From Spirochaetota bacterium (lineage in GTDB: Bacteria; Spirochaetota; UBA4802; JAFGJZ01): a stretch of DNA of 64,000 nucleotides. Positions within the stretch are counted from its first letter, which is position 1. Each line of letters opens with the position of its first letter. Under the pieces are notes generated by a model. It ran no database searches. It had not been told where the DNA came from and saw only the letters and a program-made list of their open reading frames with translations. Below, piece after piece: positions 1 through 64,000 of this stretch. The DNA lies in contig JAQIBV010000039.1 of NCBI GenBank assembly GCA_027858855.1, positions 18,544 through 82,543 on the forward strand. The letters are read 5' to 3'. The position numbers and the translations under genes were made by a program.

Positions 1-2
1 TA

Positions 3-1028
3 AAGGCCGATTTTACAATTACTTTTGGATTTCCCAAAGTTTCTATGATTACGCGCAGAGGAACTTCTTTTTGCGGGATAATCACAGTTGCTGATATCGG
101 CTTTCCTCCTGCAGAAGTTGACCTTATGTCACCGCGATTATCACTGTTTAACAAAGAACAGATCTTGAATCTCTATAATTTATATGAAAATGATAACTGC
201 TACAAGACTCAGACCGGTTCAGTAACGGTTTGCGGTGGTTTCCCAGGTTATGAGGGAGCTTCTATTCTGGCTTTAAATGCACTATGTGAAATTGGGAACG
301 GAATGACCTATTGTGCTGTTGATCAGTATTCTGATCTTAGTGGCCGTTTTATTCCAAACGAGGTAATTCTTCATCGTATTAAAGCGGATATTTCTGATGT
401 CTTATCTGATTTATATTCCCGTTCGAAGCATGTCATATGTGGCCTAGGACTTGGTCGTTGTGAACGTGCCCGTAGTGTTTTCGACTACACACTGTCTTGT
501 GCCAGAGAAGGGATGTTTGACTCCTTAATACTGGATGGTGACGCGCTCTATTTCTTATCAAAATGTGACGACCTTTCTACTATTGAACTGGCTGCGTCTT
601 CATGCAGGCTAATACTTACTCCGCATAGTATGGAGGCTTCGCGATTAGCAAATGTTTCTGTCGATATTATTGACGGAGATAGCGTTGGTTATGCATTAGA
701 ACTTTCAAAAATGTATCAGGCCTGTGTTGTTCTTAAAGGACCGTCAACCGTAACCGCATTTGAGGACAGAGTAGTTGTGAACACTTCTGGCAATTCACTT
801 CTGGCAACTGCAGGTTCGGGGGATGTGTTAACCGGAATAATTGCTTCATTGTTAACACGGTTTGATGATACTCTTGAAGCCGTTTCTGCTGCTGTATTTC
901 TTCATGGGTATTGTGCCGATTACTATTATCAGACAAATGAAATAGCATCTTACAGGGCATCTGACACAATAGAGATGATAAGGCCCGCTCTTCGGTCACT
1001 ATTTAACAGCATAGATGACCATGGATGA
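3..1028 (+). CDS. nnr: NAD(P)H-hydrate dehydratase/epimerase (YjeF/Nnr), 5'-truncated by window edge; reading frame stays open back to nt 3
   Basis: C-terminal YjeF_C motifs: GLGLGR, TPHSMEASRL, VLKGPSTV, GNSLLATAGSGDVLTGIIA. N-terminal residues ITVADIGFP resemble the end of the YjeF_N epimerase domain, implying the real start lies upstream of the window. Confidence 0.7.
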   Translation, partial: KADFTITFGFPKVSMITRRGTSFCGIITVADIGFPPAEVDLMSPRLSLFNKEQILNLYNLYENDNCYKTQTGSVTVCGGFPGYEGASILALNALCEIGNGMTYCAVDQYSDLSGRFIPNEVILHRIKADISDVLSDLYSRSKHVICGLGLGRCERARSVFDYTLSCAREGMFDSLILDGDALYFLSKCDDLSTIELAASSCRLILTPHSMEASRLANVSVDIIDGDSVGYALELSKMYQACVVLKGPSTVTAFEDRVVVNTSGNSLLATAGSGDVLTGIIASLLTRFDDTLEAVSAAVFLHGYCADYYYQTNEIASYRASDTIEMIRPALRSLFNSIDDHG

Positions 1029-1880
1029 GGTGAGGGGAATACCTTTCTTTAAACGATATCCCATAAAATGATATTTCGCAATTGAAAACCATTTTAGATA
1101 ATCAACTACAGACTTAAACTGCCCCCTCGACTTTAACAGTTTTGGTATCAGTCCAAAATCTACGGGACGATAAACAGCTGTTTTTTTAAAACCACAAATA
1201 TCTAAAAGTTCTATCAGATTATCAGCTGAAAAATATGAGAGATGTCCGGGAAGAAAATAGTGATATGATTCACTGGCAATACGTGCCTGCCAGCCATTCA
1301 TATCAGCTGTTTGAATTACACAAAGCCCCCCCGGCTTTAATAGCGAATATGCTTTTTGTAAAAATGGCAGGGGTTCTTTAATATGTTCAATCAACTCAAT
1401 CATGGTGATGATTGAAAAAAAATCAGGTTCGAAAGATGCGTTCTCAAGAGTGCCATTATAGGTGTTGATACCCTGACTTATGCAGTAGTCTGCGGCACTT
1501 TTTGATATTTCTACACCGTAGGGAGTAAACCAATCAGAAGCCTGTTGCAGAAGCCCACCAAAAGAGCATCCAATATCCAGAAAATTTCCTTTTTCAACCC
1601 AGCTTCGTATTTTTTTTATTCGGGCTTTCCATACAAATGCGTTATATCTGTAATTTTTTCGCTCATCAATATATGAATAATCAGCTTTTCCTGAATAGTA
1701 GTCTTCACCGTACAAAGAACTAATATAGTTATCGCTAAATGCCGGATTCATAAATATGAATGTGCATTTGCTGCATCTGGAGACCTTAAAGGGATCAACA
1801 AAATCGATTGTGTACAATTCACAAATTGATGAAGAGCCGCATAGGGGGCAGGTTAGTCGTTTTGGATCAAAGACTGTCAC
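999..1880 (-). CDS. Class I SAM-dependent methyltransferase with N-terminal Cys4 zinc ribbon (GTG start overlapping upstream stop)
   Basis: CPLCGSS...CSKC zinc-ribbon; motif I LDIGCSFGG; 4-nt GTGA overlap with the preceding methyltransferase gene. Confidence 0.6.
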   Translation of the reverse strand: MTVFDPKRLTCPLCGSSSICELYTIDFVDPFKVSRCSKCTFIFMNPAFSDNYISSLYGEDYYSGKADYSYIDERKNYRYNAFVWKARIKKIRSWVEKGNFLDIGCSFGGLLQQASDWFTPYGVEISKSAADYCISQGINTYNGTLENASFEPDFFSIITMIELIEHIKEPLPFLQKAYSLLKPGGLCVIQTADMNGWQARIASESYHYFLPGHLSYFSADNLIELLDICGFKKTAVYRPVDFGLIPKLLKSRGQFKSVVDYLKWFSIAKYHFMGYRLKKGIPLTSSMVIYAVK

Positions 1881-2512
1881 ACTACAGCCCTGAAGTAGTG
1901 ATGTGCAATTTTAGCTTTAGTGTTCAAACGGGTGCGTTCCATGTATCCACACTCAAAAGAGTTAAATTCTGAAAAAAGGGACGTTAGATATTTTTCATCG
2001 GCATATGTAACCGTACATTCATCTAGGTCGCTCAATGATACAATCCACGTATGATCTGAAAGTTTCTGTTTGCGGTTAAAATAGGTATCCTGTTCAGACC
2101 TGAATGTGCCAAAAAGGAAACCACCGGGTTTAAGAATTCGGTGAATTTCCTGAATCTGCTGGTTAACACCCTTTTCGGTGTCATAGTGAAGAGATCCCCA
2201 ACAGATAGCAGCATCAAACGAATCATCCCGAAAAGGAGAGTCGGATGTTGAACACTGTACCGAGAATATGCCGTAGTTTTTTAAAATTCGTGCAGAGTTC
2301 TCAGAAATATCTGTAGCAACAATAGATGTAAATCCGAATTCCTGCAAAAGAGGCACATGACGACCACTTCCTGAACCAATATCAATAGCATTAAGATTTT
2401 CAGGAAAATTGTTTTTAGTATATTCAGCAAGCAATCGAACAAGATTTTCGTCTGGATATCCAAGAAGGGAACGGTCCCGGTCATAGTGTTTGTTCCAGGG
2501 GGGGGTGCTCAT
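1877..2512 (-). CDS. SAM-dependent methyltransferase
   Basis: Motif I IDIGSGSGRH; post-I acidic residue (ATDIS); LKPGGFLF motif. Confidence 0.65.
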   Translation of the reverse strand: MSTPPWNKHYDRDRSLLGYPDENLVRLLAEYTKNNFPENLNAIDIGSGSGRHVPLLQEFGFTSIVATDISENSARILKNYGIFSVQCSTSDSPFRDDSFDAAICWGSLHYDTEKGVNQQIQEIHRILKPGGFLFGTFRSEQDTYFNRKQKLSDHTWIVSLSDLDECTVTYADEKYLTSLFSEFNSFECGYMERTRLNTKAKIAHHYFRAVV

Positions 2513-2574
2513 TTTACGAATTCTCCGAAATTAAATTAGATAGTGCATTTTATTGCACAGTATTGATGCTAATG

Positions 2575-3774
2575 CTATTTGTACTGAATATTTAATTGTT
2601 CAATCGCTTCGCGACATCGTTCCATTGCCTGTTCCAGATTTTTGCCGCAGGCGGCAACCACACCAACTCTGTCATGATTAGTCTTTGGAGAGCTGACTCG
2701 GTCGTTACTGCTTTTAAACAGTTTAAACATGTTTATTTTAGAAAACTCTGTATCAAGGGGGGTGAATGTGTCGAATTTTGCGCGTTTTGCTGTAATAAAC
2801 TGAACAACAGCTGCATTATAATTTTTCTTAAATGAAGGCGGAGAAAAATTGTCATCAGTCATAGCACAAATAGCCGATTTAAAAAAATTATGTCCGGTAG
2901 TATAGGGAATTATCGTTTCAGGAATATACTCTCCACCAAATTCAGCAACGGTTTCCAGTACATAAATATTATCATTATCTATTTTACATTCAATCACGAG
3001 TGGGGAGCATTCAATAGAAAAAGCGGAGGCGATTTTTTGTCCAATAGAACTTATTTCATTATATAGATGCGAGTAGCGGGAGGGGGCACTGTGCATGAGA
3101 TCGACAAAGTAGGGTGGAGGAGTAGTCAATTTATCTGTTATCTCATAGAGGTAAAATGCCCCTTTTTTGACAATACCAAAAGCGATTATTTCATCACCTT
3201 TTATATATTCTTCAACAAGAAACTGGGTATGCTCTTTTTGAAAGGATAGGGTGAAAGTTTTAAGTTCTTCATAAGATTCGATTAATTTCACTCCACATTT
3301 TGCATGCCCGGTAACCGGTTTAACAATGGCCGGGAAGGTGTAACCCTTCTTGCGTCTCGGGTTATAGACTGAATAATCAGGAGTAGGTATATCATTATCG
3401 ATGAAGAGTTTTTTCATCTTTTTTTTATTAATGAAATTATCTACACAATCTAGCTTAATATAAGGAATGGATAGTTTCTCGCACAAACATGCAGTAGATT
3501 CAACGGCTTCAGCGTATGAACGCGTCAAAATAGCACCTATTTTACCATCAAGAAGGAGTTCCCGTAGTTTCTGGTAAATCTCCTGAGTATTGGTTATTGA
3601 TTCCTGTATTTTAATATCAGAATATATAAAACCCGGAGCCGAAGTATTCTGATCAACGGCAATTACACTGTACCCCATTTCGCGTGCAGCCTTAATTAGT
3701 GGTATCTGATTTTCACCTGCGGCTATCGATACGAAAAGTTTAAGGGGTTTTATCCGCTTTCTGAAAAAGAACAT
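2575..3774 (-). CDS. ATP-grasp domain protein (carboxylate-amine ligase-like)
   Basis: Pre-ATP-grasp Rossmann-like N-terminus; central FPAIVKPVTGHAKCGV...EEYIKGDE nucleotide-binding region typical of the ATP-grasp fold. Stop of upstream ROK gene abuts the start (TAGATG). Confidence 0.6.
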   Translation of the reverse strand: MFFFRKRIKPLKLFVSIAAGENQIPLIKAAREMGYSVIAVDQNTSAPGFIYSDIKIQESITNTQEIYQKLRELLLDGKIGAILTRSYAEAVESTACLCEKLSIPYIKLDCVDNFINKKKMKKLFIDNDIPTPDYSVYNPRRKKGYTFPAIVKPVTGHAKCGVKLIESYEELKTFTLSFQKEHTQFLVEEYIKGDEIIAFGIVKKGAFYLYEITDKLTTPPPYFVDLMHSAPSRYSHLYNEISSIGQKIASAFSIECSPLVIECKIDNDNIYVLETVAEFGGEYIPETIIPYTTGHNFFKSAICAMTDDNFSPPSFKKNYNAAVVQFITAKRAKFDTFTPLDTEFSKINMFKLFKSSNDRVSSPKTNHDRVGVVAACGKNLEQAMERCREAIEQLNIQYK

Positions 3775-4713
3775 CTACTTTGCAACCATTTTATCGATAA
3801 CAAACTTTATTGTACCAAGAGCCGGCCCCTGATCTTCATGCAATACCTTGTGAAAATGGACATCCTCAACAATACCTTTGAAACCAATTTTCTTTAAGTT
3901 CTCGGTCATTAAAGGGAAAAGTATGTCAGAGGCGTGCGAAAGTCCACCCGCAAAAATAACGGCCTCTGGATTAAAGATATTAAGCAGTGAGTTGATTCCG
4001 AACGCAAGATATCGTGAACATTGGCTCATCATGTGTAGAGAGAATGGGTCATCCTGCAGGGCATGGTTGTATAGCAACTCTGCAGTTATTTCTTTACCAT
4101 TAAGTGATGAATCGGGAAAATCGTGAATCTCTTTTTCTGCGAGTCGGGCAATTGAAGAAGCAGAGGCGTAACGTTCAAAACATCCACGGTTTCCGCATGA
4201 GCACTCGATACCGTTTAGATCAATACTGATATGACCGAATTCTGCAGCAAAACCGTTACGTCCTTCAAGCAACCTGCCGTCAACAATGGCTCCACCACCT
4301 ATGCCGGTGCCAAGTGTTACCATTAACCAGTTTTTATAGTTTTTGCCATTACCCTGCCACCATTCACCAAGTAGTGCGGCTGTAGCATCATTCAGGATAT
4401 AAACCTTTTTACCAATTTTCTTGGATACAAGATCCGAAAAATCAGAGTCACTGATTGACGGGATGTTCGGGCTTATAAGAATGCGTCCCCTTTCAGAGTC
4501 AACAGAGCCGGGAATACCGATGCCAATCGGGCCGATATCGTTAATTGTCGATTTTGTTTCGTTTAAAAGTGTAGTTACTGCTAAATTTATGTTATTTATT
4601 ATCTCATCCCGGCTTGATCCGGTTTCATGCTTAAAAGTGGAAACAACAGAGCCTTCTGCATCTGTAATAATTGCCTTAATATTTGTTCCACCAATGTCAA
4701 ATCCGATATGCAT
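3775..4713 (-). CDS. ROK-family sugar kinase (glucokinase-like; no N-terminal HTH)
   Basis: N-terminal GFDIGGTNIK ATP-binding motif; LGTGIGGG; ROK zinc motif CSCGNRGCFE; GGAGG Shine-Dalgarno upstream of ATG. Confidence 0.75.
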   Translation of the reverse strand: MHIGFDIGGTNIKAIITDAEGSVVSTFKHETGSSRDEIINNINLAVTTLLNETKSTINDIGPIGIGIPGSVDSERGRILISPNIPSISDSDFSDLVSKKIGKKVYILNDATAALLGEWWQGNGKNYKNWLMVTLGTGIGGGAIVDGRLLEGRNGFAAEFGHISIDLNGIECSCGNRGCFERYASASSIARLAEKEIHDFPDSSLNGKEITAELLYNHALQDDPFSLHMMSQCSRYLAFGINSLLNIFNPEAVIFAGGLSHASDILFPLMTENLKKIGFKGIVEDVHFHKVLHEDQGPALGTIKFVIDKMVAK

Positions 4714-5154
4714 TGTTAACCTCCGCTTTTAGTTGATAAACCCGTAATGAAGCTGAACATTTGCTTTACAAGCGTGAGCCAGCTTTGAAAACAATTGAAT
4801 AAACCGAAGTGTGTTTGTTAATTATTTCAATACTATTCTTGTGTTGATTAAAATTATTGTCAAACAACTTGTTGTTGAATAATTGAAAAGAGTAAAATTA
4901 TTACATATTTAGAACTTAAGGTACTAATTTTCGTTCGCCTACAGCATGGATAAATCTGGTATTTTATGAACTCTAACGTAAATTATTTCTACGAAAAAAT
5001 ACTGAAATTAATTAGTAATGTTATAATGTAGTTGTAAAATCTATTAAATCCCCTAAAAATTCATTTGTTATGAGTTTAATGGATTTTCTTTTTCATTTAA
5101 ATCTATATTTTTTGTGGAAATGAGTATAAAATCTATCATTAAAAGGAATGCAAA

Positions 5155-5991
5155 ATGGTTGATCTTCATATACATAGTATTGGGTCCGATGGTATCTATT
5201 CAGTTGATGAATTAACTCTAATTGCTAAAGAGGCCGGTGTTGACGTGCTGTCACTAACTGATCATGATTCAATAAGTGGAATTGAAAAAATATTATCAGA
5301 TACATCGGCTGATTCTATTACGGTTATACCCGGTATTGAATTCAGCTGTCATTTTATACCGGGTGACTACCATCTGCTTGGGTACGGAATCGATCATCGC
5401 AATGAACAGTTGGTGAGCACTCTCGAGTTCTATTCTCAACAACGGCGTGAGCGAATTGAAGCTATGATTGAGAAATTAAATGCTATCGGTTTGAAAATTT
5501 CCAAAGAAGATATAGTTGCAAGTGGCCTAACGGATAGCCCCGGCAAACCACATATTGCCAGAGCGCTTATTAAAAAGGGTTATGTGAAGTCCGTATCAGA
5601 AGCATTTGAACTATATCTGGGAAGAAACGGTGTCGCAGATGTACCAAAACAGAAAATAACGCGTGAAGAGGCGTACCGGCTTATAGCTCTATGTGGGGGG
5701 TGTGCGGTTCTTGCTCATCCCGCTTCTTTAAGGTTAAAGGACTCTGATCTGGAAACTATTATCAAAGAGGATATCTCCCGAGGGTTATGCGGTCTTGAGG
5801 TTTTTGCACAAATGCACTCAGAAGAACAGGTTCTTAAATTCAGAGAGCTGGCAGAACGTTACGGATTATTTTTAAGCGGGGGGAGTGATTTTCATGGTGA
5901 TAAAGAAGAGACAATGGGATGTTATGGATCGAATCGTGTAGTCCCTGTTGATGCAGTTGCACCGCTTATTAATTATCTTAAAACTCTATAA
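5155..5991 (+). CDS. PHP-domain metal-dependent phosphoesterase (TrpH/YciV-like)
   Basis: MVDLHIHSIGSDG...LTDHDSISG PHP His/Asp metal-ligand motifs. Confidence 0.65.
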   Translation: MVDLHIHSIGSDGIYSVDELTLIAKEAGVDVLSLTDHDSISGIEKILSDTSADSITVIPGIEFSCHFIPGDYHLLGYGIDHRNEQLVSTLEFYSQQRRERIEAMIEKLNAIGLKISKEDIVASGLTDSPGKPHIARALIKKGYVKSVSEAFELYLGRNGVADVPKQKITREEAYRLIALCGGCAVLAHPASLRLKDSDLETIIKEDISRGLCGLEVFAQMHSEEQVLKFRELAERYGLFLSGGSDFHGDKEETMGCYGSNRVVPVDAVAPLINYLKTL

Positions 5992-5998
5992 GTAATCA

Positions 5999-7471
5999 TC
6001 ATAAAGTTTTAAAATATTCATACAAAAGCAGAGATGTACTGATAGAAGCATTGAGTGATTCAACCATATCGGTCATAGGTATGGAAACTGAATATTGCCT
6101 CAGTCCCTCTGGCAGGCCGGGGCCCTCAATTCCTGGAATAATCACAAATTTTTTCGGGAACGAAAAATCTGAAAGTGGTGTACCTGCGCTATCTAAAGCC
6201 ACGGGAGTTACACCCTGCCTAACAAAAAAATCAACTGAATCAGAAAGTGACAGCCCCTTATAAAAATCTGTATTAAATACAGCTCCGCCTGAAGCTCGGA
6301 TAGACTTATGATGAAATGGATGACACCCCTCAGCAGTAATAACTATTTGCGTTATACCAAACGCAACAGCTGAACGGATTACGCTACCGGTATTTGCCGG
6401 GTCTTGAAAAGGGACCAGCAGAATGGGTCTTGAAATATCTATGTTTTCCAGACAGTTGAAATCGTTAATTTTTTTAAAAAGAAGCAATTGTCGATTAATT
6501 CCAATATCGAGCTCATTATAGAGTGATTTTTTCAATAATATCAGTTTTCCAGACCTGTCAAGCTCGGCAATTATTGAGTTTTGTTTGCTGCTTTTTTCAC
6601 AATAACCATCATAGATTACACCGCAGAAGATAGTATCCCGGATAATCTGATAGTTATCGGTGATAGTCTTTTCGCCACTTATTACAGCAAGGCGGCTTTT
6701 ACCTGGCCCTGTAAGTATTGCTTTTTTTAGCTCTTTATAGCGTTTATTATCGGAAGATTCAATGGTGATGCCAACGGTCAATTCTGGAAGTTCAGATATT
6801 TGATAAAATCTTTTTATCAAACTGCTTGTCTTCTTATAGACCAGTAACCTGCGTTCGTGCGAAGTTTTCGGTAATTTATAGGGCAGGTCTGTTTTAAGAT
6901 GGTAGTGATCTGAAATTTCTTTCGGAATTTCTTCCATTTCAGCATCAACACCAGGTCCTTTTAGAAGAATGATAGAGCCATTATGTGGTAAAAAATTGAC
7001 ACATCTTTCAAGGGTCGCCGGAGTTGATTCAAAAGCTCGAGTAATTACACCTGAAACTGGGAAGTACATCTTTTCGTTTACTTTATGTGAGAAAACTGAT
7101 ACACATGACAGGCTAAGCTCCTTAATTACCATGTTCATAAACTTCACTCGCATTGGTCGTGGTTCTGCAAGTATCAGTTTGAGATCTGGATGAACTATTT
7201 TCAAGGGTATGCCGGGAAATCCGGCTCCTGTTCCAATATCAAGTAGGGACTCTGGAAGCTCAATAAGTGTTCCAACAATAATGGAATCGATAAAGTGTTT
7301 AATAATAATATCTGAAAATTTCTTTAGACGGGAAAGATCGTACTCGTCATTGTATCGAACCAGCAGTTCACAGAAAATATATAGCCGTTCAATAGTAATT
7401 TGTGACAAATGTGGGAATGCCTCAGAAAGCGAGGAGAAAAAGGCCTTTTTCTCCTCGGAGGTAATTACCAT
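5999..7471 (-). CDS. rsmG: Fusion protein: 16S rRNA m7G methyltransferase RsmG (GidB) N-terminal domain + SpoU/TrmH-family RNA 2'-O-methyltransferase C-terminal domain
   Basis: N-terminal half has GidB motifs (LLDIGTGAGFPGIPLKI, ILAEPRPMRVKFM). C-terminal half has SpoU motifs (ANTGSVIRSAVAFG, IPGIEGPGL, SLNASISTSLLLYE). Single uninterrupted 490-aa frame. Confidence 0.7.
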   Translation of the reverse strand: MVITSEEKKAFFSSLSEAFPHLSQITIERLYIFCELLVRYNDEYDLSRLKKFSDIIIKHFIDSIIVGTLIELPESLLDIGTGAGFPGIPLKIVHPDLKLILAEPRPMRVKFMNMVIKELSLSCVSVFSHKVNEKMYFPVSGVITRAFESTPATLERCVNFLPHNGSIILLKGPGVDAEMEEIPKEISDHYHLKTDLPYKLPKTSHERRLLVYKKTSSLIKRFYQISELPELTVGITIESSDNKRYKELKKAILTGPGKSRLAVISGEKTITDNYQIIRDTIFCGVIYDGYCEKSSKQNSIIAELDRSGKLILLKKSLYNELDIGINRQLLLFKKINDFNCLENIDISRPILLVPFQDPANTGSVIRSAVAFGITQIVITAEGCHPFHHKSIRASGGAVFNTDFYKGLSLSDSVDFFVRQGVTPVALDSAGTPLSDFSFPKKFVIIPGIEGPGLPEGLRQYSVSIPMTDMVESLNASISTSLLLYEYFKTL

Positions 7472-8421
7472 AAAACATCCATCGGATTGATTAGTTTATC
7501 GTAGTGCCAAAGTGTGAAATGCAGATGAGGACCGGTTGAGTAGCCGGTAGAGCCAACCCTGCCAATAAGTTGCCCGGGTTTAACAGTGGCGCCACGTTTA
7601 ATAGATATTCTTGAAAGATGACCATAGAGAGTTTTATAACCATTTTTATGCTGGACTATAATGGCTTTTCCAAAGCCTCCCATCCAGCCGGCCGAGACAA
7701 CTTTACCTGCACTTGCGGCACCCACATATGTTCCGCGCTTTGCAGCAATATCGACACCGCTGTGAAACTTGCGTTTATTAAAAATAGGATGTCGTCTGTT
7801 ACCGAAAAAAGATGTAAACCGTCCTCCCAAAGGAGAGCGGAACATTTCACGAAGAGTGTACTGATGTGCCAGTTTTTTCGTCATGGTCTCGATGGATGGT
7901 TTTGAACCAGGTATAAACAGGGCAATTCCGAGAGGGAGCTGGCCAAAACGGTCATGGTACTTGGAAAAATTTGCAATTAACTGTATTTCTATGTCTTCAA
8001 CTTCAACTTCATAGTGTTCTGCTATTTCTTCAAGGGATGTTTCTTTCTCTATGAAAACAAGAGCTCCTTTTTTTGATGGTACAATTATGGTTTGACCCGT
8101 TACGGCTAAAAGAGATTCCCAGAACGGATTAGCAGAAATAAGAGTATCGATATTTATATCAAATTTTTTTGCAATTTTCCAGAAGTTATCGCCGGGAACG
8201 ATGGTATACTTGGTAAATTTAACAGTATCAAACCTGATACCGCTGTTTATATTTAAAATGTAGTTGTCTTCATCTTCATAATAGTGGCTTACCGGTTTTA
8301 ATGACACTCCCGATGAAACTGCTTTTTCAACCTGTGAGATAGCAGCAAGCTGAAAAGGAATGAGTGTTGAAAAAAAGAGTGCAATTATAGGAAGAGCGTT
8401 TATGTTTAATTTCATAGTCAA
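7465..8421 (-). CDS. LysM domain + M23 family metallopeptidase (secreted)
   Basis: Signal peptide; LysM (YTIVPGDNFWKIAKKF); M23 motifs HSGVD...HLHF; overlaps downstream rsmG-fusion start by 7 nt. Confidence 0.8.
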   Translation of the reverse strand: MTMKLNINALPIIALFFSTLIPFQLAAISQVEKAVSSGVSLKPVSHYYEDEDNYILNINSGIRFDTVKFTKYTIVPGDNFWKIAKKFDINIDTLISANPFWESLLAVTGQTIIVPSKKGALVFIEKETSLEEIAEHYEVEVEDIEIQLIANFSKYHDRFGQLPLGIALFIPGSKPSIETMTKKLAHQYTLREMFRSPLGGRFTSFFGNRRHPIFNKRKFHSGVDIAAKRGTYVGAASAGKVVSAGWMGGFGKAIIVQHKNGYKTLYGHLSRISIKRGATVKPGQLIGRVGSTGYSTGPHLHFTLWHYDKLINPMDVLW

Positions 8422-8703
8422 AGAACTCCATTTGTTTATGTCATTATTAAAGTTTAATTTTCCGGGTCAAGTAAATTTAGTGATGATGTGAGTATCACTG
8501 AATTTGTTTTGTATTATTTATATGTGATTTTATCCCCAGCCGTGGCGGGTGGATAAATAAAAGCTGTACTCACTAATTCTTGATAAAAGGCAGAAATCAT
8601 TCACTTTGATATATCTATAAATATTATCGGGTTTGTTTTAAATTTTCTTTATAATTGAAGATTTTGAGATATGTTTCATAGTATGGATGCTCTCCTTTTT
8701 TCC

Positions 8704-8732
8704 TTGACGTAGCTACGTGACAAATATAGTAA
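8704..8732 (+). promoter_or_regulatory. Candidate sigma70-type promoter for the lol operon (TTGACG - 15/17 nt - TATAGT/TAGTAA) with a 12-bp palindrome ACGTAGCTACGT (8708-8719) in the spacer
   Basis: Hexamers read directly from the sequence about 45 nt upstream of the lolC/E start; palindrome overlaps -35 and spacer. Confidence 0.3.
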
Positions 8733-8773
8733 CAGGGGACTACCTCGCTGTTATCTTATCTATGGAGTAACAA

Positions 8774-10111
8774 ATGAGTCTGTACGAACTATTTATTGGC
8801 TTTAGATATCTCAAATCAAAGAAGCACCAGGCTTTTATCTCTTTCAATACTGTTTTATCTATTGGAATTGTGTTCTTAGGAGTTTTCATTCTGATACTTG
8901 TTATTTCTGTGATGAACGGTTTTCAGGCTCAGATTAAGGACAAAATTCTTGATATCGACTCACACATTACCGTCAACGGATATGATGGTATAAATTTTAA
9001 CTCAGGCATTGAGAACTACAGGTCGGTTACTGCAAAAATCCTTGAGAATCCGGATGTAGTTTCCGCGGTTCCCTACTTTCAGGAGGAGGGAATCCTTAAC
9101 TTTAACCGTAAAATATCGGGAGTGATGATTCGTGGAATCGGCTCGGAGGAGCACATGCCGGCAGATATTCAGAAGTTTATCGATGAAGCTCAGCAGGGTA
9201 TGGATTCACCCCAGAGGAAATTTACAGATAAAAACCAGGTTTATATAGGCAAAGAGCTTTCTGCCTTGAAGCAGATCTTTATTGGCGATACAATTGAAAT
9301 AATTGTGGCAAAACAGAATCAGGTCGACTCTTTTACCGGACTAAGCTCTTCGGCGCCCCGAATCGAGAAACTGAAAGTTGTCGGCTATTTTAAAACTGGT
9401 TACTACGACTTCGATACAAAAATGCTCATTACATCATTGCCAACCGCTCAGGAGATTTACGGCTTTGAGAACAAAGCGTGGGGTATTGGTGTTAAAATAC
9501 GGGACATATATCAGGTTAATCGTGTCGCTATAGAACTCCAGAATCAGCTCGGTTATGACTTTCAGACCTTTACCGTTGAAGACCGAAATGAAAATCTTTT
9601 TCATGCTCTAAATATTGAAAAACTTGTTATGACAGTAATTCTTTTCCTTACAATAATCTCGGCTGGGTTCACCATTATGGGAACGCTTGTTATGGTAGTC
9701 ATGGAGAAGCGTAAGGCAATAGGAATACTTAAGTCGCTCGGAGCACGACCATCATCAATTATGACCATTTTTATTCTGGAAGGATTTCTTATAGGCGTAA
9801 TTGGAACTGTAACCGGAATGTGTGCCGGTATTGTTGCCGCTTTGAATCTGGAATCTATAATTGTTTCTATAGAAGGATTTATTAATTATGTTGGAGACGC
9901 TATCTATACTGCTTTCAATCTTGGAATGTGGGTTAACAGGCATATTATTCCTACTCAGGTTTACTATATTGATGCGATACCCACCGAAATAAACCCAGAT
10001 TTTATAGTCTTTATTGCAGTTTTTGCTGTTTTTCTGGCTACTGTAGCCTCCATTTTTCCGGCATGGCATGCATCACGTTTAAAACCTGTGGAGACAATTC
10101 GTTATGAGTAA
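8774..10111 (+). CDS. lolC: Lipoprotein-releasing system permease, LolC/E family (FtsX-like)
   Basis: N-terminal MSLYELFIGFRYLKSKK... classic LolC/E start; 4 TM FtsX topology with large periplasmic loop; followed by lolD with 8-nt overlap. Confidence 0.8.
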   Translation: MSLYELFIGFRYLKSKKHQAFISFNTVLSIGIVFLGVFILILVISVMNGFQAQIKDKILDIDSHITVNGYDGINFNSGIENYRSVTAKILENPDVVSAVPYFQEEGILNFNRKISGVMIRGIGSEEHMPADIQKFIDEAQQGMDSPQRKFTDKNQVYIGKELSALKQIFIGDTIEIIVAKQNQVDSFTGLSSSAPRIEKLKVVGYFKTGYYDFDTKMLITSLPTAQEIYGFENKAWGIGVKIRDIYQVNRVAIELQNQLGYDFQTFTVEDRNENLFHALNIEKLVMTVILFLTIISAGFTIMGTLVMVVMEKRKAIGILKSLGARPSSIMTIFILEGFLIGVIGTVTGMCAGIVAALNLESIIVSIEGFINYVGDAIYTAFNLGMWVNRHIIPTQVYYIDAIPTEINPDFIVFIAVFAVFLATVASIFPAWHASRLKPVETIRYE

Positions 10112-10802
10112 TATTATAGAGATACGTAATCTTGAAAAAATTTATGGTATGGGGCGTAATGCTCTCCGTGTCCTTAATGGTATTGATCTTGATATCGGAC
10201 AGGGCGAGGTTGTCTCAATCGTGGGGGCTTCAGGTGCCGGAAAGTCAACGCTACTGCACTGTATTGGTTGTCTGGATACTTTTCAGCGTGGATCGCTTTC
10301 AATTAACGGACGTGAATTATCGGGATTTAATGTAGAAGAACTTTCCGGTTTCAGAAATCGCACAATGGGATTCATTTTTCAGGCGAATAATCTTCTGCCT
10401 GAATTTACAGCCCTTGAAAACGTCATGATTCCTCTTCTTATTCGTAGGATGAATAAAAAACGGGCAAAAGTTGAGGCACTGAAAGTTATCGAGCGCTTCG
10501 ATCTTTCCGACCGTCTTGATCATAAACCAGCTGAAATGTCTGGTGGCGAATGTCAACGAATTGCAGTAGCGCGAGCCATTGTAGGAAAACCGGCTCTTAT
10601 TCTGGCAGATGAACCAACCGGAAGTCTTGATAGTAAAAACTCCGAGATTCTTATCGACATTCTTTTTGACCTTGGACGCGAAAATAATTCAACAATAGTT
10701 ATTGTATCGCATGACCCGTTGATTGCGGCGAAAACAAAGCGAACAGTTCATATTGCAGATGGGAAAATAGTGGATAAAAAAGAAGCAGTGGAGGTTTTAT
10801 GA
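10104..10802 (+). CDS. lolD: Lipoprotein-releasing system ATP-binding protein LolD
   Basis: Walker A GASGAGKST, ABC signature LSGGECQRIAVARA, Walker B ILADEPTG. Confidence 0.85.
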   Translation: MSNIIEIRNLEKIYGMGRNALRVLNGIDLDIGQGEVVSIVGASGAGKSTLLHCIGCLDTFQRGSLSINGRELSGFNVEELSGFRNRTMGFIFQANNLLPEFTALENVMIPLLIRRMNKKRAKVEALKVIERFDLSDRLDHKPAEMSGGECQRIAVARAIVGKPALILADEPTGSLDSKNSEILIDILFDLGRENNSTIVIVSHDPLIAAKTKRTVHIADGKIVDKKEAVEVL

Positions 10803-12418
10803 AAATAGAATTTGTTGGTGCAGCTCGAACCGTAACGGGTTCGTCATATATTATAAAAAATGATAATTTTACTCTTATGGTCGATTGCGGAATGTTTCAG
10901 GGTAATCGTGAACTCAGGGATCGTAATCAGCTCAGCCTTATCTATGCCCCCCAGGAAATTGATGCCTTGCTGATCACTCATGCCCACATAGATCATAGTG
11001 GGCTTATTCCTAAATTAGTAAAAGAGGGTTTCGCGGGAAAAATTTTTGCCACAAAGGCAACCTGTGACCTCTTGCAGATTATGCTTCCCGACTCGGCTCA
11101 TATTCAGGAAATGGATGCCGAATTTGTTAATCGTCGCAATCGTAAACTGGGGCGTCCTCCTGTAGAGCCACTCTATACCCAGCCCGATGCATTAAAATCA
11201 CTAGATTACCTTAATCCTAAACCTTATGGTGAAAAATTTTCTGTTCATGAAGATATACAAGCTGTATTTCATGATGCAGGGCATATTCTTGGTTCTTCTT
11301 TTATAGAGCTTCTGGTAACTGAAAAGGGGAAAACAAAAAAACTGGTTTTTTCAGGTGACTTAGGTCCAAAAGATCAGGCTATTATTCGTAATGCAGAGGC
11401 CTTTAAAGGGGCTGACTATCTATTGATCGAATCTACTTATGGAAATAGGTTACATAAGAGCAAACCGGATACCTATGAAGAGTTTAAAGAGATCATTCAT
11501 GACGCCTATAATACAAAAGGAAATATCGTTATACCCTCATTTGCGGTTGAACGTACTCAGGAGATTATCTATACACTCGCACGGCTTTTTCAGTCAGGAG
11601 AAATTCCCAAAATTCCGACATATATCGATTCTCCTCTTGCAATATCTGCTACAGAAATTTTCCGTGAGAACAGTGAATGTTTTGATGACGAGACCCGTGA
11701 AATACTTGATAATGGCGGAACTCCCCTGGGTTTTCCTAACCTGCATTTAACAAGAACTACTCAGGAATCCAAAGATCTAACGCGAACAGCCCGCGGATCC
11801 ATCATCATTTCAGCTTCCGGAATGTGTACAGCTGGGCGCATAAAATATCATTTACAAAATAACCTGTTCAAACACGACTCAAGCGTCGTCTTTGTTGGTT
11901 ATCAGGCTGAGGGAACTCTTGGTCGTAAACTCGTAGATGGTGCAAAAGTTGTTCGTGTATACGGTGACGATGTTGTTGTAAATGCAAAAGTTCACACTTT
12001 GGGTGGTTTTTCAGGTCATGCCGATCGTGATCGTCTGCTTGAATGGATGGGAACCGGCGATAATCCTGACATGAAGGTTTTTGTAGTGCATGGAGAGCAT
12101 GAGGCATCCGAGAATCTTGCTTCACTTATACGCGATAAATACAAATTTACCACACTCGTACCAACCTGGGGTGAAATCGTAGATCTTGATACATTTGAAA
12201 TAACAAGAGCTTCGTATGGAGAACCGCTTATATCTCATACCGATCTTAAAGCAGATAGTGACTCAGCTATTACTGAAATAGAAGAGCTTATGAACCAGTA
12301 TATTGCTAAATATCGCGAAGTAACAAAGAATCCACAGATTGCAAAGGGTGAAGAGATTCAGTCAAATATAGCAGATTTAAAACAGATGATAACCATACTT
12401 AAAGACGAAATTTCATAG
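10799..12418 (+). CDS. Metallo-beta-lactamase / beta-CASP family ribonuclease
   Basis: MBL motif ITHAHIDHSG; beta-CASP-type architecture with C-terminal extension; ATGA overlap with lolD stop (translational coupling). Confidence 0.65.
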   Translation: MKIEFVGAARTVTGSSYIIKNDNFTLMVDCGMFQGNRELRDRNQLSLIYAPQEIDALLITHAHIDHSGLIPKLVKEGFAGKIFATKATCDLLQIMLPDSAHIQEMDAEFVNRRNRKLGRPPVEPLYTQPDALKSLDYLNPKPYGEKFSVHEDIQAVFHDAGHILGSSFIELLVTEKGKTKKLVFSGDLGPKDQAIIRNAEAFKGADYLLIESTYGNRLHKSKPDTYEEFKEIIHDAYNTKGNIVIPSFAVERTQEIIYTLARLFQSGEIPKIPTYIDSPLAISATEIFRENSECFDDETREILDNGGTPLGFPNLHLTRTTQESKDLTRTARGSIIISASGMCTAGRIKYHLQNNLFKHDSSVVFVGYQAEGTLGRKLVDGAKVVRVYGDDVVVNAKVHTLGGFSGHADRDRLLEWMGTGDNPDMKVFVVHGEHEASENLASLIRDKYKFTTLVPTWGEIVDLDTFEITRASYGEPLISHTDLKADSDSAITEIEELMNQYIAKYREVTKNPQIAKGEEIQSNIADLKQMITILKDEIS

Positions 12419-12492
12419 ATGTGATCTCATAGATGTGATCTCATAGATGTGATCTTATAGATGTAATCTCATAGATGTAATCTCATAGATGG
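12414..12492. repeat. Tandem direct repeat, 14-bp unit CATAGATGTGATCT x 5.6 (3 identical copies, then TATAGATGTAATCT, CATAGATGTAATCT, partial CATAGATGG)
   Basis: Read directly; first copy contains the TAG stop of the upstream gene; last partial copy runs into the GGAG Shine-Dalgarno of the downstream gene. Confidence 0.9.
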
Positions 12493-12501
12493 AGCTAATT
12501 T

Positions 12502-13578
12502 ATGCCCGGGCTTATTGAAACCATAACGGATCCGCAGCATTTTCAGAGAATATTCTACGATTTTTTTCTCAAGGGTGAAGTCTATCTGAAAACTGCAAGT
12601 GGTAATTTCAAAATCCATTTTTTAGGATACACGAATGGGCAAGCGGCTCTTAAAATTCCTATTATTAAAAATATGCCGCCTTCCTGTGTCATACTCTGTC
12701 GGATTCCTGGTGAAACAATTTATGCACAGTTAAAACTTATCGAGAAACAGGAAGACGAGAATTATCTTTTATCACCAGTAAAAATTCAGATCATCAGTGC
12801 TGCCCGTAACGAACCCCGTCGTTCCATATCGGGTAAGGGCAAACAGCTTCTCTTTGTAACCAAGGTAATTTCGGACTCAATAATTGAACGATCGATTGCA
12901 TTTGATCAACGTAAAGCTGATCTTGCAAAACAGAAAGTTTCCGATCAACTTCAAACTATGTTTGCTTTTAAAAAGATCTATTTTTCTAATGAGGGAACAA
13001 GCGATGACCGGATGCGTTATTTTTATTCACGCAAAGCCGACTATCTTATTCCCGATTTCAAATCACTTGATCTTAAAAATCCGGTTCAACAGGAATTTAA
13101 TAATTCAATCTTGAGCAAGGATTACTATATTCAAAACCGCGGAACAGTAACGTCAGAAGCCTCTGCAGCAATCTATTACCGGAGTGCAATTCCCTTCGGA
13201 TATATTCAGGTAAATCATAGCAAAAAACTCAATCAATCAGTACTTGATGTTATTAAAAATCTTTCAATGCAGCTATCCAGGATTCTTATATCGGCTAAAA
13301 TATTTAAACCGCTAGATGAAAATCTTTTGGTCAGTGATCTATCAGAAAAGGGTGTGGGTATTGTTTTTCGTGAACGCTCCTACATCCGTTTTTTCCCAGA
13401 AAAAAGTTATGTTCACTTTGAACTTATACTTCCCGATCAGATTCATATTCCTATGCTGACAATTGTCAGGAATATTACATTTCTGGATAATAAAGTAATT
13501 AAAGCCGGATGTGAAATTATTTCAATTGACGATAGTGCAAAGCAGGTATACAATCATTTTCTTGATTCAATCAAGTAG
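12502..13578 (+). CDS. Hypothetical protein with degenerate PilZ-like motifs (possible c-di-GMP effector)
   Basis: RNEPRR (RxxxR-like) and DLSEKGVGIV (DxSxxG) motifs, but non-canonical spacing; GGAG RBS 7 nt upstream. Confidence 0.3.
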   Translation: MPGLIETITDPQHFQRIFYDFFLKGEVYLKTASGNFKIHFLGYTNGQAALKIPIIKNMPPSCVILCRIPGETIYAQLKLIEKQEDENYLLSPVKIQIISAARNEPRRSISGKGKQLLFVTKVISDSIIERSIAFDQRKADLAKQKVSDQLQTMFAFKKIYFSNEGTSDDRMRYFYSRKADYLIPDFKSLDLKNPVQQEFNNSILSKDYYIQNRGTVTSEASAAIYYRSAIPFGYIQVNHSKKLNQSVLDVIKNLSMQLSRILISAKIFKPLDENLLVSDLSEKGVGIVFRERSYIRFFPEKSYVHFELILPDQIHIPMLTIVRNITFLDNKVIKAGCEIISIDDSAKQVYNHFLDSIK

Positions 13579-13598
13579 CCTGAGAGGTTATATTTAAT

Positions 13599-15416
13599 TT
13601 GAATCTTTACAATCTTTTCGACTACAAACTTAAAATAGCTCTTCTTGAAGATGATCCGATTATTCTTCAGGATATTAGTTCCATGCTCGAATCGCTGGGA
13701 CATTCCGTAGTTGCGACCTATCTTTCAGGTGAGGCTATGCTTGAAGAGTATCAGTATCTTCAATGTGACCTCTTTGTGCTAGATATCGAACTTAAGGGCG
13801 AAAAAAACGGTGTAGATGTTGCAGTCGAGATGCAAAAAACACGTTCGGTCCCTCTAATTTACCTTACATCCTATTCTGATGATGAAACTGTAACCAGAAT
13901 TCTTAAGACCGATCCCTATGGTTTCATTCTGAAACCAGCACGAAAAGATCATCTTCGTATCGCAATTAACATTGCCTATTACAAGTTTTTGTCAGATAAA
14001 AGGATTCGGGAAAGTGAACAGCGCTACCAGAGTATTGTTAAAACATTGCCTCTGATGCTGGCTCGAATAAACCCTATAAACGATTTTGTTACCTTTTGCA
14101 ATGATAATTTTAAGGATCACTTTTTTGATCCAACAGGAAAATTTCAAATAAACTTTTTTGATAAAATGGAGAAAATAGGCTTTGCAGATCTTATAGATGT
14201 TTTTCCGAGTTTAAGCCGGGTTGACAACGGAGTTACTAAAGAGTATCAGGTTAATCGTAAAGATAAACAGCACTATTACAAAGTTATATGCCAGGCATTA
14301 TACGATTCTGAAGGAAGTCTGTTCGAGTATCAGTTTTTATGTGAAGACATAACCAGAATTAAAGAGCGTGAACAAAAGATACAGGCATATAGTAGCGAGC
14401 TTGACAAACGAATCCGGGAACTAAAATGCTTGTATAGCATTTCACGTGTACTTGAAAACAGCCGTAATATCAGTAAAATATTGCAAAGAGTTGTTGATGA
14501 GGTAGCGCTTGCTCTTAATGATTCTCAAAATGTCTCCTCCTGTGTTGAGTATGGCGTCGAATCTTTCTACTCCTATAATTTTTTCACAAGTTTCTCAGTC
14601 TTTACTCATCCCATTATTGTTCGGGGAAGTATAGTCGGTCAGATTCATCTACATGTGGTTGAATCTGTGGATCGTTCGGAACTATTTAACAATGGAGAAC
14701 TGGACCTTCTGATCACTGTTTCCGACATGATCAGTAAAATTGTTGAAAAGATTGAAGCTGAAGAGCAGCTCAAAAAACTTGAAAAAGAGATAATCATGAC
14801 CAGCGAACGTGAAAAACAGAATCTGGGTCACGAACTACATGATGGAATAGGTCAGATACTTACAGGAACAAGTTTTATTTTAAAATCATTGGAAAACAAA
14901 TTAGCTAAATCAGGTGATGTGCCGCAAGAACTCACAGATGTTATTGAACTAGTAAAAGATGCTACATCAAAATGCCGCCGTTTATCAAAAGGGCTAGTTC
15001 CGGTCTCCTATTCAAATGAAACCTTTGTCTATCTTGTTGAGCAGTTACTGCATAGCACAAATCAGCTTTACAATGTAAATTTTGAGCTTGACATTCCTGA
15101 AAATTTTGACATTAAAAACAGCTTTGTAACATCACAGCTTTACCGAATTGTGCAGGAAGCTGTTAATAACACCGTTAAACATGCTGACGCTACGAAAATT
15201 ACTCTTCGTCTTGAAGATGAGAATGAATGGGTTCGTCTTGCGATATCGGACAATGGGCATGGTCTTAAAACACGTGGTAAAGACGCAGGGTTGGGGATGA
15301 ATATAATGAAATATCGTGCAGATTTGATCGGCGCTAATTTTGATGTAATCATGGAAGAAAAAAGTGGAACAACTGTTGTGGTCCGATTGCCACGTGATCT
15401 TATTGTTTATGAATAA
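13599..15416 (+). CDS. Hybrid sensor histidine kinase: N-terminal receiver (REC) + PAS-like + HisKA_3 + HATPase_c (NarX/DegS type); TTG start
   Basis: REC (KIALLEDDPII...LFVLDIELKG...K); HisKA_3 H-box EKQNLGHELHDGIGQIL; HATPase N/G boxes (VNNTVKHA, DNGHGL, GLGMNIMKYRADLIG). Confidence 0.75.
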   Translation: MNLYNLFDYKLKIALLEDDPIILQDISSMLESLGHSVVATYLSGEAMLEEYQYLQCDLFVLDIELKGEKNGVDVAVEMQKTRSVPLIYLTSYSDDETVTRILKTDPYGFILKPARKDHLRIAINIAYYKFLSDKRIRESEQRYQSIVKTLPLMLARINPINDFVTFCNDNFKDHFFDPTGKFQINFFDKMEKIGFADLIDVFPSLSRVDNGVTKEYQVNRKDKQHYYKVICQALYDSEGSLFEYQFLCEDITRIKEREQKIQAYSSELDKRIRELKCLYSISRVLENSRNISKILQRVVDEVALALNDSQNVSSCVEYGVESFYSYNFFTSFSVFTHPIIVRGSIVGQIHLHVVESVDRSELFNNGELDLLITVSDMISKIVEKIEAEEQLKKLEKEIIMTSEREKQNLGHELHDGIGQILTGTSFILKSLENKLAKSGDVPQELTDVIELVKDATSKCRRLSKGLVPVSYSNETFVYLVEQLLHSTNQLYNVNFELDIPENFDIKNSFVTSQLYRIVQEAVNNTVKHADATKITLRLEDENEWVRLAISDNGHGLKTRGKDAGLGMNIMKYRADLIGANFDVIMEEKSGTTVVVRLPRDLIVYE

Positions 15417-15443
15417 GCAGAATTACAATCCTTCGGGGGAAAA

Positions 15444-16079
15444 ATGGATATAATGATAATTGACGATCATCCTGTGGTACGCAAAGGTATAAGGTCTATC
15501 CTTGAAAGCGAAGAGGATCTTCATGTCACTCTTGAGGCTGAAAGTGCAGCTGAAGCAATGGAAAAAATTTCCGGTAAAAAGCCCGATTTAGTGATTGTGG
15601 ATATAGAACTGAAGGGTGCTGAAAACGGCGTTCAACTGATTAAAATGATAAAGACTGCTTATCCGGAGATAACCTCTCTTGTTATGTCGATGGATGATGG
15701 TAGTCTTTATGCGGAGCGTGCGATTCGAGCAGGGGCACTTGGTTATGTCGCAAAAGAGGAGGCCTCCGAAAAAATTGTCAGTGCGATTAGACAGGTAATG
15801 AGTGGGGAGCTTTATCTTAGTTCCAAACTTTCGCATATAATTGCCTCAACCCATGTTATGGGTAATTCTATGCTGGATGTTAACCGATTATCGAACAAAG
15901 AGTTGGAGATATTCAAACTGATTGGACAGGGCTACAAAAGGAGTGAAATCTCAAAGCAGATGAGCATGAATATTAATACAATTGAGTCGCATCGACGAAA
16001 AATTCGGGAGAAATTCAATATTAAAAATTCTTCTGACCTTTCGAGGCTTGCTGTCAAGTGGTATGTAGAATCACAGTAG
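15444..16079 (+). CDS. NarL/LuxR-family response regulator (REC + LuxR-type HTH)
   Basis: REC (IMIIDDHPVVRKG...DLVIVDIELKG); C-terminal LuxR HTH (LSNKELEIFKLIGQGYKRSEISKQMSMNINTIESHRRKI). Confidence 0.85.
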   Translation: MDIMIIDDHPVVRKGIRSILESEEDLHVTLEAESAAEAMEKISGKKPDLVIVDIELKGAENGVQLIKMIKTAYPEITSLVMSMDDGSLYAERAIRAGALGYVAKEEASEKIVSAIRQVMSGELYLSSKLSHIIASTHVMGNSMLDVNRLSNKELEIFKLIGQGYKRSEISKQMSMNINTIESHRRKIREKFNIKNSSDLSRLAVKWYVESQ

Positions 16080-16150
16080 GGAACTTCGAAAAATTACAAT
16101 ATTTTAGACGACAGTCCTGTTCAAAAAATATTACTTCTTGTACAACTCAC

Positions 16151-16221
16151 TTGACAAATATATATTGGTATCCTCTAATATTTTAATAATCTCAAAGATA
16201 AGTTTCCTGTTCTTGAACAGG
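16151..16221 (+). promoter_or_regulatory. Candidate promoter TTGACA-17nt-TCTAAT (16151-16179) followed by inverted repeat CCTGTTC-tt-GAACAGG (16206-16221); an additional CCTGTTC half-site lies about 90 nt upstream
   Basis: Near-consensus hexamers with 17-nt spacing; 7-bp-arm inverted repeat about 27-42 nt downstream of the -10 (downstream of the inferred start), before the HAMP-protein gene. Confidence 0.4.
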
Positions 16222-16270
16222 TAAACTTAATGGCATTTCAGCGCATAAAATTGATGATCGGGAGCCACTG

Positions 16271-17074
16271 ATGACGTTTCATCCTAAAAAATTTATTTCT
16301 CTGGTTTTTTCCCGTTTTAAGCGTGATAAATCGTATTCACGCCTTAAAAAGAAATTACTTCTGTACTTTATACTTGTTTCAGTTGTCTCAATTTCTGTTT
16401 CGGCACAGATTATTCTTGAAATGAGTTCCAGCAGGTTTCGTAACCAGATCCGTGATGGCTATATAGAGTCTATTGCAAAGGATATCGGGTTAGAGGAGGC
16501 CTCGCAACTTCAAAATGTCAGTACTGATGCCATTGCAATACCGGTCTCTCAATTACGTAATAGAATGCTTCTAATGCTGATAGTTGTAACTGCCAGTATT
16601 TTCGGAGCATTTTCTCTTTTTGTCCGTGATATTGTCGTTCCCATGGATGGCCTTGTCGAAGCGACTAAAAAAATTGCATCCGGCGATCTTAATGCTCATG
16701 CGCCTGTGATGTCGGAAGATGAAATTGGTCAGTTAGCTGAACTTATTAATGACATGAATATCAATATGCAGGATCTTATTACACAGGTTAGACGTGAACT
16801 TGATAATTATAACTTTGAAATTGCATTTGCCGTCGCCATGATTGGCCAGATTCTGGAAAATGAAAATACAGGTGACGCCCTGAAAAACAAACGTCTTAAA
16901 CTTTCCGAATTTAAACGAATTATTGAATTAAATAAGAGTGTTGAAACTGTACTGGACAAGATGAGTGATAAGCTGACATCTCTTCATAGTTTTATCAGCA
17001 CTTATACTAACTATACGATCTCTTCAGAAATAACTCAGAAAGAGATTGATGAATCACTAAGCCACTACAGATAA
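16271..17074 (+). CDS. Membrane protein with two TM helices and a HAMP domain, no recognizable output domain
   Basis: TM1 LLLYFILVSVVSISVSAQIIL; TM2 LLMLIVVTASIFGAFSLFV; HAMP RDIVVPMDGLVEATKKIASGDLNAHAPVMSEDEIGQLAELIN. Confidence 0.55.
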   Translation: MTFHPKKFISLVFSRFKRDKSYSRLKKKLLLYFILVSVVSISVSAQIILEMSSSRFRNQIRDGYIESIAKDIGLEEASQLQNVSTDAIAIPVSQLRNRMLLMLIVVTASIFGAFSLFVRDIVVPMDGLVEATKKIASGDLNAHAPVMSEDEIGQLAELINDMNINMQDLITQVRRELDNYNFEIAFAVAMIGQILENENTGDALKNKRLKLSEFKRIIELNKSVETVLDKMSDKLTSLHSFISTYTNYTISSEITQKEIDESLSHYR

Positions 17075-17087
17075 TAAAGGAATTTAA

Positions 17088-17888
17088 ATGGTTGTAGATT
17101 TCGTCTTGTTTGAACTGAATATTCAGTATTGGTACATGTTTCCTGTTTCAATTTTAGTTGCTATTATTTGCAACGCATCGGGATTCTCTGGTGGAGTTAT
17201 CTTCCAGCCTATTTATAATATATTTCTGAATATTCCAATCCAGAATGCAGTTGCAACCGGTATTGCGACTGAAACTGTAGGTATGACAAGTGGTGCATTT
17301 CGTTATCTATGGTACAGGATGATCGAATTACCTGTTGGCTTTACAATGATCATGCTTACTATTCCTGGGGTTGTTCTTGGCAACTTTGCACTCCTGGTAA
17401 TAGATGAGGATCTACTTAAGCTTATTCTGGGTATCATTATTATTGGTCTTGCATCGATGCAACTTTTTGGTGCGATACGTAAGCATTTTGGTACCCGCGA
17501 GAATATTCCGATTGAGGATATGTACAGCTATTTATGGATTCCACCAGTCGGAGGGTTCTTTTCAGCTGCTACCGGAACCGGTATTTGTGAACTTGCTCAG
17601 CCAGTTCTTGAAAAAGGGCTTAAAATTAAAACAAAGCGGGCTAATGCTACAGCGATACTCGTAGAAGCGACAGGCGACTGGATCATTACCATCCTCAACC
17701 TTCATGCCGGTTTGATTATGTGGGAGCTGTGGATTTTTACCGGAACAGGTGTTATAATCGGTGGCCAAATTGGCCCTTACTTATCCAAGTACCTCCCTGA
17801 TCGTATATTAAAACTGCTCTTCTCGGTTTTTGTAATCGGCGTTGGTATTTTTTACATTACAAAGGGCATAGACTGGATAATTAAATAG
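17088..17888 (+). CDS. TauE/SafE-family (sulfite exporter-like) integral membrane protein
   Basis: About 8 predicted TM segments with internal duplication; G-rich motifs typical of the TauE family. Confidence 0.6.
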   Translation: MVVDFVLFELNIQYWYMFPVSILVAIICNASGFSGGVIFQPIYNIFLNIPIQNAVATGIATETVGMTSGAFRYLWYRMIELPVGFTMIMLTIPGVVLGNFALLVIDEDLLKLILGIIIIGLASMQLFGAIRKHFGTRENIPIEDMYSYLWIPPVGGFFSAATGTGICELAQPVLEKGLKIKTKRANATAILVEATGDWIITILNLHAGLIMWELWIFTGTGVIIGGQIGPYLSKYLPDRILKLLFSVFVIGVGIFYITKGIDWIIK

Positions 17889-17989
17889 ACCGTTTTTTCT
17901 TGAAATCAGGTTATTATGAAATCAGCTTGACGATTCTCCAGAATAATATACTATATAATTGTATCAGAATTTGAAACAATGAGGAAATC

Positions 17990-19666
17990 ATGCAGGATAT
18001 AAAAGAACAGATAGCTTCTTCACAGCAACTTTCACAGCTAATTACATCGACAGCCTCTGATGTTAATAAAAAATCTCTTGAACGGAAAAAAATTACTGCA
18101 GTAAGCCGTACAGTTCTTGAACAGCTTATTAACCGTAATGATACAATGATTGCAAATTTTGAAACCGTTTTAACTAACCTTCAGGATTCTCAGCGTGCTA
18201 TTTCAAGTAATAGTGATAGTATTATCAGCAATAAAGATATTTTATCATCCATTATCGAACGGCTTGTTACAGTAGGTGGCGAATTAGCTCAGATGGAACA
18301 AGAAATCGAAAAGCTAACAGAAATAGTAGACGAAATTAAAGGTGATACCAATAAGATTTTCTCGCTTGCTCTTAATGCATCCATTGTCTCGAGTAAGTAT
18401 TCGAATACTTCCGGTGTTTTTGATATTCTCGCCAATAAACTTAATGAGATGTCAAACTTCATTAATCAAAACCTGGAAATTATAGTGAGTGTTGTACGTC
18501 CAATTACTGAAGGTGTGCAAAAACTGATAAAAGCCAACGAGAGTGTACTGCACGAGATTGGTGAGGGTACAAAAAGTCTTGATGAGCTGAACTCTGTTCT
18601 TGGTAAACAGGTCGAATCTATCAAAGAGCTTTTTGACCGTGCTGATATCTCAGGTAAAGAGATAAAAGAACAGAAACAGATGCTGAATGATGTTAATCAG
18701 ATGATAATTCAAATGGATAGTGATGCCCAGCAGTCTATTCAGGGGTCATCTAATGTTACTGATCTTGCAAAAAATCTTCAGGAAGAGGTAACCCACTTTC
18801 TGTCAATTCATAATTACAACGATGATTTCATAGATAGGGTAAACATAACAAAAGAGAAGGCTCAACATATCTGGCAGAACGCCGAAAATGTTAACCTGAA
18901 ATCAAAGAATCAACTACAGTTCTCTAAAAACTGTGAAGAGTTCAACGAAAAGATTATTAAAGAGTCTATACAGCTGCAGGAAACAGCAGAGATTATGAAT
19001 AAGCAGACCGGAGAAAACAGCAAGGTATCTGAGGATATTTCGGCAAATCTTACCCGGCTTACCCGTCAAATCGGGGACATAGAAACAAATATGAATGATT
19101 CGGGACGGACAATACAGAAATTTAACGATGACTATAAGCAGATTGACAACATTCTTGAGTTCTTAAAAAATATTCTTAAATCGATGCATCTAATAGGTAT
19201 GTATTCACGCATTGAATCGGCTCGCGATACCGAAGAGTTTGCCGGTTTCATGAATATCTCTTCCAACATTACCAATTTACAAAAAGAGATTCAAAATAAT
19301 ATACCTGTTATTGAGAAGAATATTAACGATACTCACCAGCTTATAGACTCAGTTAACTCGGCTTTTAAACATATTTCTGCCGACTTCGATATTATTTCTG
19401 GCAGTTCGAATCAAATTATTGCTCAACTTGAGGATATTGTAACAACTAACCGCAAAACTGAGACAACAAGTTCCTCAATGCTGGAAAATTCGACACAGAT
19501 CATTACTCTTTTGAATTCTCTTGACAACCACTTAAGCGAGCTTTCGACCGTAGTCGAATTTCCTATTGAAGGTTCATCCAAAAATGTTGAGCGTGGAAAA
19601 CAGATAGAGGATATTTTTAATGAAATTATTAAACAGGTGCAGATGATGGAAACGCCGGGTGTTTAG
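17990..19666 (+). CDS. Soluble coiled-coil protein with two degenerate methyl-accepting-chemotaxis-protein signalling-domain motifs
   Basis: LALNASIVSSKYSNTSGVFDILANKLNEMS and RIESARDTEEFAGFMNISSNITNLQKEI both align to the MCP core [31 protein letters not shown]. No TM segments; Q/E/N-rich heptad-like sequence. Confidence 0.45.
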   Translation: MQDIKEQIASSQQLSQLITSTASDVNKKSLERKKITAVSRTVLEQLINRNDTMIANFETVLTNLQDSQRAISSNSDSIISNKDILSSIIERLVTVGGELAQMEQEIEKLTEIVDEIKGDTNKIFSLALNASIVSSKYSNTSGVFDILANKLNEMSNFINQNLEIIVSVVRPITEGVQKLIKANESVLHEIGEGTKSLDELNSVLGKQVESIKELFDRADISGKEIKEQKQMLNDVNQMIIQMDSDAQQSIQGSSNVTDLAKNLQEEVTHFLSIHNYNDDFIDRVNITKEKAQHIWQNAENVNLKSKNQLQFSKNCEEFNEKIIKESIQLQETAEIMNKQTGENSKVSEDISANLTRLTRQIGDIETNMNDSGRTIQKFNDDYKQIDNILEFLKNILKSMHLIGMYSRIESARDTEEFAGFMNISSNITNLQKEIQNNIPVIEKNINDTHQLIDSVNSAFKHISADFDIISGSSNQIIAQLEDIVTTNRKTETTSSSMLENSTQIITLLNSLDNHLSELSTVVEFPIEGSSKNVERGKQIEDIFNEIIKQVQMMETPGV

Positions 19667-19685
19667 CACCTGGTGTTTAACAGGT

Positions 19686-20309
19686 CTACTCCATGTTTTT
19701 CATTTTTAATAATGATAGAACAGTTGTCATCATTGAATTTGTATCATATTCAATAGGATCCAGAGTCTGAATTATTCCTGTTGAAAGAAGAATTACCTGA
19801 ATTGTACGGCTTACTTGTCTAATTTTGGTTATATCAGTAGCCATTTCGGGAGAGAGCTCTTTCATTAAATTTTCAAATAACTGCAAGTGATGACGTAAAA
19901 ACGATTTGACCAGTTTCTTAATTTTTTTATCTTCAAAACTGTAAATAATTATGTTCATCAGAATAATGACATTATCCTGATTCATAAGGAATTTTTCAAT
20001 TGAATACATAGTTGAAAGAAGAGCCTTGTCACTCATTTTTGTCGCAACCTTCAGAACGTTTATCTGCTCTTCTTCGATAGAGTTAAAGAAATCCTCAATC
20101 AATTCCATGAAGAGACTCTCTTTTGTTGGGAAGTAGTGGCGCACTCCACCTTTTGACATACCAGCCTCATCGGCAACATCGTTGAGTGAAATCTGAGAAT
20201 AGACATCTTTCAAAAGACATCGCTTAAGAGCATCCAGTATTTCTGCTTTTTTTTGTTCAACTTTCTCTGTTTTTTCCATTTGTTTATTTCCCACAAAAAG
20301 TAAAGTCAT
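19686..20309 (-). CDS. TetR/AcrR-family transcriptional regulator
   Basis: N-terminal HTH LNDVADEAGMSKGGVRHYFPTKESLFMELIE. Confidence 0.8.
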   Translation of the reverse strand: MTLLFVGNKQMEKTEKVEQKKAEILDALKRCLLKDVYSQISLNDVADEAGMSKGGVRHYFPTKESLFMELIEDFFNSIEEEQINVLKVATKMSDKALLSTMYSIEKFLMNQDNVIILMNIIIYSFEDKKIKKLVKSFLRHHLQLFENLMKELSPEMATDITKIRQVSRTIQVILLSTGIIQTLDPIEYDTNSMMTTVLSLLKMKNME

Positions 20310-20371
20310 GCTACAATCTGCTCACCTTAATTAGCTTACATAAAAAAGTAAAGGGTATTTCAAAAATTTTT

Positions 20372-21631
20372 TTATTCTGTTTTCACACAGGGCAAGTCAC
20401 TCCATCGTGTTGTGTAAGCCGGTGATAAAAATTGTCGTTTCATTTGCCAGCTTTGTGTTAATCCCTCGGAAGCAAGAACAACAGTTTTTGATCCGTAACG
20501 GATGTTAAGAGAATCCATAACACTCATCAAGCGGGAATCCCGTTCTATATGATCATTCTGAGAAAAAAGTGAATACTGCTGTTCATCTTTTGGTGTTAAT
20601 CCGTGAAGCATTATGCCTGTTTTTTTATATTGATATCCTTCCTTGAAAAGAGTATGAAGCAATCGTGTTGCTTCTTTAGTAATAATAGGGCTTGAGTCGG
20701 TTGGATAATTAAGAGTAACAGTTGCCGAGTTTGAATAGTGCGGTTCATCTTTAAATAAGTTGGTAGCAATGTATACGGTAAGCGATGAACATAGTAAATT
20801 CATTGAACGTAAACGTGTGGCGGCACGGCAACCGTATTCGTGCACAGATTCACTTAATAATGCAAGCTTCGATACCGGGGTACCGAAAGAACGCGACGAG
20901 ACGATAGAACGGCGGTTAGGTGGGTACTTTTCCATCTTTATACAGGGAGTACCATTCAGCTCAAGTAGCGTGCGTAACCCTGTAACGGCCATCCGTTTAC
21001 GCACCCAGCTTTCGGGCATGTCAATAAATTCAGCTGTTGTGTTTATGCCGTGATGTGCAAGCAGCCGAGCATGTTGGACTCCTATTCCCCAGACCTGGCT
21101 TACGGGCACCATCTGTAAAATTTTTTTTCGATTAAAATCTGTAATACAGCAGCAACCATTTTTAACATTTTTTTTCGCATAAGCATTAGCAGCCTTAGCC
21201 AGCGTTTTTGTTGTACCCGCGCCAATTGACATTGGGATGCCAGTGCAACGTAAAATAGTTTCACGAATCTCTTCAGCAAGACTAAGAGCACTTTTTTCAG
21301 AAAGAGATTCCGTTGCAAGAAAGGCTTCATCGATTGAGTAGACTTCACATTCTTCGCTGAATGTGGCAAGCAGATCCATTACCCTTCGTGACATATCACC
21401 GTAGAGTGTATAGTTTGACGAGAGGTAGATTCCGTTATGGCGGTCAAGAAAGCTCCGCCACTTAAACAGGGGAGCTCCCCTGGGAATACCCAATGCCTTC
21501 GCTTCATTCGAAAGGGCTACGGCACATCCGTCGTTGTTCGAAAGAATTATAACGGGGCGTCCCCTCAGTCGCGGGTTAAATACCCGCTCGCACGAGACGT
21601 AAAAATTATTGCAGTCGGCAAGAAAATACAT
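20372..21631 (-). CDS. umuC: Y-family translesion DNA polymerase UmuC (start moved to the ATG giving MYFLADCNNFYVSCE)
   Basis: N-terminus matches the UmuC/DinB MFALCDVNNFYASCE pattern; SNNDGCAVALSNEAKALGI palm-domain motif; ATG overlaps the umuD TGA (TGATG). Confidence 0.8.
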   Translation of the reverse strand: MYFLADCNNFYVSCERVFNPRLRGRPVIILSNNDGCAVALSNEAKALGIPRGAPLFKWRSFLDRHNGIYLSSNYTLYGDMSRRVMDLLATFSEECEVYSIDEAFLATESLSEKSALSLAEEIRETILRCTGIPMSIGAGTTKTLAKAANAYAKKNVKNGCCCITDFNRKKILQMVPVSQVWGIGVQHARLLAHHGINTTAEFIDMPESWVRKRMAVTGLRTLLELNGTPCIKMEKYPPNRRSIVSSRSFGTPVSKLALLSESVHEYGCRAATRLRSMNLLCSSLTVYIATNLFKDEPHYSNSATVTLNYPTDSSPIITKEATRLLHTLFKEGYQYKKTGIMLHGLTPKDEQQYSLFSQNDHIERDSRLMSVMDSLNIRYGSKTVVLASEGLTQSWQMKRQFLSPAYTTRWSDLPCVKTE

Positions 21632-22062
21632 CAGAATGCCTGATGAATGATGTGGGTTACAACACCCCAAACTTCGAATTCGGCTTCTGGCTCAATAGAG
21701 ATATCATCATATTGTGGACTCTCGGCTCGCAGAAGGGCTCCGTTTTCCTTTACCAGCAGCCGCTTGACTGTCAGTTCCCCATCAATGACTGCGATAACAA
21801 TTTTCCCAGAGAGCGGTGTCAGTGATCGGTCTACGATCAGTATGTCGCCGGGATGAATTGCAGCATCCTTCATGGAATTTCCAGCTACGCGAACGAAGAA
21901 TGTGGACGCCGGATTTTTCACAAGATGCCGATTAAGATCAAGCGTGCTTTCGATATAATCTTCGGCTGGAGAGGGAAAACCGGCCTGTACCGAAGAACCG
22001 AAAAGTGGCCTTGAGCCCTGTGGCGCGGTTTCATCGGGGCGATTGAAAGTTAAGTTACTCAT
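21631..22062 (-). CDS. umuD: UmuD-like S24 peptidase (LexA-type autoprotease domain without DNA-binding HTH)
   Basis: 143 aa. Putative Ala-Gly cleavage site (SVQAGFPSP); catalytic Ser (AGNSM) and Lys (TVKRLL) context. GGAG RBS. Confidence 0.7.
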   Translation of the reverse strand: MSNLTFNRPDETAPQGSRPLFGSSVQAGFPSPAEDYIESTLDLNRHLVKNPASTFFVRVAGNSMKDAAIHPGDILIVDRSLTPLSGKIVIAVIDGELTVKRLLVKENGALLRAESPQYDDISIEPEAEFEVWGVVTHIIHQAF

Positions 22063-22166
22063 TGCTGCTCCTTCTTGTAATTAGTCTCAGGGTTTTGGAA
22101 AACAGCTTAACAAGTGTATAGTTATTTAGCAAGAACAAATTATGCCTTTTATCTCAGGCAAATTGG

Positions 22167-22197
22167 TTGACACACAATTTGTTACGGTAATTATAAT
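22167..22197 (+). promoter_or_regulatory. Candidate promoter TTGACA-N17/19-ATTATA/TATAAT upstream of the polyprenyl synthase gene (region is shared with the divergent umuDC promoter)
   Basis: Consensus -35 at 22167-22172; TATAAT at 22192-22197. Confidence 0.4.
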
Positions 22198-22250
22198 GAT
22201 TCAATACCATCCAAACTATCGGCTGGATAATAAAATATCAGTGAAAACGA

Positions 22251-23315
22251 ATGACCAACTATAAACAGACAGAGGCTCGTTATATCAAATCGGTCGACTC
22301 TGCAATTGAGCGATTCTTTGAATTCCGTAAAAAAGAGACTCAATTTACAGAGATTACCCGCAGTTACGAATTGATGCAGGAGTTCTGCCTTCGCCCGGGT
22401 AAAAGAGTACGCCCGGTTTTGATGTTACTTGCCTGTGAAGGATACAATTCGCAGATCGCCACCGAATCAGTGATAGAGTGCGCCGCTCTTATTGAGATTA
22501 TGCACTCGTTTTTACTTATTCATGATGATATTGTAGATAATGCAGATTTTCGTCGGGGAGCTCCCTCTTTGCACCGAATGTTTCCGGGAAATACTCGTGC
22601 AGGTGAGGCGCTGGCTCTTGTATCGGCGGATATGCTCATCTTTGATGTACTCTCGCACATAATGCAGTCTGATCTTGATGATGCAATACGAAAGCTGTTT
22701 TTAGCATGTTTTTCCCGTTGCTACCACTCGACCTGTGTAGGGCAAATTCTGGACCTGAAGGCTTCAGGGGGAGGGCTTGATGATACGGCTGCTCCCTATC
22801 GGGTTGCACACTACAAAACCGCATTTTATACCTTTGTCTATCCGGTTCTGTTTGGATCAATTCTTTCAGGAGAAAATGATTTAAATCAGCACAGGTTGAT
22901 TGAAGAGCTTTTTGTCGAACCCGGGATAGCATTTCAGATTCGTGATGACTACATTGGTATTTTTTCTTCAGAGGATGATTCGGGAAAAAGTGCCGCAGTC
23001 GATCTGCATGAATGCAAGGTAACAACAATTATTGCCGATGCGGCCGCATTGATGAAAGAATCTGAAAAAAATGAATTTGCGGATCTTTTTTTTAAGATGG
23101 AAAAAACTGAATCGGATATTATACTTTTACGAAAATTGATTACAAAAACAGGTATTCTTCAAAAAATAGACAAAAGGCTGACGAATACGGCTTCCAATTT
23201 TAAAAATGGGATAGAAGCCTTAGATGTTAGCGAAGAGTACAAAGGCTATTTCCTTCAGATAGTTAAACAGGTATGCATGCTACCCCTAAAAATCTCAGGA
23301 GAGATCAATGAATAA
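22251..23315 (+). CDS. Polyprenyl (isoprenyl) diphosphate synthase
   Basis: First Asp-rich motif LLIHDDIVDNADFRRG; second motif FQIRDDYIGIF. Confidence 0.8.
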   Translation: MTNYKQTEARYIKSVDSAIERFFEFRKKETQFTEITRSYELMQEFCLRPGKRVRPVLMLLACEGYNSQIATESVIECAALIEIMHSFLLIHDDIVDNADFRRGAPSLHRMFPGNTRAGEALALVSADMLIFDVLSHIMQSDLDDAIRKLFLACFSRCYHSTCVGQILDLKASGGGLDDTAAPYRVAHYKTAFYTFVYPVLFGSILSGENDLNQHRLIEELFVEPGIAFQIRDDYIGIFSSEDDSGKSAAVDLHECKVTTIIADAAALMKESEKNEFADLFFKMEKTESDIILLRKLITKTGILQKIDKRLTNTASNFKNGIEALDVSEEYKGYFLQIVKQVCMLPLKISGEINE

Positions 23316-24201
23316 TGAAAATAGATACTTTATAAAGGAACTTGCTTCAACTCTTGCAACACATGAGGTATTGAGCTCGCTTTACCATCAGGATGTTCAC
23401 TCGACACCCATGCCGTCAGTTGAAAAGTTGAAGCTGATAGTTTCCAAATTAAGGGCTGTTCTTTTTCCCGGATACTTTGGTTTAGCCTCAATGCGTAGCG
23501 GTTCTGTTGAGTTTTATATCGGATCCCTGGTAGATGAGCTCTATGAACTCTTATCTATCCAGATTCAACGTGGTTTCTGTTTTATTTGCAATGAACGTAA
23601 TGAGCAGTGCCGGGTATGTGATGATAAGTCGGCGGATATATGCCGTGAATTCTTACAAAAATTACCAGCCATACGTCACCTTCTTGCCACAGATGCCATG
23701 GCCGGATATGAGGGTGACCCGGCATCTTTCAGTGTCGGAGAGATTATTTTCAGTTATCCGAGCATAAAGGCCTTAACGAATTATCGAATCGCTCATGAAC
23801 TGATAAAACTGGATGTTCCTCTAATTCCACGGATTATTTCAGAGCTGGCGCACTCAGAAACCGGAATTGACATTCATCCCGGTGCGGTAATTGGTGAGAG
23901 CTGCTTTATCGATCATGGAACAGGAGTCGTTATCGGTGAGACCTGCCGTATTGGAAAGAATGTGCGAATCTATCAGGGGGTTACACTAGGAGCGAAGAGT
24001 TTTCCTTTGGACGAAAATGGTAATCCTATTAAGGGAATCGACCGTCATCCTAAAGTTGGAAACGACGTAATAATCTATGCTGGGGCAACAATTCTTGGTA
24101 CAGTAATGATTGGTGATGCTGCCGAGATCGGTGGAAACGTCTGGATTACGCGCGATGTGCCTGCGGGTAGCAAGGTGAGGGCTCAATCTTTTGAGAAGTA
24201 G
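23308..24201 (+). CDS. cysE: Serine O-acetyltransferase (left-handed beta-helix hexapeptide acyltransferase)
   Basis: SATase N-domain plus hexapeptide repeats (GIDIHPGAVIGESCFIDHGTGVVIGETCRIGKNVRIYQGVTLG). Confidence 0.75.
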   Translation: MNNENRYFIKELASTLATHEVLSSLYHQDVHSTPMPSVEKLKLIVSKLRAVLFPGYFGLASMRSGSVEFYIGSLVDELYELLSIQIQRGFCFICNERNEQCRVCDDKSADICREFLQKLPAIRHLLATDAMAGYEGDPASFSVGEIIFSYPSIKALTNYRIAHELIKLDVPLIPRIISELAHSETGIDIHPGAVIGESCFIDHGTGVVIGETCRIGKNVRIYQGVTLGAKSFPLDENGNPIKGIDRHPKVGNDVIIYAGATILGTVMIGDAAEIGGNVWITRDVPAGSKVRAQSFEK

Positions 24202-24268
24202 TGATAACGGCTTCCGTTCGAGCTAACAGGAACGAAAACCGTTTCAAAACCGGATCTGTCAGAAAATT

Positions 24269-24418
24269 TTACAGAATTTCCGACTTCTCGAGCTCACTAA
24301 TTCCCTTTCTAAGAACATTGTACTGCTCTGTACCCTTCTCAAAGCTGTCAAGATATCTCTGAAAATATGAAATCTGCTCTTTTTTCCAGCTGTGCATATC
24401 GTGTTTTGAATGAATCAT
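24269..24418 (-). CDS. Small ORF (49 aa, MIHSKHDMHSWKKEQISYFQRYLDSF...), hypothetical
   Basis: Hand-translated; shorter than the ORF-track threshold; no obvious RBS; lies in the cysE-recC intergenic region. Confidence 0.15.
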   Translation of the reverse strand: MIHSKHDMHSWKKEQISYFQRYLDSFEKGTEQYNVLRKGISELEKSEIL

Positions 24419-24530
24419 TTACGGATGCCTCCTTTTGTTGTAGTCTCTTAATCTAATTGTCGGCAGATGCTCCAGTGTATGTACATATATTTTGGTATCC
24501 TCTGTAAATTAACTGTGGTATAACTGCAAT

Positions 24531-24566
24531 ACCATGCATGGTATGCATACCATGCATATAATGCAT
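24531..24566. promoter_or_regulatory. Array of four ATGCAT hexamers at exact 9-bp phase (24534, 24543, 24552, 24561) forming overlapping palindromes ACCATGCATGGT / GGTATGCATACC, overlapping a perfect TATAAT (24557-24562) about 100 nt upstream of recC
   Basis: Read directly from the sequence. Confidence 0.5.
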
Positions 24567-24663
24567 TTTCTGTTGTTGCTTCTAACAAAAGGATTTGACT
24601 ATTGTACACTGCTACTGGTAAACAAGACTTGAATGGTAATTAAAGCCTGAACTAGGAGCCTGC

Positions 24664-27600
24664 ATGCCACTTTATCTGTACCAGAGTAACCGCATCGAGA
24701 ATATAATCCCGCCATTGGCAGAAGCGTTACAAAGTCACTCTTCTGATGAAAATCTATTGGCAACCGATTACTGTCTGGTTCAGAGTATAGGTATGGGGCG
24801 CTACTTCGCCCTCGAGTTGGCAGGTTGTTCATCAATATTTGCCAACTATCGTATGGTTTACCCAAATGCTTTTTTGCAACTGCTGGCTTCGCATCATGGT
24901 ATTCGTGACCAGGTAGCTACCAAAGAGCAGATTGGCTGGAAAATATTCTCACTCATGAAATCGGGCTCTGTTAGCCATCCAGCACTCGAACACTACTGTG
25001 ATGGTTCGGATGATCTGAAACTTTTTACCTCTGCATATGCACTAGCCGATATCTTTGATCAATACGCGATGTATAGACCGACTATGGTTCAAGCCTGGGA
25101 CGAGGGACATGCCATTAAAATTGATAAAGGACAAACCGGTTCTCTTGATGTACAGGATGAGTGGCAATACATCTTATGGCGTCAGATATTCGATGGTACA
25201 ATGAATCATAAAGCCTCTTTTCAGAAGGAGGTAATTGCTTCAATTTCAAGCATTAGTGATCTTCCCTTTAAACGGCTTTTTATTCTCGGGGTATCTACGA
25301 TTCCTCTATTCTTTCTTGAAGTTATACATCATATATCACAATTCTGTAATATTCATGTAGGACTATTGGCTCCCTCTGGTGACTATTGGGAGGATATTGT
25401 AAACAAGAAGTACCGTTTTTTTACAGCACTGAATCAGCAGGCTTCTGTTGATATTTCGGACTATTTTTTTACCGGCAATACAATTTTAGGGTCTAACGGA
25501 ATGCTGGGGCGTGACTTCAATCAAATTTTATCTGATTATTTCGGAGATGAACTTGGAATTGACAGGGGAGATTTTTTCGAAGATGAACCTGATACAATAC
25601 TGGGTAACATACAACGCGATATCCGTGAGCTTAATGACCGTGGAATTTTTGGAGACAAAGAGGGTGCTAAATTTATTCGTCATGAGAGTGATCGTTCCCT
25701 TCAGATACATGGCGTGCACTCGAAGCGGCGAGAACTTGAAATTCTGCATGATACTCTGCTGGATATACTTAACAACGACAGTTCAGTAGAGCTTCGTGAT
25801 ATTCTGGTTATGACTCCGGCCATCAATGACTATGCGCCCTACATACAGGCCGTCTTTAATGAGTTCCGGGGCAGTGAATCGTTTCTTGACTTTTCAATTG
25901 CCGACCTTTCCCTTGCGACAGATAGCGAAACCGTACCCGCTTTTTTAAAGATAATCGCTCTTTATCGCACCCGTTTTACATGCAGTCAGATTGTCTCACT
26001 TCTGCGCTACCGTCCGCTTACAGAAAAAGCTGGTATTCCTGAAGATGAAATAGAGCGTGTTGGATTCTGGTTGCACGAGGCTTCATTTTGCTGGGGGCGT
26101 AATGCTGAAGATAGAAAAAAACTGTTGAATGTCAGTTATGATGAATACTCCTTGTCATTCGCACTTACTCGGCTTCTTCACGGTTATCTTTTCCCTCGTA
26201 ATTACGATCAAACCTTCGAAGACGTTTTCCCTTCCGGTGATTTCGAGGGAGAGCAGGCTATTTTAATGGGAAAGCTGATAGCGTTTGTTTCGCGTATCGA
26301 GCAGTTTACCCACAGTTGCGAAGAGCTACGCAGCTGTTCCGGTTGGGAGTCCCTTCTGCATGATCTGGTTCACGACCTCTTTTCAGATAATGACAATTAT
26401 GCAGAATCGCGTGAAATGCTTTTCTCGTCAATATCACGTTGTACATCCGCTTCTGATTCTATCTGTTCGGATGAGGTTCCATTTGAGATTATAGCACATC
26501 TTTTAGATACTCAATTAACTACAGAGAGCCGGGCTTTCGGTTTCATCGATGGACGCATCACTTTCTGTGAAATGTTGCCGATGCGGTCGATTCCCTTTAA
26601 GGTGATTGCAATTATCGGTTTTAATGAAAGCGACTTTCCTCGTGCGGCAATGAGAAACAGCTATGACCTGATTCATCGGTATCCACGAACAGGTGATCGT
26701 TCAACAAGATATGATGATCGATATCTTTTTCTTGAGACACTTCTTTCGGCTCGAAAGTTTTTATACTTCAGCTTTCAAGCCTATAAGGAGAGCGACAATA
26801 GTCGACTGTTTCCTTCACCATTGATTTCAGAATTACTACATTATCTTGAAGAAAACTGTGAAAATTTCAACGCCGCCGAATTTATTCTGTATCATAAGTT
26901 GCAGCCATTTTCTGCAGATTATGTAGCGACACGTAAAACGAATAGTAGTGAAAAAGATTCATCTGATTATTTTACCTACGACAAACGTCAGCCTCATAGG
27001 GCCCAGATCTATTATAAAAGTAAAAAAAATAAATCTGTATTTATATCAGATTCTATTACTTCAGAACCGGAATCTGCATCATTTCACCTTACACTCACAT
27101 CCTTAAAACGATTTTTCCAAAACAGTTCCCGCTTTTTTATGCAGCAACGTCTTGGTATCAGGTTTACCATCAGCTCTGATGAATATGAAAACAGTGAGCC
27201 ATATCAGATGTCAAAAGGAACCAGACGTTCATTGATCTTAACAATGGTTGAAGAGATTATTTCTGATAAAAAAATCAAGTCTGATAAAAAAACACTTCGC
27301 ATGAATGCTATTTTGCCACTTTTCGCTCCGGGAGATGCTGAGTATAGTTCTATAACAGCAGAGGCACACGATCTTTATGACCGGCTTTCATCTGAAACCA
27401 ATGTCACCACCTTTTCAAATTGTGATGCTAGGTTCAGCACTGACGGAAAAGAATCAACAGATACAACTCGATCGGTTCTGGTTACAGGCATATTTGATTT
27501 AGTAAACAGTGATGGACACTTTGTTCTCTTTCCATCGCCAAGAAAGCAGGCTGATCGTGAAATTGCTGGTTGGTGGCTGGAACATCTGCTCTTTCAATTT

Positions 27601-28017
27601 TCAGATGCCGACTGCAGGCGCAGCACGATTTTACTCTCTGACACCAAAATAACCTTTGAACAACTCGACAGAGATGTTGCGACTCTGTTTTTGAAGGGAA
27701 TTATATCGCTTTATGAAGATGGTCTCTATTATCCTTTGCGATTTGACTCTGCTGACTCCTATATGTTATACAGGGAAAGTCTTGATAGTGATAAAGATAT
27801 CTCTGATATTCTTGAAACAATAAAATATAAGAGTGGTGCCAGGTATGGTACTGACACCATCTATAATGATTATATAAAGAAGACCCAACAATACCGTCAA
27901 ATCTGCTTTCCTGATTCTGATATTTTTTATTCCCAACAGTTCACCGAATGCTCATTACGCTTTTTCAAAGGAATAAACGGTTATTTTTCCGAGTTGATGG
28001 AGGTTGAGAATGTCTGA
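24664..28017 (+). CDS. recC: Exodeoxyribonuclease V gamma subunit RecC
   Basis: N-terminus MPLYLYQSNRIENIIPPLAEAL resembles RecC N-termini (MLRVYHSNRLD...); size 1117 aa; operon with recB/recD. Confidence 0.85.
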   Translation: MPLYLYQSNRIENIIPPLAEALQSHSSDENLLATDYCLVQSIGMGRYFALELAGCSSIFANYRMVYPNAFLQLLASHHGIRDQVATKEQIGWKIFSLMKSGSVSHPALEHYCDGSDDLKLFTSAYALADIFDQYAMYRPTMVQAWDEGHAIKIDKGQTGSLDVQDEWQYILWRQIFDGTMNHKASFQKEVIASISSISDLPFKRLFILGVSTIPLFFLEVIHHISQFCNIHVGLLAPSGDYWEDIVNKKYRFFTALNQQASVDISDYFFTGNTILGSNGMLGRDFNQILSDYFGDELGIDRGDFFEDEPDTILGNIQRDIRELNDRGIFGDKEGAKFIRHESDRSLQIHGVHSKRRELEILHDTLLDILNNDSSVELRDILVMTPAINDYAPYIQAVFNEFRGSESFLDFSIADLSLATDSETVPAFLKIIALYRTRFTCSQIVSLLRYRPLTEKAGIPEDEIERVGFWLHEASFCWGRNAEDRKKLLNVSYDEYSLSFALTRLLHGYLFPRNYDQTFEDVFPSGDFEGEQAILMGKLIAFVSRIEQFTHSCEELRSCSGWESLLHDLVHDLFSDNDNYAESREMLFSSISRCTSASDSICSDEVPFEIIAHLLDTQLTTESRAFGFIDGRITFCEMLPMRSIPFKVIAIIGFNESDFPRAAMRNSYDLIHRYPRTGDRSTRYDDRYLFLETLLSARKFLYFSFQAYKESDNSRLFPSPLISELLHYLEENCENFNAAEFILYHKLQPFSADYVATRKTNSSEKDSSDYFTYDKRQPHRAQIYYKSKKNKSVFISDSITSEPESASFHLTLTSLKRFFQNSSRFFMQQRLGIRFTISSDEYENSEPYQMSKGTRRSLILTMVEEIISDKKIKSDKKTLRMNAILPLFAPGDAEYSSITAEAHDLYDRLSSETNVTTFSNCDARFSTDGKESTDTTRSVLVTGIFDLVNSDGHFVLFPSPRKQADREIAGWWLEHLLFQFSDADCRRSTILLSDTKITFEQLDRDVATLFLKGIISLYEDGLYYPLRFDSADSYMLYRESLDSDKDISDILETIKYKSGARYGTDTIYNDYIKKTQQYRQICFPDSDIFYSQQFTECSLRFFKGINGYFSELMEVENV

Positions 28018-31000
28018 TAATATCTCTGAGCTTGATTTAACAATACCACCTTCATCAGGTTCGGTTTTAGTAGAGGCCGGAGCCGGAACTGGTAAAACCT
28101 TCTCTATTGCGATTCTCTTTTTATGGGAAGTCATTGTGAAATACAGGAGTGTTGATTCGATTCTGGTTGTTACATTCACCGAAGCTGCAACTAGTGAATT
28201 GAAAGAACGTATACGTAATTTTTTAATGCTGGCACGCGATATTCTTTCAGGATCTTCAAAGAATGAACCGGCAGCTATATACATCAGAACTATCTGTGAA
28301 TACAATGCTGATGAAAAGGAGAAAGAGCGCCGAATGCTTATAGTGGCACAGGCAATCTATAATTTTGATGATGTTTCAATCTTTACCATTCATGGGTTCT
28401 GCCAGAGGATGCTCTCAGAGAATGCGTTTGAAACAGGCTCTCCATTTGCAACAGGGCTTCTGGACAATGAAGACGATGTGGTACGACAAATTGTAGATGA
28501 TTATTACCGCTCGTACATTTACCGTCAAGATATAAGCAGCTATTCTGCTCTTGTTGATAGCAATGTAAGTGTTAACCGACTTACGAAATGGACTCTTCAG
28601 TACATAAAACAGAATGATATAGTTATTACTCCAGAGACAGAGGTTGATATTACCAATTCTTTCGTTGATAAAGAGATGATAGAGTTAATCGAAGATATTA
28701 CTGAATGCGCGTTGGTTCTTCGCGAAACAGCAATTGAGTGCCGTGCCGAAATAGAATCATTTTTCAATGTTGATAATAAATTTAAAGTAGCATATACTAT
28801 GAAACTGGTAGTTGAAAATCTTGATCTATGTATAAAGTTTGATCCTAATACTATTTCGTTTGATAAAGGGGCTAAAAAGGCGGTTCAATTTTTTTCACCA
28901 GTAAAGATAAAGTCCAAAGGATTGAAAAAAGCTTTCATTGATGAACCGGTTTCACACTTCTTCTTTGAAATGAGCGAGACTCTATTATCCAAGATTGAAA
29001 AGTATGAAGCAAAAATGGAAGAGATCCCGCTTCGTGTAACAGCTCTTTATCATGATCTTTTCGCATATACCAAAAAACGTCTCTCTGAATACAAGTCGGA
29101 ACGCCACCTGATAAGCTACAATGACATGCTTGCAAATCTGGATGCTGCCTTGACTGGAATGACAGATCTGGCTGCCCGAATACGTACACGATACAGATCT
29201 GTCTTTATTGATGAGTTTCAGGATACAGATCCATTACAGTATCGAATATTCTCTACTATATTTAAAGAGGCTGACGTTCCGCTCTACTTTATCGGAGATC
29301 CGAAACAGGCAATATATTCGTTTCGAGGTGCCGACTTGAACACCTACCTAGAGGCCGCTAAAGCCTGTTCGAAAACCTATTCGCTAACTACTAATTATCG
29401 CTCTACAGAAGATGTTCTTTCTCCGATAAACAGACTCTTCAGTGGCAAGGCACCTTTTATTGAAGAGGGAATAGTCTATGCTGATGCGCAAACTGCGGGA
29501 CAACCACAAGAGAGAGAAGTAATCGATGATGGGCAAACCAATTTTATAATTCCTTTAATTAATGATATGAATTCTGGAGGCACACAGTCCCTGATAGCCG
29601 AACATGTTGCTATGGAAATCGAAAAGATATTAAAACTTTCAGCTGATGGAAAAACATGCTTAACAGATTCCAATAGTAAACAACCACGTTCGATTCGCCC
29701 GTCCGATATTGCTGTGCTGGTAAGAACATCGACTCAGGGAAGTATAGTCGCAAATGCAATACGTGAACGTGGAATTACCGCAATCGAGATTTCTCCTGAC
29801 TCAGTATACAGAAGTCATGAGTTTTTTGAAATGGAGCTTTTACTTTTTTCTCTTGCTGACCCCTATAGTAGCAGCAAACTATTTGCCCTTTTATCGACCC
29901 GTATCTGTTCATTTTCTGCAAGTAAGATCGACAGCCTTCATATTGGTGAAAGTGAAGAATACAATGATTTGCTTCTGGCAATACGCAATTATGCGGAATT
30001 GTGGCGCGAAAAGGGATTTCATGCCGCAGTACTCGCAATCTTCGACGATTTCAAAACCTATGAATCAGTTCTTGGTCTGGAGGGTGGAGAACGTATTATC
30101 ACTAATTACATGCATATTATTGAGCTTTTTCATGATTACTGTCTTAAAACCGGTGCCGGTCCAGATGAATTACTTTTTCACATTCAACTGATAAAGAGAG
30201 GGGATACCGGCGAAAATGAGACTGAAGTCCCAGTGCGTATGGAAAGTGATGAACAGGCTGTTATAATCTCGACAATCCATAAAAGCAAAGGGTTGGAATA
30301 TCCTATAGTTTTCGTACCATACTGCTGGAAAAATTCTGCGCCACTTTCCGGTTCCCCATTTACTTTTCACCGCAATGGTAAACGCTATCTGGATATTAGT
30401 GCCTCCTCCAAGTCTGATAATTACGCTACCTGCTGTAATGAAATCCTATCCGAAAATATCCGTCTGCTTTATGTTGCTCTAACACGTGCACGTAGCCGAG
30501 TTTACCTCTACTGGGGCGAAATAAAAAATAGAAACAGGAATTTTTACTCTTCGGCACTCGATTATCTTCTGTTCAGAGATTGTGTTTCAGATATAGAAGA
30601 TGTCGTTATGAATTTACGTAGCAATCTTGAAGAAGAGAAGCCGTCGGTGTATAATAGGGTTAAAGACTATTTTAAAGGGTATGCAGTAACCGCTTATAAT
30701 GTGATTGAAGTTCCGGCTGAGTCCGATTATATCCCTGTAGAGCGCACATGCAACTTTTCAAGCCGCGAATTTACACGATCCATCGATAACTCCTGGAAGA
30801 TTAACAGCTATTCCTACATCACTTCTGGAATTCGGAATGAAGGTCAACATGAGCGTCACTATCAGAGTGGAAATCCTGTTCCAGACGACATGCTTCCTCC
30901 CGGGGCTGCTGCTGGAAATTGCTTCCATGCTATTCTTGAACAGATCGCCTTTATTCAACCGGTCTCTGATTATGATGAACTGATAGAAGATCAGTTACGG

Positions 31001-31570
31001 ATGCACGGCTTTAATAAAACTTACAAAGATTATGTGAGTCGTTGTATTGATTCGGTACTTAAAGCACCTCTTCAAAAAAATTTTTCACTTTCATTACTGA
31101 CTGACCGCGACCGAATTCACGAAATGGAATTTTATTTTCCCATAGAATCGGTTAAACTGCAAAATCTGATATCAGTTGTGAATAGCTACTATCCTGAATT
31201 TCACTCTACAGAAAACACCCTCTTTTCTTCGGAACTAAAGGGTTACATGAAGGGTTTCATAGATTTGGTCTTTCAAAAAGAGGGCAAGCTTTATATAGCA
31301 GACTGGAAGAGTAATTACCTGTCAGGCAGTTATGAAGAGAACGCAATAACCGATTCTATGAAAATGCATAACTATCATATTCAACTGGTTATCTACTCTA
31401 TTGCCCTATGGCGGTATATTCGATCTCGAACGGGCACTTATAACTATCAGGTCTTCGGGGGAGTCTACTATTTTTATGTTCGAGGGATGGAGACTGATTC
31501 ACAGAATGGAGTCTATTTTAACCGTCCGCAACAGAAGTTTCTAGAAGAGGCTAACAGCTGCTTTTTATAA
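28010..31570 (+). CDS. recB: Exodeoxyribonuclease V beta subunit RecB (UvrD-like helicase + C-terminal PD-(D/E)xK nuclease); ATG at 28010 preferred over the TTG at 28004
   Basis: Walker A EAGAGTGKTFS; helicase motifs (VFIDEFQDTD; YRS near the end of the helicase domain; VALTRAR); C-terminal nuclease motifs (GFIDLV...DWKSN). GGAGG RBS 7 nt before 28010. Confidence 0.9.
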   Translation: MSDNISELDLTIPPSSGSVLVEAGAGTGKTFSIAILFLWEVIVKYRSVDSILVVTFTEAATSELKERIRNFLMLARDILSGSSKNEPAAIYIRTICEYNADEKEKERRMLIVAQAIYNFDDVSIFTIHGFCQRMLSENAFETGSPFATGLLDNEDDVVRQIVDDYYRSYIYRQDISSYSALVDSNVSVNRLTKWTLQYIKQNDIVITPETEVDITNSFVDKEMIELIEDITECALVLRETAIECRAEIESFFNVDNKFKVAYTMKLVVENLDLCIKFDPNTISFDKGAKKAVQFFSPVKIKSKGLKKAFIDEPVSHFFFEMSETLLSKIEKYEAKMEEIPLRVTALYHDLFAYTKKRLSEYKSERHLISYNDMLANLDAALTGMTDLAARIRTRYRSVFIDEFQDTDPLQYRIFSTIFKEADVPLYFIGDPKQAIYSFRGADLNTYLEAAKACSKTYSLTTNYRSTEDVLSPINRLFSGKAPFIEEGIVYADAQTAGQPQEREVIDDGQTNFIIPLINDMNSGGTQSLIAEHVAMEIEKILKLSADGKTCLTDSNSKQPRSIRPSDIAVLVRTSTQGSIVANAIRERGITAIEISPDSVYRSHEFFEMELLLFSLADPYSSSKLFALLSTRICSFSASKIDSLHIGESEEYNDLLLAIRNYAELWREKGFHAAVLAIFDDFKTYESVLGLEGGERIITNYMHIIELFHDYCLKTGAGPDELLFHIQLIKRGDTGENETEVPVRMESDEQAVIISTIHKSKGLEYPIVFVPYCWKNSAPLSGSPFTFHRNGKRYLDISASSKSDNYATCCNEILSENIRLLYVALTRARSRVYLYWGEIKNRNRNFYSSALDYLLFRDCVSDIEDVVMNLRSNLEEEKPSVYNRVKDYFKGYAVTAYNVIEVPAESDYIPVERTCNFSSREFTRSIDNSWKINSYSYITSGIRNEGQHERHYQSGNPVPDDMLPPGAAAGNCFHAILEQIAFIQPVSDYDELIEDQLRMHGFNKTYKDYVSRCIDSVLKAPLQKNFSLSLLTDRDRIHEMEFYFPIESVKLQNLISVVNSYYPEFHSTENTLFSSELKGYMKGFIDLVFQKEGKLYIADWKSNYLSGSYEENAITDSMKMHNYHIQLVIYSIALWRYIRSRTGTYNYQVFGGVYYFYVRGMETDSQNGVYFNRPQQKFLEEANSCFL

Positions 31571-31620
31571 AACAATAATAACAGCATGAACCGGATTCCA
31601 ACGACTATCAGGAAGATACT

Positions 31621-33531
31621 ATGATAACCGATATTAAATCAACAGAAGAATTTTACAGCAGATACGAATTACTCTTTTCTTCAGGTCTGTTTTGTTCTAC
31701 CGATCGATACTGTGCTGATTACATATTGAAACATGAAGCATGTTATGACCCGACCTATCATCTTCTGCTTCTGGTACTTTCATACTCCTCATTACGCTCT
31801 CATGTCTGTTACCGATTTGGGAGTGATCCTTTTGGTGAAGACGCTCTGAAGCTGACAGATGAAACTGTTATTGCCCAACTGCAACAGCTATGTGAACTAT
31901 TATCTAAATGTGAAAGTCACTTTTTAAAACAGTTCGCAACTGTGAGTGATGGAAGTAGCGTTACACCTGTTGTGATATATAACGACAGCATCTATCTTTA
32001 TAAAAACTTCTATCATGAAAAGTCAGCTGCTCGCATTTTAATAGAGCGTGCCTCACGTGCACCTCGAACAGATGTTGCAGAGATGTCATTGGCGGCACGA
32101 CTCCTTTTCCCTGACTGCGATAAACCAGGTTCTGTGAATTGGCAGTATATCGCTGCACAGGTTTCACTTCGTAACTTTTTAACTGTAATCACAGGAGGCC
32201 CCGGTACAGGGAAGACGACTACAGTATTTAAAATATTCCTGCTGCTCTACTCTTTATATCAGAGTCAGGGGCGTACTTTTTCTGCCGTACTTACAGCGCC
32301 GACAGGTAAGGCTGCGGCTCGAATGCAGGCGGCATTCGGACAGGCTCGTCGTACTATTCTTGAAGACAAGACCTTACCTGATCTGTTCCGTTTAACTGAT
32401 GACACGGGCGACATAAACTCACTCACGCTTCACAGGCTAATAGGTCTGGGACGGAATGTTTCTGAAAATGATATTACATCGCTTCCCTACGACCTAGTGA
32501 TAGTGGATGAGGCATCCATGATGTCTCTTTCTCAACTCTATAAGCTCCTGATTCATCTGCGGGATGATACTTCTTTAATTTTACTGGGTGACAGTCAACA
32601 GCTCTCTTCAGTGGATGCTGGAGCTGTACTTGCAGATATTTGCGAAGGGGGTAACCGTACGCTCTATTCTGAACAGTTTACAACTTTAGCACAGGAGTGC
32701 GGCTGTAAAATTCCTTCTGAACTTTGCACAGGCTTAAGATACGGGCTGCGTGACTCTGTTGTATATCTTACCGAGAGCTACCGCTTTTCAGAAAGGAGTT
32801 CAATCGGCTTATGTGCCACCGCTATAAAAGCCGGAGATACCGGCCGGTTTATGGATCTTATCGAAGAAGGAAATTCTGAAATAAAATTTATCGAAACTGA
32901 CGGTAAAAATGATATGAAACAATCTATTGAATCAGTTATTGCAATGATTAATAAATCTTCGTCAGATCCGTATGGTTCTTTTTTGAATAATGTATTGATT
33001 GAAGATAAAATTATCATTTTTAATCAGACCATGTTCTTATGTGCAGTACGCAGTGGCCCTTGCGGTGTTGAGTCTGTAAATACTATTCTGGAAAACTATC
33101 TTCGTAAACAGTGTGACAAATCTGGGGGCTCTTTTGATACACGACCTATACTTATTACAAAGAATATGTATGATCTTGATCTTTACAATGGAGATACGGG
33201 TCTGTCTATTCAGGAGGGTAAAGCCTGTTATTTTTATCATTTGAATGAAAACGACTATTCAATCAAAAAAATAAATTTCTCATTAATCAATCACTTTGAG
33301 CCTGTGTACTGTATGACAGTACACAAAAGCCAAGGATCTGAATACAATAGCGTGGTAATAGTATTACCCGATCGTCAATCACCAGTTTTGTCACGAGAGC
33401 TATTATACACTGCATTCACACGTGCAAAAAAAAGAGTCTATATTATTGGGAGGCAGGACATAGTTAAATACACTATTGAAACAGCCCGTAATCGTATGTC
33501 GGGTCTTTCAACTCAGTTATATGGTAGTTAA
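31621..33531 (+). CDS. recD: Exodeoxyribonuclease V alpha subunit RecD
   Basis: Walker A ITGGPGTGKTTTV; Walker B IVDEASM; C-terminal helicase motifs (TVHKSQGSE, TAFTRAKK). Confidence 0.85.
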   Translation: MITDIKSTEEFYSRYELLFSSGLFCSTDRYCADYILKHEACYDPTYHLLLLVLSYSSLRSHVCYRFGSDPFGEDALKLTDETVIAQLQQLCELLSKCESHFLKQFATVSDGSSVTPVVIYNDSIYLYKNFYHEKSAARILIERASRAPRTDVAEMSLAARLLFPDCDKPGSVNWQYIAAQVSLRNFLTVITGGPGTGKTTTVFKIFLLLYSLYQSQGRTFSAVLTAPTGKAAARMQAAFGQARRTILEDKTLPDLFRLTDDTGDINSLTLHRLIGLGRNVSENDITSLPYDLVIVDEASMMSLSQLYKLLIHLRDDTSLILLGDSQQLSSVDAGAVLADICEGGNRTLYSEQFTTLAQECGCKIPSELCTGLRYGLRDSVVYLTESYRFSERSSIGLCATAIKAGDTGRFMDLIEEGNSEIKFIETDGKNDMKQSIESVIAMINKSSSDPYGSFLNNVLIEDKIIIFNQTMFLCAVRSGPCGVESVNTILENYLRKQCDKSGGSFDTRPILITKNMYDLDLYNGDTGLSIQEGKACYFYHLNENDYSIKKINFSLINHFEPVYCMTVHKSQGSEYNSVVIVLPDRQSPVLSRELLYTAFTRAKKRVYIIGRQDIVKYTIETARNRMSGLSTQLYGS

Positions 33532-33608
33532 ACTTCTTGACACCTGCTATTTAATACATAAACTGAGATTCTGCTAAATTAATCTGAAATTTAATCTGGA
33601 GATTAGAA

Positions 33609-34850
33609 ATGATCCTTACGCACATAAGTCAAACTTTAGTTGAATTGGGGCTTCAGGTACAGTATGCTGGTAAGGTCTCGTATGCTGTTCTTGTAGCTTT
33701 TATAATTGCTATAAGCATTATAGCCAATATCATCACAAAAAAAATAATTCTAAGGGTTGCAACCTGGTATATACGTAACAACCGTTTTACCTGGGACAAC
33801 GTTATGCTTGACCGTAAGGTCTTTCAAAGACTTTCGCATCTGGTTCCAGCAGTAATCATATATATCTTTATAAATATGTTTCCAGAGAGTTTTCAGGAAC
33901 CCCTGAATCGCGGTGTAAAGATTTATGTAATATTTATTGCAGTAATAACACTTCACGCCTTTCTTGATGCAATCAATGATATCTATAACACCTTTCAGAT
34001 CGCCAAAACGCGTCCAATAAAAAGCTATATACAGGTTAGCAAAATTTTCATTACTGTTATAGGTTTTGTTCTAATGATTGCCGGTATCATGGGAAAGAGT
34101 CCATCAATACTTCTCGGTGGTATTGGTGCTTTATCAGCAGTTCTTATGCTGGTATTCAAAGATTCCATTCTTGGTCTTGTTGGTGGTGTTCAGCTATCAA
34201 CAAACGATATGGTCAGGGTGGGTGACTGGATAGAGATGCCTCGTTACGGTGCCGATGGTGACGTAATTGATATCTCGCTTAATACGGTAAAGGTTCAGAA
34301 TTTTGACCGCACTATTACGACCATTCCAACCTATGCTCTTGTGTCCGATTCGTTTAAGAATTGGCGGGGCATGCAGGAAGCAGGCGGAAGGCGGATGATG
34401 CGTGCCATTAATATTGATATTGCGAGTATTAAGTTTTGTGATTCAGAAATGCTTGATACATATAAAAAAATATTTCATTTAACTGAATATATAGAATGTC
34501 GTCAAAAAGAGATTGATGAATATAACAAAGAGTTTGGTGCCGACCCTTCGATACCTGTAAACGGCCGGCGCATGACTAATATCGGTGTTTTCCGGAGATA
34601 CATCGCAAACTATCTGAAAAATCATCCTAAAATTCATAACGAAATGATTCAGATTGTGCGTCAGCTTGCACCTGCTGAAAACGGACTTCCCCTTCAGATA
34701 TATGTATTCATCAATGATACAAACTGGGGTAACTATGAAGAGGTACAGGCGGATATCTTTGACCATATACTCGCTGTTGCTCCATGTTTTAAATTAAGGA
34801 TTTTTCAGAATCCAACAGGTTACGACTTCCAGACCGGTTTTACAAAATAG
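33609..34850 (+). CDS. Small-conductance mechanosensitive channel, MscS family
   Basis: MscS core (LGGIGALSAVLMLVFKDSILGLVGG...VRVGDWIEMP...GDVIDISLNTVKVQNFDRTITTIPT). Confidence 0.8.
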   Translation: MILTHISQTLVELGLQVQYAGKVSYAVLVAFIIAISIIANIITKKIILRVATWYIRNNRFTWDNVMLDRKVFQRLSHLVPAVIIYIFINMFPESFQEPLNRGVKIYVIFIAVITLHAFLDAINDIYNTFQIAKTRPIKSYIQVSKIFITVIGFVLMIAGIMGKSPSILLGGIGALSAVLMLVFKDSILGLVGGVQLSTNDMVRVGDWIEMPRYGADGDVIDISLNTVKVQNFDRTITTIPTYALVSDSFKNWRGMQEAGGRRMMRAINIDIASIKFCDSEMLDTYKKIFHLTEYIECRQKEIDEYNKEFGADPSIPVNGRRMTNIGVFRRYIANYLKNHPKIHNEMIQIVRQLAPAENGLPLQIYVFINDTNWGNYEEVQADIFDHILAVAPCFKLRIFQNPTGYDFQTGFTK

Positions 34851-34952
34851 CAGGGGATTTCGAAAACCACTATTGAGAATTTTTCCTGGTATTCTGTTTG
34901 ACTCAATATAACCCGACTTTATTGTTACTTGAAAATTCGGCCGGATGGTGCA

Positions 34953-36128
34953 ATGGAAATTCCTTTTCATAAAATAGATATTACTGAAGAAGACATATCA
35001 GCAGTAGCCGAAACTATGCGGGGCGGCTGGCTTACAATGGGGCCGAAAACCTTCGAGTTTGAACGCACCTTTGCCTCTTTTCTTGAATGTGATGATGCCG
35101 TTGCTGTTAGCTCGTGCACGGCTGCTCTTCATCTAGCTCTTGCAGCCGAAGATATCGGTCCTGGAGATGAGGTAATAATCCCTGTTACAACTTTCGTAGC
35201 GACATCTGAAGCGGTACTCTATACCGGTGCAAAGCCGGTATTTGCGGATGTTCTTACCAGTGACCACACAATTGATCCAGAGCATGTAAAACAATTAATC
35301 ACTCCGAAAACCCGGGCAATTATCGCAGTACACTATTCAGGTAATCCCGCCCGAATGGAAGAACTGTTGCAGGTTGCCCGTGAACACTCCCTGATTTTAA
35401 TTGAAGACGCTGCTCATGCTTTTCCGGCATCATATAACGGCCGGACTTTGGGGACAATTGGGGACTACGGCTGTTTTAGTTTTTATGCGACTAAAACCAT
35501 AACCACAGGCGAGGGTGGAATGATTGTTTCTCCTTATACCGAAAAACTTGAACGTATACGCTCGCTACGCCTACACGGCATCTCTAAAAGCGCCTGGAAT
35601 AGATATGCAAAAGGGGGCAAGGCTCGTTATGATGTTTATGAAAATGGTTACAAGTATAATATGACCGATACAGCCGCTGCCCTTGGGCTTTCTCAACTTA
35701 AACGGTGTGGCAGTTCTTTACAGAAACGCCGTAAAATAGCTGAGCACTACGAATCTTTTTTCAGTAAAAGCTCTCTGCTTATCCCTTATGAAATCTGCTC
35801 TGAAAATATGAGTGCGCACCACCTCTATCCTTTGAGACTGAACATTGAGCTTCTTGATCTGGATATCGATATATTTGCAGATAAACTTATGGAAAGGGGA
35901 ATTGCTACCTCTCTGCATTTTATACCTTTTTACGAATTTACCTATTATCAAACAAGTCTTAAAAAAGAGGATTATCCGGGAGCACAGTGGATCTATGAAC
36001 GTTGTATATCATTACCGATTTACCCGGCAATGAATAGTGAACAGATTAGCTATACCGCTGATGCTGTTATGGATATTTGCAATAAATATAAAAAAACCAT
36101 GCCTGGACGGCTCACTAATGAAAAGTAA
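34953..36128 (+). CDS. DegT/DnrJ/EryC1/StrS-family PLP-dependent sugar aminotransferase (ATG at 34953 preferred over the TTG at 34929)
   Basis: SSCTAALHLAL; active-site Lys context FSFYATKTITTGEGG. Confidence 0.8.
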   Translation: MEIPFHKIDITEEDISAVAETMRGGWLTMGPKTFEFERTFASFLECDDAVAVSSCTAALHLALAAEDIGPGDEVIIPVTTFVATSEAVLYTGAKPVFADVLTSDHTIDPEHVKQLITPKTRAIIAVHYSGNPARMEELLQVAREHSLILIEDAAHAFPASYNGRTLGTIGDYGCFSFYATKTITTGEGGMIVSPYTEKLERIRSLRLHGISKSAWNRYAKGGKARYDVYENGYKYNMTDTAAALGLSQLKRCGSSLQKRRKIAEHYESFFSKSSLLIPYEICSENMSAHHLYPLRLNIELLDLDIDIFADKLMERGIATSLHFIPFYEFTYYQTSLKKEDYPGAQWIYERCISLPIYPAMNSEQISYTADAVMDICNKYKKTMPGRLTNEK

Positions 36129-37521
36129 AGTTTTAATATATGGAGCAGGTTCAGCTGGCCGTTCCATTGCCCATGAACTATCACGGACATCTACCGTCAT
36201 TACCGGATTTATTGATGACAACCCAGAGCTTCAGGGATCAGTTATTGCTGGAATTCCCGTTTTGGGCGATAGTTCTTCCATTCGGGAAGTCATTCAGCAA
36301 TACGTCATTACCCGATTTATTGCGGCTATTCCTTCAGCTCATACTGAAAAAATTAACAGCGCTCTTTATGATGTCTTAGGTTGTGATCGAGAAATTAAGG
36401 TTCAGATCCTTCCTTATGTAACCCGTTTTTTTGAATCACCTCTGATAAACGAACTCGAGGATTCCTCATATATTAAGCTAATAGATAGAGAAGAGATAAG
36501 TTGTGATACTGATTATCTGACGCACAAGTATTCAGGTAAAACCGTGCTTGTGACCGGAGCCGGTGGCAGCATCGGTTCCGAGTTGTGTCGTATGCTTCTA
36601 AGGCTTTCGGTTTCAAGGCTTATCTGTCTGGGACATGGCGAGGGTTCAATTTATTCACTTTCCCGCTCACTGGAGGGTTTTGGCAGCAATACACCTGTAG
36701 AATATGTAATCGCCGATGTTAAGGATAAGGTGCAACTCTTAAAAATAATGGAACGTTTTCAACCCGATACCGTATTTCATGCTGCTGCTCATAAACATGT
36801 GCCGTTAATGGAAACAAATCGCAGAGAGGCTTGCATTAATAACATAGCTGGCACACGCTGCCTTTTGGAAGTGGCTGATAAAGCAAATGTTGAATCTTTT
36901 GTTTTCATCTCTACCGATAAGGCTGTTTACCCATCCTCCATTATGGGTGCAACAAAACGTGCTGGAGAATTATTGACACTCTCCTTTTCGGGAGACATGA
37001 AATGTTCTGTTGTAAGATTCGGAAATGTTCTGGGAAGTCGGGGATCCGTAATCCCACTCTTTAATGATCAGGTAGAGCGGGGTGGACCGGTAACAATTAC
37101 CGATTCCAAGATGCGCCGTTATTTTATGACCATTCCCGAAGCTGCTATTCTTGTTATTCATGCCGCAATAATGAATGATTATTCACTGTTTATTCTGAAT
37201 ATGGGACGGGAGTATTATATTCAGGAAATCGCCGAGAATATAATACGGTCAAAATGCCTTATACCCGGCAAAGATATTAAAATCATCTATACAGGGCTTC
37301 GCATGGGCGAAAAGTTGAGTGAAGAGCTTGTGTATAAAAACGAACAAAAAAAATCTACCGGCAACTCGAATATCATTGCACTACGTCCTGAGTATTCAGT
37401 AAACTATAATACTCGGAATGCGATTGATCAGTTTCTTTTGTCTCTTCCTCTTTATAATGAAAATGAAATTGAGACTAAATTGTTCTCCGTTATCAAGGAG
37501 TTACCGAAAATTCAGGATTGA
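36118..37521 (+). CDS. CapD/PglF/WbpM-like nucleotide-sugar 4,6-dehydratase (polysaccharide biosynthesis protein); ATG at 36118 preferred over the GTG at 36037
   Basis: Two Rossmann motifs (VLIYGAGSAGRS, VLVTGAGGSIGSEL); YPSSIMGATKRAGE catalytic YxxxK; overlaps degT stop by 11 nt. Confidence 0.8.
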   Translation: MKSKVLIYGAGSAGRSIAHELSRTSTVITGFIDDNPELQGSVIAGIPVLGDSSSIREVIQQYVITRFIAAIPSAHTEKINSALYDVLGCDREIKVQILPYVTRFFESPLINELEDSSYIKLIDREEISCDTDYLTHKYSGKTVLVTGAGGSIGSELCRMLLRLSVSRLICLGHGEGSIYSLSRSLEGFGSNTPVEYVIADVKDKVQLLKIMERFQPDTVFHAAAHKHVPLMETNRREACINNIAGTRCLLEVADKANVESFVFISTDKAVYPSSIMGATKRAGELLTLSFSGDMKCSVVRFGNVLGSRGSVIPLFNDQVERGGPVTITDSKMRRYFMTIPEAAILVIHAAIMNDYSLFILNMGREYYIQEIAENIIRSKCLIPGKDIKIIYTGLRMGEKLSEELVYKNEQKKSTGNSNIIALRPEYSVNYNTRNAIDQFLLSLPLYNENEIETKLFSVIKELPKIQD

Positions 37522-37615
37522 TTTTTTTTTGTGGTGAATTTGACGTTTTAAAGGGTTATATAAGTATTCTCTGATAATTAACTTATTAACAATGGTTTCC
37601 ATAATTTAAACAATT

Positions 37616-37658
37616 AATGCTTATCTTTCTTTGCCGTAGGCGGAAAAAGATAAGCATT
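37616..37658. other. Perfect 13-bp-arm hairpin AATGCTTATCTTT...AAAGATAAGCATT with an internal CCG/CGG mini-stem, in the capD-ugd intergenic region
   Basis: Read directly; no strong U-tract on either strand, so a classic terminator is uncertain. Confidence 0.5.
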
Positions 37659-37795
37659 TGTTGTGAATGTATTCATAACAAAAATTTATCTTGTAAATAA
37701 TTGCTCTGAATATTTAATAGATTTTAAATAAAATCAGGATTGAGTAGAATTAATAACCGGAAATAAATTCCGATCGATTATATTAAGGAGTTAAC

Positions 37796-48095: not shown

Positions 48096-49070
48096 TTAAG
48101 CGTTTTGTTCAATAGAATTTAGAACTTGAAATAGCTCTTCAATAGTCTTTGCAGTAACCAGAGAATGACGCACCTGCGACGAACCCACGCGGTGATGAAA
48201 ATATTTGACTAGGTGTTTGCGAGCCAGAATAAGCCCCTTCTCACCATAGTAAGCAATCATCATTTCTGCGTGACGCTTTGCCGTAGCAACAACTTCTATC
48301 AGGGTAGGTGTTCGGCCGGAAAAAATCCATGGGTTACCAATTGCACCCCGGGCTATCATGATCCCACTGCATGATGTGTTCTTCAACTTATCGAGAGCCT
48401 GCACGTATGAAGTCACATTACCATTCCCAATTACCGGGATCGGACTATTAGAAGCAATCTCTTCAATAGTCATCCAGTCCGCTTCGCCGGAGTATTGCTG
48501 ATCAGATGTCCGGCCGTGGACGGTTATGGCTTTAGCTCCAGCCTCTACAGCGCGTTCCATTATTGTCATATAATTTTTTGTCTGTTGAGTGAAACCGAGT
48601 CGTATCTTAACAGTAATGGGCAACTTAACTGCAGCAGTAGTCTGATGAATGATATCATAAAACCTGGCCGGATCTTTCATCAAGGCTGCACCTGATCGGT
48701 TAGAACAGACCTTTCGGGCACAACAACCAGAATTAATGTCAATTAGCACAGGAGGGTTTTCTGTTTCACAAACAATCTGAGCGGCACGGGCAATGCGTTC
48801 GGGACTATTGCCGAATAACTGCACAGCAGCTGGAAACTCATTTGCATGCAGACGCATAAGTTCAAAGGTCTTCTTATTTCCACGACACAGGGCTTCGGCA
48901 CTTATCAGCTCTGTGTAAACCATGCCAACACCCTGTTCACGACATAATAGACGAAAAGGATAATCGGTAAAGCCGGCAATAGGAGCCAGAACCAGTGGTG
49001 AAGTAAAGGGGAGATTATCAGAGATCAAAGACCATTCCCTCTGTTGCAAGAAAAAGATCGGGAACATCAA
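48096..49070 (-). CDS. tRNA-dihydrouridine synthase (Dus family); true start may be downstream of the annotated first codon
   Basis: LAPIAGFTDYPFRLLCREQGVGMVYTELIS Dus N-terminal motif; active-site NSGCCARK region (FMN-binding TIM barrel). Confidence 0.8.
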   Translation of the reverse strand: MMFPIFFLQQREWSLISDNLPFTSPLVLAPIAGFTDYPFRLLCREQGVGMVYTELISAEALCRGNKKTFELMRLHANEFPAAVQLFGNSPERIARAAQIVCETENPPVLIDINSGCCARKVCSNRSGAALMKDPARFYDIIHQTTAAVKLPITVKIRLGFTQQTKNYMTIMERAVEAGAKAITVHGRTSDQQYSGEADWMTIEEIASNSPIPVIGNGNVTSYVQALDKLKNTSCSGIMIARGAIGNPWIFSGRTPTLIEVVATAKRHAEMMIAYYGEKGLILARKHLVKYFHHRVGSSQVRHSLVTAKTIEELFQVLNSIEQNA

Positions 49071-49983
49071 TTTCTGCAGCTTTTGAACTGGCGCTCATAT
49101 GGTCACATGCTTCATTATAAATCGAAGCAAGTTTTTCATCAGAATAGGATGGTTCATGGTGGGTCAGGACCAGCTTCTTGATACCCCAAGCTATTCCGCA
49201 GTTAACAGCCATGGAGTAAGAGGTGTGCCCCCAGTCAAATTTGGCAAAAGCTTCATCAAGGGTATATTGTGAATCAAGAATTAGAAGATCTGCATTATAA
49301 AAAAAATCATTATGATCCGTAGTAAATGATTCAACAGCATTACCTCTAAACTCTACATCGGTTGAAAAGATAAAAGTTCTGTTCCCTTCACGAAACCGGT
49401 AAGCAAAGCTACCACCTGGGTGACGCAGCGGAATGAAATCGACAGTTAAAGAGTCATCAATAGAATATTCCTGACTGGCTTTTAGCTGATTAAACTCCTT
49501 TATACTATCTGTATCATCGAATTCACGGGGAAAAAAATTGAATTTTTGCTGATAATCAAGACGGTCGTGAAGGTTTTTAATCGGACTGTTAAAAATGAAG
49601 TGATTTCCAGGTATGTATAGCGGTTTAAAAAAAGGAAGCCCCTGTATATGATCCCAGTGGGTATGAGTAAAGAAAAAGTTTGCAGAAAGTTTTCCACTAC
49701 CAGCATCACCCTGAATCAGCTGATCTCCAAGGGGACGCAACCCTGTGCCGGCGTCAAGAATTACAAGATTTCCTTTTTGGGATGTTACTGTAACACAGGT
49801 AGTATTCCCACCATAAACGGTAGAAAGTGAAGGTGGAAGTTTTGCAATAATTTCATCAATGGACGAATAGGGCAGATCCGACTCAATTGCATTTTTTATT
49901 ATAGCGCGTAAGCGTTGCTGGTACTCATTGTTTGTCAGAGGAGTTGGCAAAGATCCGCGTACGCCCCATAGTTCAATTTTCAT
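49018..49983 (-). CDS. MBL-fold metallo-hydrolase
   Basis: HTHWDHIQG (HxHxDH) zinc-binding motif; Lactamase_B_2-like length; ATG at 49983 immediately follows the TTG at 49986. Confidence 0.65.
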   Translation of the reverse strand: MKIELWGVRGSLPTPLTNNEYQQRLRAIIKNAIESDLPYSSIDEIIAKLPPSLSTVYGGNTTCVTVTSQKGNLVILDAGTGLRPLGDQLIQGDAGSGKLSANFFFTHTHWDHIQGLPFFKPLYIPGNHFIFNSPIKNLHDRLDYQQKFNFFPREFDDTDSIKEFNQLKASQEYSIDDSLTVDFIPLRHPGGSFAYRFREGNRTFIFSTDVEFRGNAVESFTTDHNDFFYNADLLILDSQYTLDEAFAKFDWGHTSYSMAVNCGIAWGIKKLVLTHHEPSYSDEKLASIYNEACDHMSASSKAAEIDVPDLFLATEGMVFDL

Positions 49984-50489
49984 CAATTTACTCGTTAATT
50001 CAGGAATTATCAGACATATTTCTTTTGGGAAACCACATCTTAAAGAGACTTTAAATAATTACAACCCTTATTATATAGAGGTTTTTGAGCAAGCCCCTTT
50101 GTAAAAGTATATGTAAAAAATTATTTTTTTAGATTCTAAAGAAAACATTAAGTTTTCTAAGAACATATCTAGTTAAAAAATGTTTCAAGCAGTAATAAAT
50201 AGAGTAACACTATATTACCATTTTAAGTTCATGCTTGTAAAGAAAAAAATTAAAGGCATGAACTGTGTAATCCTGTGGTAGGCCGGTCTTTATATGACAT
50301 AATTTTTATGTTTGACATATTGATAGCAGTTGCCCTTAATTATTTAGTTATAACTTAAATGAATTATCAGGGGCATTTATAATACGTTGTAATAAATACA
50401 TAATAAATGCGACTTTTCATCTACCCCCTGCTGATAAATCATTATTAAGTTAAATTGTAATTATTATTTAATTTCCGGAGGATCAGTTA

Positions 50490-51323
50490 ATGTCAGTTTT
50501 CTTTTTTAAAATTTTGCCCAAAGGTTGTATTTCCCGTTTTGTGGGGCAAATGACCAGAACTAAATTTTCAGCTCTATTCATTAACTGGTTTATTAAAAAA
50601 TACAATGTAAATACAGATGAAATTGAATATCCGGAAAACGGATTTCACTCTTTCAACCACTTTTTTACCCGAAAACTGAAGAAAGGGATTCATCATATTG
50701 ATCGTGAAAAAAACGCTGTGGTTTCTCCTGTAGACGGACGGATTGATGAATGCGGTCCGATAACCGGTACTCGTATTATGCAGGCAAAAAATCTCGATTA
50801 CCTTGTGTCAGACCTTATTCCGTCAGATTGTCATCATCTTTTTATCGATGGTTTTTTTATTACGCTCTATCTTTCACCTGCCGATTATCACCGTATTCAT
50901 TCTCCTCTTAATGCAAAAATTAATGAACTGATATATGCACCTGGTAAACTTTTTCCGGTTAAAGAGGTAATTACACGTTCTGTTGCGCGGGTATTTTCGC
51001 GAAATGAACGCATGATAACGCTTATGGAAAGCAACTTCGGACGTTGTGCAGTTTGTAAGATTGGAGCTATGAATGTTGGACGGATCTCTGTAAATTTCGA
51101 CACAATAGAGAGTAATAAGAGTATATTGCGCAGGGGAGCACGAAAGGTATATGGCAAGATGGCTCCACTGGTTCGTCGTGGAGACGAGATTGGTCGTTTT
51201 AATATGGGATCAACGGTAATAATGCTTTTTGAAAAAGATATGTTCGAACCTTTCATGTTGCGTAAGGGCGAATCTGTACGGGTTGGTCAGAAACTTGGTA
51301 CTTTGAAGCAAAAAGAAAAATAG
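50490..51323 (+). CDS. psd: Phosphatidylserine decarboxylase proenzyme
   Basis: YLSPADYHRIHSP motif; GST autocleavage motif (FNMGSTVIM). Confidence 0.8.
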   Translation: MSVFFFKILPKGCISRFVGQMTRTKFSALFINWFIKKYNVNTDEIEYPENGFHSFNHFFTRKLKKGIHHIDREKNAVVSPVDGRIDECGPITGTRIMQAKNLDYLVSDLIPSDCHHLFIDGFFITLYLSPADYHRIHSPLNAKINELIYAPGKLFPVKEVITRSVARVFSRNERMITLMESNFGRCAVCKIGAMNVGRISVNFDTIESNKSILRRGARKVYGKMAPLVRRGDEIGRFNMGSTVIMLFEKDMFEPFMLRKGESVRVGQKLGTLKQKEK

Positions 51324-51405
51324 GTGGTAACTATGCAGTTTTTTGTTACTTACATAGAACTTCTCTTGAGGGAATCTGCTATTTATCCGATATTAGGTAT
51401 GTACT

Positions 51406-52299
51406 ATGAGTAGAAAAAATGATCGCATAAACAGGGGTCTACCTATGAAACAGTCACTATCGGTGCCATCCGAAGCAATTGATATCTACAACAATGCGCT
51501 CAACTTTTCAAATATGGGGAAATATGATGTAGCTCTTAATGAGTACAAACGAGCCATATCAATATACCCGCAATTTCTGGAAGCATATAATAACATTGGT
51601 GAAATATATTCGAAAATGGGTGACTTCTCAAATGCAATAACTACCTATGAAGAAGCATTGACAATTTCACGAAACGACCGTGTTTTACTCAACATTGGTG
51701 TTGAGTACTATAATCAGCAGAAGTATGATAAAGCTCTCGTTTACTTTAAAGATTCCATCTCTATCAATCCCGGCTTTCTTGAGAGCCATTTTTATGCAGC
51801 GATGGCCTTTTTTAATAAAGAGGATTATAATAGCGCAGTAACCCATTTTCAAAAAGTAATAAACTTCGACCAGCGACATCTGAAAGCTAACTATCTTCTT
51901 TCATACATATACTATGAGTGGAAACAGTATCGGAATGCTGCTACCTGTCTTGAACGAATCATGGATATTGCAGATGATAAACAGTTTGTTAACCGTTATT
52001 ATGGTTTTTGCATGTATCATCTTGGTAATTATGATAAGGCTGTTGACTATCTGCAAGTAGCCCTGAAAGAGAATCCGGCATATTCCCGCTTCAAAAATTA
52101 TCTTTCATCCCTTACATACGAAAACAAGATTAAGGAAGTCGGTGATGTTAAAGAAAAAATAAAAGAGATGGAGGCAAAGGTGATGCACAAAGATTCTAAA
52201 CCATCATTGAAGGAGTACAGCCGTTTGTCGATGCTCTATATTTTTAATGGAGAATATAAAAAAGCCGAAGATCTCTTAACTTCATATAAATTACAGTAG
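51406..52299 (+). CDS. Tetratricopeptide-repeat (TPR) protein
   Basis: Multiple 34-aa W-LG-Y/A-F-A-P repeat units (AYNNIGEIYSKMGDFSNAITTYEEAL etc.). Confidence 0.7.
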   Translation: MSRKNDRINRGLPMKQSLSVPSEAIDIYNNALNFSNMGKYDVALNEYKRAISIYPQFLEAYNNIGEIYSKMGDFSNAITTYEEALTISRNDRVLLNIGVEYYNQQKYDKALVYFKDSISINPGFLESHFYAAMAFFNKEDYNSAVTHFQKVINFDQRHLKANYLLSYIYYEWKQYRNAATCLERIMDIADDKQFVNRYYGFCMYHLGNYDKAVDYLQVALKENPAYSRFKNYLSSLTYENKIKEVGDVKEKIKEMEAKVMHKDSKPSLKEYSRLSMLYIFNGEYKKAEDLLTSYKLQ

Positions 52300-52441
52300 A
52301 GAAAAATCAAAAATAAAAAATTACCATTCATATAAGCCTCAATAAGACAATATATAACTGTCACCTGTACACAGGTGGCTATTTTCTAAAGTATTCGTAA
52401 TTGGCCCTAATGCGATCAATCATGAAAATATGGAGTAAAGA

Positions 52442-52960
52442 ATGAAATTCGGGATCAAAATATTAATAATTGCAACAGTTTTGTTTTCAATTTTATCATG
52501 TAAATCAGCATCCAGACTGCCGGACACCCCTTCAGGTAAAGCGCTGGTCTTCATGCCTGTAAACCTTGAAGGGCCGGCTTCAGCCCATATTTTGTTGAGT
52601 AACCAAAAAGGGGAAGAGATAAAAGTAATGGTACGTAACGGCAGTTCAATTGCTACCTTTTTTGCTACACCAGATTCACGTTACACCCTGGTGCATGTTG
52701 ATGTAGATAAAAGCAAACTCAAAATAAAAAAGGCACCTGTAATACATGGTTTTTCGGTCGGAGCCTATAATTATGCATTAACTCTAAACATTGTAAGCAC
52801 AGGTTTTATTCGAAGACTAACTCCATACAATAATGAAGAATATTTTGAGGAAGCACAGAAGCAGTTTAAACGGCATTTTCCTGCCGACAGTGAGAGCCGA
52901 TCTTTTGTAAGGTTGCCTACAGAAAATACAGTTGAAAAAGCAGAGCTTATTTCATTTTAA
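52442..52960 (+). CDS. Hypothetical lipoprotein (signal peptide + lipobox ILSC)
   Basis: MKFGIKILIIATVLFSILSCKS. Confidence 0.45.
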   Translation: MKFGIKILIIATVLFSILSCKSASRLPDTPSGKALVFMPVNLEGPASAHILLSNQKGEEIKVMVRNGSSIATFFATPDSRYTLVHVDVDKSKLKIKKAPVIHGFSVGAYNYALTLNIVSTGFIRRLTPYNNEEYFEEAQKQFKRHFPADSESRSFVRLPTENTVEKAELISF

Positions 52961-53013
52961 GAAAAAAAGGGGGAATAAACTTTACTCAAGTGATGCCCTC
53001 TCTTTTCCTTCCT

Positions 53014-53817
53014 TTACTTTTTATTTTTTTTTCGATACAGCAAAAACGAGATTATCAAAGACAGTTCATACAAAAACATTAATGGAATGGCAATTATTGT
53101 CTGTGTAAGTATGTCCGGTGGAGTCAGGATAGCTGAAAATATCCAGATTGCCAAAATTGCATATTTTCGCTTATCGATTAACAGGCCTGGCGTTATGACC
53201 CCCAGTTTTGTTAAAAGTGCTACGATAACTGGAAGTTCAAAAACAACACCAATCGCTGTCATTAAAACAAGCAGGAAACTGAAATAGTTGCTCATATTAA
53301 TAATATTTTCAACTTCAGCATGTGCAAACTGTATTATCATTCTGACAGTAAACGGAATTATAAAATGAAAACAGAAGATAGCTCCGGTATAAAAAAGTAG
53401 CAGAGCAAAAAAGAGTGCAATGCGTATAAACATTCTATTTTTTGGCGTAATCGCAGGCCTGATAAACCGCCAGAGTTGAAAAACGGCTAAGGGCAAACAT
53501 ATGGTGATAGCCGCTGCTAAAGCAAGTTTCAACTGAACGACAATACTCTCACCCATAAAATCATATTTAAGCTGAAGTACATGCAGATTATTTTTAATCG
53601 GTAAGAGCAGAAAATCATGAATAATGCTGTTAAAATAGAGACCTATTGCAAAAAAAATAATAATAGCAGAAAGAGTCACCAGAAGTCGCCCACGAAGCTC
53701 ACCAAGGTGAGCGGAATAATCAAGAGGCAAGTCACCGCGTAGTGATGCTCCATTATCATCAGAGTAATGAGTTTCCAAATCTGATATTTTTTTATCAAGC
53801 TTACTCTTGTTCTTCAT
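53014..53817 (-). CDS. tatC: Twin-arginine translocase subunit TatC
   Basis: HLGELRGRL motif after the N-terminal extension; 6 TM helices in TatC pattern. Confidence 0.8.
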   Translation of the reverse strand: MKNKSKLDKKISDLETHYSDDNGASLRGDLPLDYSAHLGELRGRLLVTLSAIIIFFAIGLYFNSIIHDFLLLPIKNNLHVLQLKYDFMGESIVVQLKLALAAAITICLPLAVFQLWRFIRPAITPKNRMFIRIALFFALLLFYTGAIFCFHFIIPFTVRMIIQFAHAEVENIINMSNYFSFLLVLMTAIGVVFELPVIVALLTKLGVITPGLLIDKRKYAILAIWIFSAILTPPDILTQTIIAIPLMFLYELSLIISFLLYRKKNKK

Positions 53818-54381
53818 ATATATCCTAAATTGAGAGTAAAAAATTGTTAAAAAACTGTAGTGACCTTTTGAAAATGAAGTTTTAATCCTTTCAACGTCTC
53901 TAGATTTTTCAAGGTTAACAAAACACTAAATATGAACTGAAACGACGTCACCTTCTAAAATAAGGTAATTTTTCGAAGTTCTCTAGTGATTTTATTGTTC
54001 TTTTGAAATAAAATACAGAATACACCTAATGTGATAGCACACCATTGTTCAAGATATATTTTCCAGGCCCAACAAGCTGTCAATTTCGAATTCCTATATA
54101 TTAAATTAAATAAGCCTGTATTTTCATGCTTAAAAAGGTGCAGAAGAATAGCTTGACAAATTATGTCACCTGACAAGATAGTTCCAGATTATCCAGTAGA
54201 GGTGGCCTATGTTAGTGAGTGAATGTAAATTATGTAATTTTCATATCTGTGTTATGAAAAGCTGTATTATGTGCGGTTATAAAATCGATCGTAGTGAATT
54301 ACCCATCGTATGCGGTGATAACGACCAGATGCTTGTGGATGGCTGTCCAAAAGAAAAATAGAGCTTTAAGCCTTAATTCAG

Positions 54382-54414
54382 TAACCCCGTTTCCCGATAA
54401 TTGTAACGGGGTTT
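54382..54414 (+). promoter_or_regulatory. Perfect 10-bp stem hairpin TAACCCCGTT...AACGGGGTTA ending 3 nt before the NlpC/P60 start codon; the G-rich 3' arm is the only SD-like element
   Basis: Read directly. Confidence 0.5.
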
Positions 54415-54417
54415 ACT

Positions 54418-54969
54418 ATGAAAAAAAATGCGTCTGCTCTTATATTGATTTTTGTATTGTCTATAATATCTGCCTGTACTCCGCCTCCCGGTACACAATT
54501 TGCCGGTATTCAGAGAGTCAGGCAGCACTCCGCTTATGGACGAGACTCAAATCATTTTGTAACCAATGGCAATTCTGTAGCAACTGTTCCCGCAAGAGGT
54601 GCTGCAGGTGCAATTATTAAACGGGCCAAAAGTGCTATAGGTGTTCCATATAAATACGGAGGAAGTGACAGAAGTGGTTTCGACTGCTCCGGCCTTGTTC
54701 TTTATTCCTATAAGCCTGTTGGCATTTCTCTTCCAAGAAAAGCCAGTTCGCAATTTAAGGCGGGACGCCGAATAAATCTCTCACAGGCAAAACCCGGTGA
54801 TCTGCTTTTTTTTAAAACCAACCGAACCTCAATATCCCATGTAGGTATTTTTATGGGCAATGGATCCTTTATTCATGCGCCCTCAAAAGGCAAAAATGTA
54901 CGAATTGACTCACTTTCGAATCCCTACTGGCAAAAAGTTTATGCCGGTTCTGCAACCTACATTCGTTGA
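54418..54969 (+). CDS. NlpC/P60-family cell-wall hydrolase lipoprotein
   Basis: Lipobox IISACT; catalytic Cys GFDCSGLV and His (ISHVGIFMGNGSFIHAP). Confidence 0.8.
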   Translation: MKKNASALILIFVLSIISACTPPPGTQFAGIQRVRQHSAYGRDSNHFVTNGNSVATVPARGAAGAIIKRAKSAIGVPYKYGGSDRSGFDCSGLVLYSYKPVGISLPRKASSQFKAGRRINLSQAKPGDLLFFKTNRTSISHVGIFMGNGSFIHAPSKGKNVRIDSLSNPYWQKVYAGSATYIR

Positions 54970-55024
54970 GAATATTTCTTTACAAATAGGGACTGTCGGC
55001 TATTCAGGTATCCTGTGAGGATCT

Positions 55025-56071
55025 ATGAAACGAATATCCGATATCTTCCCTGATAAAAGAGTGATCTTTGTAGCTGAAATAGGCATAAATCACAATGGCA
55101 ATATAAGCACTGCCAAAACTATGATCGATGCGGCTAAAATGGCGGGCGCTGATGCGGTAAAAATACAGAGCATTGTGCCTGAAGAGTTATATTCGCGTTA
55201 CAGCTTCTCTTTATCCCGTAATGAGTCTCCCCTGATTGAAGACCTTAGTACAATTGATTTTTTTGAAAAATTCAGGCTATCCGAAGAAGAGCATCATCAG
55301 CTTTTTGCATATGCCCATACGAAGGAGATCGAACTTTTTTCCACAGCCTTTGACATTGGGACTGTTGACATGCTTGAAAGAATGGGGGCCAGGCTCTATA
55401 AAATTGCATCGTCTGATGTAACAAATCATCATTTAATTGAACACATTGCCAGTAAAGGAATGCCTGTAATTCTATCTACGGGAATGTCCTCTTTTTCGCA
55501 AATAGATCAAGCAGTGAATATTCTTAGCGAGAAGCAAATTGATATTACTCTTCTACATTGTGTTTCTCTCTATCCGGCACCTCCGGAGTCCATGAATCTC
55601 AGGAAAATTGATCGTTTGAAAGAACGGTATAGTTTGCCTGTGGGGATTTCAGATCATAGCGTTGATGAGCTTGTTTTAACAGGGGCCTTTTTTAAGGGTA
55701 TAAGCATGATTGAGTGTCATTTTACAGACAGTTATAGCCGGGAGTGCCCTGATCGGGATGTTTCGTACGACACTGAAAAATTCCGTTCAATGGTTGACAA
55801 TATTGTACGTTTACAGAAAATTGATGGTACAGGCTCTGATTCAATCACTCCTGAAGAGTCGGTAATTGCAGATCTATCAAGACGTTCCCTTTTTGCCGCT
55901 TCTGATATTCCAGCGGGAACAGTACTAACAGAAGATCTAGTCTGCTGCAAGCGTCCTGGAAGGGGAATATCGGCTGACAATTACAATGAAATACTTGGCA
56001 AGAAGTTAAAGCATCCCGTTTTGTCGGATATGCCTTTGCTATATGAAGATATAGATTCTGAGAATTACTAA
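55025..56071 (+). CDS. NeuB-family sialic/nonulosonic acid synthase (N-terminal TIM barrel + C-terminal SAF domain)
   Basis: VIFVAEIGINHNGNISTAKTMIDAAKMAGADAVKIQ N-terminal motif; C-terminal SAF-like CCKRPGRGIS. Confidence 0.75.
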   Translation: MKRISDIFPDKRVIFVAEIGINHNGNISTAKTMIDAAKMAGADAVKIQSIVPEELYSRYSFSLSRNESPLIEDLSTIDFFEKFRLSEEEHHQLFAYAHTKEIELFSTAFDIGTVDMLERMGARLYKIASSDVTNHHLIEHIASKGMPVILSTGMSSFSQIDQAVNILSEKQIDITLLHCVSLYPAPPESMNLRKIDRLKERYSLPVGISDHSVDELVLTGAFFKGISMIECHFTDSYSRECPDRDVSYDTEKFRSMVDNIVRLQKIDGTGSDSITPEESVIADLSRRSLFAASDIPAGTVLTEDLVCCKRPGRGISADNYNEILGKKLKHPVLSDMPLLYEDIDSENY

Positions 56072-56128
56072 AGAAGTATGCTTTTAATAAATCGATTATA
56101 TGGACTCACGTGCCATTTGGAGTTGTAA

Positions 56129-56731
56129 ATGAAAAAAGCCATATTAGTACTTGTTCTTCTGCTAGTGTCGTGTGACTTATTTATGGTCAGAAAAAACAGC
56201 TATTATACAAAAGATCAGTTTAAGATGCTGGAAAAGAGTGCCGGAGATCTCAATCTTGATTTCGGTTATGATTCTTCTATAGATCTCAATTATTTCTATG
56301 AACAAAAACATAATTCCGAAAAGATAGGTGTTCTTATGCGAGGGCGCGGATTGCAACAATCTTCGCCTGTTGGATCGGACTCCGCTCCCTCAAAAACAGA
56401 GGTAGCACCGGTAGACAAGGATTCATTTTACAGTAGTATTTCTGAATATCCTGTAACAGATCAATTTCATCTACTCACAAAAGTCTATTTTCTTTATGAA
56501 CGGACTCTCTACATGAAACATGTATATGAAAAAACAAAATCCTGGCGTAATTATAACATTCTAAATCTTGAATATTCACCTGCTATTGAACTATATTATA
56601 ATTCATTTCATGATTACTTCAAGCAGACTAATCCAAAGCTCTATTCGGATTTTTTAAAGCAAAAAGATGACATTCGTATTAATGCAATAACTGAAGTTCA
56701 AAAAGAGCATACAATAGTTGATGAGTATTAA
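56129..56731 (+). CDS. Hypothetical lipoprotein (LVSCDLF lipobox)
   Basis: Signal peptide/lipobox only. Confidence 0.4.
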   Translation: MKKAILVLVLLLVSCDLFMVRKNSYYTKDQFKMLEKSAGDLNLDFGYDSSIDLNYFYEQKHNSEKIGVLMRGRGLQQSSPVGSDSAPSKTEVAPVDKDSFYSSISEYPVTDQFHLLTKVYFLYERTLYMKHVYEKTKSWRNYNILNLEYSPAIELYYNSFHDYFKQTNPKLYSDFLKQKDDIRINAITEVQKEHTIVDEY

Positions 56732-56839
56732 AAAAGAGAGAACCTGCAACAAGAATAATCAGTTCAGTACCAGAGACTCTATTTGGTACTGAAAGATACA
56801 CTCACATATTTAATTATAAAACTACTGGAGAAATAAGTA

Positions 56840-57946
56840 ATGGCTTTATCTATAGGTATCGTCGGACTCCCTAATGTCGGGAAGTCCACACTGTTTAACA
56901 GCCTTTCTAAATCAGCACATGCTGAATCAGCAAATTATCCATTTTGTACAATAGAACCTAATTCGGCAATTGTTCCGGTTCCGGATTCACGTCTTTCTGA
57001 GCTTGCAGAAATTGTAAGTCCTCAACGGGTCCTGCATGCAACGGTCGAATTCACCGATATCGCCGGTCTGGTAAAAGGGGCATCTAAAGGGGAGGGGCTG
57101 GGGAATCAGTTTTTATCTCATATTCGTGAGACTTCAGCCATTGTACATGTTGTTCGCTGTTTTGATGATGATAACATTGTACATGTTGAGGGGTCGGTTG
57201 ATCCGGTACGTGATTGCGAAGTAATCGGAACAGAACTTCTGCTTGCAGATATCCAGATGCTTGAAAAAAGACTCGAAAGACTTGAAAAACAGGTGAGACA
57301 GGATAAAAAATTACAACCTCTCTTTGATTTAACAAAAACCATGCTGGATCATCTAAACGAGGGCAATCCCGCATCCTCGTTCAAATGCCATGATGAAGAG
57401 CTTTACTCTCTGTTTACTCAGGAGATAAAACTGATTACAGCAAAAAAAGTAATTTTTGCTGCAAATGTTGATGAAGATTCTCTGGCCGAGGGAAACCACT
57501 ATGTAGAAGCGCTTCGTGTTTATGCAGAAAAAACAGGCAATCCTCACGTTGTTACAGTCAGTGCTAAAATTGAAGAGGAACTTATCGGGATGGAAGAGGA
57601 CGAGAGGTGTGAATATCTTGAATCCATCGGAGTCTCTACAGAAAGTGGACTGGACAGAATAATCCAAATGGGATATAATACACTCGGATTGATTAGTTAC
57701 TTCACGGCCGGCGTTAAGGAGGTGCGCGCATGGACGATTCAGAAAGGCTGGAAGGCGCCCAAGGCTGCCTCTGTGATCCATAATGATTTTGAACGCGGAT
57801 TTATCCGTGCCGAAGTTGTCAGCTACTCTGATTTTATAGAGAACAGGGGTGAAAACGGTGCAAGGTCGGCCGGGAAACTGCGTACTGAAGGTAAAGAGTA
57901 TGTAGTTGTCGATGGAGATGTCATGCACTTCCTGTTTAATGTATAA
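56840..57946 (+). CDS. ychF: Ribosome-binding ATPase/GTPase YchF (Obg family, C-terminal TGS domain)
   Basis: G1 GIVGLPNVGKSTLFN; FTDIAGLV G3; C-terminal TGS (AWTIQKGWKAPKAASVIHNDFERGFIRAEVV). Confidence 0.9.
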   Translation: MALSIGIVGLPNVGKSTLFNSLSKSAHAESANYPFCTIEPNSAIVPVPDSRLSELAEIVSPQRVLHATVEFTDIAGLVKGASKGEGLGNQFLSHIRETSAIVHVVRCFDDDNIVHVEGSVDPVRDCEVIGTELLLADIQMLEKRLERLEKQVRQDKKLQPLFDLTKTMLDHLNEGNPASSFKCHDEELYSLFTQEIKLITAKKVIFAANVDEDSLAEGNHYVEALRVYAEKTGNPHVVTVSAKIEEELIGMEEDERCEYLESIGVSTESGLDRIIQMGYNTLGLISYFTAGVKEVRAWTIQKGWKAPKAASVIHNDFERGFIRAEVVSYSDFIENRGENGARSAGKLRTEGKEYVVVDGDVMHFLFNV

Positions 57947-58089
57947 ACCCTTCAGCAAGCTCTATACAGGGAAACTTCTAAAAAAAAACAGCCTTTGTAA
58001 CAAAAAAGTATTGATTATGTCTGATAATACCATATAGTTATTGAAGGTTGTTCCTAAAAAATTATAGTTTTATTAAAGTAATTACTTAA

Positions 58090-58120
58090 AAACCCCGATT
58101 CCGTGGGGTTTTATCTATTT
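58090..58120. terminator. Bidirectional rho-independent terminator candidate: AAACCCC-gattccgt-GGGGTTT followed by T-rich tract on both strands
   Basis: Read directly; lies about 145 nt downstream of ychF. Confidence 0.5.
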
Positions 58121-58225
58121 TGCTTTTCTTAAAATAATGTTTTTGGGAATAACTACTATTTCATGGTCGAGGTCTACTGACAAGTTTCAGCTTTAAAATA
58201 AAAAATAACTCTTTCTGGAGGCCGA

Positions 58226-58429
58226 ATGGACGGGCAACCAGCTGATTTGCATGAAGCAGTGCTTTTGTATACTCACACAAAGATAGAACTCGCCAAACGT
58301 ATAAAAGAGGGTATCAACTATTCTGAATTTATTGAATACGAGAACAAACTAAGCCGGATTGACAAAATTTTAAAGCGGGAAGAGCGTCGTCTTGCAAGGG
58401 AAGTCTCGTCTGTATTATCTGAACATTAA
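58226..58429 (+). CDS. Small hypothetical protein (67 aa, charged/helical)
   Basis: GGAGG RBS 7 nt upstream; no recognizable motifs. Confidence 0.3.
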   Translation: MDGQPADLHEAVLLYTHTKIELAKRIKEGINYSEFIEYENKLSRIDKILKREERRLAREVSSVLSEH

Positions 58430-58807
58430 CATATTGATGCTTTTTTTCTGAAATCTAAGTCAAAATAGATAGCTATATTGGATTTCCAATACCTGATCCG
58501 CTGCCCCCATAACCACCACAAACTTTTCAAATATTAAATCTGCTTTATTTTTGGGTATAGTGATTTACTCTATCTATGATATCGCTATAATTTATTTTTT
58601 ATTCTGTACAGACAGTGTGCATTTTGTTAATTGGTTGTTGTGAAAGTAGTAACAAGCCTTAATCCTTGTTAGAAACTTGTTAAAAAAGGGATTTTTAAAA
58701 GCATCCCCCTTCAATTTTCTTGACATTGAGCGGTTTAGTTCTACTTTATAAGTGACAATTTAATATAATTGTTTAAAAAAAATAAACTATTACAGGAGAG
58801 TGTCGTA

Positions 58808-61800
58808 ATGGGTAAGTCGATGACTATGGACGGAAACATGGCTGCTGCTCACGTTTCCTATGCGTTTACCGAAGTTGCGGCTATTTATCCAATTACACCG
58901 TCATCTAATATGGCGGAATATACGGATGAATGGGCGGCTCACGGAAAAAAGAATATTTTTGGTGAGCCAGTCAGGCTGATAAAGATGCAATCAGAAGGTG
59001 GTGCTGCCGGTGCTGTTCACGGTTCACTTCAAGCTGGTGCGTTAACTACAACCTACACAGCTTCACAGGGATTGCTCTTAATGATCCCGAATATGTATAA
59101 AATTGCAGGAGAGCTTCTTCCGGGAGTCTTTCATGTAAGTGCACGAAGTGTTGCAACACAGGCGCTTTCGATTTTTGGTGATCACTCAGATATCTATTCT
59201 GCCCGCCAGACAGGTTTCGCAATGATTGCGACAGGTTCTGTACAGGAAGTAATGGATCTTGGTGCTATTGCCCACCTTGCCGCCATTAAAACACGGATTC
59301 CTTTTCTTCATTTCTTTGATGGATTCAGAACTTCTCATGAAATTCAGAAGATTGACACATGGGATTATGCTGACCTTGAGAAAATGATTGATAAAGAAGC
59401 ACTTCAAAAATTTCGTGATAATGCACTCAATCCGAACAAACCAGTAACCCGCGGTACTGCTCAAAACCCTGATATCTTTTTTCAGGCTCGTGAAGCTTGT
59501 AATAAGTTCTACGATGCAGTTCCTGATGTTGTTGCTGATTATATGAAGCAGGTTTCCAAGTTAACAGGACGTGAGTACAAACCATTTATGTACTATGGAG
59601 ACCCTAAAGCTGAGAATATAATCGTAGCGATGGGTTCAATCTCTGATACGATAAAAGAGACTATCGATTATATGAACAAAAACGGGGAGAAGGTTGGCGC
59701 AATTATTATCCACCTATACAAGCCGTTTTCTGCAAAATACTTTATGGATGCTCTTCCTTCAACTGTTAAGAAGATCGCCGTGCTCGACAGAACAAAAGAG
59801 CCTGGTTCAGAAGGCGAGCCATTATATCTTGATATAAAATCTGTTTTTTATGGAAAGAAAGACGCACCGGTAATCGTTGGTGGTCGTTATGGACTCTCTT
59901 CAAAAGACACAACTCCATCTCAGATTATCGCAGTTTATGAAAACCTTAAGCAGAATGAGGCTAAAGACGATTTCACTATTGGCATCGTTGATGATGTTAC
60001 CTTTAAGTCGCTTCCATTAACTGCAGAAGTAAACGTTGTATCTGATACTACAAAACAGTGCAAGTTTTATGGCCTGGGTTCAGATGGTACCGTTGGAGCA
60101 AACAAAAACTCAATTAAGATTATTGGTGACCATACTGATATGTATGCACAGGGATACTTCGCGTATGACTCGAAAAAATCGGGTGGTATCACTATTTCTC
60201 ACCTTCGTTTTGGTAAAGACAAGATTCGTTCACCATACCTTGTTAACCATGCAGACTTCATTGCCTGTTCTCAACCATCATATCTTGATAAGTATGACAT
60301 GCTTAAAGGTATCAAGAAGGGTGGAACCTTTCTTCTTAACTCTATTTGGAATGCAGAAGAGACTAAACAACAGCTTCCAGACAAGGTAAAAAAGAGTCTT
60401 GCTGAAAATAATGTAAAATTTTACATAATCAATGCAACAAAGGTTGCTGAGGATATAGGTCTTGGCGGACGCACAAATACTATTCTTCAGTCAGCATTCT
60501 TCAAGCTTTCGGAAGTAATTCCTTACGATGAAGCTGTTAAGTATATCAAAGAGGCTATCAAAAAGTCGTACGGAAAGAAGGGAGAAGAAATTGTCTCTAT
60601 GAACAACGCGGCTGTTGACAAGGGAGCCAGCGAAATAATTGCAGTTGATGTCCCTGCCGAATGGGCTTCCTTGACTCCTGCAAAAGCAGCAACTACTGAT
60701 CGTCCGGATTTCATCGAGAACGTTGTTGATGTTATCAATGGACAGGATGGAGACTCACTTCCAGTCAGTGCTTTTAATGATCGCGAAGATGGAACTTTCC
60801 CAGCGGGAACAACTGCATTTGAAAAACGTGGTATTGCTGTAAATGTACCGGAATGGCAGAGTGAAAACTGTATTCAGTGTAACCAGTGTGCCTATGTTTG
60901 TCCTCATGCTGTTATTCGTCCTCTTCTTGTCGATAAAGACGAAAAATCTAAACTTCCATCTGACCTTACAACTATCAAAGCTGTCGGTAAGGGTGTAGAG
61001 GATTATGAATATCGTCTTCAAATATCTCCTCTTGATTGTACCGGCTGTGGTAACTGTGCCGATGTTTGCCCAGCTCCTAAAGGAAAGGCTCTCGTTATGA
61101 AGCCAATTGGTACTCAGTTAGAAGTTGCTGAAGAGTGGGATGTTGTAACAAAAAATGTTTCTTACAAAACAGACAAATTTCCTCTTACAAACGTTAAAGG
61201 ATCGCAATTTGCACAACCTCTCTTCGAGTTTCATGGAGCATGTGCTGGTTGTGGTGAAACACCATATATCAAACTTATTACCCAGCTGTATGGTGATAGA
61301 ATGATGATCGCGAATGCGACAGGCTGTTCTTCTATCTATGGCGGTTCGGCTCCTGCCACCCCATATTGTACCAATGCCAACGGCTGTGGACCGGCTTGGG
61401 CAAACTCACTATTTGAGGACAATGCTGAATATGGTCTTGGTATGTTTCTTGGAGTAACTCATATGCGAGATCGCATAGAAACAATCATGAAAACTGCTTT
61501 TGAATCGGGTGTTTCAGGCGATATTGAAGCTGCATTCAAGGCATGGATTGAGAACAAAGAGAATAGCGAAAAAACACGGGAAGTTTCCGACAAAGTTGAA
61601 ACTGTTCTTTCTGGTAAATCTGATGCCTATGCAAAAGAGATCATGGGGCTTAAACAGTACCTGGTGAAGACTTCTCAGTGGATCTTCGGCGGTGATGGTT
61701 GGGCATACGACATAGGTTATGGCGGACTTGACCATGTTCTTGGCTCTGGACATAATGTTAACGTTTTGGTTATGGATACAGAGGTCTACTCTAATACCGG

Positions 61801-62332
61801 TGGACAGTCTTCTAAAGCGACCCCTACAGCTGCTGTTGCCAAATTTGCAGCTTCCGGTAAGCGTGTTCGTAAAAAGGATCTCGGAATGATGGCGATGTCT
61901 TATGGCTACGTCTATGTTGCTCAGGTTGCCATGGGTGCTAATCAGGCTCAGTACCTGAAAGCAGTACGTGAGGCTGAAGCCTTTGATGGTCCTTCCCTGA
62001 TTCTGGCCTATGCTCCGTGTATTAACCACGGTCTACGTGCTGGAATGGGCAAAACCCAGGCAGAAGAAAAACTTGCTGTTGAAGCTGGTTACTGGAGTAA
62101 CTACCGTTACAATCCGGAACTTCTTAATGAGGGCAAAAATCCATTTACTCTTGATTCAAAAGAACCGGATTTTACAAAATTTCAGGATTTCCTTAAGGGA
62201 GAGGTTAGATACACATCTCTTCAACTTTCATTCCCTGATGTTGCTGAAGATCTTTTTAAGGCTGCAGAAAATGATGCTAAGTTCCGTTTCAATCAGTACA
62301 AACGCCTCTCTGAAATGGACTATAGTTCATAG
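58808..62332 (+). CDS. nifJ: Pyruvate:ferredoxin (flavodoxin) oxidoreductase, single-chain PFOR (ATG at 58808 with AGGAGAG SD preferred over the TTG at 58769)
   Basis: N-terminal MDGNMAAAHVSYAFTEVAAIYPITPSS; two 4Fe-4S ferredoxin motifs CIQCNQCAYVCP / CTGCGNCADVCP; TPP-binding GGDGWAYDIG. Confidence 0.9.
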   Translation: MGKSMTMDGNMAAAHVSYAFTEVAAIYPITPSSNMAEYTDEWAAHGKKNIFGEPVRLIKMQSEGGAAGAVHGSLQAGALTTTYTASQGLLLMIPNMYKIAGELLPGVFHVSARSVATQALSIFGDHSDIYSARQTGFAMIATGSVQEVMDLGAIAHLAAIKTRIPFLHFFDGFRTSHEIQKIDTWDYADLEKMIDKEALQKFRDNALNPNKPVTRGTAQNPDIFFQAREACNKFYDAVPDVVADYMKQVSKLTGREYKPFMYYGDPKAENIIVAMGSISDTIKETIDYMNKNGEKVGAIIIHLYKPFSAKYFMDALPSTVKKIAVLDRTKEPGSEGEPLYLDIKSVFYGKKDAPVIVGGRYGLSSKDTTPSQIIAVYENLKQNEAKDDFTIGIVDDVTFKSLPLTAEVNVVSDTTKQCKFYGLGSDGTVGANKNSIKIIGDHTDMYAQGYFAYDSKKSGGITISHLRFGKDKIRSPYLVNHADFIACSQPSYLDKYDMLKGIKKGGTFLLNSIWNAEETKQQLPDKVKKSLAENNVKFYIINATKVAEDIGLGGRTNTILQSAFFKLSEVIPYDEAVKYIKEAIKKSYGKKGEEIVSMNNAAVDKGASEIIAVDVPAEWASLTPAKAATTDRPDFIENVVDVINGQDGDSLPVSAFNDREDGTFPAGTTAFEKRGIAVNVPEWQSENCIQCNQCAYVCPHAVIRPLLVDKDEKSKLPSDLTTIKAVGKGVEDYEYRLQISPLDCTGCGNCADVCPAPKGKALVMKPIGTQLEVAEEWDVVTKNVSYKTDKFPLTNVKGSQFAQPLFEFHGACAGCGETPYIKLITQLYGDRMMIANATGCSSIYGGSAPATPYCTNANGCGPAWANSLFEDNAEYGLGMFLGVTHMRDRIETIMKTAFESGVSGDIEAAFKAWIENKENSEKTREVSDKVETVLSGKSDAYAKEIMGLKQYLVKTSQWIFGGDGWAYDIGYGGLDHVLGSGHNVNVLVMDTEVYSNTGGQSSKATPTAAVAKFAASGKRVRKKDLGMMAMSYGYVYVAQVAMGANQAQYLKAVREAEAFDGPSLILAYAPCINHGLRAGMGKTQAEEKLAVEAGYWSNYRYNPELLNEGKNPFTLDSKEPDFTKFQDFLKGEVRYTSLQLSFPDVAEDLFKAAENDAKFRFNQYKRLSEMDYSS

Positions 62333-62359
62333 TTTATGTTTGAAATTAGTTTAAAACAG

Positions 62360-62392
62360 GAACCCGCTCTTTAAGAGCGGGTTCTTTTGTTT
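62360..62392. terminator. Rho-independent terminator between convergent nifJ and YibE/F-like genes: GAACCCGCTCT-tta-AGAGCGGGTTC + TTTTGTTT
   Basis: Perfect 11-bp stem read directly. Confidence 0.7.
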
Positions 62393-62400
62393 ACAGGGGA

Positions 62401-63534
62401 TTAGACCCGGTTGATATTTCTGTTATAGTAAAACCTGGTAGCAATAAATGCCGTTGCGGGTATGGCGGTGAACATTCCAAGGCTTCCTACAAATGATTTG
62501 ATTATTTCTATAAGTACTGGATTATGAGAAAGAATCATTGAAAAGGGCATCTGTGAATCATACTTCATATAGATTATCAGAATTATTGAGAGTGAGCTTC
62601 CTACATAAGCCAGAATGAGTGTATTAACCATCGAGCCTAGAATGTCTTTCCCGATTGTTAGCGATGAGAAGAAGGCCTTCTTAAACTCTATCTTCGGGTT
62701 TGCTTCAAATAATTCTGAAGTTGCCGACGAAATAGATACGGCCACATCCATAACTGCTCCCAGGGCAGCGATTATCATACCTGAAAGTGCAAGATCACGG
62801 AGGTTAATCTGATTCTCTGCCATGTAAAAGACCTGAATCATTCCATCCGTAATTATGCCGGCCAGATGCATAGTCCAACCGCAAATAAGCGCAAGAAAGG
62901 TGGCCACCAGAACGCCAATAGATGCCCCACAAATTGCTGCTGCTGCTTTTCGGGTTATACCAGTTATAACCGGAATTGTAACAAAAATCGATAAAAACGA
63001 GATGATTACTGTTATCACTAAGGCTGGATACCCTTTTAAAGTTAAAGGAACAAATACAAAAAAGATCATACCGATTGTAAAAAGTAGAGCCAGCATGGAA
63101 AATAGCCCCTTTAATCGCCCAATACCAACTATTGTTACAGCCAGAAGTATGAAGATTATTGTAATTCCGAAAGAATTATCAATATCATAGAGAGCAATAT
63201 ACTCATCAGTACCATCAACCATGCCAATCTTATTGAAACCAATAAATATTGTATCATTTTCCTGGTATTTGGTAAATTCCGGCATGCTGTCTTTCCCAAC
63301 GAAAACGACCTTTTGGGTTTGATCTTTTAAGTCTCCGGAAAGAATCTTTAAAGAAAAGGTAGTTTGAACATAACTTTCTCCGGTCTTATCGTCTATTACC
63401 TGCTGCGGTTCAATTGAAAGAATACGGGCACGTGCATAGGTTATCTGATGATCAAAATTTTGCGCATTACAGGGGGAAGTGAAAACGGCAATATTTATTA
63501 AACAAAGAAGAGTAAAAAGTTTTATTCGACTCAT
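62401..63534 (-). CDS. YibE/F-like polytopic membrane protein (signal/TM1 + extracytoplasmic domain + about 7 TM)
   Basis: Topology and G/A-rich TM helices (GITRKAAAAICGASIGVLVATFLALICG); GGAGG RBS. Confidence 0.45.
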   Translation of the reverse strand: MSRIKLFTLLCLINIAVFTSPCNAQNFDHQITYARARILSIEPQQVIDDKTGESYVQTTFSLKILSGDLKDQTQKVVFVGKDSMPEFTKYQENDTIFIGFNKIGMVDGTDEYIALYDIDNSFGITIIFILLAVTIVGIGRLKGLFSMLALLFTIGMIFFVFVPLTLKGYPALVITVIISFLSIFVTIPVITGITRKAAAAICGASIGVLVATFLALICGWTMHLAGIITDGMIQVFYMAENQINLRDLALSGMIIAALGAVMDVAVSISSATSELFEANPKIEFKKAFFSSLTIGKDILGSMVNTLILAYVGSSLSIILIIYMKYDSQMPFSMILSHNPVLIEIIKSFVGSLGMFTAIPATAFIATRFYYNRNINRV

Positions 63535-63850
63535 AAGGCCTCCAAGGACAGAAAATAGGGAATAAAAACAGATATTCTCGTAGTCATGCGGTTGTAAAGT
63601 AATCTTTTTACGATAATCTCTGTAAGACTAGTTTGCAGATATCTTCTGAAAATCTCGTCTGTGAAAGTAGTGTTATCGTTAATAGGTCTAACAAAACCCA
63701 TAAAGATTTTTGAGTCTGCATACTATATTTTTTCGATTTTTGCAAGAGAGCTGAATCAGGATTAAACAATTTGTTGACGGATGCTATATAAAGAATTATT
63801 GTTATGTTTAGTACATTAGCATAAAATATGATAATCAATTTGAGAGCAAT

Positions 63851-64000
63851 ATGGCTGAAAAAAACATTATATCCTTTTTGGTTACAGCATTTCTTCCCGA
63901 TCATAACGAAACACTTCTGTTCGCAGGTTTTTTTGATACCACGCGTGTACAGTTACTTCTCTTCTTCACCACGGTAATTGTTGGAAGTGATCTGCGCGAA
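63851..64000 (+). CDS. Partial CDS (3'-truncated by window edge), DedA/VTT-like membrane protein N-terminus
   Basis: MAEKNIISFLVTAFLPDHNETLLFAGFF resembles the DedA N-terminal segment; below the ORF-track length cutoff. Confidence 0.25.
   Translation, partial: MAEKNIISFLVTAFLPDHNETLLFAGFFDTTRVQLLLFFTTVIVGSDLRE

What the first reader, a model, noticed from the sequence alone, without database searches (positions are those of the whole stretch)
12414..12492. 14-bp tandem repeat array (5.6 copies) bridging the stop codon of the beta-CASP RNase gene and the Shine-Dalgarno of the PilZ-like gene
The unit CATAGATGTGATCT occurs as three perfect copies, then two variant copies (G to A in the unit, one C to T), then a partial copy. 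The first copy supplies the TAG stop of the upstream gene. The last partial copy runs into the GGAG RBS of the downstream gene (ATG 12502). The unit length is not a multiple of 3 and lies in a 83-nt intergenic gap.

Possible roles:
- an iteron-like direct-repeat operator for a DNA-binding regulator;
- a copy-number-variable (slipped-strand) element that tunes promoter/RBS spacing of the downstream c-di-GMP-effector-like gene, i.e. phase variation.

The copy variants suggest ongoing repeat turnover.
Basis: seen in the sequence. Interest (0 to 1): 0.55.

Follow-up and report, generated by a model that had tools for sequence, protein, structure and literature searches.

The report
Young variable 14-bp repeat between operon genes
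A real 14-base tandem repeat sits between two co-transcribed genes of an uncultured Leptospira-like spirochaete; it arose recently from the stop-codon/ribosome-binding-site junction and differs in copy number between near-identical populations, so it is an ordinary hypervariable bacterial repeat with no evidence yet that it is a regulatory switch.

Summary
Window 12414-12492 holds 5.6 head-to-tail copies of CATAGATGTGATCT, by far the strongest tandem repeat in the 64 kb. Copy 1 contains the TAG stop of a beta-CASP/RMMBL gene. The last partial copy contains the GGAG of a YcgR-type PilZ gene.

Comparison shows what it is. The closest species has the same six-gene operon but only TAG-ATGGAG-N5-ATG at this junction. 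Deleting exactly five units (70 nt) makes the window collinear with it. Four further relatives also lack the array.

A sister metagenome carries the same genes with 100% identical flanks. Its array is different and longer (at least 7.6 copies, 10 full units as scaffolded), and the assembler broke inside it. So this is a young variable-number tandem repeat (VNTR).

It cannot change either protein or the SD-ATG spacing. It only moves the upstream stop from 2 nt to 72 nt or more from the SD, which should abolish termination-reinitiation coupling (inference from published E. coli/Haloferax data).

I found no promoter, terminator, stable RNA or DNA fold, Rfam family or second copy of the motif. An operator role is not supported. 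A phase-variation role is untested and is not of the classical type.

Interest is low to moderate. It is a new member of a known kind.

The parts
10799..12418 (+). Upstream gene: 539-aa metallo-beta-lactamase / beta-CASP / RMMBL ribonuclease-type protein. It overlaps the preceding ABC ATPase gene by 4 nt.
   Evidence: ORF list. Pfam: Beta-Casp 1.3e-38, RMMBL 4.3e-16, Lactamase_B 6.6e-13.
12416..12418 (+). TAG stop codon of the beta-CASP gene, inside repeat unit 1. It is ancestral: the same TAG-ATG-GAG context occurs in L004.
12414..12492 (+). 14-bp tandem array of 5.6 copies: three CATAGATGTGATCT, one TATAGATGTAATCT, one CATAGATGTAATCT and the partial CATAGATGG.
12422..12491 (+). The 70 nt (exactly 5 units) that are extra relative to the closest species. 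Removing them restores TTTCATAGATGGAG, collinear with L004. The placement of the 70 nt within the array is arbitrary in register.
   Evidence: gapped pairwise alignment and collapsed alignment
12419..12480 (+). Five one-codon start-stop mini-ORFs: ATG-TGA at 12419, 12433 and 12447; ATG-TAA at 12461 and 12475. Each is preceded in frame by TAG. With a period of 14, stops fall in all three frames.
12489..12518 (+). Sixth ATG, in the last partial unit. It opens a 9-codon ORF (MELIYARAY*) that overlaps the PilZ-gene start out of frame. A similar 7-codon ORF exists in L004. Its significance is unknown.
12491..12494 (+). GGAG Shine-Dalgarno of the downstream gene, 7 nt before its ATG. It lies outside the variable part of the array.
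12502..13578 (+). Downstream gene: 358-aa DUF1577 / YcgR-type PilZ protein. It has an N-terminal YcgR-N-like barrel, RxxxR at 102-106, a GAF-like insert, and a PilZ barrel with DxSxxG at 279-284.
8774..16079 (+). Six-gene same-strand cluster that contains the array: FtsX-type permease, ABC ATPase, beta-CASP, PilZ-like protein, hybrid REC-HisKA_3 kinase, REC-GerE regulator. Its other gaps are -8, -4, 20 and 27 nt. The same order occurs in L004.

Best explanation
The array is a recently born, slippage-prone variable-number tandem repeat (VNTR). It expanded out of the stop-codon/Shine-Dalgarno junction between two co-transcribed genes of an uncultured Leptospirales bacterium.

**Origin (inferred).** The ancestral junction was ...TCR-TAG-ATGGAG-N5-7-ATG. 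A 14-bp unit made of 8 nt of that junction (CATAGATG) plus 6 nt (TGATCT) was duplicated between two copies of the 8-mer. It was then amplified by replication slippage or unequal recombination. The terminal partial copy is the signature of this process.

**Dynamics.** Expansion and contraction continue. Two populations with identical flanks carry different arrays, with expansion of C...G units in one and T...G units in the other.

**Function.** The array is an untranslated spacer of variable length within a polycistronic mRNA.
- Shown: it cannot alter either protein or the SD-ATG spacing.
- Shown: it moves the upstream stop codon from 2 nt to 72 nt or more from the SD.
- Inferred: this should abolish termination-reinitiation coupling, leaving translation of the PilZ gene dependent on de novo initiation at its own GGAG-7nt-AUG.
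- Inferred: coupling is already lost at about 20 nt, so the further difference between 5.6 and 8-10 or more copies is probably nearly neutral.
For: **The repeat is real and exceptional.**
-. No comparable array occurs in 301 kb of related loci.

**It is specific to this lineage.**
- L004 (beta-CASP 85% aa identity, PilZ-like 78%) has the same operon but the junction TCG TAG ATG GAG TATTT ATG.
- Removing exactly 70 nt aligns the window to L004.
- L005, L006, L012 and L014 have gaps of about 0, 6, 29 and 77 nt with no array.

**It is hypervariable.**
- L001/L003 (JGI 3300051639) encodes identical beta-CASP and PilZ-like proteins.
- Its flanks are 100% identical over about 1.7 kb on the left and about 4.1 kb on the right. 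Every difference lies inside the array.
- That array reads C-G, at least four T-G units, 100 N, at least 3.3 T-G units, T-A, C-A, partial. It has 10 full units as scaffolded, and at least 7.6 copies if the contig ends overlap.
- The window and L002 both have 5.6 copies.

**It lies inside an operon.**
- The other gaps are -8, -4, 20 and 27 nt.
- There is no promoter-like or terminator-like site at the array.

**No structure or family was found.**
- RNA fold z = +0.8; DNA fold z = +1.0; no Rfam match at E <= 1.

**The motif is not dispersed.**
- It is absent elsewhere in the window, in 80 other loci and in viral contigs.

**Distance dependence of coupling.**
- Huber et al. 2023 (PMC10666635) report that intergenic distances of about 20 nt almost completely abolish termination-reinitiation in E. 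coli and Haloferax.
Against: - Only two allelic states were seen, and both come from short-read metagenome assemblies.
- The longer allele is interrupted by a 100-N scaffold gap. The same contig has a second N gap in a non-repeat gene, so its exact copy number is unknown and that assembly is patchy.
- Near-neutrality is an inference. No expression data exist.
- Both kinds of variant unit keep the in-frame TAG-ATG-stop arrangement (TGA to TAA, CATAG to TATAG). This could hint at constraint, although two substitutions carry little weight.
- Co-transcription is inferred from spacing and synteny and has not been shown.
- The coupling data come from E. coli and Haloferax, not from spirochaetes.
Confidence: 0.6

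Rival explanations
1. The array is a contingency locus or rheostat. Reversible copy-number change tunes expression of the PilZ-type c-di-GMP receptor, and perhaps of the kinase and regulator downstream. It would act by changing intercistronic mRNA length, mRNA stability or processing, polarity, or access to the SD. This would give population heterogeneity in c-di-GMP signalling.
For: - The array is hypervariable between populations whose flanks are identical.
- It lies immediately 5' of the SD of a signalling gene.
- Published examples of repeat length controlling expression exist. The listed abstract of PMC8295292 describes a variable G-repeat in the H. pylori tlpB mRNA leader targeted by the sRNA RepG. 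PMC12817950 describes promoter tandem-repeat copy-number variation in M. tuberculosis.
Against: - The repeat is not inside an ORF and not between promoter hexamers.
- SD-ATG spacing is unaffected by copy number.
- No RNA structure sequesters the SD.
- Coupling should already be lost at 5 copies (PMC10666635), so extra copies have no obvious lever.
- No other repeat-controlled loci occur in the window.
- No expression data exist.
Confidence: 0.2
2. The array is an iteron-like operator. The direct repeats, each containing the palindrome AGAT-N3-ATCT, would be binding sites for a DNA-binding regulator such as the LuxR/GerE response regulator of the same cluster or the MrkH-like PilZ protein.
For: - Each unit carries a 4-3-4 palindrome, and the palindrome occurs 5 times in the array.
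- A GerE-type regulator is encoded 3 kb downstream.
- The closest structural match of the PilZ protein is MrkH, described in its PDB entry as a c-di-GMP-dependent transcription regulatory factor.
Against: - The array is absent from the orthologous junction in every relative that keeps the same regulator genes.
- It varies in number and sequence between near-clonal populations.
- The motif is absent from the operon's upstream region and from the rest of the 64 kb.
- There is no promoter nearby to regulate.
- The 14-bp period puts successive sites on different helix faces (inference).
Confidence: 0.05
3. The array is a start-stop relay. Every unit reads UAG-AUG-UGA (or UAA) in frame. A ribosome terminating at the beta-CASP stop could re-initiate on the adjacent AUG and terminate at once. 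It would repeat this every 14 nt and so be handed along to the genuine SD-AUG. The array would then preserve or meter translational coupling across a variable spacer.
For: - There are five AUG-stop mini-ORFs, each 8 nt from the previous stop, and the first is directly adjacent to the gene's UAG.
- Both variant substitutions keep the stop-start-stop pattern.
Against: - The AUGs have no SD.
- The pattern is inherited automatically, because the unit is a copy of the ancestral TAG-ATG junction.
- Two substitutions are too few to show constraint.
- Huber et al. (PMC10666635) argue that post-termination scanning is rare, if it occurs at all.
- The sixth AUG opens an out-of-frame 9-codon ORF across the real start. 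That would compete with initiation at the real start and would not help it.
Confidence: 0.05
4. The array is a GATC methylation-dependent epigenetic switch, like pap or agn43. The G-type units each carry a GATC site (3 in the window, at least 8 in the sister allele), and their methylation state would control binding of a regulator.
For: - GATC is present in each CATAGATGTGATCT unit and is lost in the two G-to-A variant units (read directly from the sequence).
Against: - There is no promoter context.
- The array is absent in relatives.
- GATC frequency in the window is unremarkable: 239 observed against 227-284 expected.
- No Dam-type methylase or cognate regulator was identified (not searched exhaustively).
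Confidence: 0.03

Closest known systems
Bacterial intergenic VNTR / minisatellite loci (the kind used for MLVA typing, e.g. in Leptospira interrogans and Mycoplasma; PMC4641467, PMC2585094)
   Same: - Head-to-tail copies of high identity in non-coding DNA.
- Copy number differs between otherwise near-identical strains.
- Variant units and a partial terminal unit are present.
- No dedicated machinery is needed beyond replication slippage or recombination.
   Different: - The 14-bp unit is, from my own knowledge, shorter than the Leptospira MLVA units.
- It lies inside an operon, exactly between a stop codon and the next SD.
- Its origin from that junction can be read directly by comparison with a sister species.
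Simple-sequence contingency loci / phase variation by slipped-strand mispairing (Neisseria, Haemophilus, Campylobacter; promoter tandem-repeat CNV in M. tuberculosis, PMC12817950)
   Same: - A hypermutable tandem repeat next to a gene whose dosage could matter (a c-di-GMP receptor).
- Alleles differ between near-clonal populations.
   Different: - It is not within an ORF, so there is no frame switching.
- It is not between or upstream of recognisable promoter elements.
- SD-ATG spacing is unchanged by copy number.
- No expression states have been shown.
Variable repeat in an mRNA leader giving graded translation (H. pylori tlpB G-repeat / RepG sRNA, PMC8295292)
   Same: - A length-variable repeat in the untranslated mRNA just upstream of a signalling gene within a co-transcribed unit.
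   Different: - The H. pylori element is a homopolymeric G tract targeted by a known sRNA.
- Here the unit is 14 nt, no partner RNA is known, and no structure is predicted.
TAACTGA heptamer direct repeats just upstream of start codons in Beggiatoaceae, Cyanobacteria and Bacteroidetes (PMC4679880)
   Same: - Stop-codon-rich direct repeats in tandem within a few nucleotides of a start codon or SD, including inside operons. A post-transcriptional role has been proposed for them.
   Different: - The sequence and period differ (14 against 7).
- The Beggiatoaceae genome has 169 sets, whereas this motif is single-locus as far as can be seen.
- The motif here is not shared with relatives.
De novo, rapidly evolving perfect tandem repeats in Borg elements (bioRxiv 10.1101/2022.05.18.492195)
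   Same: - Recently formed, near-perfect arrays that arise independently at single sites.
- The paper's abstract describes these arrays as rapidly evolving.
   Different: - Borg repeats are pervasive throughout the element. This is one isolated array in a bacterial chromosome fragment.

Membership tests
Bacterial VNTR / tandem simple-sequence repeat locus | Head-to-tail copies of one unit with high identity, beyond chance | tested here: met
   TRF gives period 14, 5.6 copies, 95% matches and score 137. No shuffle out of 100 reaches the observed count.
Bacterial VNTR / tandem simple-sequence repeat locus | Copy number is polymorphic among closely related genomes while the flanks are conserved | tested here: met
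   The window and L002 have 5.6 copies. L001/L003 has at least 7.6 copies (10 full units as scaffolded), with 100% identical flanks. Caveats: there is a 100-N gap in the longer allele, and only two allelic states were seen.
Bacterial VNTR / tandem simple-sequence repeat locus | The orthologous site in relatives carries zero or one copy (recent local origin, not a conserved element) | tested here: met
   L004 has the junction TAGATGGAG with no repeat, and the window aligns to it after deletion of exactly 70 nt. L005, L006, L012 and L014 also lack it.
Phase-variable contingency locus | The repeat is placed where a length change switches expression: inside an ORF (frame) or between/adjacent to promoter hexamers | tested here: not met
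   The array lies wholly between the stop at 12418 and the SD at 12491. No promoter-like hexamer pair is in or around it. SD-ATG spacing is independent of copy number.
Phase-variable contingency locus | Alternative expression states correlate with repeat number, and switching is reversible within a clone | not testable with these tools
   No reads, transcriptomes or isolates are available.
Iteron / direct-repeat operator | The repeats are conserved as binding sites in relatives that keep the regulator and the target | tested here: not met
   The same operon with the kinase and regulator is present in L004, but no repeat is there.
Iteron / direct-repeat operator | A cognate protein binds the unit | not testable with these tools
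   This needs EMSA or footprinting. The motif is not found at other plausible targets in the 64 kb.
TAACTGA-type heptamer repeats (PMC4679880) | Heptamer TAACTGA in direct repeats at many intergenic sites per genome | tested here: not met
   The unit is a 14-mer, CATAGATGTGATCT, and there is a single locus in the window and in 85 loci. The whole genome was not available.
Dam/GATC methylation switch (pap/agn43 type) | GATC sites within regulator-binding sites overlapping a promoter, plus Dam and a competing regulator | tested here: inconclusive
   GATC is present in the G-type units. There is no promoter. The methylase and regulator were not searched for outside the cluster.
Structured cis-regulatory RNA (riboswitch, leader, attenuator) | A stable or conserved secondary structure, or a match to a known family | tested here: not met
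   RNA MFE z = +0.80 against shuffles. No Rfam match at E <= 1. No terminator-like site.

The most novel reading that the evidence does not exclude
The array is not neutral. It is a translational metering device: a variable-length chain of one-codon start-stop cistrons (UAG-AUG-UGA/UAA every 14 nt). The chain would relay or trap ribosomes leaving the beta-CASP gene. Slippage-driven copy-number change would then set the coupling ratio between an RNase-type enzyme and a c-di-GMP receptor, and would generate population heterogeneity in signalling.
Probability: 0.06. Interest if true: 0.6.

Novelty: new member of a known kind. Interest (0 to 1): 0.25.

Why it matters
This is a clean natural example of how a bacterial tandem repeat is born. 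Comparison with a sister species shows the exact pre-repeat sequence, a stop/SD junction. It also shows that an integral number of 14-bp units was added, and two near-clonal populations already carry different arrays.

It also marks a place where an ancestral, tightly spaced and probably translationally coupled gene pair has been pulled apart without touching either ORF or the SD. That makes it a simple natural test case for the distance dependence of coupling in spirochaetes.

On the practical side, it is a strain marker for this uncultured Leptospirales lineage and a site where short-read assemblers break. If copy number did affect the PilZ receptor and the downstream two-component genes, it would be a new position for a contingency repeat, intercistronic instead of promoter or ORF. 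Nothing here shows that.

Tried and rejected
- **Metagenome scan for the repeat.** A two-unit pattern found 0 hits, and a protein-based scan with the PilZ-like protein also found nothing. That collection evidently lacks the source samples, so these scans say nothing about dispersal or further alleles.
- **Viral contig scan.** 0 hits.
- **Exact-protein look-ups with four cluster proteins**. They returned only two JGI contigs, so no further alleles were obtained.
- **Homologue search for intermediate relatives**. Nothing lies between 100% and 78% identity, so the time of origin cannot be narrowed.
- **Promoter and terminator scan**. Nothing at the array. A manual look at TAATCT and TATAGA as possible -10 elements found no usable -35.
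- **RNA and DNA folding**. The array is no more stable than shuffles, so riboswitch, attenuator and hairpin-promoted slippage ideas were dropped.
- **Rfam**. No match.
- **Palindrome AGAT-N3-ATCT as a dispersed operator**. Apart from the array there is only one hit, at 51750. The operon's upstream region 8422-8773 has none.
- **GATC statistics**. Uninformative.
- **MAFFT alignment of the junction**. It misplaced the gap and was replaced by an affine-gap pairwise alignment.
- **Coding potential of the array.** Rejected, because stops occur in all six frames.
- **PDB sequence search with the PilZ-family profile**. No significant hit; the fold search was needed instead.
Full report
**1. The observation**

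- CATAGATGTGATCT three times
- TATAGATGTAATCT
- CATAGATGTAATCT
- CATAGATGG (partial)

Tandem Repeats Finder gives period 14, 5.6 copies, 95% matches, no indels and score 137. Every other array in the 64 kb scores 57 or less. The 14-mer with up to 2 mismatches occurs six times, against 0.74 expected, and five of those hits are the array.

The upstream ORF 10799-12418 ends with TAG at 12416-12418, inside unit 1. GGAG is at 12491-12494 and the next ORF starts at ATG 12502, leaving an 83-nt gap.

**2. Context**

The array lies in a same-strand cluster of six genes:
- FtsX/MacB-type permease, 8774-10111
- ABC ATPase, 10104-10802
- Metallo-beta-lactamase/beta-CASP/RMMBL protein, 10799-12418
- A 358-aa protein, 12502-13578
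- A REC-HisKA_3-HATPase kinase, 13599-15416
- A REC-GerE regulator, 15444-16079

The other junctions are -8, -4, +20 and +27 nt, so the 83-nt gap is the outlier. There is no promoter-like or terminator-like site at the array.

The 358-aa protein gave no Pfam hit on its own, but other evidence identifies it:
- 11 of 28 homologues hit PilZ and 5 hit DUF1577.
- The family alignment has invariant R102 and R106 (RxxxR) and invariant or near-invariant D279, S281 and G284 (DxSxxG).
- An AlphaFold model (pLDDT 87.4) matches two-domain YcgR-type c-di-GMP receptors best: MrkH, PP4397, MotI, YcgR and VCA0042. A second tier of phytochrome PAS-GAF-PHY hits suggests a GAF-like insert.

The organism is an uncultured Leptospirales/Spirochaetes bacterium (record titles; source name).

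**3. What comparison shows**

The closest species in the genome collection is L004 (Spirochaetes bacterium Zod_Metabat.857). Its beta-CASP protein is 85% identical and its PilZ-like protein 78% identical, and it has the same six-gene order. Its junction is TTTCG TAG ATG GAG TATTT ATG, an 11-nt gap with no tandem repeat.

An affine-gap alignment places one gap in L004 directly after TAGATG, spanning the inserted units. Deleting exactly five units (70 nt) from the window gives TTTCATAGATGGAGCTAATTTATG. That sequence is collinear with L004 apart from a 2-nt indel between the SD and the ATG.

Four more distant relatives that keep the gene pair have gaps of about 0, 6, 29 and 77 nt and no array.

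So the stop codon and the SD are ancestral neighbours, and the array was added between them in this lineage. The unit is 8 nt of the old junction (CATAGATG) plus 6 nt (TGATCT). The terminal 'partial copy' is simply the second copy of the 8-mer. This is the usual signature of a duplication seeded between two short direct repeats and then amplified by slippage (inference).

**4. Variability**

Exact-protein look-ups found the locus in two JGI metagenome assemblies with adjacent sample numbers.
- L002 (3300051640) has the same array as the window.
- L001/L003 (3300051639) encodes identical beta-CASP and PilZ-like proteins and is 100% identical to the window in about 1.7 kb on the left and about 4.1 kb on the right. 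Every mismatch lies inside the array.

The array in L001/L003 reads: CATAGATGTGATCT, four TATAGATGTGATCT, 100 N, ATCT, three TATAGATGTGATCT, TATAGATGTAATCT, CATAGATGTAATCT, CATAGATGG.
- Taken at face value, that is 10 full units plus whatever lies in the gap.
- If the two contig ends overlap maximally, it is still 7.6 copies, and of a unit type (T...G) that the window lacks.

The assembler breaking exactly here fits an array longer than the k-mer, or length heterogeneity among the reads. This contig also has an N gap in a non-repeat gene, so I do not lean on that argument.

The conclusion that holds is this: the array changes far faster than the surrounding sequence. Only two states were seen, both in short-read assemblies.

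**5. What it can and cannot do**

- The first unit fixes the stop, and the SD plus its 7-nt spacer lie beyond the variable part. Copy number therefore cannot change either protein or the SD-ATG distance (read directly).
- The array is non-coding on both strands. Stops fall in all frames because 14 is not a multiple of 3.
- It is not predicted to fold: RNA z = +0.8 and DNA z = +1.0 against shuffles.
- It matches no Rfam family.
- The motif and its internal palindrome AGAT-N3-ATCT do not recur upstream of the operon or elsewhere in the window, apart from one unrelated hit. They do not occur in 80 loci from other genomes or in viral contigs.

What the array does change is the distance from the upstream stop to the SD, from 2 nt in L004 to 72 nt or more. 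Huber et al. (PMC10666635) found in six gene pairs of E. coli and Haloferax that about 20 nt of separation almost abolishes termination-reinitiation coupling.

By inference, the ancestral pair was coupled and this lineage has lost the coupling. The PilZ gene would now rely on its own GGAG-7nt-AUG. On that logic the step from 0 to 1-2 units mattered, and the present variation between 5.6 and 8-10 or more copies is probably close to neutral.

**6. Rivals**

- **Contingency or rheostat role.** This cannot be excluded, because variability is real and the neighbour is a signalling gene. However, the repeat is in none of the classical switching positions, and no lever is visible in the sequence.
- **Operator or iteron.** This is contradicted by the absence of the array in relatives that keep the regulators, by its instability, and by the lack of a promoter.
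- **Start-stop relay.** Each unit reads UAG-AUG-UGA in frame, and both variant substitutions keep the pattern (UGA to UAA; CAUAG to UAUAG). This allows the speculative relay model. But the pattern is inherited automatically from the copied TAG-ATG junction, and the AUGs have no SD.
- **GATC methylation.** Three GATC sites occur at 14-bp spacing, and at least 8 in the sister allele. That recalls Dam-dependent switches, but there is no promoter context or other support.

**7. Comparison with what is known**

The array meets the defining features of a bacterial VNTR: tandem identity, polymorphism between close relatives, and absence at the orthologous site. It fails the positional criterion of classical phase-variation loci and the conservation criterion of operators.

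The closest functional analogies are:
- length-variable repeats in mRNA leaders (H. pylori tlpB/RepG, PMC8295292);
- the TAACTGA heptamer repeats just upstream of start codons in Beggiatoaceae (PMC4679880);
- promoter tandem-repeat copy-number variation in M. tuberculosis (PMC12817950).

It is not a member of any of these.

**8. Verdict**

The feature is real and correctly described, and its variability is supported. It is most likely an ordinary, young, slippage-driven intercistronic VNTR whose main consequence is to uncouple two formerly adjacent cistrons. It is a new member of a known kind, of low to moderate interest (0.25). Its main value is as a clearly resolved example of repeat birth at a stop/SD junction and as a strain marker. 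The most novel reading I cannot exclude, a start-stop relay or translational rheostat, has a probability of about 6%.

Noticed in passing
window 12502-13578: The DUF1577-type protein appears to be a YcgR-like c-di-GMP receptor with an unusual layout. It has an N-terminal YcgR-N-like barrel, then RxxxR (R102, R106), then a GAF-like domain of about 150 aa inserted before the PilZ barrel that carries DxSxxG (279-284). The top structural match is MrkH, described in its PDB entry as a c-di-GMP-dependent transcription regulatory factor. Pfam does not detect PilZ in this member.
   Followed up: partly
window 24519-24566: There is a 16-bp perfect palindrome, ATACCATGCATGGTAT, within a degenerate period-9/18 repeat. 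It lies about 100 nt upstream of a 1117-aa ORF (24664-28017) and looks like an operator.
   Followed up: no
window 12489-12518; L004 about 5621-5644: An ATG directly after the beta-CASP stop opens a short out-of-frame ORF across the PilZ-gene start. It reads MELIYARAY* here and MEYLCLR* in L004. It is present in both species, so it predates the repeat. Its meaning is unknown.
   Followed up: partly
L001 865-1016 (= L003 2742-2893): A second scaffold gap of 152 N interrupts the ABC ATPase gene in the 3300051639 assembly, with mismatches and indels next to it. That assembly is patchy, which limits what its gap inside the repeat can prove.
   Followed up: yes
window 10799-12418 (residues about 465-539): The beta-CASP protein has a C-terminal tail of about 75 aa that is matched only in spirochaete homologues. 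Most non-spirochaete homologues align to residues 1 to about 455-530 only, most of them ending near 460-470.
   Followed up: no
whole window: The tetranucleotide CTAG is strongly depleted: 28 observed against about 84 expected from trinucleotide frequencies. The other 4-bp palindromes are near expectation, apart from GGCC (80 observed against 112 expected).
   Followed up: no
window 12495-12501 versus L004: The SD-ATG spacer is 7 nt here (CTAATTT) and 5 nt in L004 (TATTT), a 2-nt indel right next to the repeat.
   Followed up: no
window 8642-9105 versus L002: The window is not identical to either JGI contig. It has five substitutions against L002, clustered at 8647-8653 and 9069-9105 near a 10-N gap in L002. 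It therefore probably comes from a third assembly, the 152.8-kb NCBI MAG contig listed.
   Followed up: partly

What the first reader, a model, noticed from the sequence alone, without database searches (positions are those of the whole stretch)
16151..19666. Possible split chemoreceptor-like module: HAMP-only membrane protein + TauE permease + cytoplasmic protein with duplicated degenerate MCP signalling motifs, behind a near-consensus promoter with an inverted-repeat operator
Seen in sequence:
- promoter TTGACA-17-TCTAAT (16151-16179);
- the inverted repeat CCTGTTC-tt-GAACAGG (16206-16221) lies 27-42 nt downstream of the -10, in the transcribed leader, an operator-like position, and an extra half-site lies upstream;
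- gene 1 (16271-17074) has 2 TM helices and a HAMP domain and then ends, with no kinase, MCP or GGDEF output;
- gene 2 is a TauE/SafE permease;
- gene 3 (17990-19666) is soluble, coiled-coil, and carries two diverged copies of the MCP adaptor/CheW-binding core (LALNASIVSS...GVFDILANKL; RIESARDTEEFAGFMNIS).

Inference: the sensing/HAMP module and the signalling module of a chemoreceptor-like protein may be encoded as separate polypeptides, or may be a decayed receptor. The cluster sits immediately downstream of a REC-PAS-HisKA_3 kinase / LuxR regulator pair that could control it.
Basis: partly seen in the sequence, partly recalled or inferred. Interest (0 to 1): 0.5.

Follow-up and report, generated by a model that had tools for sequence, protein, structure and literature searches.

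The report
Spirochaete HAMP–permease–double-MCP signalling gene cluster
Three intact genes from an uncultured spirochaete (a small membrane HAMP protein, a TauE-type permease and a soluble protein made of two chemoreceptor signalling hairpins in tandem) form a gene cluster that I found no description of and that is conserved across this lineage, so it is a working sensory module and not a decayed receptor.

Summary

Gene 3 is a tandem duplication of a whole MCP signalling hairpin. The family profile hits solved MCP structures with both halves at about 1e-10. It is not decayed: 57 clusters at 90% identity, all from Spirochaetota MAGs where a source names the organism, nearly all about 550-560 aa. 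Both hairpin tips are the best-conserved parts, yet they match the canonical CheA/CheW-binding tip at only 7-8 of 31 positions.

Synteny holds. Gene 3 follows HAMP-TauE in 15 of the roughly 19 distinct loci with enough upstream context. The ancestral cluster has four genes: a polytopic, HAMP-less MCP with a canonical tip sits between TauE and gene 3. The window and its 80% relative have lost that gene. HAMP-TauE-polytopic MCP also occurs without gene 3, and gene 3 occurs alone.

The closest known architecture is DosM, the double-signalling-domain receptor of Vibrio. Here there is no F9 che context and the tips differ.

The inverted repeat is absent from the nearest relative. Gene 3 has its own conserved promoter. 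The kinase/LuxR neighbours are specific to this sub-lineage.

Verdict: new variant of a known kind, mechanism inferred only, interest moderate.

The parts
16151..16179 (+). Sigma-70-like promoter P1 (TTGACA-17-TCTAAT) upstream of gene 1
   Evidence: Read directly in the sequence. Homologous TTGACA-17-TAAAAT in L007. Not listed by the consensus scan because the -10 lacks A at position 2.
16115..16122 (+). Extra half-site TCCTGTTC upstream of the -35
   Evidence: Not conserved in L007.
16199..16229 (+). Leader hairpin with a 13-bp bulged stem; its core is the 7-2-7 inverted repeat CCTGTTCttGAACAGG (16206-16221)
   Evidence: 90-nt leader MFE -20 kcal/mol, z -1.7. It lies in a segment of about 45 nt absent from L007. 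No match in the 29 loci held. No Rfam family.
16271..17074 (+). Gene 1: 2-TM protein with a short periplasmic loop, an MCP-type HAMP domain and a short C-terminal helical hairpin; no enzymatic or MCP output domain
   Evidence: Pfam HAMP E 2.5e-11. AF2 pLDDT 76.7 with helices 24-51, 86-136, 151-196 and 211-246. Best solved match is the Tsr TM2-HAMP segment, E 1.2e-8. The family has 164 clusters; the 120 listed are 182-311 aa, mostly 250-270. TM helices, HAMP and a C-terminal motif are conserved, the loop is not.
17088..17888 (+). Gene 2: TauE/SafE (TSUP) family polytopic membrane protein, the best-conserved member of the cluster
   Evidence: Pfam TauE 112.6 bits. It is 70-91% identical across loci where gene 1 is 44-87% and gene 3 is 39-80% identical. 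All 120 listed homologues are at least 69% identical, and every one that a source assigns to a phylum is from Spirochaetota.
17927..17954 (+). Second sigma-70-like promoter P2 (TTGACG-16-TACTAT) directly upstream of gene 3
   Evidence: Listed by the scan. The block CTTGACGATT..TATACTATATAA is conserved in L007.
17990..19666 (+). Gene 3: soluble tandem double MCP signalling-domain protein (four helices of about 130 aa)
   Evidence: Profile against PDB: the first half matches T. maritima MCP 2ch7 at E 2.4e-10 and the second half matches PcaY 6s18 at E 9.5e-10. Internal repeat: hhalign probability 90%, E 1.7e-6. AF2 pLDDT 85.8, pTM 0.61, helices 2-136, 143-271, 278-410 and 418-554. Colinear with canonical double-MCPsignal proteins of the same size.
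18344..18484 (+). Hairpin tip 1 (residues 119-165, DT.xIFSLALNASIVSSKYSxTSGVFDILANKLNEMSNFINQNLE)
   Evidence: Near-invariant in 34 homologues. Conservation 0.82 against 0.42-0.49 in the arms. Aligns without gaps to the canonical tip with 7 of 31 identities; LALNA and the Phe are kept.
19121..19324 (+). Hairpin tip 2 (residues 378-445, ...LIGMYSRIESARDxEEFxGFM.IS...)
   Evidence: Near-invariant, conservation 0.76. 8 of 31 identities to the canonical tip; IE.AR..E...GF is kept.
13599..16079 (+). Context: REC-PAS-HisKA_3-HATPase kinase (13599-15416) and REC-GerE/LuxR regulator (15444-16079)
   Evidence: Pfam. Adjacent to the cluster only in the window, L007 and L021.
19686..20309 (-). Context: convergent TetR-family regulator
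   Evidence: Pfam TetR_N. Syntenic in L021 and L009 only.

Best explanation
The region is a lineage-specific, functional membrane-signalling cluster of uncultured Spirochaetota.

Shown:
- Gene 1 is a stand-alone MCP-type HAMP protein. Its two TM helices are conserved, but its roughly 35-aa outer loop is not.
- Gene 2 is a TauE/TSUP permease-like protein and is by far the most conserved partner.
- Gene 3 is a soluble protein built from two complete MCP signalling hairpins in tandem, the DosM-type architecture. Both tips are strongly conserved within the family but differ from the canonical CheA/CheW-binding tip.
- In most relatives a fourth gene lies between genes 2 and 3: a polytopic MCP with 6-7 TM helices, no HAMP and a canonical tip. 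The window's lineage has lost it.

Inferred mechanism:
- The permease and the HAMP protein form an intramembrane sensor, with sensing dependent on the transporter, as in intramembrane-sensing kinases that rely on a transporter partner.
- The conformational signal passes to MCP-type coiled-coil rods.
- The polytopic MCP, where present, would plug into the chemotaxis array.
- The double-hairpin protein would act as a specialised partner or scaffold through its re-specified tips and a conserved layer near its open end.
- In the window it is the only MCP-type component left in the cluster, and it can also be transcribed from its own promoter.
For: - Domain calls.
- Both halves of the gene 3 family match solved MCP signalling domains at about 1e-10.
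- The two halves are homologous repeats.
- Four helices of about 130 aa, pLDDT 85.8.
- Conservation peaks at the two tips, 0.82 and 0.76 against about 0.45 in the arms.
- Synteny of HAMP-TauE-(MCP570)-gene 3: 11 distinct four-gene loci plus 4 three-gene loci.
- HAMP-TauE-MCP570 without gene 3 in 4 of 4 sampled gene 1 relatives.
- Called gene ends overlap or abut in relatives: HAMP/TauE in L003-L005, L029, L030 and L032; TauE/MCP in L032.
- L011 carries a second, divergent HAMP-TauE pair.
- TauE is 70-91% identical where its partners are 39-57%.
- Gene 1's TM helices and HAMP are conserved and its loop is variable. Its HAMP is MCP-type.
- L021 has the same flanking genes plus MCP570, which implies loss in the window lineage.
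Against: - No physical interaction has been tested.
- No che genes or other MCP lie in the 64 kb.
- Gene 3 occurs alone in 4 loci and has its own promoter, so it need not work with genes 1 and 2.
- No methylation-site consensus in gene 3 or MCP570.
- The tips share only 7-8 of 31 positions with the canonical tip, so coupling to CheA/CheW is doubtful.
- The substrate and transport activity of the TauE protein are unknown, and no solved homologue exists.
- All sequences come from MAGs or metagenomes.
Confidence: 0.5

Rival explanations
1. One reading: genes 1 and 3 are the two halves of one split chemoreceptor. Gene 1 supplies TM and HAMP, gene 3 supplies the signalling bundle, and the two dock to act as a single MCP.
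For: - Gene 1's HAMP is MCP-type.
- Genes 1, 2 and 3 are adjacent in 15 of about 19 loci with context.
- Three or four lineages lost MCP570 yet kept gene 1, gene 2 and gene 3 (window/L007, L023, L011).
- Gene 3 has a conserved layer of motifs near its open end, and gene 1 has a conserved C-terminal motif; these could dock.
Against: - The broader core is gene 1, gene 2 and MCP570 without gene 3.
- Gene 3 occurs alone (L001, L012, L015, L026).
- Its nearest outgroup, canonical double-MCP proteins, is stand-alone with no HAMP or TauE nearby.
- No fused HAMP plus double-MCP protein was seen.
- Gene 3 has a separate promoter.
Confidence: 0.2
2. Gene 3 is a DosM-like structural scaffold: a homodimeric extended rod with one tip at each end that stabilises a cytoplasmic two-layer chemoreceptor array. 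On this view its adjacency to HAMP-TauE is not mechanistic.
For: - It has the same two-signalling-domain, sensor-less architecture as DosM (PMC7534058, PMC9321776).
- It is colinear with canonical double-MCPsignal proteins of equal size.
- It occurs as a lone gene in some genomes.
Against: - No CheW3 or F9 genes lie nearby.
- None of 42 Spirochaetes genomes had an F9 class in the published survey (PMC9321776, supplementary file 10).
- Both tips are non-canonical.
- Synteny with HAMP-TauE is conserved.
Confidence: 0.15
3. The output is transport, not taxis: the HAMP protein and the MCP-like rods regulate or gate the TauE permease, so the coiled-coil proteins are regulatory subunits of a transporter.
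For: - TauE is the most constrained component.
- Genes are tightly packed.
- No methylation consensus.
- Tips are non-canonical.
Against: - MCP570 keeps a canonical CheA/CheW-type tip, 19 of 31 identities, which points to array coupling.
- I know of no precedent for MCP domains gating a TSUP permease, and the literature search found none.
Confidence: 0.1
4. Gene 3 is a decayed receptor or pseudogene, or an unrelated coiled coil (SMC-like, phasin-like).
For: - Pfam MCPsignal falls just below its threshold, 34.3 against 34.6 bits.
- Weak SMC, Mce and ATG17 hits typical of coiled coils.
Against: - The ORF is intact and length is conserved across 57 clusters.
- The tips are near-invariant.
- The profile matches MCP structures with both halves at 1e-10.
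- It aligns colinearly with canonical double MCPs.
Confidence: 0.03
5. The 7-2-7 inverted repeat is an operator for the adjacent NarL/LuxR-type response regulator, which would control the cluster.
For: - Exact 7-2-7 palindrome, unique in the window, plus an upstream half-site.
- 7-2-7 geometry is typical of NarL-family sites (my own knowledge).
- The kinase and regulator lie immediately upstream.
Against: - It lies in a segment of about 45 nt missing from the 80% relative, which keeps the promoter and the same kinase/regulator pair.
- L021 has no inverted repeat.
- It is the core of a longer 13-bp hairpin, consistent with a 5'-UTR structure or a small palindromic insertion.
- The kinase/regulator adjacency is confined to one sub-lineage.
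Confidence: 0.15

Closest known systems
DosM (Vibrio cholerae VC1403), the double-signalling-domain receptor of F9 chemosensory systems
   Same: - Soluble, with no sensor domain.
- Two complete MCP signalling domains in tandem in one polypeptide.
- Gene 3 is colinear with canonical double-MCPsignal proteins found by the profile search.
   Different: - No F9 context, that is no CheW3, CheA or CheB/R. The published survey found no F9 class in 42 Spirochaetes genomes (PMC9321776 supplement).
- Arms of about 130-137 aa (roughly 38-40 heptads per hairpin) against 44H for F9.
- Both tips diverge from the canonical tip, 7-8 of 31 identities.
- Conserved neighbours are HAMP, TauE and a polytopic MCP.
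- The AF2 monomer model folds back into a four-helix bundle, whereas DosM is an extended rod by cryo-ET (PMC7534058).
- No DosM sequence was available for a direct comparison.
Canonical MCP cytoplasmic signalling domain (e.g. T. maritima TM1143 2ch7, E. coli Tsr 1qu7)
   Same: - Long antiparallel helical hairpin with the tip as the most conserved part.
- Ungapped alignment at the tip.
- The conserved Phe (Tsr F396 equivalent) is retained in both tips (F144, F420), as are LALNA in tip 1 and IE.AR..E...GF in tip 2.
   Different: - Two hairpins in one chain.
- Most charged tip residues are replaced.
- No methylation-site consensus.
- No TM, HAMP or sensor domain.
- The Pfam score is just below threshold.
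Intramembrane-sensing or transporter-dependent sensors (BceS-BceAB, DcuS-DctA/DcuB type co-sensing; my own knowledge)
   Same: - A 2-TM signalling protein with a minimal, non-conserved outer loop and conserved TM helices, encoded next to a transporter-like protein.
- Called gene ends overlap or abut in several relatives.
   Different: - The output is not a histidine kinase but a bare HAMP plus a short hairpin.
- The partner is a TSUP/TauE permease.
- MCP-type proteins are the presumed downstream elements.
- Nothing has been shown experimentally.
TauE/SafE (TSUP, PF01925) anion exporters/permeases
   Same: - Full-length Pfam match at 112.6 bits.
- Several hydrophobic segments in a crude hydropathy scan.
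- Gly-rich motifs in both halves: SGFSGG and TGTG.
   Different: - Embedded in a signalling cluster, not a sulfur or sulfonate metabolic one.
- An unusually conserved, Spirochaetota-restricted subfamily.
- Substrate unknown.

Membership tests
MCP signalling domain (Pfam PF00015) | Sequence match to the family model | tested here: met
   The window protein alone scores 34.3 bits against a 34.6 cut-off. The family profile matches solved MCP signalling domains with both halves: 2ch7 at E 2.4e-10 and 6s18 at E 9.5e-10. Many homologues carry a precomputed PF00015 hit.
MCP signalling domain (Pfam PF00015) | Long antiparallel two-helix hairpin | tested here: met
MCP signalling domain (Pfam PF00015) | Canonical hairpin-tip consensus (..[31 protein letters not shown]..) used for trimer, CheW and CheA contacts | tested here: not met
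   7 of 31 (tip 1) and 8 of 31 (tip 2) identities to the Tsr core tip, against 19 of 31 for the neighbouring MCP570 and 25 of 31 for TM1143. The TM1143 comparison sequence was also typed, but nearly all of it (all but its first three residues) matches the stretch printed.
MCP signalling domain (Pfam PF00015) | Methylation sites ([ASTG][ASTG]xx[EQ][EQ]xx[ASTG][ASTG]) | tested here: not met
   No match in gene 3 or in MCP570. The consensus derives from enteric and Thermotoga receptors and may not transfer.
MCP signalling domain (Pfam PF00015) | Binds CheW/CheA and controls kinase activity | not testable with these tools
   No che genes in the window. Needs biochemistry or complex prediction.
DosM-type double-signalling-domain receptors (F9 class) | Two MCP signalling domains in tandem with no sensor or TM domain | tested here: met
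DosM-type double-signalling-domain receptors (F9 class) | Encoded with F9 components (triple CheW, CheA, CheB/R) | tested here: not met
   None in the 64-kb window or in the related loci examined. No Spirochaetes genome had an F9 class in the published survey.
DosM-type double-signalling-domain receptors (F9 class) | Extended rod with one tip at each end, spanning two baseplates | tested here: inconclusive
DosM-type double-signalling-domain receptors (F9 class) | 44H heptad class | tested here: not met
   Arms are 129-137 residues, about 19-20 heptads each or 38-40H, against 44H listed for F9.
HAMP domain (PF00672), gene 1 | Sequence match above threshold, located directly after TM2 | tested here: met
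   44.2 bits against a 25 cut-off, residues 117-162. TM2 and AS1 form a continuous helix 86-136 and AS2 starts at 151.
HAMP domain (PF00672), gene 1 | Followed by an output domain (kinase, MCP, GGDEF, phosphatase) | tested here: not met
   Only a helical hairpin of about 100 aa follows. The 120 listed members of 164 clusters are 182-311 aa.
TauE/SafE (TSUP) permeases, gene 2 | Full-length match to PF01925 | tested here: met
   112.6 bits against a 32.6 cut-off, profile positions 2-236 of 237.
TauE/SafE (TSUP) permeases, gene 2 | Transport of sulfite, sulfonates or another anion | not testable with these tools
   No solved homologue and no metabolic genes in the cluster that would suggest a substrate.
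NarL/LuxR-type 7-2-7 operator | Inverted heptamers with a 2-bp spacer near the regulated promoter, conserved with the regulator | tested here: not met
   The geometry is present, but the site is absent from L007 and L021, which keep the same regulator pair.

The most novel reading that the evidence does not exclude
A clade-specific signalling pathway in which a TSUP permease and a stand-alone MCP-type HAMP protein signal to a single-chain 'pseudo-dimer' chemoreceptor bundle. The two non-identical tips of that bundle (tip 1 keeps LALNA, tip 2 keeps IE.AR..E...GF) would sit side by side and would have been re-specified for a partner other than the standard CheA/CheW baseplate. That would be an MCP-fold transducer uncoupled from, or asymmetrically coupled to, the chemotaxis kinase.
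Probability: 0.15. Interest if true: 0.75.

Novelty: new variant of a known kind. Interest (0 to 1): 0.5.

Why it matters
- Chemoreceptor signalling domains are thought to work as symmetric homodimers whose near-universal tip docks on CheA/CheW. Here a whole family keeps the fold, duplicates it within one chain and conserves two different, non-canonical tips. If the compact model holds, it is a natural single-chain asymmetric receptor 'dimer'.
- The family is fixed in an operon with a permease and a bare HAMP protein. That would give a tractable case for how transporters feed chemosensory arrays and for what a stand-alone HAMP protein does.
- It would extend DosM-like architectures to Spirochaetota, where the published survey found no F9 system.
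- If the cluster turns out to be merely a DosM-like scaffold next to a transporter, the finding is of modest, taxon-specific interest.

Tried and rejected
- 'Decayed or unrelated coiled coil' is rejected.
- Rosetta-stone search. The 120 listed gene 1 homologues are 182-311 aa. The longer gene 3 homologues (605-698 aa) have no extra Pfam domain. Distant double-MCPsignal proteins are not fused to HAMP or TM domains. No fusion was found.
- A remnant of the missing polytopic MCP was sought in the 101-nt gap between genes 2 and 3 and elsewhere in the window. There was none.
- Foldseek against PDB was uninformative for this long coiled coil. The afdb50 library was unavailable.
- Rfam found nothing in 16000-20400.
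- The inverted repeat and the hairpin were searched for in the 29 loci held at that point. There were no matches.
- Literature searches for a TauE+HAMP+MCP cluster or a spirochaete double-domain receptor found nothing relevant.
- The original DosM paper (PMC5027440) is not held, and no DosM sequence was available for direct comparison.
- The contexts of three canonical double-MCP outgroup proteins showed neither che genes nor HAMP-TauE.

Full report
**1. Observation**

The three ORFs are intact on the + strand: 16271-17074 (267 aa), 17088-17888 (266 aa) and 17990-19666 (558 aa).

TTGACA (16151-16156), a 17-nt spacer and TCTAAT (16174-16179) are present as described. The -10 carries C where sigma-70 promoters almost always have A, so the tool's consensus scan omits it. 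The 80%-identical relative L007 has TTGACA-17-TAAAAT at the homologous position, so a real promoter is plausible.

The palindrome CCTGTTCttGAACAGG (16206-16221) is exact and unique in the window. The upstream half-site lies at 16115-16122.

Gene 1 has two hydrophobic segments and a HAMP domain and no other domain. Gene 2 is a full-length TauE/SafE protein. Gene 3 has no TM segment and gives two sub-threshold MCPsignal stretches.

**2. What gene 3 is**

A database search found 57 clusters (at 90% identity). Every one that a source assigns to a phylum is a Spirochaetota MAG. Nearly all are 546-569 aa.

In an alignment of 34 of them (A1), conservation is sharply bimodal.
- Two blocks are nearly invariant: residues 119-165 (..IFSLALNASIVSSKYSxTSGVFDILANKLNEMSNFINQNLE) and 378-445 (..LKNILKSMxLIGMYSRIESARDxEEFxGFMxIS..).
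- Majority-residue frequency there is 0.82 and 0.76, against 0.42-0.49 in the flanking helices.

A profile of A1 hits solved MCP signalling domains with both halves. Profile positions 69-289 match T. maritima TM1143 (2ch7) at E 2.4e-10. Positions 264-548 match PcaY (6s18) at E 9.5e-10. The two halves are themselves homologous in register (hhalign probability 90%, E 1.7e-6).

AlphaFold2 with A1 gives four helices of about 130 residues (2-136, 143-271, 278-410, 418-554), pLDDT 85.8 and pTM 0.61. The turns fall exactly at the two conserved blocks, and a third turn lies at 272-277.

Both blocks align without gaps to the canonical MCP hairpin tip.
- Tip 1 keeps LALNA and the conserved Phe.
- Tip 2 keeps IE.AR..E...GF.
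- Each shares only 7-8 of 31 core positions with Tsr, against 19-25 of 31 for canonical receptors. The TM1143 comparison sequence was also typed; all but its first three residues match the stretch printed.
- No methylation consensus is present.

So gene 3 is a tandem-duplicated, selected MCP signalling protein with re-specified tips. It is neither a decayed receptor nor an unrelated coiled coil.

**3. Relation to known double-domain receptors**

An exhaustive profile search of 1.84 billion representatives shows a sharp family boundary.
- The last full-length member scores 564 bits, followed by shorter partial sequences.
- The next full-length proteins score 139 bits or less.
- Several of the next hits are proteins of the same size (542-551 aa) with two strong canonical MCPsignal stretches (115-157 bits).
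- One of them, P0308, is colinear with gene 3 over residues 63-546. In both hairpins it shares an N-terminal motif (A..VN..S) and a C-terminal motif (IEGSxxN), and its tips are canonical.

This is the DosM architecture. DosM of V. cholerae has two signalling domains and no sensor, and by cryo-ET it forms an extended rod with one tip at each end in F9 cytoplasmic arrays (PMC7534058; PMC9321776).

The differences here are these.
- There are no F9 genes in the window or in the related loci examined.
- The published survey found an F9 class in none of 42 Spirochaetes genomes (supplementary file 10).
- The hairpin arms are about 38-40 heptads long, against 44H for F9.
- Both tips are non-canonical.

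**4. The cluster**

I ran tblastn of the window proteins against the fetched loci (28, 32).
- In 11 distinct loci the arrangement is HAMP (about 265 aa), TauE (about 257 aa), MCP (about 565 aa), gene 3.
- The extra MCP has 6-7 N-terminal TM segments, no HAMP and a canonical tip, with MCPsignal at 83-90 bits.
- It is missing in the window, L007, L023 and L011.
- L021 (gene 3 63% identical) has the same flanks as the window (PilZ-like, kinase, LuxR regulator upstream, TetR downstream) and still has the MCP. The window/L007 lineage therefore lost it.
- No remnant of it is detectable.
- Gene 3 is alone in L001, L012, L015 and L026.
- Four gene 1 homologues sampled on long contigs all show HAMP-TauE-MCP without gene 3.

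The core module is therefore HAMP-TauE-polytopic MCP, with gene 3 an accessory added in one sub-clade.

Called gene ends overlap or abut in several relatives. L011 carries a second, divergent HAMP-TauE pair on the other strand.

TauE is the most conserved component. It is 70-91% identical where gene 1 is 44-87% and gene 3 is 39-80% identical. All 120 listed homologues are at least 69% identical.

**5. Gene 1**

The family has 164 clusters. The 120 listed are 182-311 aa, mostly 250-270, and every one with a phylum-level name is from Spirochaetota.
- Conserved parts: TM1, TM2, the HAMP domain and a C-terminal motif (F...Y..Y..SEI.Q.EID).
- Not conserved: the roughly 35-residue outer loop.
- AF2 (pLDDT 76.7): TM1 24-51, short loop helices, TM2 plus AS1 86-136, AS2 plus an extension 151-196, a return helix 211-246.
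- Best solved match: the TM2-HAMP-MH1 segment of E. coli Tsr, E 1.2e-8, ahead of kinase HAMPs.

A signalling protein with conserved TM helices and a variable minimal loop, encoded next to a permease, fits intramembrane, partner-dependent sensing. This is an inference from analogy with transporter-dependent sensor kinases, from my own knowledge.

**6. Regulation**

The inverted repeat is the core of a 13-bp bulged hairpin at 16199-16229. It lies in a segment of about 45 nt that L007 lacks, although L007 keeps the promoter, the leader, the RBS and the same kinase/regulator pair. L021 has no inverted repeat. Rfam finds nothing. The 7-2-7 geometry fits NarL-type sites, but the lack of conservation argues for a lineage-specific 5'-UTR hairpin or small insertion.

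A second promoter-like element, TTGACG-16-TACTAT (17927-17954), precedes gene 3 and is conserved in L007. Gene 3 can therefore probably be expressed independently of genes 1 and 2.

The kinase/LuxR pair is adjacent only in the window, L007 and L021.

**7. Mechanism and verdict**

Shown: the domain identities, the tandem duplication, purifying selection focused on two non-canonical tips, conserved synteny, and loss of the polytopic MCP in this lineage.

Inferred: TauE and the HAMP protein form an intramembrane sensor that signals to MCP-type rods. The polytopic MCP would couple to the chemotaxis array. Gene 3 would act as a specialised partner or scaffold. In the window it is the only MCP-type element left in the cluster.

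The 'decayed' alternative and the operator idea are not.

No paper describing this cluster was found. I rate it a new variant of a known kind, interest 0.5.

Noticed in passing
window 17927-17954: A sigma-70-like promoter (TTGACG-16-TACTAT) lies directly upstream of gene 3, inside a block conserved with the 80% relative L007. It suggests gene 3 is also transcribed independently of genes 1 and 2.
   Followed up: partly
L003 6274-7986; L021 5153-6850; L005 6258-7976: The fourth gene of the ancestral cluster is an MCP with a canonical tip. Its N-terminal membrane domain has 6-7 TM segments over about 225 aa, has no Pfam match and is not followed by a HAMP domain. It may be an undescribed membrane sensor domain.
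   Followed up: partly
L011 6271-7731 (- strand): A second, highly divergent HAMP-TauE pair (25-32% identity) lies head-to-tail on the opposite strand, between the first pair and gene 3. It supports HAMP-TauE as a functional unit.
   Followed up: no
L010 5390-7869: The TauE and polytopic-MCP genes each give two split tblastn segments. This suggests frameshifts, either pseudogenisation or assembly errors, in this MAG.
   Followed up: no
window 40895-47951: Three consecutive large ORFs (1504, 355 and 493 aa, + strand) have no Pfam match at E <= 1e-5. They lie downstream of a sugar-nucleotide biosynthesis block.
   Followed up: no
window 12502-13578: A 358-aa protein has only a weak C-terminal PilZ match (E 0.02). 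It is syntenic with the kinase/LuxR pair in L007 and L021, so it may be a c-di-GMP-linked partner of that two-component system.
   Followed up: no
window 19669-19684: An imperfect palindrome, CCTGGTGTTTAACAGG, fills the 19-nt gap between the convergent stop codons of gene 3 and the TetR gene. It resembles the leader inverted repeat at 13 of 16 positions.
   Followed up: no
window 20372-22062 and 24664-33531: A umuDC-like pair (Peptidase_S24 plus an IMS polymerase) and a recBCD-like operon lie downstream. No chemotaxis or flagellar genes occur anywhere in the 64 kb.
   Followed up: partly
gene 3 residues 21-29, 245-256, 297-305, 525-533 (window 18050-18076, 18722-18757, 18878-18904, 19562-19588): Four conserved motifs (A..VN.KS in helices 1 and 3, I.GS..N in helices 2 and 4) all lie 15-29 residues from the open end of the hairpins. 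They are shared with canonical double-MCP proteins such as P0308. They form a conserved layer of unknown function that could be a docking or hinge site.
   Followed up: partly

What the first reader, a model, noticed from the sequence alone, without database searches (positions are those of the whole stretch)
24531..24566. Phased ATGCAT x4 operator-like array (exact 9-bp period) overlapping a perfect TATAAT upstream of recBCD
Four palindromic hexamers ATGCAT start at 24534, 24543, 24552 and 24561. They read ATGCATggt / ATGCATacc / ATGCATata / ATGCATttt and generate the overlapping 12-bp palindromes ACCATGCATGGT and GGTATGCATACC.

The third and fourth units flank a consensus -10 TATAAT (24557-24562). 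The first hexamer sits where a -35 would be. This arrangement is a textbook repressor-over-promoter layout.

It lies about 100 nt upstream of recC, in the region divergent from a possible 49-aa ORF (24269-24418). In the well-studied systems (E. coli, for example), recBCD is constitutively expressed, so a structured operator here would be unusual. No LexA-box consensus (CTGT-N8-ACAG, GAAC-N4-GTTC, TTTG-N5-CAAA) fits this element.
Basis: seen in the sequence. Interest (0 to 1): 0.55.

Follow-up and report, generated by a model that had tools for sequence, protein, structure and literature searches.

The report
Strain-specific palindromic repeat upstream of recC
Four evenly spaced ATGCAT palindromes really do sit on the only good promoter element in front of the recCBD DNA-repair genes of an uncultured spirochaete, and they look like a repressor binding site. 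The only related genome available lacks them and no binding protein can be named, so the regulatory role is an untested guess.

Summary
**Observation: confirmed.** ATGCAT starts at 24534, 24543, 24552 and 24561. The array contains a perfect 24-bp palindrome (24534-24557) and a 16-bp palindrome (24529-24544). A consensus TATAAT lies at 24557-24562, 97 nt separate the array from the recC start codon, and nothing similar occurs elsewhere in the 64 kb.

**Context.**
- recC, recB and recD follow on the + strand.
- The divergent 49-aa ORF is a real, conserved gene. It is a helical hairpin, not a recognisable DNA-binding protein.

**Interpretation: only partly supported.**
- The geometry fits a repressor sitting over a promoter, but the "-35" hexamer matches TTGACA at only 2 of 6 positions.
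- No cognate regulator and no second site were found.
- The array is absent from the only other lineage with the same gene order (RecC 55% identical).
- Five assemblies that carry it are the same strain, so they add no information.
- Across bacteria, ATGCAT-N3 arrays are mostly plain 9-bp tandem repeats, many of them coding. The few with reverse-complement spacers looked at were intergenic, and those with clear gene calls lay downstream of a gene.

**Best reading (about 0.4):** a lineage-specific operator bound cooperatively, as MetJ binds its met boxes.

**Main rival (about 0.35):** a young, functionless 18-bp duplication of a palindrome.

Interest is modest.

The parts
24529..24566 (.). The whole array: ATACC-ATGCAT-GGT-ATGCAT-ACC-ATGCAT-ATA-ATGCAT. 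It is equivalent to two copies of an 18-bp unit, ATACCATGCATGGTATGC and ATACCATGCATATAATGC (83% identical).
24534..24539 (.). ATGCAT unit 1. It sits 17 bp upstream of TATAAT, at the -35 position, but matches TTGACA at only 2 of 6 positions.
24543..24548 (.). ATGCAT unit 2, the centre of the perfect 24-bp palindrome.
24552..24557 (.). ATGCAT unit 3. Its last base is the first T of TATAAT.
24561..24566 (.). ATGCAT unit 4. Its first two bases are the last two of TATAAT. The spacer before it is ATA where the symmetry would require GGT.
24534..24557 (.). Perfect 24-bp palindrome ATGCATGGTATG|CATACCATGCAT. As single-stranded DNA it folds at -8.9 kcal/mol (z -3.3).
24529..24544 (.). Perfect 16-bp palindrome ATACCATG|CATGGTAT.
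24519..24533 (.). Degenerate extra partial copy of the 18-bp unit (TATAACTGCAATACC), included by Tandem Repeats Finder in its 2.6-copy reading. TGGTAT also recurs at 24493-24498 and 24516-24521.
   Evidence: (D2)
24557..24562 (+). TATAAT, the only perfect -10 hexamer in the intergenic region. The inferred recC transcription start is near 24569, giving a 5' UTR of about 95 nt. This is inference, not mapped.
24654..24658 (+). recC ribosome-binding site AGGAG, 5 nt before the ATG.
24664..28017 (+). recC (1117 aa), the first gene of recC-recB-recD.
24269..24418 (-). Divergent 49-aa gene. It is conserved (78% amino-acid identity in L003, with 28 of 36 nucleotide differences at third codon positions) and is predicted as a two-helix hairpin. 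It is the other possible target of any regulation exerted from this region.

Best explanation
The array is a lineage-specific protein-binding site, an operator, in the shared control region of recCBD and the divergent 49-aa gene.

**Proposed mechanism (inferred).** A dimeric DNA-binding protein recognises each ATGCAT dyad, or the longer dyads ATACCATGCATGGTAT and TGGTATGCATACCA. Neighbouring dimers bind cooperatively at 9-bp intervals, spiralling around about 35 bp of DNA as MetJ does on tandem met boxes or Omega does on heptad arrays. Because units 3 and 4 share bases with the TATAAT at 24557-24562, occupancy would block RNA polymerase and repress recC-recB-recD. It could also affect the divergent small gene.

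**Shown:** the sequence symmetry, its uniqueness in the window, and its position relative to the -10 hexamer and to both genes.

**Inferred:** that any protein binds, which protein it is, that TATAAT is the recC promoter, and that the effect is repression.
For: - The four-unit array is far beyond chance for random sequence. The 24-bp perfect palindrome exceeds every one of 30 shuffles.
- No other phased palindromic-hexamer array exists in the 64 kb.
- It lies 5' of both flanking genes, in a 245-bp divergent region, where terminators are not expected. By contrast, the reverse-complement-spacer ATGCAT arrays looked at in other genomes were intergenic, and those with clear gene calls lay downstream of a gene (L005, L008, L034, L073). 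One identical 30-bp version recurs on three contigs of a single MAG, like a dispersed repeat.
- It overlaps the only perfect -10 hexamer upstream of recC.
- recC needs its own promoter, because the gene immediately upstream is on the opposite strand.
- The spacer alternation GGT/ACC makes every 9-bp step a dyad axis. This is the geometry of tandem palindromic operators; the comparison with MetJ met boxes rests on established knowledge, not on a test here.
- No Rfam family matches the region.
Against: - The array is absent from the only other lineage with the same gene order (polyprenyl synthase, acetyltransferase, 49-aa gene, recC), although the 49-aa gene next to it is well conserved.
- There is no second site or half-site cluster in the 64 kb, nor in about 4 kb of extra contig.
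- No DNA-binding gene is adjacent. The small divergent protein is predicted as a helical hairpin without the N-terminal strand of ribbon-helix-helix proteins. It has no specific fold match, and its relatives have no such arrays upstream.
- The presumed promoter has no -35 match and is not called by the consensus scan.
- The pattern can be produced by duplication of one 18-bp palindromic unit.
- All five assemblies carrying it are identical over 3.9 kb, so there is no evidence of selective maintenance.
Confidence: 0.4

Rival explanations
1. A young, functionless repeat. A short palindromic sequence in an AT-rich intergenic spacer was duplicated by replication slippage or template switching (18-bp unit, 2 to 2.6 copies). 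The overlap with TATAAT is incidental: the TATAAT is simply the diverged spacer of the last unit.
For: - Tandem Repeats Finder reads the region as an 18-bp repeat of 2.6 copies, including a degenerate copy starting at 24519, and as a 9-bp repeat of 4.2 copies. The repeat finder gives two 18-bp copies at 83% identity.
- The array is absent from the orthologous locus of the only related lineage.
- It is a single copy in the window.
- The same window holds another intergenic tandem array, 14 bp x 5.6 copies at 12413-12491, so short tandem duplications do occur in this genome.
- In a scan of bacterial genomes, ATGCAT-N3 x3 arrays are common and mostly plain tandem repeats (80 of 118 loci).
Against: - Slippage alone explains the direct 18-bp repeat. 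It does not explain why the unit is itself an almost perfect palindrome with complementary spacers, giving 29 bp in which every 9-bp step is a dyad.
- Only 8 of 118 arrays elsewhere have reverse-complement spacers.
- The position over the only consensus -10 in a divergent promoter region would be a coincidence.
Confidence: 0.35
2. A structure-forming element rather than a protein site. The perfect palindrome either extrudes as a cruciform under negative supercoiling and modulates the overlapping promoter, or is transcribed from an upstream start and forms a leader hairpin followed by UUUUCUGUUGUU, acting as an attenuator or stabiliser of recC mRNA.
For: - RNA 24525-24585 folds at -19.3 kcal/mol, z -2.6, with 3 of 200 shuffles as good.
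- The 24-mer as DNA folds at -8.9 kcal/mol, z -3.3.
- The hairpin with arms 24534-24548 and 24552-24566 is followed directly by a T-rich run.
- In other genomes, palindromic ATGCAT arrays lie in intergenic positions downstream of a gene (L005, L008, L034, L073).
Against: - The terminator scan does not call it.
- The stem is AT-rich, and the fold of the whole intergenic region is unremarkable (z -1.2).
- No promoter is predicted upstream that would transcribe it. If TATAAT is the promoter, the element is not transcribed at all.
- No Rfam match, and it is not conserved in L003.
Confidence: 0.1
3. A cluster of DNA-methylation target sites. ATGCAT is the specificity of NsiI-type restriction-modification systems. 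The cluster would make the promoter sensitive to methylation state, in the way that GATC clusters work at pap, agn43 and oriC in E. coli.
For: - Four copies of a 6-bp palindrome are packed into 33 bp.
- Outside the array the hexamer is somewhat under-represented: 14 observed against 24.6 expected (order-2 model) or 18.8 (order-4 model).
- The analogy with GATC clusters rests on established knowledge, not on a test here.
Against: - The under-representation is no greater than for many other palindromic hexamers in the window.
- No DNA methyltransferase or restriction gene was recognised in the ORFs scanned. The methyltransferase-domain ORFs at 999-2512 match generic SAM-dependent (small-molecule-type) families, and 5999-7471 matches rRNA methylase families.
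- The complementary GGT/ACC spacers are not explained.
Confidence: 0.05

Closest known systems
MetJ operators: tandem 8-bp met boxes AGACGTCT in E. coli met promoters, bound by a ribbon-helix-helix repressor
   Same: The units are short palindromes repeated head to tail 2-5 times at less than one helical turn. The arrays overlap the promoter, and one dimer per unit binds with cooperative contacts between neighbours. This is the nearest match for how the array would work. The comparison rests on established knowledge.
   Different: The unit here is 9 bp (a 6-bp core plus alternating GGT/ACC spacers) rather than 8 bp, and the sequence is unrelated. The genes are recCBD, not met genes. No MetJ-like or other ribbon-helix-helix protein was identified; the adjacent small protein is predicted as two helices only.
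Iteron or operator arrays of plasmid partition and copy-control systems: Omega heptads of pSM19035, ParG and ParR sites. One example was seen here: 9-bp repeats ATACCGTGC upstream of a parA-like ATPase on Pseudomonas syringae plasmid PP3.
   Same: Phased short repeats with a 7-11 bp period lie directly upstream of the regulated gene. The P. syringae array even shares the 9-bp period and an ATACC(A/G)TGC unit.
   Different: Those arrays are direct repeats next to parA/parB-type genes on plasmids. The array here is chromosomal, has no partition genes nearby, and its units alternate in orientation. The BLAST similarity is at chance level (E = 4).
Repetitive extragenic palindromes and terminator hairpins built from ATGCAT arrays in other genomes: CGGATGCATCCGATGCATCGGATGCATCCG on three contigs of one Gemmatimonadaceae MAG, and the Chloroflexia locus L008 with ATGCAT x4 and ACT/AGT spacers
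   Same: The formal architecture is identical: ATGCAT cores at a 9-bp period with reverse-complement spacers.
   Different: L005, L008, L034 and L073 lie downstream of a gene, and the Gemmatimonadaceae version is present in several copies per genome. The array here is a single copy in 64 kb and lies 5' of both flanking genes.
LexA/SOS boxes upstream of DNA-repair genes
   Same: A palindromic site overlapping the promoter of a recombination-repair operon. A umuDC operon lies 2.5 kb away.
   Different: None of the CTGT-N8-ACAG, GAAC-N4-GTTC or TTTG-N5-CAAA patterns fits. The umuD upstream region carries no ATGCAT array.

Membership tests
Transcription-factor operator (generic) | Dyad-symmetric sequence overlapping or adjacent to core promoter elements | tested here: inconclusive
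   Dyad symmetry is perfect and overlaps a consensus -10. However, the promoter is only inferred: the -35 matches at 2 of 6 positions and the consensus scan finds no promoter.
Transcription-factor operator (generic) | Conservation of the site in orthologous upstream regions | tested here: not met
   Absent from L003/L122/L123/L124, the only other lineage with the same gene order. The five assemblies that have it are one strain, with 0 mismatches in 3.9 kb.
Transcription-factor operator (generic) | Further sites in the same genome (a regulon), or a cognate regulator gene nearby | tested here: not met
   No other full or half site in the 64 kb. The neighbouring small protein is not a recognisable DNA binder. 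The rest of the genome could not be scanned.
Transcription-factor operator (generic) | Specific protein binding and an effect on transcription | not testable with these tools
   Needs EMSA or pull-down, plus reporter or dRNA-seq experiments.
MetJ met-box operator | Tandem 8-bp units close to AGACGTCT upstream of methionine genes | tested here: not met
   The unit is 9 bp with an ATGCAT core, and the downstream genes are recC/recB/recD.
LexA/SOS box | Match to a known LexA consensus (CTGT-N8-ACAG, GAAC-N4-GTTC or TTTG-N5-CAAA) | tested here: not met
   Best matches in 24419-24663 have 2-3 mismatches out of 8 specified bases, and none lies on the array.
Intrinsic terminator or attenuator | G+C-rich stem-loop followed by a U run, downstream of a transcription start | tested here: inconclusive
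   A hairpin followed by TTTTCTGTTGTT exists. The stem has only 4 G-C pairs, the scan does not call it, and no upstream promoter is predicted.
REP/MITE-type dispersed palindromic repeat | Multiple copies per genome, usually at 3' ends of genes | tested here: not met
   BLAST of the intergenic region against the window finds only itself. The location is 5' of both neighbours. Only about 68 kb of the genome could be searched.
Simple tandem repeat (VNTR, contingency locus) | Head-to-tail copies with copy-number variation between strains | tested here: inconclusive
   Tandem Repeats Finder detects periods of 9 and 18 bp. There is no copy-number difference among five assemblies, but they are one strain.
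Known RNA family (Rfam) | Covariance-model match | tested here: not met
   No relevant hit at E <= 1 in 21500-25000.

The most novel reading that the evidence does not exclude
An uncultured spirochaete places recBCD, which is regarded as constitutive and SOS-independent in E. coli, under a dedicated and so far unknown repressor. The repressor polymerises on four ATGCAT dyads spaced 9 bp apart over the promoter. That would be a new DNA-damage or stress regulon with a MetJ/Omega-like binding mode but an unrelated recognition sequence.
Probability: 0.15. Interest if true: 0.55.

Novelty: new member of a known kind. Interest (0 to 1): 0.27.

Why it matters
If the array is an operator, it would be an example of transcriptional control of RecBCD. 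In E. coli the amount of this enzyme is tightly limited, but its transcription is considered constitutive and outside the SOS regulon (PMC12342828). It would also point to an unidentified regulator in a poorly sampled spirochaete lineage.

If the array is only a young duplication, it shows that a striking "operator-like" pattern can arise without function, and that sequence symmetry alone is not evidence of regulation.

As things stand, this is a single unconserved site in one uncultured strain, so its value is as a candidate for a cheap experiment rather than as a discovery.

Tried and rejected
1. **The 49-aa divergent gene as a ribbon-helix-helix autorepressor using the array.** Rejected.
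   - No Pfam or NCBIfam hit.
   - The AlphaFold model (pLDDT 87.6) is two helices, 4-23 and 31-45, with no N-terminal strand. Foldseek against the PDB gives only nonspecific helical-hairpin matches, all with E >= 0.95.
   - The family has 32 representatives. In L125-L128 its members sit after enoyl-CoA hydratase or thiolase genes, with no ATGCAT arrays upstream.
2. **Finding orthologous recC upstream regions.**
   - GTDB genomes gave no relative.
   - The 5.8-billion-protein search gave only one lineage above 32% identity.
   - That lineage (L003, recovered three more times as L122, L123 and L124) lacks the array.
3. **A scan of bacterial genomes for ATGCAT-N3 x3**. It returned more than 118 loci, but they are mostly plain tandem repeats, often coding (MHx, DAS and similar). 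It defines no regulon.
4. **Viral contigs searched with the 18-mer.** Two chance coding matches.
5. **BLAST against plasmids and phages.** Nothing better than E = 0.4.
6. **dif site, replication origin or terminus.** GC skew is positive across the whole window.
7. **Mobile-element insertion.** A 10-bp inverted repeat (24430-24439 and 24584-24593) flanks the region, but no second copy exists in the window and one arm overlaps the small gene's ribosome-binding site.
8. **Sigma-54 and other promoter types.** Checked by eye; the spacing does not fit.
9. **Extending the contig to look for more sites.** Only about 4 kb was gained, with no arrays.
10. **Literature searches for an ATGCAT operator.** Nothing relevant found.

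Full report
**1.

The sequence at 24529-24566 reads ATACC ATGCAT GGT ATGCAT ACC ATGCAT ATA ATGCAT, with ATGCAT starting at 24534, 24543, 24552 and 24561.

- The window contains only 18 ATGCAT in 64 kb, fewer than the mean of 25.9 in dinucleotide shuffles, and four of them are here.
- The four-unit pattern occurs once, while 100 shuffles gave none even with three mismatches allowed.
- No other palindromic hexamer is repeated three times at a period of 7-12 bp anywhere in the window.
- Because the spacers alternate GGT/ACC, every 9-bp step is a dyad axis. The result is a perfect 16-bp palindrome (24529-24544) and a perfect 24-bp palindrome (24534-24557).
- The longest palindrome in 30 shuffles was 20 bp.
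- The fourth spacer is ATA instead of GGT, and this creates TATAAT at 24557-24562.
- The same region can be described as two copies of an 18-bp unit at 83% identity. Tandem Repeats Finder extends it to 2.6 copies with a degenerate copy starting at 24519.

**2. Surroundings**

- recC (24664-28017), recB (28004-31570) and recD (31621-33531) are confirmed by Pfam.
- recC has an AGGAG ribosome-binding site 5 nt before its ATG.
- Upstream on the + strand lie a polyprenyl synthetase and a serine-acetyltransferase-like hexapeptide protein.
- Between that gene and recC, on the minus strand, is a 49-aa ORF (24269-24418) with an AAGGAGG site.
- The 245-bp gap from 24419 to 24663 is therefore a divergent control region, and recC must have its own promoter there.
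- The exact RecC sequence is on record as "MAG: Spirochaetes bacterium", on a 152.8-kb contig.
- The window is ordinary chromosome. GC skew is positive throughout, and no mobile-element, partition or restriction genes were recognised among the ORFs scanned.

**3. Promoter geometry**

- TATAAT is the only perfect -10 hexamer in the region.
- With a 17-bp spacer, the -35 position is the first ATGCAT, which matches TTGACA at 2 of 6 positions.
- There is no TG at the extended -10 position.
- No other candidate on either strand scores better than 8 of 12, and the consensus scan reports no promoter at all.
- The layout is therefore compatible with a repressor sitting over a promoter, but the promoter itself is an inference.

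**4. Comparative evidence**

- RecC has no close relative in the GTDB species genomes.
- In the 5.8-billion-protein collection, only one lineage lies above 32% identity: P0002, at 55%.
- Its contig (L003, found again as L122, L123 and L124) has the same gene order, including a 49-aa ORF.
- That ORF is 78% identical in amino acids. Of 36 nucleotide differences, 28 are at third codon positions, so it is a real gene under purifying selection.
- The intergenic region of L003 has no ATGCAT at all and no comparable repeat or palindrome.
- Four further assemblies from Logan and JGI carry the array. They are identical to the window, two of them over 3.9 kb without a single mismatch, so they are the same strain and say nothing about constraint.
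- The one comparative test available is negative. However, synonymous sites are close to saturation at that distance, so it only excludes an ancient, conserved element.

**5. Is the neighbouring small protein the binder?**

A 49-residue protein next to a phased array suggested a ribbon-helix-helix autorepressor. The evidence is against this.

- There is no Pfam or NCBIfam match.
- A confident AlphaFold model (pLDDT 87.6) has two helices, 4-23 and 31-45, and no N-terminal strand.
- Foldseek finds only nonspecific helical hairpins.
- A profile search found 32 representatives of a family of 40-50-residue proteins, with the motif WKxEQIxYFxxYLxxF...[ST]xEY..I..GIxELE.
- In four loci from other organisms, the gene follows enoyl-CoA hydratase or thiolase genes, is not next to recC, and has no ATGCAT array upstream.

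**6. How common are such arrays?**

- 80 of these are plain direct 9-bp repeats, many inside long ORFs encoding Met-His-X, Asp-Ala-Ser and similar repeats. 30 are mixed. Only 8 have reverse-complement spacers like the array here.
- The reverse-complement-spacer cases looked at are intergenic. L005 lies between rplT and pheS, L008 between convergent genes, and L034 and L073 between same-strand genes; the L034 array sits inside a longer palindrome.
- One identical 30-bp version occurs on three contigs of a single Gemmatimonadaceae MAG, like a dispersed repeat.
- The formal architecture is therefore not unique. What is unusual here is its position 5' of both neighbours.
- Nothing similar is annotated in plasmids or phages.
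- A chance-level hit on a Pseudomonas syringae plasmid showed 9-bp iterons (ATACCGTGC) upstream of a parA-like gene. This is a useful architectural analogue but not a relative.
- Two viral 18-mer matches are chance coding sequence.

**7. Structure**

- As RNA, 24525-24585 folds at -19.3 kcal/mol (z -2.6).
- The 24-mer as DNA folds at -8.9 kcal/mol (z -3.3).
- One hairpin is followed by TTTTCTGTTGTT, but the terminator scan does not call it.
- The fold of the whole intergenic region is unremarkable.
- There is no Rfam match.

**8. Verdict**

The array is real, statistically striking and unique in the window. It sits where an operator would sit.

My best explanation, at about 0.4, is a lineage-specific operator bound cooperatively at 9-bp intervals, which works like MetJ on its met boxes. 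It fails the membership tests for met boxes, LexA boxes, Rfam families and dispersed palindromic repeats.

The main rival, at about 0.35, is a young 18-bp duplication of a palindrome with no function. This explains the lack of conservation and the single copy, but not the internal symmetry or the coincidence with the -10 hexamer.

Structure-based and methylation-based readings are minor.

Transcriptional control of recBCD would be of some interest, because E. coli recBCD is considered constitutive (PMC12342828). With one unconserved site in one uncultured strain and no candidate regulator, the finding is a modest lead rather than a discovery.

Noticed in passing
window 12413-12491: A 14-bp direct tandem repeat, TCATAGATGTGATC x 5.6 copies (95% matches), fills the 83-bp gap between a beta-CASP/RNase J-like gene (10799-12418) and an ORF with no Pfam hit (12502-13578). 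It could be an iteron or operator array, or a minisatellite.
   Followed up: no
window 24269-24418 (-); relatives P0123-P0154; L125-L128: The 49-aa ORF belongs to an unannotated family of 40-50-residue two-helix proteins with the motif WKxEQIxYFxxYLxxF..[ST]xEY..I..GIxELE. The family has 32 representatives at E < 1e-3. In other metagenomic contigs the gene follows enoyl-CoA hydratase or thiolase genes.
   Followed up: partly
window 19686-22062 (-): umuD-like (21631-22062), umuC/IMS (20372-21670) and a TetR-family regulator (19686-20309) lie on the same strand, 2.5 kb upstream of recC. The umuD/polyprenyl-synthase divergent region contains a 7-nt-arm inverted repeat, CAAATTG-N9-CAATTTG (22159-22181), overlapping a perfect TTGACA. 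It may be this organism's SOS-type box.
   Followed up: partly
window 7430-7457: A 28-bp perfect palindrome, CGAGGAGAAAAAGGCCTTTTTCTCCTCG, is the longest in the window. It lies at the junction of the GidB/SpoU-methylase fusion ORF (5999-7471) and the M23 peptidase ORF (7465-8421), both on the minus strand.
   Followed up: no
L005 3682-3705, L023 5558-5581, L027 6553-6576 (Gemmatimonadaceae MAG SMAG_U1736); L089 4868-4900: An identical 30-bp palindromic ATGCAT array, CGGATGCATCCGATGCATCGGATGCATCCG, occurs on three contigs of one MAG. A four-unit version occurs in a Phycisphaerales MAG. It looks like a dispersed REP-like element built on the same architecture.
   Followed up: partly
L096 5312-5491 (Prevotellaceae MAG RUG12014): ATGCATACC x3 and its reverse complement GGTATGCAT x3 flank about 130 bp of very AT-rich DNA, inside a longer inverted repeat. 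It uses the same 9-mer as the window's array. Its nature is unknown: a hairpin element or an assembly artefact.
   Followed up: no
window 24430-24439 and 24584-24593: A perfect 10-nt inverted repeat, TCCTTTTGTT / AACAAAAGGA, brackets the array. As a result, both divergent transcripts would carry AACAAAAGGA in their leaders; on the small gene it includes the ribosome-binding site. It may be chance.
   Followed up: partly
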